DNA from: an uncultured Chloroflexia bacterium
Lineage (GTDB): Bacteria; Chloroflexota; Ktedonobacteria; Ktedonobacterales; JADMIN01
Reading direction: 5' to 3'
Assembly (NCBI GenBank): GCA_963718915.1
Contig: CAVRAI010000014.1
Location: 120,001-152,000 of the forward strand
Length of the DNA: 32,000 nt
In this document: positions 1-32,000 of the stretch, piece by piece
How the letters are laid out: each line of letters begins with the position of its first letter
Numbering within the stretch: position 1 is the stretch's first letter
Program-made: the position numbers and the translations under genes
Notes under the pieces: generated by a model
What the model saw: only the letters and a program-made list of their open reading frames with translations
Databases searched by the model: none
Told to the model about the DNA's origin: nothing

Positions 1-215
1 CCATTCGCCCCCGCCCAGCAGAACAACGGCTGGAATGCGCCACCCGCCTCGGGTCCATTCGGTTCGGAGTACCCCTCGCACTACCCGCCGCAGAGTCCGC
101 CGCAGAGTCCGCAGCACTATCCGCCGCAACGCCGCCGCAAGCGCCCTCGCAGTATCCGTCATACTACGGGGTTGACTCAGAGCAGCTCAATCAGCGCGGC
201 GCGCCACAGCAGCAG

Positions 216-2969
216 ATGCCGCCGATGCCGCCAATGTTCATGGTGAATCCGCCCGACGTCTATCCTCCAGACGCTGCGCTCGCTCCCTATGGAGTATCCC
301 CAAATAACGCGCTCTCAATACCGCCTCCGGCGCCTATGGTTCCAGCGCCCGCGGCCCCATCACTCGCGCTGGCGTACACGCTTACGCCAGGCACAGCGCT
401 CAAGAACGGACGCTATCGCATCATCCAGCGGTTCTCTGGCGGGTCAACGGGCAGTGACACCGAGCTACCGCTGATGGTTGCCACGGATACCGAGCTACCC
501 AATGAGCGTGTCCTCGTCCAGGAGCTACCACTGACGTCGATGCATCCCGAAGACGCCGAGTATATCCGGCATGGCGTCATCGACCGGCTGGATAGTCGCT
601 CCCGTATGCCCGGCATCGCGCATCTGCGTGATAGCTTCGTGGAACAACGCCGTAGCTTTCTGGTCTTTGAGCTACCCTCTGGGGATCGCCTGCTCGACCG
701 TCTGCGGCGCGCGCATGGGCCGCTGCCCGAAACTACCGTTATTGGCATCGTGTTGCAGATACTTGATATCCTCTCCGCGCTGGAGCACAGCCCGGTGCCA
801 ATCATTCACGGCAACATCTCCCCGGCGAATATCCTGCTACGGCCCGGTGGCCAGGTCGTGCTGGTAGGTTTCTCGCCCACGCTGCTGATCTATCCGACGG
901 GACAGGTGACGAATGGGCCAGCGGGCACGCTGAGCGCCTACTCCGCCCCGGAACAGGCGCGTGGTACGGCAGACGTCCGCTCCGATCTCTATGCCACCTG
1001 CGCGGTGATGCACTACGCGGTCACGGGCGCCGAGCCTGTTGGACGTATGTTCCCGCTGGCGCGCCACGCCAATCCCGCGGTCTCCCTGGAATTGGAGGAT
1101 ATTCTTGGACAGGGTCTGCGCCCCTCGCCGAGCCAGCGTTACCAATCGCCCGAAGCGCTCCGTGAGGCGCTGGCGCCGCTGGCGTCTGGTAAGCGCTTGA
1201 CGCACATTGACGAAGAACTGGATCCTGATAGCCCAACAGGACTGCGACTGGTACGCGACGCGCAGGGCCGATTGGTTGGCCCGCGACAGCGCTTGACGCA
1301 GAATCCGCTCTTCTTCGTCACCATCGTCCTGATACTGGTGGCGTTGCTTGGCGGCGGCGTTTTCTATGCGCTGCAACCCCATACGTCCGCTCCGGCCACC
1401 TCCCCGCAGACGCTCACCAGCGCCTTTGCGTCGTACTATCAGTCCAGTGGAATCGGCCTGAGCGGCGGGGAGTTCGTCTTCGATTCCCAGCAGCCTGACT
1501 ATGCGCTCAAACAGGCGGGCGCTCTGGCGTTGGGATCAGGCGATGTCAAAGGCGCGCTCGCGGCGTATCAGAAGGCGGTGACGAGCCAGCCCAATGATGT
1601 TGAAGCGCTCATCTACGCCGCCGACCTGCAGATCCTGGCGGACAAAGCGCCGTACGTGACCGTGATTGCTGGCGTGGCGTTCGGCTCAGATGATGATGCT
1701 GACAACGCTGACTCCGAAGACTTTGATCCCGCGCGCTACGAGTTGCAGGGTATTTATCTGGCGCAGCAGCGTTTCAATCAGTCTTCTACATCGACGGAAC
1801 ATGTGCGGCTGCGTGTGCTGATCCTCAATTCTGGCAAAAATCCATCCGATGCCCAGCTTGCCTCGACGCTGATGCTCGATCAGATCCATAAGGGCAACGT
1901 CCAGAATATTGTCGGCATTATCGGCTGGCCAGAGTCGAATCAGAGCCGTCTGGCGATGGCGGCGCTGGGCGCGTCGGGGCTTCCGCTGATCTCACCGATT
2001 GCCAGCGCCAATAACCTCGAAGATACCGCTGGTAATTTCTACAGCCTTGTGCCATCGGATTCGCAACAGGCGGCTGATCTGGCCGATGCCGCAGTCAGTA
2101 GCCTGAAGGCGCATCGTATTCTGGTTGCCTATGATCCCAGCGACCAGGAGAATAGCGACGTTGCGACGTATTTCAGTAATCGGGTCATACAATACTACAG
2201 TGCCTCGACGACGATTCTTGGCCGCGTTACCTACGATGGGGCATCTGACCAGGATGTCGGCGCGTTCCAGCAGGTGGCGGCGGCGGCGCTGGCGCAGAAC
2301 GCCGACTTGATCTATCTGGTGGGGAACCAGAACGCCTCGATATTTCTGGCGAACGCGGTGGCGCAACAGGCGACGCAAACCAATCGCATTGCCCCCCACA
2401 TCCTCGTTGGCTCGCAAACACTGATGTCGCCGTACTTTGGGGTTGGCAATGATCCAGGGGCGGCGGCGGCTCGCGCCAACCCCAATCCGCTCAGCCTGAT
2501 TTATGTCGCGACCCTTGCCAGCATTGACCACTGGCAGACGCTCAATCTCGCGCCACCGGATGTGCGCGCGTTCAGCGACAGTTTTGCGACGTTATTCAAA
2601 GCTTTCTGGGGAGCGGGCGATCTGGCGCTCCCTGGCTCGCTGGCTATCCTGTCGTACGACTCGACCAACCTGCTGCTCGTGGCGCTGCAAAAAAATCTGC
2701 AGATGGCGAACAGCGGCGTCGTCATTCCCACGGTGCAGGAAATCACCGTGGCGCTCCGTGAGTACACCGACCGGCAACCGTTTATGGGTCTGGGCGGAGC
2801 CGTCGGCTTTAGCAACTCGATCCACCAGCCCAACAAGGCGCTGGGCATCTACGAGTTATTGCCCATTTCAAACGCGCCCGCTAACTCTCCTGTCGTGCAG
2901 CTTCAGATGGTCACCGTAGTGGGCGGCAAGGCGCTCTTCTGCGGTCATTCCAACTGCACCCCCTATTAA
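216..2969 (+). CDS. Single-pass membrane receptor: degenerate Ser/Thr protein kinase-like (pseudokinase) domain, TM helix, TPR-like linker, extracellular type-1 periplasmic-binding-protein (LivK / Peripla_BP_6-like) domain
   Basis: 917-aa ORF. Hanks-kinase-like region at aa ~65-275, recognisable from LVFELPSGDRLLDRL, IIHGNISPANILL and SAPEQ..RSDLYA..AVMHYAVTG. Hydrophobic helix FFVTIVLILVALLGGGVFYAL. C-terminal half has the PBP1 pattern (IVGIIGWPESNQS, GLPLISPIAS, FYSLVPSDSQQAADLA, ILVAYDPSD). The N-terminus is uncertain: the frame is open to the window edge and a P/Q/Y-rich upstream segment lies in another frame. Confidence 0.8.
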   Translation: MPPMPPMFMVNPPDVYPPDAALAPYGVSPNNALSIPPPAPMVPAPAAPSLALAYTLTPGTALKNGRYRIIQRFSGGSTGSDTELPLMVATDTELPNERVLVQELPLTSMHPEDAEYIRHGVIDRLDSRSRMPGIAHLRDSFVEQRRSFLVFELPSGDRLLDRLRRAHGPLPETTVIGIVLQILDILSALEHSPVPIIHGNISPANILLRPGGQVVLVGFSPTLLIYPTGQVTNGPAGTLSAYSAPEQARGTADVRSDLYATCAVMHYAVTGAEPVGRMFPLARHANPAVSLELEDILGQGLRPSPSQRYQSPEALREALAPLASGKRLTHIDEELDPDSPTGLRLVRDAQGRLVGPRQRLTQNPLFFVTIVLILVALLGGGVFYALQPHTSAPATSPQTLTSAFASYYQSSGIGLSGGEFVFDSQQPDYALKQAGALALGSGDVKGALAAYQKAVTSQPNDVEALIYAADLQILADKAPYVTVIAGVAFGSDDDADNADSEDFDPARYELQGIYLAQQRFNQSSTSTEHVRLRVLILNSGKNPSDAQLASTLMLDQIHKGNVQNIVGIIGWPESNQSRLAMAALGASGLPLISPIASANNLEDTAGNFYSLVPSDSQQAADLADAAVSSLKAHRILVAYDPSDQENSDVATYFSNRVIQYYSASTTILGRVTYDGASDQDVGAFQQVAAAALAQNADLIYLVGNQNASIFLANAVAQQATQTNRIAPHILVGSQTLMSPYFGVGNDPGAAAARANPNPLSLIYVATLASIDHWQTLNLAPPDVRAFSDSFATLFKAFWGAGDLALPGSLAILSYDSTNLLLVALQKNLQMANSGVVIPTVQEITVALREYTDRQPFMGLGGAVGFSNSIHQPNKALGIYELLPISNAPANSPVVQLQMVTVVGGKALFCGHSNCTPY

Positions 2970-3032
2970 GGGTAAGGGGCATCGTAAGGCATCGCGCCAG
3001 CTGGCGAAGCAGTGGGGGTAGCCTGCCGCCCG

Positions 3033-4718
3033 CTACTGTGGCAGGTCACGCGATCCCCAGATTTGCGCCCCGTTCAGGAGTGGATAGTAGAGCAGCAGTT
3101 GCTTGCCATCCGGCGACCAGCGGAGAAACACCGTTGGACCATAGCCGCCTGTCGAGGTGGCTACACTGGCCAGTTGCAGGTTGGGCGTGAGTGTCTTCAG
3201 CAGCTTGCCGCTGGCGCAATCGTAGATGCTGACCGCGAAGTCGCTGATCTGTACCGACCCATCGGGCCGCGCAATCGGCGCCTCGACCGCCACCCGCTTG
3301 CCATCGGGACTCCACGCCAGATTGATCTGCGTCTGCCAGGCGTTGGGATCTATGCTCACGTCGTGGTAGCGCTGTAAAATGGCGGACATCCCCGCGTCAC
3401 GCACTGGCAGCACAGGAGCGTCCGCCAGCCCTATCGCGGTCAGGTCACTGGGATCGGGCGCGGGCTGCCCAGGCAAGGCAATACGCCAATTCGCGATATC
3501 CTCTCCCAGATTGCCCGCATAGAGGTAGTTGCCATCAGGCGACCAGGATGCCAGTGACGAGGTCCAGGTTTCTACTGGCGTCTTCATCATATGCGGCGCA
3601 TGGGGAGGATCAATGCCAAACCACCGCGTCGTCAGTTGAACAGTTCCCGGCTGCCAGATCGAAAACGCTTTGCCGCCATCGGGTTGGCCAATGGGTGTAT
3701 CGGACTGACTGGCGGGCGCGTTCGTCGCGTTGAGCGGCGTGACCGGCTGGAGCCGCCCATCGCCATTCCACTGGTATCCCAGCGCGGGCGGGAAGAACGG
3801 GAGCGCGGCATACCACCCTCTCGCCGTGTTCGCGTAGTCTGGCGGAGTAGTCATCGGGATATAGGCGCCTGTCGCGAGATTCCAGAGGCCGGAATACCAC
3901 TCATTCTTCGCCAGCGTATGCGAGAGCACCCGCTCATCTCCACCTGAAGGAGACACCAGCAGCACGCCCTGTACGGACTGTTCGTCGAAGTTACCGCCGC
4001 CAAGATCCTTTGTCGCCAGCGCCACTGAGAAGGTCACCGCGAGCTGTTTGCCATCGGGCGACCAGAGCAGGTGCGCGTAGTCAATCACCTGGTGTGACGA
4101 GTCTCTATTGCCCACGCCAGCGTATGGATCGGGAGTGGCGATCTTTGGCGGCGTGAGCTGCAGCGCGGTAGTGATGAGTGGGTCCGGCTGGATAGTATTT
4201 GTCACTCTGCCCGCTGTCTGGTCATAGAGCACGATGACGCCAGCATGATAGGAATACATGCCGGGAAAAGAATTGGCGCAGTTACCCTGATAGCCGAGCA
4301 AGGCAACGATTTTGCCATCGGGCGACCAGCTCGCATCCCTCGGACATGAGACACCGCTCCCCTTTGGATCAAACACGCGCGTGACGCTGGCCTGCTGTTG
4401 CCTGGATGGCGTGGATGACAGGACGGCGCGCGCGATCAGCCCACCCGCTACCACGACCACTATGAGCACGGAGATCCCCGCCAGGAGTAGCGCCTTGCGT
4501 GAGCGGGGAGCCGCCGGTGTGGGTGGCGCTAATGGGGGCCTGGCTATGTTCGGTGTGCTCGGCGCCGATGGCGAACGTGTCTGCCCGCCCTCCCGCGCGA
4601 GGACACGGAACGCTTCGATGCGCTGGTCGCGGTCGTCGGGCATTTGATTTCCTTGCGGTGTGTCCCCTACGTTCGGTATGGATCTGCTCCTTTCCTTCAT
4701 TGTGAGCAACGCTAACAT
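3033..4718 (-). CDS. Membrane-anchored PD40/WD40-like beta-propeller repeat protein (TolB-like repeats)
   Basis: 561-aa ORF with five copies of the W-S-P-D-G-K/N repeat signature (ASWSPDGKIVAL, LLWSPDGKQLAV, ASWSPDGNYLYA, LAWSPDGKRVAV, LRWSPDGKQLLL). N-terminal P-rich segment followed by TM helix LLLAGISVLIVVVVAGGLIA. Start uncertain: ATG at 4718, 4700 or 4643, the last preceded by AAGGAA. Confidence 0.75.
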   Translation of the reverse strand: MLALLTMKERSRSIPNVGDTPQGNQMPDDRDQRIEAFRVLAREGGQTRSPSAPSTPNIARPPLAPPTPAAPRSRKALLLAGISVLIVVVVAGGLIARAVLSSTPSRQQQASVTRVFDPKGSGVSCPRDASWSPDGKIVALLGYQGNCANSFPGMYSYHAGVIVLYDQTAGRVTNTIQPDPLITTALQLTPPKIATPDPYAGVGNRDSSHQVIDYAHLLWSPDGKQLAVTFSVALATKDLGGGNFDEQSVQGVLLVSPSGGDERVLSHTLAKNEWYSGLWNLATGAYIPMTTPPDYANTARGWYAALPFFPPALGYQWNGDGRLQPVTPLNATNAPASQSDTPIGQPDGGKAFSIWQPGTVQLTTRWFGIDPPHAPHMMKTPVETWTSSLASWSPDGNYLYAGNLGEDIANWRIALPGQPAPDPSDLTAIGLADAPVLPVRDAGMSAILQRYHDVSIDPNAWQTQINLAWSPDGKRVAVEAPIARPDGSVQISDFAVSIYDCASGKLLKTLTPNLQLASVATSTGGYGPTVFLRWSPDGKQLLLYYPLLNGAQIWGSRDLPQ

Positions 4719-4793
4719 GCTTTGGACATGCTGTCAAGCTGCGTGGATGAGAGGAAAGACAGCCATACAACAGGCTCATGGCGTGAGGGCGTG

Positions 4794-5567
4794 TTAGCGC
4801 GCGGAAGGCTTCGTCGCCACATGAACCGCCACGACACCGCCGAGCAGATAGTAGTAGCGAACGTCGCTCCAGCCGGACGCTTCGATGACGCGCTTGAGCG
4901 CGGGCGCGTTGGGGAAGGCAGTCACCGAGGTGGGCAGGTAGCTGTAGGCGTCGAAGGCGCGCCCGATCAGGCTGCCGAGAATTGGCACGAGCCGACCAAA
5001 GTAAAAGTCGAAGAGGGCGGAGAAGACAGGGTTGCGCGGATGGCTGATTTCCAGGCAGGCCATGCGTCCGCCGGGGCGCACCACCCGCAGCATCTCGCCA
5101 AAGCCCTGGCGCAGATCGGCCATGTTGCGCACGACGAACGCCGAGCAGCAGGCGTCGAAGCTGTTATCGGTGAAGTCGAGGTGTTCGCCGTCGCCCTGGC
5201 GCAGTTCCACCCGGTCGGATAGCCCCAGCCGCTTGATTTTCGCGCGTCCGCGCTCCAGCATCTCCGGCGTAAAATCCACGCCGACGACACGCGCGCTGGG
5301 TGCGCTGGCGCGGGCCAACTCAATCGCGAGATCGCCTGTTCCAGTGCCGATATCGAGTCCGGTCTCGTTTGCCCCCAGCGCGATATGCCGGACAGCGAAC
5401 CGGCGCCAGCGGCCATCCAGACCAAGCGACATGATCCGGTTCATGGCGTCATAGACGCGGGCAATGCGCCCAAACATGCGGCGAACATAGACGGGTTTGC
5501 CGCCCGCCGCCTCGAAGCGCGCGCGCAACTCTGGCTTCGCTGCCCCCAGCGTCTGCTGCTCGTCCAC
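4794..5567 (-). CDS. ubiE: Demethylmenaquinone / ubiquinone C-methyltransferase (UbiE/MenG family, class I SAM MTase)
   Basis: Family signature VRRMFGRIARVYDAMNRIMSLGLDGRWRR, then SAM motif GLDIGTGTGDLA, then FVVRNMAD. The track ORF (to 5735) runs across the upstream gene, so I trimmed it to the GTG at 5567, 14 nt after the upstream stop. This start choice is an inference. Confidence 0.8.
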   Translation of the reverse strand: MDEQQTLGAAKPELRARFEAAGGKPVYVRRMFGRIARVYDAMNRIMSLGLDGRWRRFAVRHIALGANETGLDIGTGTGDLAIELARASAPSARVVGVDFTPEMLERGRAKIKRLGLSDRVELRQGDGEHLDFTDNSFDACCSAFVVRNMADLRQGFGEMLRVVRPGGRMACLEISHPRNPVFSALFDFYFGRLVPILGSLIGRAFDAYSYLPTSVTAFPNAPALKRVIEASGWSDVRYYYLLGGVVAVHVATKPSAR

Positions 5568-5581
5568 GGGTTCTGCCTGTT

Positions 5582-6568
5582 CTAGCGGCTGCGGTCCACC
5601 ACAAAATCCACAAGTTGTTCCAGCACGTCGCGTTCGGGCGAGGATGGGAACTCCAGCAGCAAAGCGCGCGCGCGTGACGAATACTGGCGGGCCAGCTCCA
5701 TCGCCTCTTCGATGGCCGGACTGTTCGCCACCCACGCCACGATGTCGCGTACCTCGTCGTCGGGAATCGTCTCCGTGGCCAGCACCTGCCCAACACGCTC
5801 GGTATGCCCGTTCTGCTGCTGCTGGAGCGCATAGATCAGCGGCAGCGTCACCAACCCCTGACGCAGGTCGTTGCCCGCTGGCTTGCCGATAGACTCCTCG
5901 GTGCCGACATAATCGAGCACGTCGTCGATAATCTGGAAGGCAATGCCCAAATCCAGCCCGAACTGCCCCAGCAGAGCAATCTGCGCCTCGTCGCCGTCGC
6001 CGACAATTGCGCCGCCTTTGCAGCAGGCAGACATCAGACAGGCGGTTTTGCGGCTGATGCGGTCGATGTAGTTTTCGACCGAGATATTGGCCTGTCGCGC
6101 GGTCAGCAACTCGAGAATTGTGCCTTCACAGACACTTGCCACCGTCTCGGAGAACAGCCGATCAACGCGGAAGTCTTCGACATCGGCGATCAGTCCCGCC
6201 GTTCGGGCAAACAGATAATCGCCCAGGAGGATCGCGACACCGTTGCCATAGCGGGCATTGACGGTGGGCAGCCCGCGCCGGGTCATCGCATGGTCGATGA
6301 TGTCGTCGTGAACCAGCGTCGCCAGATGCACCATCTCGAAGGCGACGCTCATCGGCAGGAGTTTGTCGAACCGGTAGGTCAGCAGTTTGCCCGAGAGGAG
6401 CGTCAGCGCGGTGCGCAGTCGCTTGCCGGGAGACTTGAGCACGTGCGCGGATGCGGTATTGAGCATTTCCAGCCCAGATGTTGCTCGTTGCTGGAAAGTC
6501 GCATCCACGACATCCAGGTCCGTCTCAATCCCAGAAAAGAGACGGCTCAACGTGGCCGCGTCGCTCAT
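5582..6568 (-). CDS. trans-Polyprenyl diphosphate synthase (hepta/octaprenyl type, quinone side chain)
   Basis: Both Asp-rich motifs are present: LVHDDIIDH (FARM) and FQIIDDVLDY (SARM). ATG at 6568 is preceded by GGGAGGAACC (strong SD), so the track start at 6646 is rejected. Adjacent to ubiE/menG. Confidence 0.88.
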   Translation of the reverse strand: MSDAATLSRLFSGIETDLDVVDATFQQRATSGLEMLNTASAHVLKSPGKRLRTALTLLSGKLLTYRFDKLLPMSVAFEMVHLATLVHDDIIDHAMTRRGLPTVNARYGNGVAILLGDYLFARTAGLIADVEDFRVDRLFSETVASVCEGTILELLTARQANISVENYIDRISRKTACLMSACCKGGAIVGDGDEAQIALLGQFGLDLGIAFQIIDDVLDYVGTEESIGKPAGNDLRQGLVTLPLIYALQQQQNGHTERVGQVLATETIPDDEVRDIVAWVANSPAIEEAMELARQYSSRARALLLEFPSSPERDVLEQLVDFVVDRSR

Positions 6569-6651
6569 GGTTCCTCCCAGATGTGCGAGGTGACAGTTCT
6601 GTCTGCGCCTTCGCCTCGTGTCTGAAGCGGCTCGCAGGCACGCCACCTTTT

Positions 6652-6660
6652 ATTGTAACA
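6652..6660 (-). promoter_or_regulatory. Candidate extended -10 promoter element (TGTTACAAT) for the polyprenyl synthase-ubiE operon
   Basis: Minus strand reads CGTGTTACAATAAAAGG about 85 nt upstream of the ATG at 6568, inside a 190-bp intergenic gap. No good -35 at 17-nt spacing. Confidence 0.3.
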
Positions 6661-6759
6661 CGGCGCGTCCAAGCCGCACATCTGCCAGCCAGTGCAATTG
6701 CCGGGCCAGCGTGCAGCGTATGTGCGTTAGCAGCCACTCGGCGCACTGCCGCTTTTCGG

Positions 6760-7725
6760 TCACACGTCGTTGGAGGGATCGAGTTCGGCGATATCTTCTT
6801 GCAGGAAGAGATTCTCGAAGGGGAGTGTTTCGACGAAATCGACGATCTCGCGATACTCGCGCCAGGTGAGACGGCGGCTCAGCTCGGGGTCGTTGAACGC
6901 CTTGTAGGCGGGGAAATACTGGTCCATGACGCTGAGGCCGATATCGGGGCCAAGCTCGTCGGCGAGCCACTGCAACACTGCTTTGCTGCCCGCGTGGTCG
7001 TGGGGCATCACCAGATGGCGCACGATCAGCCCGCGCACCGCGATGCCGTGCTCGTCCACCTCCAGCCCGCCCACCTGCCGGTACATCTCTTTGAGCGCGG
7101 CGCGGTTAAACTCGACGTAGTGGTGCATCTTGGAGGTGCGGAGCGCGTTGCGGTTATCGGAATATTTGGCGTCGGGCAGGTAGATATCGATCACGCCGTC
7201 CAGCAGCTTGAGGGTGTGGAGGTGCTCGTAGCCCGCGCAGTTGTAGACCATCGGGATATGCAGACCACGGTCGGAGGCGATCACCAGCGCTTTGAGGAGC
7301 TGCGGGACGAAGTGTGTCGGCGTGACCAGGTCGATATTGTGGCAGCCCTTGCGCTGGAGCGAGAGCATCATCTCGGCCAGTCGCTCCGGCCCGACGCGCA
7401 GGCCGTTGCCCTGCTGGCTGAGCCAGAAGTTCTGGCAATACGAGCAGCGCGCCTGGCAGCCGCCGAAGAAGATCGTGCCCGCGCCGCCAGTCCCGCTGAT
7501 GGGAGGCTCCTCGCGCCGGTGTACGTTCCACGAGCCGACGATGATATCGGTGGTGGAGTGACACGCGCCCCAGCGCCCCGCCGTGCGATCTATCGGGCAG
7601 TTCTGCGGGCAGACGGTACATCCGCGCAAGAGTTCCCACGCCGCCTCGGCGCGCCGGGCCAGTTCGCCCGTCTCGTGCAGCTTCAAGTAGCCTGGGTAGC
7701 GGACTGTGTTAGGTATCGTGGTCAT
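6760..7725 (-). CDS. Radical SAM protein, PflX-like (pyruvate formate-lyase activase homolog family)
   Basis: CxxxCxxC cluster in GGCQARCSYCQNF, plus an N-terminal Cys motif CTVCPQNCPIDR typical of PflX-type proteins. ATG at 7725 chosen because the upstream gene stops at 7748; the track start at 7869 overlaps that gene. Confidence 0.78.
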   Translation of the reverse strand: MTTIPNTVRYPGYLKLHETGELARRAEAAWELLRGCTVCPQNCPIDRTAGRWGACHSTTDIIVGSWNVHRREEPPISGTGGAGTIFFGGCQARCSYCQNFWLSQQGNGLRVGPERLAEMMLSLQRKGCHNIDLVTPTHFVPQLLKALVIASDRGLHIPMVYNCAGYEHLHTLKLLDGVIDIYLPDAKYSDNRNALRTSKMHHYVEFNRAALKEMYRQVGGLEVDEHGIAVRGLIVRHLVMPHDHAGSKAVLQWLADELGPDIGLSVMDQYFPAYKAFNDPELSRRLTWREYREIVDFVETLPFENLFLQEDIAELDPSNDV

Positions 7726-7747
7726 GCGTTTTACTCGTGAGAATCGT

Positions 7748-8458
7748 CTATTGCGCCACGGCGGCTGCCAGTGGCTCGGCGTACATGCGTGCGGAAAGTA
7801 TACCGCATCGCAGGATTTTGCGGAGCGACCAGCGCGTGCCCAGCACCTCAATGATCCGGCCGCGGTCATTCTCTGGGATGTTGCGCAGGCGGAGCAGGCT
7901 GACGTCCTTCACCTCACGGAGCTGTTCCAGCGGTGGCATATCTGGCGGCACAATCGCGGCGGTGGGGTCTGGCTGCGCATTCAACATGACGAGGTAGCGC
8001 GCCTGCGCTTCGGCGGCCTGGCGCAGCAGCTGGTTGGGTGGCGGCCCCGCACGTGTTGGCAGATTGCGCTGGTCGGAGCCGATGCGCTCGCCAAATTCGA
8101 GCAGGTCATCCAGTGCCCACTCCAGCAGCGCCAGCAGCCAATCGAGGTCTTCGTTGCTCACAGGGTCATTATCTGGCCCGAAGAAGGCGTCCATCATGTA
8201 AGGATATTGCCCGCCGACTTCTTGCGTCTCCATCAACTGCACGCGAAACGGCCCCGCCACGATGGGCGTATATTCGTCGTGGGAGCGCAGCCAGTCGTAG
8301 TAGGCGGGGATGCTTCGTTCGAGCAGTGACACCGCCACCCACACATCCGACGCGACGGCGAAGCAGCCGGGCAGATCAAGCAGTTGCGCGCGACACATGC
8401 CAGAAGCCAGTACCTCGATATAGGCGTCATGCTCAACATACTGGCGTCGCTGGATCAT
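7748..8458 (-). CDS. Hypothetical protein: N-terminal HicB/UPF0150-like fold, C-terminal DinB-like helical region (tentative)
   Basis: N-terminus AYIEVLASGMCRAQLLDLPGCFAVASDVWVAVSLLERSIPAYYDWL resembles the DLPGC motif of HicB-like proteins. C-terminal RWSLRKILRCGILSARMY resembles DinB-superfamily helices. Start at ATG 8458 chosen for GGAGA 7 nt upstream. Confidence 0.55.
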   Translation of the reverse strand: MIQRRQYVEHDAYIEVLASGMCRAQLLDLPGCFAVASDVWVAVSLLERSIPAYYDWLRSHDEYTPIVAGPFRVQLMETQEVGGQYPYMMDAFFGPDNDPVSNEDLDWLLALLEWALDDLLEFGERIGSDQRNLPTRAGPPPNQLLRQAAEAQARYLVMLNAQPDPTAAIVPPDMPPLEQLREVKDVSLLRLRNIPENDRGRIIEVLGTRWSLRKILRCGILSARMYAEPLAAAVAQ

Positions 8459-8573
8459 GCTCATTCTCCGTGGGATATGGCACATGCTGGGTACGCCATG
8501 CCGCAGGCTGAAGCCCTGCGGCTAATCCTGATATAACCGTGCCCTGGCTTCCGCTCGCCTCGCCTGATATGAA

Positions 8574-10557
<1,984 letters not shown>

Positions 10558-10702
10558 GTAGGGCGCTCCAGTCGGTTCCATCCCGATATGTGTTGACGAT
10601 TACTACGCGGTTCGCCCGATATTGGGCGCAATCAGGGCAATTCTCTTTATACAATTCTTTCGTGTCGAAAAGGAAATGGAAGCGCTGTGTGCATTCGGCC
10701 AT

Positions 10703-10840
10703 GTCGGAGCCTGCCAGCGAATGGGGCTGGGGAAGTGGGCCGGGGAAATTCGCCGTAGCGTCAACGCTACGGCCTGCTCGCCCCGCCATCACGCTGGGTG
10801 TTCGGGCTAAAAAGTCAAAGGTCATAACGCTACGGCAAAT
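10703..10840. repeat. REP-like intergenic repeat (family 1), with perfect hairpin GCCGTAGCG-TCAA-CGCTACGGC at 10752-10773
   Basis: About 75% identical by eye to units at 14706-14940: GGGAAATTCGCCGTAGC..GCTACGG.CTGC.TCGCC...CAC....GGGTGTTCGG..AAAAAG..AAAG..AT.ACGCTACGG. Lies in the 390-bp gap upstream of uvrB. Confidence 0.75.
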
Positions 10841-10946
10841 AGGCGGGTATATTGGTGAACTGGGACAAATTGCCGAGGCCATCAAGCCCCGGCAGGCATC
10901 CCCAAACCAAAAACCGCATCGACCCATCCGCCCTGGTTGCTACCAA

Positions 10947-11585
10947 CTATAAACTGGGCTGCTTCTCCTGCACGATCTTCTTCTGCAGCGCCTTCAGGTA
11001 GGATTCCGCGCTGTCAATATCGGCGTTAGCGTATTTCTCAAGGCTGGTTGGCAACTGGGTCACGGTGTCGCGCCACTGGCCGACCATCTGCTCCATACCG
11101 TCGAGCGGGCCGATATGCACATTGACCTTCGCCAGGTTGTCCTTGGCCGACTGGAGCGCGTTGTAGAGCACGTCGAGCGCGCCACCTTCGATGGTGGTCA
11201 TCAGGCGCGAGAGCGGCAGCACGATGTACTTGACCGCCAGCCGCGTCAGCTCCGCCGTCGCGATGGCGCCGTCAATGGTCAGCCCCTCGATCTGGGAGAG
11301 TTCATCCAGAATCGCTTTACGTCCGCTATCCACGCCAGCGCCGAAGGCATCCTGCACCTCGGCCTGAGTAAACTCGCCCATCTTCTTGAGGGCGGTTGGG
11401 GCCAGCTCGACACCCGCCACACAGGCGCCGACGCCCACCCCCGCGAGCAGCGCGCGGCGCGCAATCTTGCCGCCCGATCCAGGCTTCTTCTGGCCCGTGG
11501 GAGGGATCGTGGGCGCGGTCATACCCGGGGCGGTCGTCTGGGTGTTGGCTGGAGTCGTCTGGTACGGATTGCCTGGCTGTGACAC
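10947..11585 (-). CDS. Hypothetical exported protein with a twin-arginine (Tat)-like signal
   Basis: 212-aa ORF. Low-complexity N-terminus, then ARRALLAGVGVGACVAGV (RR motif plus hydrophobic h-region). Remainder is helical, with no motif I recognise. GTG start at 11585. Confidence 0.6.
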   Translation of the reverse strand: MSQPGNPYQTTPANTQTTAPGMTAPTIPPTGQKKPGSGGKIARRALLAGVGVGACVAGVELAPTALKKMGEFTQAEVQDAFGAGVDSGRKAILDELSQIEGLTIDGAIATAELTRLAVKYIVLPLSRLMTTIEGGALDVLYNALQSAKDNLAKVNVHIGPLDGMEQMVGQWRDTVTQLPTSLEKYANADIDSAESYLKALQKKIVQEKQPSL

Positions 11586-11707
11586 GTTGAACCTGCTCTC
11601 TTCTGAATTTGCCTCTAGTGACTATTGACGATAATAGCATTGTGCGGCCGCTTCTGTTATACGCGGAAAGGCCGCCGAAAGTTTGTGAACTACTGCACCG
11701 GATGCGC

Positions 11708-13363
11708 CTAATGCCGGAAATGGCGCTGACCGGTGAAGATCATCGCGATGCCCGATTTGTTCGCCGCCTTAATCGCTTCGCCGTCACGAATGGAACCACC
11801 CGGCTGAATGATGGCTGTCACCCCAGCCTTTGCCGCTGTCTCCACGCCGTCAGCAAATGGGAAATACGCATCTGACGCGAGTACACTGCCGCGTGCGCGG
11901 TCGCCTGCGCGATCAGCCGCGATCTGCACGGGGTAGACGCGATTCATCTGGCCAGCGCCCACGCCCACCACCATCAGCTTGTGCGCCAGCACAATCGCGT
12001 TGGACTTCACCTGCTGTACCACCTTCCAGGCGAAGAGCAGATCGGTCACCTCTTCGAGCGTCGGCTCGCGCTCCGAGACGACCCTCCGCGGAATATCGCT
12101 CTCGGAAATCATGTCCGCCGACTGAAGCAGTAGGCCGCCGCTTACCCGCCGCACATCCAGTTGATAGGGGTCGTGCGTATCAGTCTTGACGAACTGCGGG
12201 CCAATCGGAGTGTCGGTGGTCAGCAGGCGCAGATTTTTCTTCGCCGCCAGCACCGCCAGCGCTTCGGGCGAATAGCCGGGCGCGATGATGGCCTCGTAGA
12301 AGATCTGACTCAGCTCGCGCGCGGTCTCTTCATCAACCTCACGATTGAAGCCGAGTATACCACCATAGGCCGAGACGGGATCACCCGCGTGGGCGCGGCG
12401 ATAGCTCTCGACCAGCGAATCTCCGCACGCCAGGCCGCAGGGATTGGTGTGTTTCACCACCACAGCGGTCGGCGGCTTGAAGCTGGCGACGGCATTCAGC
12501 GCGGCATCCAGATCGAGCAGGTTGTTGAAGCCAAGCTCCTTGCCCTGCAACTGCCGCGCCCCCGCAACCGATGGCGGGATTGGGTGCGCCGCCGCGTTGT
12601 TTTCTCCAGTGTTGCCTGTGGCGATACCCGCCGCGCCATCAGCGGATGCGCCGGCGCGCTCGTCCAGCCCGGCGGGCGTGCCACCCCAGGCGTAGAGCGC
12701 CGCCTGCTGGTGTGGGTTCTCGCCATATTTCAGCCGCACCAGTCGATGCAGGCCGAGCGTCAACTCTTCGGGGAATAGTTCGTCGGACGTCCCACGCCGC
12801 ATATATTCGGCGATGGCGGTGTCGTAGAGCGCGGTATGCTGGAAGGCGATGGCGGCCAGCTTGCGGCGCGTCTCCGCGCTGGCGGCGCCCTGTGTCTGGA
12901 TCTCTTCGAGAACCACGGCGTAGTCCTCAGGCCGCACGACCACCGTGACTGATGGAAAGTTCTTTGCCGCCGCGCGTAAGAGTGTGACTCCGCCAATATC
13001 AATCTCTTCCAGTGCGGTCTCGAGCGTCACATCCGGCTGCGCGACGGCCTCTGAGAAGGGGTAGAGATTGCAGACCACTAGATCAATCGGGGTGATGTGG
13101 TGCTCCTCCAGCTCCGCCATGTGCGTATCGCGGTCGCGGCGGGCCAGGATGCCGCCATGCACCGCCGGGTGCAGCGTCTTGACGCGCCCTTCGAGGATTT
13201 CGGGAAAGCCCGTCATCTCGCTGATCGAGTGGACGGGCACGCTCGCCTCCGCCAGCGCATGCGCGGTCTTCCCCGTGGAATAGATTTCGACGTTTAGTGC
13301 GCTCAATCCCTGCGCGAATGCGACGACTCCCGTCTTATCGTAGACACTGATGATTGCGCGCAT
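11708..13363 (-). CDS. purH: Bifunctional AICAR formyltransferase / IMP cyclohydrolase
   Basis: N-terminus MRAIISVYDKTGVVAFAQGL...YSTGKTA...KTLHPAVHGGIL (MGS-like IMPCH domain). C-terminal AICARFT motifs (VVVKHTNPCG, AIIQPGGSIRD, MIFTGQRHFRH). AAGGAG SD 6 nt upstream of the ATG. Contains a Gly/Ala-rich insertion at aa ~228-262. Confidence 0.95.
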   Translation of the reverse strand: MRAIISVYDKTGVVAFAQGLSALNVEIYSTGKTAHALAEASVPVHSISEMTGFPEILEGRVKTLHPAVHGGILARRDRDTHMAELEEHHITPIDLVVCNLYPFSEAVAQPDVTLETALEEIDIGGVTLLRAAAKNFPSVTVVVRPEDYAVVLEEIQTQGAASAETRRKLAAIAFQHTALYDTAIAEYMRRGTSDELFPEELTLGLHRLVRLKYGENPHQQAALYAWGGTPAGLDERAGASADGAAGIATGNTGENNAAAHPIPPSVAGARQLQGKELGFNNLLDLDAALNAVASFKPPTAVVVKHTNPCGLACGDSLVESYRRAHAGDPVSAYGGILGFNREVDEETARELSQIFYEAIIAPGYSPEALAVLAAKKNLRLLTTDTPIGPQFVKTDTHDPYQLDVRRVSGGLLLQSADMISESDIPRRVVSEREPTLEEVTDLLFAWKVVQQVKSNAIVLAHKLMVVGVGAGQMNRVYPVQIAADRAGDRARGSVLASDAYFPFADGVETAAKAGVTAIIQPGGSIRDGEAIKAANKSGIAMIFTGQRHFRH

Positions 13364-13397
13364 GCGTCTTCTCCTTATTTCCGGCAGATCAGAGAGG

Positions 13398-13973
13398 TCA
13401 CAGCCCAGCCATCACCGCCTTACAAATCGCCCGGAGCGTGGGGAAAACGCCCTCGCCAGTCACCGCGGCCGCGGGGAAAGCGGGCACACGCCGCCGATTG
13501 AGATACCGTTCCAGTGTAGCCTCAGGAACGGCGTTGGGCAAGTCGCGTTTGTTCCATTGCATCACGAAGGGGTACCGGCTCAGGTCATTGCCCATCCGTC
13601 GCATGTTGGTTTCCAGTTCGATCAGGCTCTGGAAGTTCTCTTCCAGTTTCTCGGGGGAGGAGTCGGCGACATAGACGATGCCATCAGCCCCGTTCAGCAC
13701 GGCGACGCGCGTCCGCTCATAGAGCACCTGGCCAGGAACCGTATAGAGGTGGAAGCGTACCCGGAAGCCATGGATGTCGCCCAGGTCGAGCGGCAGAAAG
13801 TCGAAGAAGAGCGTGCGCTCGTTCTCGGTGGCTATCGAGAGCAGATCCCCTCTGGCAGGCTGTGGCGCATGAGAAAAGATGTATTGCAGATTGGTCGTCT
13901 TGCCGCAGTAGCCGGTGCCATAGTAGACAATCTTGCACTGAATCTCGCGGCTGGCAACGTTGATGAGGGCCAT
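13398..13973 (-). CDS. mglA: MglA-type Ras-like small GTPase
   Basis: Close match to MglA hallmarks: INVASREIQCKIVYYGTGYCGKTTNLQYIF, TLFFDFLPLDLG, RFHLYTVPGQV, DGIVYVADS, QWNKRD. Confidence 0.9.
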   Translation of the reverse strand: MALINVASREIQCKIVYYGTGYCGKTTNLQYIFSHAPQPARGDLLSIATENERTLFFDFLPLDLGDIHGFRVRFHLYTVPGQVLYERTRVAVLNGADGIVYVADSSPEKLEENFQSLIELETNMRRMGNDLSRYPFVMQWNKRDLPNAVPEATLERYLNRRRVPAFPAAAVTGEGVFPTLRAICKAVMAGL

Positions 13974-13987
13974 GATCCGCCTAACGC

Positions 13988-14482
13988 CTAATCTCGGAAC
14001 AGGTAATCGATGGTATTCTCAACCGAGCTACGGAACTGGACATTGACGACCTGTTCCTTTGCCTCGGCGCTGCCCGAAAGCACGAGGTCGAGCACGCGCT
14101 CCAGCTCGTCGCTGGCTCGGCGCGCCAGCACCTTCACCAGCCCAACGTGCGTCTGCTTGTCGAAGGCCACCACCAGCAGCCAGTGCTCGCGAATCAGGCT
14201 GGTATAGATGCTCTCATGCACGCCCTGTTGCAGAATCCCGCGGAAGTCGCGCTCACCCAGAATCTCGGCCACCTGGCGTGACGACGAGAATGCGCCCGCC
14301 AGCAGCGCCCCCAGCGCGACAATATCGCGCTCGCTGGATTGCTGTTGCGCCGCGATCACCTGCCCGCTCTTATCCAGCAGCAACACATGGCTAGCGCTGC
14401 TCTCCTGAGCCAGCCTTTCCAGCAGGCGCGTAATGGCCTCCATCTCGCCCGGCGAAACGACGATATTGGTGAGTTGCTCCAT
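13988..14482 (-). CDS. mglB: MglB-like Roadblock/LC7 domain protein (probable GAP partner of MglA)
   Basis: Immediately upstream of mglA on the same strand. Roadblock pattern VLLLDKSGQVIAAQ...ALGALLAGAFSSSRQVAEILGE.DF..ILQQG....IYTSLI....LLVVAFD...HVGLVKV. ATG at 14482 preceded by GGAGGG; the track GTG at 14524 is less likely. Confidence 0.75.
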   Translation of the reverse strand: MEQLTNIVVSPGEMEAITRLLERLAQESSASHVLLLDKSGQVIAAQQQSSERDIVALGALLAGAFSSSRQVAEILGERDFRGILQQGVHESIYTSLIREHWLLVVAFDKQTHVGLVKVLARRASDELERVLDLVLSGSAEAKEQVVNVQFRSSVENTIDYLFRD

Positions 14483-14579
14483 GCCGCCCTCCACAACGCG
14501 CACCTGTTCTGGCCAGTCGGCCACGCTGGCCCACCGACGCGGTCAATCCTCATCACACGAGATCACATGAGATGGCGTC

Positions 14580-14585
14580 ATTATA
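14580..14585 (-). promoter_or_regulatory. Candidate -10 box (perfect TATAAT) upstream of mglB-mglA
   Basis: Minus strand reads GGCCGTATAATGACGCC about 95 nt upstream of the mglB ATG. The -35 is weak (TAGCGG at 17-nt spacing). Confidence 0.3.
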
Positions 14586-14653
14586 CGGCCTGAATGCACA
14601 GACCGCTAGAACCGATAGTGATTTCGTTTGGAATATGGTGGATAGAAGGGCGT

Positions 14654-14940
14654 GCCGGAGCCTAAATGTCCCGGCGAATCAGGTGCTCTAACGGTGCTGC
14701 CGCCCATTCGCCGTAGCGTTATGTACTTTTACCATGTACGACGGACACGGGCATTGCGGTGGGGCGAGCAGGCCGGAGCGTGAACGCTCCGGCGAATGGG
14801 CTTGGGAGGCGGGAAATTCGCCGTAGCATTGATGCTACGGTCTGCCTCGCCTACCACGACGTAGGGTGTTCGGATGAAAAAGCGAAAGTACATTACGCTA
14901 CGGATTGCCTCACCCATCACGACGCGCGGTGTTCGGAATG
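14654..14940. repeat. REPIN-like composite of family-1 repeats: two ~95-bp units in inverted (head-to-head) orientation plus a tandem sub-unit
   Basis: Hairpins GCCGGAGCG-TGAA-CGCTCCGGC (14772-14793) and CCGTAGCAT-TG-ATGCTACGG (14821-14840). The reverse complement of 14706-14805 aligns with 14811-14905. A further sub-repeat ACGCTACGG..TGCCTC.CC.A.CACGACG...GGTGTTCGGA occurs twice (14834-14875 and 14895-14938). Confidence 0.8.
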
Positions 14941-14965
14941 ACGCCCGAAAATCTCCCGTGTTGGC

Positions 14966-15288
14966 TCATTCGTCAGTCGTGAGCTTTGCCCGGTAAAGTG
15001 TACTCACCAGCGGCAGATATTCCTGGTGGCGCCGGATATAGGCCGCCACGTATGGGCAAACGGGACTACTTCCAGTCCATCGGCGCGGGCGGCTTCGAGT
15101 GCGGTGCGCGCCAGCATGCCCGCGATGCCCCGGCCCTCCAGCGCGGGCGGCACCCTAGTGTGCAGAAAGACGATGCGCTTGTCCTGGCGCTGGTAGGTGA
15201 GCACGGCGACCTCGCCTTCGACATGCGCCTCGTATTGGTTTTCCGCTTTGTTATCAACTACAGCATACTCGTTGCGCTCATCGTCCAT
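14966..15288 (-). pseudogene. Small GNAT-fold acetyltransferase (YjdJ / Acetyltransf_CG-like), frameshifted near 15058-15062
   Basis: The track ORF (15004-15288) reads ...IVFLHTRVPPALEGRGIAGMLARTALEAARADGLEVVPFAHTWRPISG.... Shifting frame after VVP restores the family C-terminus CPYVAAYIRRHQEYLPLV, ending at TGA 14966-14968. The shift is at a TTT/AAA run. Confidence 0.75.
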
Positions 15289-15332
15289 GGTAGACGCTCC
15301 CGCTTCTTACGTATCTATACCTATCAGTAGCA

Positions 15333-15352
15333 TTGTATCTCACAGGATACAA
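15333..15352. promoter_or_regulatory. 20-bp palindrome TTGTATC-N6-GATACAA in the AT-rich divergent intergenic region (possible operator)
   Basis: Perfect 7-bp inverted repeat between the divergent GNAT (minus) and PRC-barrel (plus) genes. A third GTATC half-site is at 15311-15315. This is the most AT-rich patch of the window. Confidence 0.25.
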
Positions 15353-15497
15353 CTTCCTCCGCGAATGCGGCACGGTCGGTGGCGAGCGGCTCATGGCACA
15401 TATCCTGCACGCATTAAGTAGTCTCCTGTGGGAACGTACGCCCACAGCAACGAATGGCGCCAGGATGAGCGACTTAGCACAGGTTAAGGAGTAGAAC

Positions 15498-15821
15498 ATG
15501 GATCCCAATCGCGATATGTACAACGACCCTGGGCAGATACCTATCACGCCAGGTACGGGTGTCTTCGATGCGAACGGCGATAAAGTCGGTTCGGTGAGGC
15601 AGCACAATCCGCAGGCGAACTACCTGGTCGTGGAGAAAGGGACGCTTTTCAAGAAAGACCTCTATGTTCCAGTAAGCGCGATTAGCCGCACCACGACGGA
15701 TGGCATCCGGCTCAATCTGTTCAAGGACGACCTGAAGGCGGACCGCTTTACCGCGCCGCCTGCGGCAGACGCATCAGACATAGCTGCGGATCGCACCATG
15801 GACGACGATCTGATGCCATAA
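15498..15821 (+). CDS. Small PRC-barrel / DUF2171-like protein
   Basis: 107-aa ORF with AAGGAG SD 7 nt upstream of the ATG. Pattern G..V.DANGDKVGSV......ANYLVVEKG.LFKKDLYVPVSAI resembles PRC-barrel-type small proteins. Confidence 0.7.
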   Translation: MDPNRDMYNDPGQIPITPGTGVFDANGDKVGSVRQHNPQANYLVVEKGTLFKKDLYVPVSAISRTTTDGIRLNLFKDDLKADRFTAPPAADASDIAADRTMDDDLMP

Positions 15822-15837
15822 GACGGTTCGCGCCAAG

Positions 15838-15875
15838 AGCGTGGGCGTGTAGTCCGTGACGAGCACGCCCACGCG
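15838..15875. terminator. Stem-loop between convergent genes (12-bp perfect stem AGCGTGGGCGTG / CACGCCCACGCT, 14-nt loop)
   Basis: Begins 17 nt after the PRC-barrel stop and lies 60 nt beyond the stop of the convergent methyltransferase remnant. No U-tract on either strand, so terminator function is uncertain. Confidence 0.4.
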
Positions 15876-15935
15876 CTGGCAACCCATAGCTAGCACATAG
15901 CTTCACAAGCCTCCGCCGTTGCTGGTGGGGGCTTC

Positions 15936-18900
15936 TCATTGCGCCAGGGCGAGGGTGTTGGCTTTGATAGCCTGATAGTTGGCATCCAGCGCCGGGCCGA
16001 GCGCCAGGAGTGTCGCGATGCGCTGGACCATCTCGCCGACGTAGCCGACTTCTTCGCTCCGCAGCGGGCGCTTGAGCTTCTCGATATGGCGGTAGTCGAG
16101 CCACTTCTTGATGACGGGATAGCCGCCGATGGTGAAGGCCCAGACCTCCGGCGGCACGTTGTTCCAGGAGCCGACATCGTTCCACCAGATGCGGCCAGGG
16201 CGCGCGGCCTGTCCCTCAGTGATCGGCGGCTCGTATCTGCCGATGCCGCCATAGCGGACGGTGACGCGCAGATCGTCCTCGCTGAACTGCCCGCCATCGC
16301 TGCGGGTGGGAACGCCGAGCGCGCGTACATCGCTCCGATGGAGTGAATGCCACATCCGGGCGCAGCAGATCGCCCACCGTGCGCCCCAGCGCGGCGCTGG
16401 CCTCCAGCAGATCGCGCGTCGCGGGGATGGGGATGCGCGGCCAATCTTGCAAGAGGCTGCCTTCATTCTCGGTGGCATACTGCGGCGAGTATGTTGCCGC
16501 CAAAATATGGTAAAAGAGCGCCGTCGCAATCGCCGCGCGTTCCGCTGGTTCGCCCGACGCGCCAAACGCCCGTAGCAGCGCATTCAGCACCTCTTCGCGC
16601 ACATTCAGTTGCGGGCCATCTTCGCCGAAGAGTGACCGCTGCTCCGGCTTCACGTACAGTGGGAAGTACTGCGAATATGGGTCTTGCAGATGCCTTGCCC
16701 CAAACTTATCCGTCAAGGTAGGCAGGTTTATGCTGCGGCGTCCTTTGGTAGATACCGAGATGTACAGATTACCAGAGAATACCTGCTGGTAAAACTCGCT
16801 ACGTTTCTCATCGAGCAATTTGGTCGTTGGTTCCCAATACAGCCATCGATCATCAAATGGTCTATACGCAACTCGAATGATGTGTTCGTTACGAAATCCG
16901 CTCGTCTGTAAGAAGTTCTCTTCGTGTTGCCGCGGCATCGTACCTACTAGCGTCTTGCATAAGAGTGGGAACATATTGTGACAGCTTCAGCATTGGAAGC
17001 CGCGGCATCGAAGTACTTACGCATCCGCTGCTCTAAGTGGCTCGCGGTCAATCGCAACCAGATCGGGATCACGTCCGGTCTGAAATCCTGGGTACTGATA
17101 CACGAATAGCTCATCGATGGCTGGCCACGTCTCGTAGGCGCGTTCGATGCTGCCGGGCTTGAATATGAAACGGCTTGCCTCCGCTGGCCGCAATGGTTGA
17201 TAGTTCCCATCCAGCGTATTTGAGGGCAACAGGGATTCCCTGGCGAGTGTCGTTCGCTTCTCGTGGCCCTGTCCCCACAAGTTGCGGTAGAAGATATGTC
17301 GCTTGCTGCACGGGGGCGCCTGACTTGAGCATAGTCGTGATGCCGGTTGCAACCGTGATGCCTACCGAACCTTGCCCACCAACATACTCGAATGCACTCC
17401 GGTCGGGCTTGCCATCTGGTCCCCGACTGCCGTGGAACATCCCGCCACCGTTGAGATTATCGATCCAGATGCAGTCAAATGCCGTAAGCATCCGTTCGCG
17501 CATGACAGGCAGCGAGAGGCTATCGAGCCAGGCGTTGTTGCTGATGAGGCTGACGATGCCGCGCCCGGTCGTCTCGGCAATCTGGCGCTCGGCCAGCCGG
17601 AAGAAGCGCACATAGAGATCATTGATGCCGCGCGCTTGCACGTCGAACCGCTCTTTCAGCCCGACGTAGTACGGCGCGATCAGATCGCGCTCCTCGTCCT
17701 CGGCCACGCCCGCCTGCGCGCGATAGGGCGGATTGCCCAGCACCACCAGAATCTTCGCCCGCTGCTTCACCTCGGCGGCGGACTCGGCCTCGTGCTGCAG
17801 GGCGGGATACTCCGGCAGGACAAGCTGTTTCGCCTCCTCGACGCTCCAACCCGTCAGCGAATTGGTGAGATAGACGCCCGCGCGCTGCTTCTGCCCAAGC
17901 GCCGCGCCCTGTTCGGCCAGCAGCGTCGCGATCTGCAAATGCGCCACCACGAACGGCGCGGGCAGAATCTCGAAGCCAAAGACGCGCTGTGTCGCCGCCT
18001 CGCGCAGCTGGAGCGCACGCATGGCCTCCGCGCCCGACGCGCGCAAGGTCTGATCGATGACGCGCAAGACCTCCAGCAGATAGCCGCCTGTTCCGGTCGC
18101 CGGATCGAGCACCACCACCCGGCTATCCGCCAGACCCAGCGGCAGGTGTAGCTCCTCGCGCAGCAGACGGTCTACCCGCGCCACCTGATACGTGATGATC
18201 TCGCGCGGGGTGTACCAGACGCCCAACTGCTCGCGCAGCGTTGGGTCGTACGCCTCCAGGAAAGGCTCATAGAAGTAGTTGACCGCGTCGCCATGCGCGA
18301 ACGACGCCGCGAATGGCTCCCATTGCGTCCGGCGCAGCGTCGCCTCCGCCCATTCGAGCGGCTTGCGGATATCCAGCATCTCCAGCTGGTTGCCGATGGC
18401 GATCCGCTCGAAGAGCTCGCGCATGACCGGCAATCGCAGATAATCTCCCGCCGCGCGCCACGAAAACTCCTCGCTGCCCGCATCATTGCGGCGAAAAACG
18501 ACCCAGGCGCTAAACAGCCCGTAGAAGAGCGTTTGTACAAGCGAGGAGCGGAAGAAGTGCTCGCCTTGCTCATCGGTGAAGTGGAGGCCGAGCGCCTCCT
18601 TGAGCGCGAGACGGAGCGCGGCAAGCTGGTCGGTGGGCTGGTGTTCGAGCCGCCGGAGCGCCTCGCGGGCGTACCGCGCCAAGGCCTCAGCCAGATCCTT
18701 GGGGCGGATGATCTCCGCGTCCCAGGTAAAGACCGTCACCAGAAAATCGGCGATGCCCTGCTCGTGCCTGCGATTCAGCGCCGCTGGCGAGGTATTCCAG
18801 AAGTCCGCCTCGCTCGTCGCCAGGGAGTAGCGCATGATCTCGGCAACGTTTCCGGCGCGTCCGGGAGATACCAGCGCGAACTCGCGCAGATTCGTCACCA

Positions 18901-19210
18901 GGCAGAGGCCATAGTGGTTCGCGTATTGCCGCACCTGGTCGCTGGCAATAATGTCATCCAGCGCATAGGAAGCGGGCTTTGCCTCGATGGCCGCGCGTGT
19001 ATCGTGGGTGGTGTCGGCCTGAAGCACATAATCCGGGTGGCCGGCGCCCCGACTGGCAACATCGTGAATCGCGACCACCCGGGGCGATAGGGTCACGCCC
19101 ACGGCATCAAACAGGGCGGCGAGCGCAGGGTAGTAACTGCGTTCGTCGGTGGCAAGCCCACTCACATGGATACGCCGCATCTGGCTGAGGAAATCGTTGA
19201 GCATCGACAT
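15936..19210 (-). pseudogene. Type IIG / type ISP-like restriction-modification fusion (PD-ExK-like N-terminus, gamma-class N6-adenine DNA methyltransferase, C-terminal target-recognition domain), disrupted by at least 4 frame changes
   Basis: Motif I VVLDPATGTGGYLLEVL and motif IV VLGNPPYRA in the 722-aa ORF. N-terminal GAGHPDYVLQ-x13-AIEAKP. The protein continues across ORFs 17017-17352, 16947-17210, 16216-16974 and 15936-16583 (IFYRNLWGQ..., LEQRMRKYFD..., VAYRPFDDRWLYWEP..., VWAFTIGGYPVIKKWLDYR). Frame order on the minus strand is 1, 0, 2, 0, 2. Confidence 0.8.
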
Positions 19211-19306
19211 ATGCAGAGTATACACGTAGTCTGGCTGGTTGCCAAGGGCGACGACAGTACATATGTCTGGCCGACGCATGCGATGGCAACAATCAGCCGT
19301 CGCGCC

Positions 19307-20047
19307 TCATGACGAGTGGCGGCGAGCGAGCGGCTTTCTGCCCTCGTCAGGCAAGAGCACCTCGGTGCGGATCGCCGTGACCTGTGGCAGGGCGCGCAGC
19401 CGCTTGACCAACTCGACCATCTCGCCTGCCTGGTGGCGCATAAAGTGGAGTTCAATCGTGGCGCCGCGCTCGCTCTCGATGACGGTGATTTTTCGTGGAA
19501 CCAGGTGGAGTTCGCGATAGATCGTCCGAATGGGTTCCAGCGGGTCGCTATTGTCAGGCGCTGGATTCACTCTGAGGCGAATACGGCTCTGCTGATGATG
19601 TGGGAACAGCCACGCCTCTACCGGACGGAGCAGTTCGAGGACGGCCAGCGCCAGCACCGTCGCCCCGGCTGCCTCCACGAATAGCCCCAGGCCACAGGCC
19701 ATCCCGACTGCCGCGATGGCCCAGACGGCGGCGGCGGTGGTCAGCCCGCGCACGATCTGTTTGTGCAGGAGAATGGCGCCCGCGCCGAGGAAGCCGATGC
19801 CAGTGACAATCTGCGCGGCGATGCGCGAGGGATCGGTCCGGGCGTAGAGCACGCTGGTGAAGGCGACGAATCCATAGGCGGAGAGTATCGTGAACAACGC
19901 CGACCCCATCGATACCAGCGCCAGCGTTCGCATACCCGCAGCGCGCGGCGAAGTGCTGCGGTATTCGCGTTCCAGGCCGACGACAAGGCCCAGCGCCGCC
20001 GCGACGAACAGGCGTAGCAGAAAATCACCCGCCGTGAGCGCTATCAC
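19307..20047 (-). CDS. MgtC/SapB family membrane protein
   Basis: N-terminus LRLFVAAALGLVVGLEREYR plus 4-5 TM helices and a soluble ACT-like C-terminal domain. GTG start preceded by GAGGGTG. Confidence 0.82.
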   Translation of the reverse strand: MIALTAGDFLLRLFVAAALGLVVGLEREYRSTSPRAAGMRTLALVSMGSALFTILSAYGFVAFTSVLYARTDPSRIAAQIVTGIGFLGAGAILLHKQIVRGLTTAAAVWAIAAVGMACGLGLFVEAAGATVLALAVLELLRPVEAWLFPHHQQSRIRLRVNPAPDNSDPLEPIRTIYRELHLVPRKITVIESERGATIELHFMRHQAGEMVELVKRLRALPQVTAIRTEVLLPDEGRKPLARRHSS

Positions 20048-20094
20048 CGACTCACCCTCTAATTTCTATCCGGTGGCGCTGCCATAGTGACGGT

Positions 20095-21381
20095 TCATAC
20101 GAGTCGGTGAGCCGCCAGATCGAGGCGAAAGGTATCCGTAAGCGTTGTAACATGGCCACCGTTGCCATCGGTGGTAAAGAACTCGCCCAGCAGGATATTT
20201 CCGCTGATGGTTATACGCAGAAATCCAAACGAGGTATCGTTATACGCCACAACCCGCACGGCCTCGCCCGCTGGCAGGGTCATCCCCGGCGGTCGCACCG
20301 CATCGAATGGCGGTTTCCTGCGTCGCGCCCGTCCCTTCCCGCATTTCTCCCACAACGATTCCACCGGTCCGTGGCCGCCGCTGCCCGCAACCACGTAGGG
20401 CAATTCCCAGCCATCGGCATAATGATACGTCAGCCGTTGGTAAAGATGCGCGTGGGCCGAGAAGATGGCGTCGGGGCGTTGGCCGCTTTCCTCAAACGCC
20501 TGCCGCAGCATCGTCGCGAGCGGACGTGTGTGTATCGCGTGCGATGGCCCAAGCGTTGGGTCACCGCGCTGGGCGAAGTTGCTTGCGCCGGAGAATGGCG
20601 GATAATGCACCGCGAGCAGGATCGGTCGCGGCTGTTCGCGGCGGGCGTTGCGGCGCTTCATCGCGGTGAGCTGGTCCACCAGCCAGTGATACTGTGGCTG
20701 AGCCTCGGGCGCCGCCGGGTTGTCGAGGATGCCGCCGTTCGCGATATTGCTGTACAGCCCAAGAATATATGCCTTTGGCGTCGAGAGTCGCCAGTAGGGA
20801 TAGGGCTGGCGCATCGCGCACCGCCGGTCGGTCTGGTTGTCGAATGTACGGCCATCTCGTTTGGAGCAGAAATTGAGCAGGAAGTGATGGATCGCGGACG
20901 TGGACTTATCATGCGTCTGCTTGCCATCGTGGTTGCCCGCTACGGCAAAGATACGGCGCGTGTAGTTGGTGTAGGGCTGGTAAAACTGCGTGTTATACAT
21001 GTCACGCTGGTCGTCGCGCTCCTCGTCCAGCGTGTCGTCGTCCTTATAGACCACATCGCCCAGTTGGTAGAGAAACGAGGCGCGCTGGATGATTGGGTCA
21101 TCGCCGCCGACCGTTTCGCGGTCGCGCACCTGTTCCACCATCGCGTGCGCCACGGAGTGCTGGGGCATATGGTCGTTGAAACAGCCAGTGCAGCCTACCA
21201 TGTGAAACGTCATCGCGCCCGCCGTCTTGATGCGCCGCGCCTCCCGTCGATGCACATCCTTGAGGCGGAGCGTAAACGCCTTCAACCGACCCGATGGCGG
21301 GGGAACTGGCAGTGGTGTCCAGAGGCCATGCTCGACGCATGGTGGAGTCGGAGCTGGGGTACCCACCTGATTCGCGCGCAT
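20095..21381 (-). CDS. Calcineurin-like metallophosphoesterase
   Basis: Metal-binding motifs GDVVYKDD, FAVAGNHD and SAHAHLYQR, plus GSGGHG. ATG at 21381 preceded by AAGGAG. Confidence 0.8.
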   Translation of the reverse strand: MRANQVGTPAPTPPCVEHGLWTPLPVPPPSGRLKAFTLRLKDVHRREARRIKTAGAMTFHMVGCTGCFNDHMPQHSVAHAMVEQVRDRETVGGDDPIIQRASFLYQLGDVVYKDDDTLDEERDDQRDMYNTQFYQPYTNYTRRIFAVAGNHDGKQTHDKSTSAIHHFLLNFCSKRDGRTFDNQTDRRCAMRQPYPYWRLSTPKAYILGLYSNIANGGILDNPAAPEAQPQYHWLVDQLTAMKRRNARREQPRPILLAVHYPPFSGASNFAQRGDPTLGPSHAIHTRPLATMLRQAFEESGQRPDAIFSAHAHLYQRLTYHYADGWELPYVVAGSGGHGPVESLWEKCGKGRARRRKPPFDAVRPPGMTLPAGEAVRVVAYNDTSFGFLRITISGNILLGEFFTTDGNGGHVTTLTDTFRLDLAAHRLV

Positions 21382-21425
21382 ATGCGTCTCCTTGTGGGCT
21401 TGAGAGGTATGGGTAGTATCTCATG

Positions 21426-21454
21426 ATTTTACACGCCCGCCTGCAATGCCGCAA
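21426..21454 (-). promoter_or_regulatory. Candidate sigma-70-type promoter for the metallophosphoesterase gene (-35 TTGCGG, 17-nt spacer, -10 TAAAAT)
   Basis: Read directly on the minus strand: TTGCGG-CATTGCAGGCGGGCGTG-TAAAAT. The -10 ends about 44 nt upstream of the ATG at 21381. Confidence 0.4.
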
Positions 21455-21492
21455 GACGTGCCATTAGCACAATTCGCACCACAGCCAGGGAA

Positions 21493-22197
21493 TCAGTCGC
21501 CTGGCAGATGTTTGGTGGCCTCGCGGCGGCTCAGCGGGCTGAGGCGTGTCTCATGCTCGCGGACGTAGCGGCGGACGGCGGCGGGGCGTGTTTTTGCGTA
21601 CTCGCGCAGCGCCCAGCCAATGGCCTTGCGGATGAAGAAGTCGCGGTCGCCGAGATTTGGCTCAATGCAGGCGGAGAGCAGGTCTTCGTCGGTCGCGGCC
21701 TTGAAGGTGTTCTGGCAGAGAATCGCGGTGCGGCGCTTCCAGAGGTTGGCGTCGAGGCTCCAGGCCAGCATCGTCGCGCGCATCGAGTCGGGGTAGAGCA
21801 TGAGCAGCGGGCCTATACGGTGGGTTGCCAGATCGTCCACATAGTCCCACCACGCGCCGCCGACGATCATCTCCTCGTACATCGGCAGGGCGTCGAGTCG
21901 CTGATAGGCGCGATAGCGGAGGTCGCCGGTCAGGCCGATGGCGGCGTAGCGTTCCTCGCGGTAGCGGGCCTCGCGCCAGAGGGTGAGCGCGGTCTCGCGC
22001 CACTCGTCGAAGCTGGCGAGCGGGTGCGCGGCAAAGGCGGCGCGGCAGACCTGGCGTAATGCTGGCGCTGGCACGCCCAGATAGGGCATCTCCGACTTCA
22101 TATACGCCTGCATGGCTGGCGCTTTCGCCGGATCAGCCACCCGCGCCAGCTCCTCACGGACGGCGGCAATCAGTTCGGTGTGCGTTCCATCAGCCAT
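21493..22197 (-). CDS. DNA alkylation repair protein (AlkC/AlkD-like HEAT-repeat family)
   Basis: PAKAPAMQAYMKSEMPYLGVPAPALRQ, WWDYVD and FFIRKAIGWALREYAKT are the characteristic motifs of this family. GGGGGA SD. Confidence 0.82.
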   Translation of the reverse strand: MADGTHTELIAAVREELARVADPAKAPAMQAYMKSEMPYLGVPAPALRQVCRAAFAAHPLASFDEWRETALTLWREARYREERYAAIGLTGDLRYRAYQRLDALPMYEEMIVGGAWWDYVDDLATHRIGPLLMLYPDSMRATMLAWSLDANLWKRRTAILCQNTFKAATDEDLLSACIEPNLGDRDFFIRKAIGWALREYAKTRPAAVRRYVREHETRLSPLSRREATKHLPGD

Positions 22198-22458
22198 TCC
22201 GATTCCCCCAGGTTCGCATCTGCCAGGAGCAGGTCTTCATGCGGCGAGATCGCGCAGTAGCGCCGTCGTTATAGTAACAAGTGTTGTGTCAAGCTGGTTC
22301 CAACGTAGAACCCCCAGACCTCCATGCCCTCCATGTCATCCTCGTCCTGCTCCGGGGTCGTGTTGGGGTGGAGAATATTCAGGACGCGGGCCGAAATCTT
22401 CCAGATAACGGCGCAGGAGATAAAAAGGCTGGCGCGATCAAGAGCGGGTCATATGTCA

Positions 22459-24096
22459 TTAGCCTAACCGCTCCAGCAGCTTCATCAGCGCGGGATAGTC
22501 CACCTTGGCGTTGTGGCGGCGATCCACCGGGATGCGCGGCACAACCCGGATGGCGTCGAGATGCGCCCAGTCCAGCGATTGCAGCGGGAAATCGAGTTCG
22601 CCGTCGTGTAGTGGATACGCTGGCTCGATCAGCAACAGCCGCTGCCCCCGCCACGCCACCATGGCGCTCCGCCGGATCGCTGGATGCGCCGAGACCGCCG
22701 CCTCGACGGCAAAGGGATAGAGCGTGCCGTGCGTATCTTCGATGCGGGCAAAGCAGCGACCCAGCAACCAGAGGCGCCCGTGCGCGTCCAGATAGCCCGC
22801 GTCGCCCGTCCGGTGCCAGATCGTAGCGCCGACCCGAATCTTCGTCTCGGCATCGCCGACTCCGCCGACATACCCGTTTCCGATGTGCGCGCCGCTCACC
22901 ACGATTTCGCCTGTCTGCCCCGCTGGCAGCGATGCGCGCTCGAACTCGTCAGGCGCATAGGGGCCGAGTGGCGTTCCCCAGCGGTCGGGCAGGATGCGCA
23001 GGGCAATTTCGGGTACCGGCGCGCCTGCCAACAACCCCGCGCCAGACTGCATTGCCGCGCTATCTCCCGGCAGGAAATCGTCGCGGGCGATATGCGCGAT
23101 GGGTTCAGCCTCGGTCGATCCGTAGATGGCGACGATTTGCGCCTGAGGCGCGCAGGCGTGTAGGGCGTTGAGCAGGCGCGGGAATACCGGCGCGCCGCCT
23201 GTATAGATTGCCTCCAGCGAGGGTAGCGTCATTCGCTGCCGCTGGCAGTACACGGCGATACGCTCCCAGAAGGCGGGCGAGGCTCCGGCGCGGCGTGGCT
23301 GGTAGCGCAGGATATCGGCTACCACTGGCGCGGGGTCGATCTCGCCCGGCTTGCGCAGATTGCCCGGTGGGATGAGGCTAGTCGTCCCGGAGGCAAGGTC
23401 GGCCAGCACGAAGACGGGCAGCGCGGTCATGCTGACCTCTCCGCCCGCGTCCGTAACGATATCGGCGGCGAAGTTGTTCCGCAGCGCGTCGTGCTGCGCC
23501 AGCAGGAAACGATGTGTCCGCAGCATCGCCTTGGGCTGGCCAGTGCTGCCGCTGGTGAAGGTGAGCAGCGCGGGCGCGTCGGGCGCGCAGGCGACGATCT
23601 CCTCGCGTGGCGCAAGCAGGTCGGCGCGGCTCCAGGGGGTGGCGCCGGGCATGAATCGCGCGCCGACGACGAATTTACGCGGGATACGGCCCACCGATGG
23701 CGCGAGCAGCCGCAGCAGGTGCGCGCGGACGCTGCCGATGAACGCGCGCGGATGGGCCAGTGCGCAGCAGCGCTCCACCTGCTCCATGCCCGCCGAGGGG
23801 TCCACGAACATGGCCGTCAGCCCCGAGCGGAAGATGGCGATCAGCGCGACATACAGCTCAAGCGACATCGGTTGAAGCACCAGCACGGTATCGCCGGGAC
23901 GCAGCCCATCCTGCCATAGCAGCGCCGCCGCCTGCCCCACACGCCGTTCCAGCGCCGCGAAGGTGGTGACGCGCGCCTGGCCGCGATGGGTGTCTATGAT
24001 GGCGGGCTGGTCGGGCCGCCGTAGCGCCTGTTCGCGCAGAATATCGGCAAGATTGCCAGTCACATATGTCGCGGATGCGGTAAATGCCGCGCTCAT
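22459..24096 (-). CDS. AMP-dependent synthetase/ligase (acyl-adenylate-forming, fatty-acyl-CoA-ligase-like)
   Basis: Adenylation core motifs LLTFTSGSTGQPKAM, IYGSTEAEP, GEIVVSG..IGNGY and WHRTGDAGYLD, with a C-terminal Lys in RRHNAKVDY. Its ATG overlaps the upstream stop (ATGA at 24093-24096). Confidence 0.88.
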   Translation of the reverse strand: MSAAFTASATYVTGNLADILREQALRRPDQPAIIDTHRGQARVTTFAALERRVGQAAALLWQDGLRPGDTVLVLQPMSLELYVALIAIFRSGLTAMFVDPSAGMEQVERCCALAHPRAFIGSVRAHLLRLLAPSVGRIPRKFVVGARFMPGATPWSRADLLAPREEIVACAPDAPALLTFTSGSTGQPKAMLRTHRFLLAQHDALRNNFAADIVTDAGGEVSMTALPVFVLADLASGTTSLIPPGNLRKPGEIDPAPVVADILRYQPRRAGASPAFWERIAVYCQRQRMTLPSLEAIYTGGAPVFPRLLNALHACAPQAQIVAIYGSTEAEPIAHIARDDFLPGDSAAMQSGAGLLAGAPVPEIALRILPDRWGTPLGPYAPDEFERASLPAGQTGEIVVSGAHIGNGYVGGVGDAETKIRVGATIWHRTGDAGYLDAHGRLWLLGRCFARIEDTHGTLYPFAVEAAVSAHPAIRRSAMVAWRGQRLLLIEPAYPLHDGELDFPLQSLDWAHLDAIRVVPRIPVDRRHNAKVDYPALMKLLERLG

Positions 24097-25118
24097 AATG
24101 TGCCTCCCAGTTCCTTCGCATAAAGCGTGTAGCGCCGGATGACGCGCCCGTGGTAGACATCACTGAGGCGGCGCGAGACGTTGTCCTCGCGTATCAGCGC
24201 GTGGATGGCGCGGGTGTAGCCGAGCGCGCGGCCAGCCGCAATCGCCCGCGCGGCCAGCAGAATCGCCAGCCCCTGCCGCTGGTAGTCTGGCAGGACGGCG
24301 GTCGTCTTGGCGATGCCAGTGTTAATCAACTCGCCGCGCCGCGCCTGAAGCCAGTCGGGCACGACCAGCAGAAAGCCGACGGCGCGCTCATCTTTCTCGG
24401 CAATCTGCACCAGTTCTGGCACGAGCAACGACTCCAGCGGGCGATACTGCGCGACGAACGCCTCCTCGTCGATGGGGCTGGCAAGCAGGCTCTCCGCAAA
24501 GCCAGCGGCCACGACCGGGTACACACCGCGGAGGTCGTTCTCGAACGCGTCGGGATCGAGCGGGCGAACGCGCACACCTGCCGCCCGCATCTGCCGTTCG
24601 ATCTCAGGAATGCGTGGGTCGGTGGCTTCGAGGTGATCCTGCACGGCGGAGTAATACTGCGCCAGCGCCGCGAAGCCGTTGCTAGTGAAGTGCGCGGGCC
24701 AGCTCGCGGGATTGCTGGGTTCGAGGAAGAACGGCGGTTCGGCGCCTGGCTCGGTCACCAGCCGGTAGTGGTTATAGGTGCTGCCATCCATCGGGCCAAT
24801 GGCAATGGTGCGGCCCGCCTGGCGCAGCCGGTCGCAGGCATGTTGCAACAGCGCCTCGGCCAACGTATCGTCGGCGGCATAGTGACCAATCAGTCCGACA
24901 CGATGCCCTTGGTAGGCGGGCGTCGCGGTCCACCAGAGGGAGCATCGGGCAATCGCGCCCTCAGCGTCCTCAAGGAGCCAGTGCTCGTCGGCGCCGGACG
25001 AAGCCAGCGTCGCCGTGTCGAGCGGCGTTCCATCGGGCACGGCGCAGAAGCGCGCCATCTCAGCCGTGTTGGTGACTGAGGTGATTTGTATTGTCTGTAT
25101 CGTGCGTTGCGGTGGCAT
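24093..25118 (-). CDS. Two-domain GNAT-family N-acyltransferase
   Basis: C-terminal half has the GNAT core AVLPDYQRQGLAILLAARAIAAGRALGY. The N-terminal half has a second degenerate GNAT-like unit (IGHYAADD..AEALLQHACDRLRQAG). The start at 25118 lacks an SD, so it is uncertain. Confidence 0.72.
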   Translation of the reverse strand: MPPQRTIQTIQITSVTNTAEMARFCAVPDGTPLDTATLASSGADEHWLLEDAEGAIARCSLWWTATPAYQGHRVGLIGHYAADDTLAEALLQHACDRLRQAGRTIAIGPMDGSTYNHYRLVTEPGAEPPFFLEPSNPASWPAHFTSNGFAALAQYYSAVQDHLEATDPRIPEIERQMRAAGVRVRPLDPDAFENDLRGVYPVVAAGFAESLLASPIDEEAFVAQYRPLESLLVPELVQIAEKDERAVGFLLVVPDWLQARRGELINTGIAKTTAVLPDYQRQGLAILLAARAIAAGRALGYTRAIHALIREDNVSRRLSDVYHGRVIRRYTLYAKELGGTL

Positions 25119-25146
25119 GTGTTAACCAATCTATGTCTGCAAGTAA

Positions 25147-25331
25147 GAGGCGCGGGCGGTTAAAACCGCGCCTGAACGGCCTCGCTGCGCTCCGCCACAA
25201 AACCCGCCTGCGCGGGTTTCACTGCACCACCTCGCAACCGTTGATCCAGGCGAGGCACGATCTGATGAGTCCGCGCAGGCGGACTTCGTGGCCGCAGGCC
25301 GTAGAGGCGCGGTTTTAACCGCCCGCGCCTC
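25147..25331. repeat. 185-bp palindromic MITE/REPIN-like element (family 2) with perfect 26-bp terminal inverted repeats
   Basis: GAGGCGCGGGCGGTTAAAACCGCGCC at 25147-25172 is the exact reverse complement of 25306-25331. Internal hairpins AAACCCGC-CTGC-GCGGGTTT, CCTCGC..GCGAGG and AGTCCGC-GCAG-GCGGACT. Intergenic, between the kinase-like and GNAT genes. Confidence 0.85.
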
Positions 25332-25389
25332 GATCACCCGATTATGGTGTGAAACACTGTAATGCCGCGAACCTGAATTACCGCACCCG

Positions 25390-26175
25390 CTACAATCTTG
25401 CCCGTTGCGGCTGGCCCCACGGAATCGTGATCGCGCCGAGAATTGCCGCGATCAACAGCACGCTCACCAGCAGCGCGGTCAGGTCCGACGCCAGCAGCGA
25501 CCGGAGAAAGATAAAGCCGGTGAGCGGGATGAGCAGGTTATCCAGCCCGCGCCACGAGATCGCCTCGACCAGCGTCAGCAGCAGCGCCAGCGTCAGCGCG
25601 ACTCCTGGAACCGCCACGTTGGTCGTCGTCCCGGCTAGCAGCAGCGCGCCGGATGTGCCGAAGAACGCCACCGTGAAGAATGCCAGCGAGCCTTCGAGAC
25701 TCTTATGCCCGTCGCGGGTACCATATTGCAGCGAGCCAAACCGTGAGCCGACGATGGCCGCCGCCGGATCGGCCAGCGTCAGCAGCAGCAGCGGCACGAT
25801 GTAGAGCAGCGGCTGGTTATGCGCCAGCACAAACAGCAGGCAGGCGCTCAATGGGAAATAGACCTCGCCTAACGAGGGACGTGTTACGCCATACAGCACG
25901 TCGCCCAGACCGTTGCGCAGGCGGCGCACATGCTTGAGGGCGAGCAGCGTGGGAATGGTGATTGCCGTGAGCAGCAGCACTGGCCAGACATCGCCGAACA
26001 TCCATGGGAGCGCCAGTGTCGTCAGGCCGCCGCCCAGGTGGAAGAGCTTGCGCGACGTTTCCGGCGCGAGGTTGCGGGCATGCTGGTAGATATGGATCGC
26101 GACCATCAGCAGTATGAGCGTGCTGAGTTCGAGCGCCATGCCCAGCCAGGGATTGAGCGGCAGCGGCGTAATCAT
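25390..26175 (-). CDS. Polyprenol/phytol/dolichol-kinase-like membrane protein (CTP-dependent kinase / cytidylyltransferase superfamily)
   Basis: Multi-TM protein with SRKLFHLGGG and DPAAAIVGSRFG...GHKSLEGSLAFF, matching the VTE5/SEC59/DGK1-type pattern (RK..H; D..A..vG...G; KS.EGS). ATGA overlap with the upstream stop at 26172-26175. Confidence 0.72.
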   Translation of the reverse strand: MITPLPLNPWLGMALELSTLILLMVAIHIYQHARNLAPETSRKLFHLGGGLTTLALPWMFGDVWPVLLLTAITIPTLLALKHVRRLRNGLGDVLYGVTRPSLGEVYFPLSACLLFVLAHNQPLLYIVPLLLLTLADPAAAIVGSRFGSLQYGTRDGHKSLEGSLAFFTVAFFGTSGALLLAGTTTNVAVPGVALTLALLLTLVEAISWRGLDNLLIPLTGFIFLRSLLASDLTALLVSVLLIAAILGAITIPWGQPQRARL

Positions 26176-27506
26176 GTGACGATCTCCTCGATAACGAGTG
26201 CGCTATAAAAGAAGGCTTTATCCTGACGATGCAGCTGCTCGGCCAGCTCTGGCAGCGGCCAGAGGCGATGCGCCAGCTCGTCGAGATAGCCGCGCGGCGC
26301 AAGCATATTCCAGTAGAGCAGCCGCCCGCCAGGTCGCCCGACATCGGCCAGTCGCGCCAGCAGCCGGGCATACTGCTCGTGCGAGACGTACTCGAACACA
26401 TCGCTCAGGTTGAAGCGGTCGATGCTGTGCGCCGCCGCCGTCGCCAGATACTCTTCCAGCGATTGCCGCCGCCATTCCAACCGGTCCAGGTTGGCGCGGA
26501 TGGCGTCGAAGTTCTCGGGACGCAGCGCGTATGGCAGCGCGGTCAGGTGCGCGCCGGTCAGAATCCACTGCACGTAGGGATTCTCCGCCGGGTTGAGTTC
26601 GGTCAGGGCATATCTGGTGCGCTGGAGCAGGCGCTCGGCCACACCCCCCTCGACATAGGTGAAGAACTCCGGGTCGCGCCCAAGCCGCCCCATCAGCGCG
26701 CGCGAGAAGAAGAGCCGGAAGAGCAGCCGCCAGCGCCAGGTGTCCCATTCGCGGGCGTAGAACGCCTGACGAGCGGCAGGCGCGCCACCAGCCAGCAGTT
26801 GGGTCACCTTCGCCCGGCTCTCGACCAGCGGCAGAATGCGCTCCCTGAAGAGCCGGAAATAACGCTCGAACTTGCCCGCGCCGCCGATACCCGCGCGTAT
26901 CGCATCCAGATGCGCGTCCCAGAAGCGGCGCTCATCGGACGACAGGCGCCCGCGGCAGCGGAGATACAGTTCCTCGCGGCGCTCGCTCGGGCGTGACCCG
27001 ATCAACTCCAGCAATTCAGGATGCTCCAACTCGCGATAGGCGGCGACCCGGAGCGCCAGGCAGGCCAACTGCGCGTCGCTGACATCAATTGCGAGCACAT
27101 GACCGGGCGACTGCGCCAGCAGGGCCAGCGTGTTGTCCCCGGCCGAGGCAATCGAGAGGCAGCTATCGCCCGGCTGGATCGCCAGCCCGCCGAGCAGCAC
27201 GTCGGCGTCCTCCCAGCACTGCGCGTAGCGGATGGCGGAGAAGTCGGCGCGGGCGGTGATAGTCGAGTCATGGGTGGGTGATATTTGCGAGGGTGCGCTC
27301 GTCGGCAGGCGGCTAAAGCCGCGCCTAAGGGTCTCACTCGCGTTCGGCCGCAAAGCCTGCCTTCGCAGGCTGGCAGAATCATGCCCAGGCGTATTGCCTG
27401 TGACGGCGAGAGCGGATGCCAGGCTGCTCACGGTCTGGAGGCCGCGCAGGCGGCCTTTGCGGCGGGACGCCCTTAGGCGCGGCTTTAGCCGCCAGCTACT
27501 GGACAT
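26172..27506 (-). CDS. DUF3419 / BtaA-like protein (SAM:diacylglycerol 3-amino-3-carboxypropyl transferase family), N-terminal ~65 aa encoded by a repeat element
   Basis: Family core begins at IRYAQCWEDADVLLGGL, then SIASAGDNTLALL, GKFERYFRLFR, NPYVQWILTG and FNLSDVFEYVS. ATG at 27506 has a strong SD (GAGGGAGG, 6-nt spacer) and overlaps the upstream stop. There is no ATG/GTG/TTG between the repeat and the conserved core. Confidence 0.8.
   Translation of the reverse strand: MSSSWRLKPRLRASRRKGRLRGLQTVSSLASALAVTGNTPGHDSASLRRQALRPNASETLRRGFSRLPTSAPSQISPTHDSTITARADFSAIRYAQCWEDADVLLGGLAIQPGDSCLSIASAGDNTLALLAQSPGHVLAIDVSDAQLACLALRVAAYRELEHPELLELIGSRPSERREELYLRCRGRLSSDERRFWDAHLDAIRAGIGGAGKFERYFRLFRERILPLVESRAKVTQLLAGGAPAARQAFYAREWDTWRWRLLFRLFFSRALMGRLGRDPEFFTYVEGGVAERLLQRTRYALTELNPAENPYVQWILTGAHLTALPYALRPENFDAIRANLDRLEWRRQSLEEYLATAAAHSIDRFNLSDVFEYVSHEQYARLLARLADVGRPGGRLLYWNMLAPRGYLDELAHRLWPLPELAEQLHRQDKAFFYSALVIEEIVT
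27308..27493. repeat. 186-bp palindromic MITE/REPIN-like element (family 2) with perfect 24-bp terminal inverted repeats, inside the 5' end of the BtaA-like ORF
   Basis: GGCGGCTAAAGCCGCGCCTAAGGG at 27308-27331 is the exact reverse complement of 27470-27493. Its core GGCGG.TAAA.CCGCGCCT.A is shared with the element at 25147-25331. Internal hairpins AGCCTGC-CTTC-GCAGGCT and AGGCCGC-GCAG-GCGGCCT. Confidence 0.85.
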
Positions 27507-30162
27507 GGCTGGCCTCCCTCGGTGTCACCGCGATGGGCGACTCGGCTGGCTCGGCGATGCGTGTGACGACGCCGGACGTGCCATTGACCTCGATCAGATC
27601 GCCGGTCGTGAGCCAGGAAGTGACGCCCGCGACCGAGACGACCGCCGGGATGCCCAGCTCGCGCGCGACGATGGCCGAATGCGAGAGGACGCTGCCGCGT
27701 TCGACTACGACCCCCGCCGCGCCCGCGAAGAGCAGAATCCAGCCGGGGTCGGTACGCTCCGCCACCAGAATCTCGCCCGCGCGTACCTCGGCGGCCTTCG
27801 GGTCGGTCACCACGCGCGCCCGTCCGCGCACCACGCCAGGACAGCAGCCGATGCCAGTCAGCCGGTCCGTCGTATCACCCGTGTGTGGCTCATCTGCGAT
27901 GGGAATGAGCCGCGCCGTCAGCGGGCCGACGGTGACCAGCCCGCGTGTCTCGAAGCGGTCGGGCGGTGGCTCGTCGGCGCGCCAGCGAGCAAACTCCGCC
28001 TGACGGATGGCCACCAGCCCCTTGAGGTTGGTCGTTGTCGCTGTGCCTGTCACCAGCCCCAGCGCTTCCTCAACTTCCACATAGAAGATGTCGCGCGGAT
28101 TTTCCAGCAGGCCCAGCGCGTAGAAGCGGCGGCCAAGCTCGACGAAGATGCGGCGCACTCGGCCAAAGACGCGCGTGCGCTCGAAGCGCAGGTTCTCACG
28201 GTCGCGCACCCGCGCCCGCGCCCGTGCCAGCACGAAGTTGAACGCCGCCCGCCGCAAGGGATGCCACGCCAGTCTCCGTCGCACCGTGCGCTCCGCCAGC
28301 GCGCGCTTCGACTGGTCCGGCGCATCGTTTGTGGGCGCTTCCGTTGGTGCGCTATCCTCCGACGCGAAACGCTGGGCAAGGTGGCCTATGGCGCGTAGCA
28401 GCGGCGTGGGATCGTCGCGCAGCGTTGGGCTTTCGAGCTTCAACTCCTCCAGACAGCGGTCGGCGAACTTTGCCAGATACGCCTGATACTCCTCATCGAA
28501 CGCCGGGTAGCGCACGATCTCGCGCTGGATGGGGTCTGGTGTTCCGGTGCGCAGTATGTCGGCCAATTCGGGGAACCGCGCGGCCAGCATCGCGAGCGAG
28601 CGCACCCGCCGCGCTGGCTCGGCGCTGATGATGCCGCCCTGCCCGCTAACGAGGTCGTTCTGCAGCGTGCCCGCCTTGTCGTCGCACCAGGCGATACACA
28701 GCCTGCGCAGCAGGCCATAGAAGAGCATGGCGAAGAGGTCGTTGACCAGCGGCGCGTCCCAGTGGGCCAGCAGCCTGCCCTCCAGGTCGCGATAATGGGC
28801 GACCAGCTCATCGGGCCGCATCACTTCAAGAGGAATCTTGCCAGGCGCCAGCGCCTCATCCAGTCGGGCGTAGAAGCGCTCGATATCGCGCGGCAGTTGT
28901 CGCTCATGGCGCGCGAGACTGGCCACCGCGCGTAGCAGCTTCAGCGCGTCCATCAGGCGCATACGGCCGCCGTTCGCGGCCAGACGCGCCGCCAGCGCGG
29001 GTGGTAGCTCCTCCTTGACGCCCATCATCTGCTCCATGAAGCGGCGGTTAGCGCTGAAGCCGGGGGCCAGCGCCAGCAGGTCGTACCAGCTAAAGAGGCT
29101 GTAGTAGATACGCCCGCGCACCAGTCCAATCATGCGGCGGAAGGTATCGGCGTGCGCAGCGATTTCTGGCTCGGAGACGCCGAGCAGGCGGCACAGTTCG
29201 CGGTAGACCTCCTCGTAGGCATGGCGGGCGAAGGAGAAGGTGAGCGGAGTCGTGACGCCGCCATAGCTTTCGGCGATGTTGCTGTTATCCCAGAGGGCGT
29301 ACGCGCCGTCGGGATCGCGCATCGTGGCCAGCGTCGTGATAGGCCGTGACTGCAAGAGGAAGAGATCGCCGCCCGCAATCGCCCACTCGCTATCCTGTGG
29401 GACGCCGAAGTGCTGCTCGCAGCGCCGCGCCAGCGCTGCAACCGCCCGTAGTTGCTCGTCGTCGAGCGTCTGTTGTCGTTGGGTCCGTTGGACGCGCTCG
29501 ATGGCGCCGAGGCGATCCACCGTCGCGGTCTCGCCCTCATTCGCGCCAGAGACGAGCGCCTCGCCCAGTCCCACAATATCGCTGACCACCGCGACGCCGC
29601 GCCGCCCGCTGGCTGGATCCGCGCTGAAGGCGACGCCAGATATGTCCGCCGCCACCATCCGCTGGATGAGCACGGCGGGCGCGGGCGAAACGGCATCCAG
29701 TCCATGCGTGCGGCGATACGCCAGGATGCGTGCGCTGAAGCCCGAGCGCCAGACATCGGCCACGCGCGCGGCCACATCCTCCGGCGCGACGTTCAGGTAG
29801 GAGGAGAGTTGCCCGGCGAAGGAGTGCGCGCTGCCATCTTCATCGCTAGCGGATGAGCGTACCGCGAAGAGCTGTCCATCAGGCCCAAGAGCCGCAACCG
29901 CCTGGGCTAATTCAGCGGCCACCACATTGTCCGGCGTCAGGGGTGCCAGCGCGGCGGTGACGGCGGCCTCATCGCCCGACTCACAGGCGGCGGCCAGTCG
30001 TTCGCGGTCGGCGGCGCCGAGGCTATCATCGAACGCGGCGGGATCGAGCGCGAACCAGGCGGGAACCGGAAAGCCCGCCTGTTGGAGGCTCGCCAGCGCG
30101 GCAGCCTTCCCGCCGATCCGGCTGGCAGTGGCGTCTGCTGTTGGCTGGATGATGTAGCGCAT
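27496..30162 (-). CDS. PEP-utilising-enzyme family dikinase, rifampicin-phosphotransferase-like architecture (N-terminal ATP-grasp PPDK_N domain, central helical domain, C-terminal phosphohistidine swivel domain; no PEP/pyruvate TIM barrel)
   Basis: N-terminus IGGKAAALASLQQAGFPVPAWFAL ... VRSSASDEDG..SFAGQ ... PQDSEWAI. C-terminus GCCPGVVRGRARVV...GEILVAERTDPGW..LF..AAGVVVERGSVLSHSAIVARELGIPAVV. ATG at 30162 preceded by GGAGG; the track GTG at 30177 is rejected. Confidence 0.85.
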   Translation of the reverse strand: MRYIIQPTADATASRIGGKAAALASLQQAGFPVPAWFALDPAAFDDSLGAADRERLAAACESGDEAAVTAALAPLTPDNVVAAELAQAVAALGPDGQLFAVRSSASDEDGSAHSFAGQLSSYLNVAPEDVAARVADVWRSGFSARILAYRRTHGLDAVSPAPAVLIQRMVAADISGVAFSADPASGRRGVAVVSDIVGLGEALVSGANEGETATVDRLGAIERVQRTQRQQTLDDEQLRAVAALARRCEQHFGVPQDSEWAIAGGDLFLLQSRPITTLATMRDPDGAYALWDNSNIAESYGGVTTPLTFSFARHAYEEVYRELCRLLGVSEPEIAAHADTFRRMIGLVRGRIYYSLFSWYDLLALAPGFSANRRFMEQMMGVKEELPPALAARLAANGGRMRLMDALKLLRAVASLARHERQLPRDIERFYARLDEALAPGKIPLEVMRPDELVAHYRDLEGRLLAHWDAPLVNDLFAMLFYGLLRRLCIAWCDDKAGTLQNDLVSGQGGIISAEPARRVRSLAMLAARFPELADILRTGTPDPIQREIVRYPAFDEEYQAYLAKFADRCLEELKLESPTLRDDPTPLLRAIGHLAQRFASEDSAPTEAPTNDAPDQSKRALAERTVRRRLAWHPLRRAAFNFVLARARARVRDRENLRFERTRVFGRVRRIFVELGRRFYALGLLENPRDIFYVEVEEALGLVTGTATTTNLKGLVAIRQAEFARWRADEPPPDRFETRGLVTVGPLTARLIPIADEPHTGDTTDRLTGIGCCPGVVRGRARVVTDPKAAEVRAGEILVAERTDPGWILLFAGAAGVVVERGSVLSHSAIVARELGIPAVVSVAGVTSWLTTGDLIEVNGTSGVVTRIAEPAESPIAVTPREASHVQ

Positions 30163-30179
30163 CGGTGAAACCTCCACAG

Positions 30180-30209
30180 GTCAGGCGAACGTCAGGCGAA
30201 CGTCAGGCG
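30180..30209. repeat. 11-bp tandem repeat GTCAGGCGAAC x2.7 spanning the stop codon of the UbiA-family gene
   Basis: GTCAGGCGAAC GTCAGGCGAAC GTCAGGCG read directly. The TGA stop (30192-30194, minus strand) lies in the second copy. Confidence 0.8.
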
Positions 30210-31178
30210 TAGCGCCAGTGGAATCGCGCCGAGGCTCAGATAGAGCGCCAGCGTCCAGAGGCCAGAGACCAGCTCAATCGGTTTGCCACTGCCTGGCGCG
30301 GGGCGCCGCAGGAAGCGCAATCCTATCACGACCGCCAGCGCGGCCACAGCTACGTAGGCGACGATCTCCCACGGCGTCTCGATCTGGAAAGTGGCCAGCG
30401 CCGCCCCAATCGCCGTAACACCGAGCGCAATCAGCCAGACGAGCACGGCGCGCTGGCGTCCCCAGAGCGCGCTATAGGTTTCCACACCATATTCTTCGTC
30501 TTCAGGCGCGCGAATCTTGCGCCCAACTTCGAGAATGAAGCCATTGCAGAAGCTGACAAAGAGCAGAATGCCGAGGCCGAGCGGCGGCGCGACATTGGCG
30601 ACGCGCCAGTCGCAGGCGGTGCCGTAGAGGTCGATCAGCGGCAGGATCAGCATGTGGCTCCACATGTAAGCTGTCGGATGCGCCTTGAGCCAGTCGCGCA
30701 CGAAAAACTCGCGGCACATCAGCCCCAGGTACGCCCACGTCACCAGCAGGAACGGCAGCAGCGCCGGAGAGAGCCAGAACGCCAGCAGCGTCTGCACGCC
30801 GCCCGCCACCACCGCGACAATGGCCAGTTCGCGTAACGTAATGAGGCCGCGCGGCACCGGACGATACGGGCGATAGCGGGCGTCCTCGTCGGCGTCTTTG
30901 AACTCGTCAGCGATCCGCATCTCCAGGAAGAAGAGCAGCGCCGTGCAGAAGGCGACCACAATCGCTTTGAGCGACGGCAGCGCCACGACACCACGCGCCA
31001 GCATTGAGAAGGTGAGCGTGCAGAAGCTGAACGCGGCGATCAACGGGATATGAGTAGAAAGCGGGAAGCGCTCGCGCTGATAAATCCACCAGCGCGCCAG
31101 TAGCGATGGGCGCTGCTTCGCGCGTAGCGTGGTAGCCGCAACGTCATTCTTTGCCTGAATGGGCGCGTCGTTAGGCAT
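30192..31178 (-). CDS. UbiA-family integral-membrane prenyltransferase-like protein
   Basis: About 8-9 predicted TM helices. Asp-rich loop EMRIADEFKDADEDARYRPYRPVPRG, matching the UbiA first-motif region (D..D...D followed by R.....RP.P.G). ATG at 31178 overlaps the HMGR-like stop (ATGCCTAA). The track start at 31268 is rejected. Confidence 0.72.
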   Translation of the reverse strand: MPNDAPIQAKNDVAATTLRAKQRPSLLARWWIYQRERFPLSTHIPLIAAFSFCTLTFSMLARGVVALPSLKAIVVAFCTALLFFLEMRIADEFKDADEDARYRPYRPVPRGLITLRELAIVAVVAGGVQTLLAFWLSPALLPFLLVTWAYLGLMCREFFVRDWLKAHPTAYMWSHMLILPLIDLYGTACDWRVANVAPPLGLGILLFVSFCNGFILEVGRKIRAPEDEEYGVETYSALWGRQRAVLVWLIALGVTAIGAALATFQIETPWEIVAYVAVAALAVVIGLRFLRRPAPGSGKPIELVSGLWTLALYLSLGAIPLALRLTFA

Positions 31179-32000
31179 CGCCGCCGCCTTCCTGGTGATT
31201 CGGGCGCCGACCATCGCGCGCCAGCTTGCGGTGCGCGCTCGCGAAGTGGCCCGCGCAGAGCGCTCCAATCAGCGAAAGCTCGCCCGCGAGGCAGAGTCCG
31301 GCGCAGACCTCCGCCAGCGCGGCGGCGTGTCCCGACCCGGCAAGACCCATTAGTTCCAGGCAGGCGTGCTGGCCTGGCAGCCCCGTGCCTCCGCCAACCG
31401 TGCCGACGATGATGCTGGGCAGCGTCACCGCGGCGTAGAGGTCGCCTGCCGCAGTCACTTCCATCCGGGTGACGCCCATCGCCGACTCCGCGACGCAGGC
31501 GACATCCTGCCCAGTGGCCAGGTAGAGCGCGGCCAGCCCGTTGGCGTAGTGGCCCTGCGCGCCGAGCGTGCCGCTGAGGACGCCGCCGAGCGCGCCCATG
31601 CGGAAGTAGTCGGCCATCCGCGCTGGCGTTGTGCGCAAGCGCCGCCGCACCAACTCCTCTGGAATGGTCACCTCCGCGCTGACCCGCCGCCCGCGCACGC
31701 CCACGAACGAGCGGGCGCTGGCCTTCTTGTCGCCGGAGTAGTTCGCCTCCAGGAACCAGTAGTCCGGCTGGATGGGCGTCTCGGCGAGAATATGCGCGCA
31801 GATTGCCTCGGTCGCCAGTGTCACCATATTCTGCCCGGCGGCGTCGCCCGTGGTGAAGTCGAGATGTAGATAGACGTGGTTGCCCTCGATCACCGCGCGC
31901 ATCTCTTTCAACCGCCCATGGCTGGTGGTGGTGGCGACGCAGCCGTTGAAGACGAGCCGCTGCGCCAGCGCCCATTCGGCGAATTGCGCCGCCTCGCGCA
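31171..32000 (-). CDS. Class-I HMG-CoA reductase-like protein (C-terminal ~275 aa; 5' end lies beyond the window)
   Basis: TTGDAAGQNMV (DAMGxNM region), ATGQDVACVAESAMGVTRME, LPSIIVGTVGGGTGLPGQHACLELMG and LAGELSLIGALCAGHFASAHRKLAR all match the class-I HMGR catalytic domain. The frame stays open upstream to position 32000 (…REAAQFAEWALAQRLVFNGCVATTTSHGRLKEMRAV…). Confidence 0.85.
   Translation of the reverse strand, partial: REAAQFAEWALAQRLVFNGCVATTTSHGRLKEMRAVIEGNHVYLHLDFTTGDAAGQNMVTLATEAICAHILAETPIQPDYWFLEANYSGDKKASARSFVGVRGRRVSAEVTIPEELVRRRLRTTPARMADYFRMGALGGVLSGTLGAQGHYANGLAALYLATGQDVACVAESAMGVTRMEVTAAGDLYAAVTLPSIIVGTVGGGTGLPGQHACLELMGLAGSGHAAALAEVCAGLCLAGELSLIGALCAGHFASAHRKLARDGRRPNHQEGGGDA

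Follow-up and report, generated by a model that had tools for sequence, protein, structure and literature searches.

Background

The phytol salvage route carries a lipid alcohol to UbiA-type transferases (HPT, ChlG) after VTE5 phytol kinase and VTE6 phytyl-phosphate kinase have acted on it in turn. DGGGP synthase and chlorophyll synthase, UbiA enzymes that O-prenylate, create a C-O bond with an acceptor that is a lipid or a carboxylate. To our knowledge, the DUF3419 family has one characterised member, which transfers an aminocarboxypropyl group from SAM to the hydroxyl of a lipid. In the ebo cluster, UbiA is accompanied by genes for a phosphatase, a TIM-barrel protein, a sugar-phosphate cyclase and a hydrolase of the TatD-like kind. 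The cluster is reported to consist of six genes and to be found widely among bacteria and in the plastids of eustigmatophytes (PMC5133447). FcrA is an HMGR-related fatty acyl-CoA reductase from Ca. Promineifilum breve and Natronomonas pharaonis; in experiments it reduced C4-C18 acyl-CoA but left HMG-CoA unreduced (ISME J 2025, PMC11948995).

The locus analysed here lies in a 32,000-nucleotide stretch of DNA, called the window. It resembles the ebo cluster in being a compact UbiA-containing cassette with a presumed lipid-linked product and wide horizontal transfer (PMC5133447); the UbiA family is all that the two have in common. It resembles FcrA in its reductase, which occurs where the genome or the context lacks a mevalonate pathway, would act downstream of a FadD-type ligase and is naturally fused, in some proteins, to carrier domains and to others (PMC11948995). 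The partner of FcrA is the wax synthase WS/DGAT, whereas the cassette reductase is accompanied by UbiA, dikinase, DUF3419, kinase and GNAT proteins, none of which is mentioned as a partner in the FcrA paper or its supplement (PMC11948995). The literature search returned no paper describing the cassette.

Operon organisation

The minus strand of the window carries all seven ORFs in the same direction, and they form a real operon. The arrangement given by the first-pass annotation was confirmed from the sequence. The reductase and UbiA genes overlap at ATGCCTAA (31171-31178), and a 29-nt gap containing a GGAGG Shine-Dalgarno separates UbiA from the dikinase. The dikinase stop codon TAG (27496-27498) is overlapped by the DUF3419 gene, whose ATG at 27506 has GGAGG 7 nt upstream, giving an 11-nt overlap. 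Two further overlaps, both ATGA, were found at 26172-26175 and 24093-24096, and GAGGAG or GGGAGG stands ahead of each. The features claimed for translational coupling are present as described, with the reservation that the 11-nt overlap rests on a palindrome-derived extension of about 85 aa in DUF3419. The widest gap, 271 nt between the kinase and GNAT genes (25119-25389), holds a palindrome. As the GNAT gene lacks a Shine-Dalgarno at its start, a second transcript may begin inside the operon, before this gene; a search for promoters and terminators gave no signal above chance.

The operon extends beyond the window end (32000). In close relatives an eighth gene, for an alpha/beta-hydrolase, stands upstream of the reductase and begins the operon. 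No mevalonate genes were found within 7.6 kb upstream in these relatives, and the reductase is accordingly not the last member of an operon for mevalonate synthesis.

Protein families of the cassette

In a profile search six of the seven proteins passed the Pfam cut-offs, bearing out the earlier family assignments except for the polyprenol-kinase-like call, which draws on motifs, on the names given by the sources and on a weak match to the CdsA fold.

The reductase gene (31171 to beyond 32000) contributes its C-terminal 275 aa to the window, and these match Pfam HMG-CoA_red with 266 bits. It was classed as a class I HMGR-fold reductase of the FcrA type, putatively converting acyl-CoA to alcohol. 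Alignment to human HMGR revealed that E559, D690/K691/K692, N755, D767 and H866 are kept, with Glu at S684, Met at K735 and DAAGQN for DAMGMN. Among the cassette homologues Glu occupies the S684 position in 43 of 43 and Met the K735 position in 42 of 43. FcrA likewise has the class-I HMGR fold with its catalytic residues kept, Ser684 changed to Glu and Lys735 lost. Given this signature, the carbon skeleton is more likely fatty than mevalonate-derived, and the "HMG-CoA reductase" of the cassette looks by its residues like a fatty-acyl-CoA reductase; the suggestion that the enzyme is repurposed was thereby supported and the isoprenoid/HMG framing was not. The agreement with FcrA covers two of the three positions changed in FcrA. 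At the third, Leu862, all FcrA carry a bulky residue (PMC11948995), whereas our own alignment places Leu there in the cassette reductase. Position Lys735 is a small residue in FcrA but Met in the cassette, and the cassette family varies in the His866 column (His in 19 of 43). The Leu at 862 and the variable His866 column suggest that the substrate may differ from that of FcrA.

The UbiA-superfamily membrane transferase (30192-31178) belongs to a divergent subfamily, scoring 53 bits on Pfam UbiA against a cut-off of 34. The motifs R.ADEFKDxxxD and ExGRKxRxPxxEExGVxTY are conserved among 65 homologues. Chlorophyll synthase and DGGGP synthase are its closest solved or curated relatives, both by weak matches (E = 0.007-0.08), and geranylgeranylglycerol-phosphate transferase models also match weakly. 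Unlike these enzymes, it has altered acidic motifs (DEFKDxxxD; EE replaces DxxxD), and in contrast to the archaeal DGGGP synthase system the cassette has no GGGP synthase or G1P dehydrogenase.

The adjacent gene (27496-30162; ATG start, with an alternative GTG at 30177) encodes a phosphohistidine dikinase of Rph/PigC architecture, with ATP-grasp, central substrate and swivel His domains (Pfam PPDK_N, PEP-utilizers). H828 does not vary among the homologues, nor does the motif around it, and Rph_4th is precomputed for homologues. This domain order and the invariant catalytic His are shared with RPH and PigC/RedH, and the closest structure is Listeria RPH. In contrast to those enzymes it lies in a lipid-type operon and scores far below every equivalog cut-off (RedH 354, PigC 302, Rph 271 bits); the top NCBIfam match, NF004881, gave 741 against a cut-off of 883.

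The DUF3419 (BtaA-family) SAM-dependent transferase (26172-27506) matches the Pfam family over its full length (E = 1e-68), a family-level likeness to the BtaA/BtaB betaine-lipid (DGTS) pathway. Its motifs RYAQxWEDAD, SIASAGDN, FEYxS, YWN and DKAFFY are conserved in 66 homologues. Unlike that pathway, the cassette has no BtaB N-methyltransferase and carries a tandem GNAT instead, or a formyltransferase in one variant (L206). Plasmid DUF3419 genes of 27-29% identity occur in other contexts.

The 261-aa polytopic membrane protein (25390-26175) resembles phytol/dolichol kinases, the CTP-dependent lipid-alcohol kinase family, and JGI labels its homologues 'phytol kinase'. It has no Pfam or NCBIfam match; a weak DUF92 match, seen in long forms, did not hold up. 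The motifs PE..RK..H.G.G, LADxxAAxxGxxxG, KSxEGS and GLDNLxxP are invariant. Among PDB folds its AF2 model (pLDDT 91) had one probable match, CDP-DAG synthase 4q2g (probability 0.94, TM 0.32).

The tandem GNAT (24093-25118) matches Acetyltransf_1 in its C-terminal half, as do all 34 homologues tested. Foldseek with its AF2 model (pLDDT 91.7) retrieved the tandem GNATs 7q3a (TM 0.63-0.65), glucosamine N-acetyltransferase 5kf1 (TM 0.60), MshD 1ozp (TM 0.55) and 2wpw. These nearest folds are small-molecule amine N-acetyltransferases, and on the modelled structure the protein is probably an N-acetyltransferase for an amine. The folds, together with the formyltransferase swap in L206, favour N-capping over long-chain N-acylation.

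The last gene (22459-24096) encodes an ANL-family adenylate-forming ligase (Pfam AMP-binding, 173 bits) with conserved motifs TFTSGSTGxPK, YGSTEAEP, WHRTGD and RHNAK. It is nearest to the 'fatty acid CoA ligase family protein' PRK09274, scoring 382 on NF006754 against a cut-off of 478 and 200-215 bits on OleC models.

Conservation and domain fusions

The gene combination is strongly conserved in other genomes, as the first-pass annotation predicted. The six-gene core of UbiA, Rph-type dikinase, DUF3419, membrane kinase, tandem GNAT and AMP-ligase was complete, colinear and on one strand in 40 of the 52 related loci having enough flank. The reductase was present in 43 of 67 cassettes. The conserved unit is six genes with an optional reductase and not exactly the seven proposed earlier. 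Loci with cassette genes were found in at least 11 phyla, namely Chloroflexota, Cyanobacteriota, Acidobacteriota, Planctomycetota, Verrucomicrobiota, Desulfobacterota, Pseudomonadota, Bacillota, Nitrospirota, Deinococcota and Armatimonadota, and on a Roseinatronobacter plasmid all six genes overlap. Protein identity across phyla is 50-65%, and the pairwise-distance matrices of the cassette proteins correlate (r = 0.65-0.90; UbiA lower).

Family membership, active-site signatures and fusions were observed directly, as was this conservation. Reductase homologues bearing the signature are fused as AMP-binding(-PP-binding)-reductase, reductase-DUF3419, DUF3419-reductase-APH, reductase-EcKL/APH and reductase-ACBP; P0365 and P0461 are DUF3419-reductase fusions. 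Reshuffled variants retain the same functions: in L205 UbiA and Rph come after a DUF3419-reductase-kinase triple fusion; in L206 a fusion of ligase and reductase precedes formyltransferase, UbiA, Rph, MMPL and DUF3419; and L209 has ligase, DUF3419, a fusion of reductase and kinase, UbiA-like, Rph, FtsX, GNAT-like and ABC genes. Several loci are flanked by exporters, P450s, thioesterases or lipases.

Proposed route and alternatives

The locus was read, tentatively and with somewhat less than even confidence, as one co-functional, horizontally mobile cassette for a fatty-alcohol-based lipid or amphiphile and not as a mevalonate or isoprenoid operon; its product is probably an undescribed lipid. 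In the order of steps that we infer, the AMP-ligase would convert a probably fatty carboxylic acid to an acyl thioester, which the FcrA-type reductase would reduce by four electrons to a primary alcohol. The phytol-kinase-like membrane enzyme would phosphorylate this alcohol, as would the APH/EcKL kinase fused to the reductase in other variants. The Rph-type dikinase, nearly always beside UbiA, would supply the second phosphate, and the PPDK half-reaction, which phosphorylates phosphate, is a chemical analogue of such a step. The UbiA-type transferase would displace the diphosphate and join the chain to an acceptor via a C-O bond, DUF3419 would add the 3-amino-3-carboxypropyl group of SAM in BtaA-like manner, the tandem GNAT would cap the resulting amine, and the product would be exported in some lineages. 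The sequence from lipid alcohol through monophosphate and diphosphate to a UbiA-family transferase parallels phytol salvage, and the kinase has a VTE5-like motif set. Unlike that pathway, the cassette has no VTE6/DUF92, leaving the PEP-synthase-type dikinase as the sole candidate for the second step, and its alcohol would probably come from acyl-CoA reduction and not from chlorophyll. The first-pass annotation, partly supported as a whole, had offered the conversion of a carboxylic acid to an alcohol and a phosphorylated UbiA donor as its second idea, and the natural fusions strengthened it.

Certain points weigh against this route. UbiA enzymes normally ionise allylic diphosphates, a saturated alkyl diphosphate being a poor donor, and we know of no PEP-synthase-type enzyme that produces an alkyl diphosphate. 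The modelled kinase fold match is weak (TM 0.32), and the linear order leaves the fusion of both DUF3419 and a kinase to the reductase unexplained. The absence of the reductase from 24 of 67 cassettes implies that the cassette can do without the alcohol step or that another source provides it.

The allylic donors that are the norm of the UbiA family suggest an unlikely but credible explanation, namely that UbiA O-prenylates a fatty-alcohol or homoserine-type acceptor with prenyl diphosphates of the cell's MEP-derived pool, both kinases acting on acceptor hydroxyls to give a mixed fatty/isoprenoid amino lipid. The nearest solved UbiA relatives O-prenylate, the source name 'phytol kinase' agrees, and a polyprenyl synthase lies elsewhere in the window (5582-6646). 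However, this would leave unexplained the kinase-reductase fusion and the dikinase adjoining UbiA in 68 of 72 loci, and no prenyl-diphosphate synthase was a cassette member in any phylum examined.

A small secreted specialised metabolite is doubtful. An aldehyde or alcohol from the reductase could be condensed with an amino acid unit from SAM in an ATP-dependent reaction like that of PigC/RedH, before tailoring and export, in keeping with the slightly better dikinase scores on RedH and PigC than on Rph, the patchy distribution including plasmids, and the P450s and ABC/MacB exporters beside several cassettes. Against it, the core includes two integral membrane enzymes, the ACBP fusion and FcrA signature suggest long acyl chains, L206 has an MMPL lipid-type transporter, and the cross-phylum identity is unusually high for secondary metabolism.

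It is highly improbable that a genuine HMG-CoA reductase feeds mevalonate or isoprenoid units to an isoprenoid or archaeal-type ether lipid whose head group is an N-acylated homoserine. The HMG-CoA_red domain with its catalytic residues, the weak geranylgeranylglycerol-phosphate transferase matches of UbiA and the BtaA family of DUF3419 would fit, but the HMG-carboxylate-binding residues are replaced across the 43 homologues. Neither HMG-CoA synthase nor mevalonate kinase occurs in any of 80 loci, the upstream region in relatives has no mevalonate genes, and the reductase-bearing cassette occurs in cyanobacteria, Geobacter and Methylomonas, which use the MEP pathway. FcrA, having the same Ser684-to-Glu change and lost Lys735, is inactive on HMG-CoA (PMC11948995). 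Chance adjacency or separate pathways, with overlaps reflecting a compact genome only, would suit the 271-nt gap, the GNAT start and the promoter/terminator result, but is effectively refuted by the colinearity across phyla, the fusion of the same families to one another and the function set retained in reshuffled variants.

Palindromic elements

The palindrome of the kinase-GNAT gap (25147-25331) is a REP/MITE-like repeat of 185 nt with 36-nt arms of 94% complementarity and a folding energy of -143.9 kcal/mol (z = -12). A homologous second copy (27305-27496; 27-nt arms, 96% complementarity, nested inverted repeat) lies in frame within the DUF3419 5' extension and accounts for its N-terminal extension, the conserved core beginning at about 27251. 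In the window and three relatives the extension is open in the gene frame only, which makes it probable that it is translated. Two relatives (L001 and L002) have related arms at the same site as 25147-25331. The arm motif was found in at least 120 metagenome stretches, and near the cassette in one of the 80 examined.

Organisation of the operon

Positions 22459-32000 of the window are filled by seven open reading frames (ORFs), all on the minus strand. In reading direction they encode an HMG-CoA-reductase-fold protein truncated at the window end (31171-32000, last 275 aa), a UbiA-family protein (30192-31178, 328 aa), a PPDK/Rph-like protein identical to the database protein P0001 (27496-30162, 888 aa from the ATG), a DUF3419 protein (26172-27506, 444 aa), a membrane protein (25390-26175, 261 aa), a GNAT (24093-25118, 341 aa) and an AMP-ligase (22459-24096, 545 aa). 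All junctions listed in the first-pass annotation were confirmed by direct reading of the sequence, and its claim of an operon was borne out. The reductase/UbiA junction is ATGCCTAA, and the UbiA/Rph gap of 29 nt contains GGAGG. The Rph and DUF3419 genes overlap by 11 nt with GGAGG 7 nt ahead of the ATG, and ATGA is found at two junctions with a Shine-Dalgarno sequence ahead of each. The gap of 271 nt between the membrane protein and GNAT genes contains a near-perfect hairpin of 185 nt (25147-25331). The seven family assignments made earlier were upheld in six cases by scores above the curated Pfam cut-offs; the membrane protein gave no Pfam or NCBIfam match.

The GNAT start codon (ATG at 25118) is not preceded by a Shine-Dalgarno sequence. 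The approximately 30 nt before it (25119-25146; GCAGACATAGATTGGTTAACACATG, which includes TAGATT) are kept in the related loci L001, L002 and L004. They may provide the GNAT-ligase pair with an internal promoter or with a start on a short leader. The promoter and terminator scan gave no signal above chance.

The names of the nearest relatives place the window in a Ktedonobacterales (Chloroflexota) genome. The upstream neighbourhood was inferred from relatives with 82-88% identical proteins. These carry one extra gene ahead of the reductase, a membrane-anchored alpha/beta-hydrolase about 10 nt apart, beyond which lie unrelated sigma factor, BBE oxidase, peptidase and glyoxalase genes. The genes downstream of the cassette (DNA_alkylation, Metallophos and MgtC) are outside the unit, since their synteny is confined to the Ktedonobacterales.

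Conservation and distribution of the cassette

Searching with a profile built on the Rph-like protein yielded 80 genomic loci, with which eight proteins were compared by tblastn; presence was counted at loci with enough flank. UbiA, which adjoins the Rph-type dikinase almost always, was present at 68 of 72 loci. DUF3419 was found at 53, the GNAT at 52, the ligase at 49 and the membrane protein at 45 of 56 loci each, and the reductase at 43 of 67. All six core genes (the set without the reductase) stand in the same order and on a single strand at 40 of 52 loci. The pairwise-distance matrices of the cassette proteins correlate (r = 0.65-0.90, lower for UbiA), as would be predicted for joint transfer of the whole cassette, and the protein identity across phyla is 40-68%. 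The genes form one conserved, co-inherited and fusion-linked enzyme set.

Full or partial cassettes were found in Chloroflexota, Planctomycetota, Verrucomicrobiota, Nitrospirota, Deinococcota and Armatimonadota. Further hosts are Cyanobacteriota (Calothrix, Oscillatoria, Leptolyngbya, Microcoleus), Acidobacteriota (Blastocatellia, Holophagaceae), Desulfobacterota (Geobacter, Desulfosarcina variabilis), Gammaproteobacteria (Methylomonas aurea, Chromatiales) and, in Bacillota, Brevibacillus laterosporus. The same six to seven enzymes are thus kept together, ordered or fused, from Chloroflexota through Firmicutes. The six-gene core with all junctions overlapping is also present on a plasmid of Roseinatronobacter sp. 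S2, NZ_CP121116.1, where the RefSeq names are "UbiA family", "PEP/pyruvate-binding", "DUF3419 family", "hypothetical" (twice) and "AMP-binding". Cultured carriers are B. laterosporus and M. aurea, each with a seven-gene version, D. variabilis and Calothrix, together with the Roseinatronobacter plasmid.

The accessory genes differ by lineage. They include P450s at seven loci, ABC or MacB exporters, and in Blastocatellia a class-III aminotransferase and a lipase. Upstream of UbiA, a radical-SAM/SPASM protein (about 385 aa) and a 343-aa polytopic membrane protein lacking a Pfam match were observed in nine cyanobacterial loci (L017, L021, L023, L025, L031, L042, L050, L071 and L075) and in the verrucomicrobial locus L058. 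The nine cyanobacterial loci carry no reductase and L058 carries one; a 143-aa membrane protein is present in all except L058. The cyanobacteria of this group that also carry the downstream genes do not have the phytol-kinase-like gene. At two loci the affinity of the cassette protein departs from the label of the MAG: that of L036, labelled Heliobacteriaceae, shares 78% identity with Blastocatellia loci, and that of L048, labelled Bifidobacterium, clusters with loci of Verrucomicrobia and Planctomycetes. Both cases reflect either mis-binning of the contig or recent transfer.

The literature searches found no paper describing this gene combination, in accordance with the novelty first proposed for it. 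The papers on lipocone and chlorosphaerolactylate share some terms and are otherwise unrelated to the cassette. The RefSeq names of the proteins are generic, and the cassette points to a conserved environmental lipid or metabolite pathway still missing from textbooks.

The reductase is of a modified HMGR type

The reductase matched the Pfam model HMG-CoA_red with 266 bits. Alignment with human HMGR, whose residue numbers are used here, revealed that Glu559, Arg590, Asp690-Lys691-Lys692, His752, Asn755, Asp767 and His866 are kept, so that the catalytic Glu559, Lys691, Asp767 and His866 are all present in the window protein. Three sites are changed: Ser684 to Glu, Lys735 to Met and DAMGMN to DAAGQN. 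In the human HMGR structures, Ser684 and Lys735 are the residues which bind the free carboxylate of HMG. Neither these two residues nor DAMGMN are retained in the cassette reductases, which have Glu at Ser684 in 43 of 43 homologues, Met at Lys735 in 42 of 43 and DA[AS]GQN in 43 of 43. The His866 column varies across the cassette family (H 19, E 11, D 7, Q 4). When 1.84 billion representative proteins were searched exhaustively with HMMER, 2412 hits were obtained; among the best 150 of them, 82 have Gln at Met657 together with Glu at Ser684, and the canonical M-M-S-K-H pattern is seen in only 6.

Judged from these residues, the cassette reductase is not an HMG-CoA reductase. The reading that it belongs to a mevalonate operon was rejected. 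Its fold is that of HMGR, while the HMG-carboxylate residues are replaced, no mevalonate-pathway gene lies within 7.6 kb upstream of the reductase in L001 or in a related JGI contig, and such genes are not among the families conserved across the 80 loci. The earlier suggestion of a repurposed HMGR-like enzyme was confirmed by the same residues and by the lack of mevalonate-pathway genes nearby.

A known system of this kind is FcrA, a class-I HMGR homologue of "Ca. Promineifilum breve" (Chloroflexi; CUS01882.1) and Natronomonas, which converts acyl-CoA of C4-C18 to the alcohol and is unable to reduce HMG-CoA (PMC11948995). Its marks are Glu in place of Ser684, loss of the conserved Lys and a bulky residue in place of Leu862; most bacterial "class-I HMGRs" are FcrA, and they are found without a mevalonate pathway (PMC11948995). 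The cassette reductase agrees with FcrA in having Glu at Ser684 and in the replacement of Lys735. The column tentatively aligned to Leu862 holds Leu in 36 of 43 homologues, its register relative to FcrA being provisional. Fusions to ACBP, AMP-binding and PP-binding domains give indirect support to a putative FcrA-type activity. The initial emphasis on mevalonate and isoprenoids should be replaced by a fatty-alcohol (FcrA-type) origin. FcrA often serves pathways other than wax esters, and fcrA often occurs without a wax synthase (PMC11948995). UbiA, DUF3419 and PEP-synthase-like partners are not mentioned in the FcrA paper or its supplement (PMC11948995). The cassette appears to be a lipid or specialised-metabolite biosynthetic operon around this recently described reductase, and it would provide a concrete non-wax-ester context for the newly discovered enzymes.

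Fusion proteins and re-shuffled loci

Multidomain proteins were collected among the homologues bearing the reductase signature. The reductase is fused to AMP-binding(-AMP-binding_C-PP-binding) in P0387, P0413, P0391 and P0455, to DUF3419 in P0365, to an EcKL/APH kinase in P0421 and P0437 (weakly in P0428) and to the acyl-CoA-binding protein ACBP in P0367. The triple fusion P0461 has the order DUF3419-reductase-APH kinase. The database names of the fusion proteins are generic HMG-CoA reductase (JGI), with one partial match in Coriobacteriia.

The fusion loci contain the same enzyme families in new gene orders. The triple fusion is followed by UbiA and the Rph-like gene in L205. The locus L206 has, in this order, the ligase-reductase fusion, a formyltransferase, UbiA, the Rph-like gene, an MMPL transporter and DUF3419. 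The order in the loci L209/L210 is the ligase, DUF3419, reductase-kinase, a UbiA homologue, the Rph-like gene, an FtsX permease, a GNAT homologue and an ABC ATPase, with acyl-CoA thioesterases on either side. The UbiA homologue of L209 is 30% identical to the window UbiA (E = 2e-24), and its GNAT homologue matches the window GNAT with E = 2e-9. Taken together, the fusions and variant loci suggest that the ligase feeds the reductase, that the kinase acts next to the reductase, and that a soluble APH/EcKL domain elsewhere functionally replaces the phytol-kinase-like membrane protein of the window. They further suggest that DUF3419 belongs to the same pathway, that the amine is capped with an acetyl or formyl group, and that the product is exported in some lineages.

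A different context was observed for P0421 on the metagenome contigs L207 and L208, where the reductase-EcKL/APH fusion lies beside two thymidylate-kinase-like (Tmk-like) genes, an NTP_transf_5 nucleotidyltransferase and a HAD hydrolase, a context that is likewise uncharacterised. The reductase-kinase pair is thus a module of wider use.

Properties of the other enzymes

The homologues of the membrane protein are labelled "phytol kinase" by JGI. The motifs PE..RK..H.G.G, LADxxAAxxGxxxG, KSxEGS and GLDNLxxP are invariant in 70 sequences, and we take them to be the phytol/dolichol kinase (VTE5/DolK) pattern. The AF2 model has a pLDDT of 91; the sole probable PDB match in Foldseek was CdsA (CDP-diacylglycerol synthase, probability 0.94), but with E = 0.07 and a TM of 0.32. 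The 261-aa form is found in Ktedonobacterales and Blastocatellia, and in most phyla the protein has 440-450 aa with a poorly conserved additional C-terminal membrane half. A second kinase of the VTE6/DUF92 type in this half (about 190 aa) was considered and rejected, as the half is poorly conserved and has no kinase motif; a single weak DUF92 match was obtained in a long form (E = 0.0097).

The UbiA protein scored 53.1 in Pfam against a cut-off of 34.2. It has both acidic Mg/diphosphate-binding motifs, in the variant forms DEFKDxxxD and ExGRKxRxPxxEE. The protein belongs to a divergent subfamily in which R.ADEFKDxxxD and ExGRKxRxPxxEExGVxTY are conserved, and its nearest relatives, by weak similarity, are O-prenylating enzymes. 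The Rph-like protein has the full three-domain architecture (PPDK_N, Rph_4th, PEP-utilizers) with an invariant swivel His828. Its best NCBIfam model is NF004881 of the "PEP synthase" subfamily (741 against a cut-off of 883), and it falls far below the cut-offs for Rph (NF041857, 271 against 999), PigC (302 against 1300) and RedH (354 against 1350).

The DUF3419 protein matched its Pfam model end to end (profile positions 4-382 of 385, E = 1.3e-68). This family includes BtaA of betaine lipids. A classical BtaA/BtaB operon was rejected, because the methyltransferase partner is absent: the families conserved across the 80 loci include no methyltransferase. The DUF3419 genes of Rhizobium and Shinella plasmids (27-29% identity) were unhelpful as BtaA comparators, being in yet another context with CoF synthetase, MBL hydrolase and oxidoreductase genes. 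One of them is L084 on the Rhizobium sp. plasmid pMK-2 (CP041205.1, 99102-106016), where a distant DUF3419 gene (27% identity) shares an operon with genes for the adenylate-forming enzyme CoF synthetase, an MBL-fold hydrolase and an NAD(P) oxidoreductase. This arrangement suggests that adenylating enzymes are recurrent neighbours of DUF3419 proteins beyond betaine-lipid synthesis.

Acetyltransf_1 was detected in 34 of 34 GNAT homologues. The GNAT model is a tandem GNAT (pLDDT 91.7), and Foldseek retrieved the tandem GNATs 7q3a, 5kf1, 2wpw and 1ozp with E = 1e-13 to 1e-15. The closest folds are MAB_4324, glucosamine N-acetyltransferase, the clavulanate tandem GNAT and the mycothiol synthase MshD, which are acetyl-CoA-dependent N-acetyltransferases acting on small amines. 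The ligase scored 173 bits with Pfam AMP-binding and its core motifs are conserved; the nearest NCBIfam model was PRK09274 "fatty acid CoA ligase family protein" (NF006754), with 382 under a cut-off of 478.

Proposed pathway

It is considered quite probable that the enzymes act together in a pathway of lipid type, which begins with the reduction of an acyl thioester to an alcohol. In the proposed route, the ligase would convert an acid to an acyl thioester, which the FcrA-type reductase would reduce to a primary alcohol. The membrane kinase, or the fused APH/EcKL domain, would phosphorylate the alcohol to an alkyl phosphate, and the Rph-type dikinase would raise this to an alkyl diphosphate. 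UbiA would then couple the chain to an acceptor. DUF3419 would add a SAM-derived aminocarboxypropyl group, the GNAT would N-cap it, and the product would be exported. The whole seven-step route is tentative and is rated a little short of an even chance. Its weak points are that UbiA chemistry prefers allylic donors, that the dikinase step has no known precedent, and that a third of the cassettes lack the reductase. It also leaves unexplained the fusion of both DUF3419 and a kinase to the reductase. Another order of the same enzymes fits equally well, in which DUF3419 and the cap come first, followed by the ligase, the reductase acting on the amino-acid carboxylate, and the kinases. The cassette suggests possible new activities for the PEP-synthase/Rph-type dikinase and the divergent UbiA enzyme.

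It is unlikely that the cassette is a previously unknown bacterial route to ether-type lipids through an alkyl diphosphate and a UbiA-type enzyme. If it were, an FcrA-type fatty (non-isoprenoid) alcohol would be converted to the alkyl diphosphate by a membrane CTP-dependent kinase and a PEP-synthase-type dikinase, and a UbiA-type enzyme would carry out archaeal-style ether-bond chemistry on fatty chains. Such a route would yield a novel class of lipids that bear an N-acetylated homoserine-type head group and are spread over at least 11 phyla. Several host groups are known for unexplained non-isoprenoid ether lipids, namely sulfate reducers such as Desulfosarcina, Acidobacteria subdivision 4 and Planctomycetes, and the cassette is a candidate for their origin.

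Palindromic elements

The hairpin at 25147-25331 has a second, diverged copy at 27305-27496. The 32 kb contain only these two copies of the nested palindrome, each of about 190 nt and located at an operon junction. The arm motif is found at both corresponding sites in relatives (L001, 14919-14936; L002, 12807-12824 and 14716-14733). It occurs in at least 120 metagenome stretches, and near the cassette in only one of the 80 that were read back; this dispersal indicates a REP/MITE-like family. The Rfam search gave sub-threshold CRISPR-DR28 matches only, which are the palindrome arms. The copy at 27305-27496 lies in frame and exactly inside an N-terminal extension of about 85 aa of the DUF3419 ORF. 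In the window, L001, L002 and L004 the sequence of the extension varies and is open only in the gene frame, the chance of which was estimated at about 0.13 per sequence. The extension thus looks like an in-frame, translated insertion, analogous to the Rickettsia palindromic elements (RPE), and the Rph/DUF3419 translational coupling seems to have been preserved by selection.

Other features of the window

The UvrB gene (8574-10581, minus strand) is split into two overlapping ORFs, of which 9727-10581 encodes the N-terminal helicase/UvrB_inter part and 8574-9842 the C-terminal part. The split is a frameshift which is either real or an assembly error. The Type ISP restriction-modification gene (15936-19279, minus) is in at least three ORF fragments, N6_Mtase/Eco57I at 17111-19279 and Type_ISP_C at 16216-16974 and 15936-16583, and is probably a pseudogene. 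At 4794-7869 (minus), genes for a UbiE/MenG methyltransferase and a polyprenyl synthetase are grouped with a radical-SAM gene. This group looks like quinone biosynthesis; it is 15 kb from the cassette and is not conserved with it. At 13398-14524 (minus), a small Arf/Ras-like GTPase adjoins a Roadblock/LC7 protein as an MglA/MglB-like pair.
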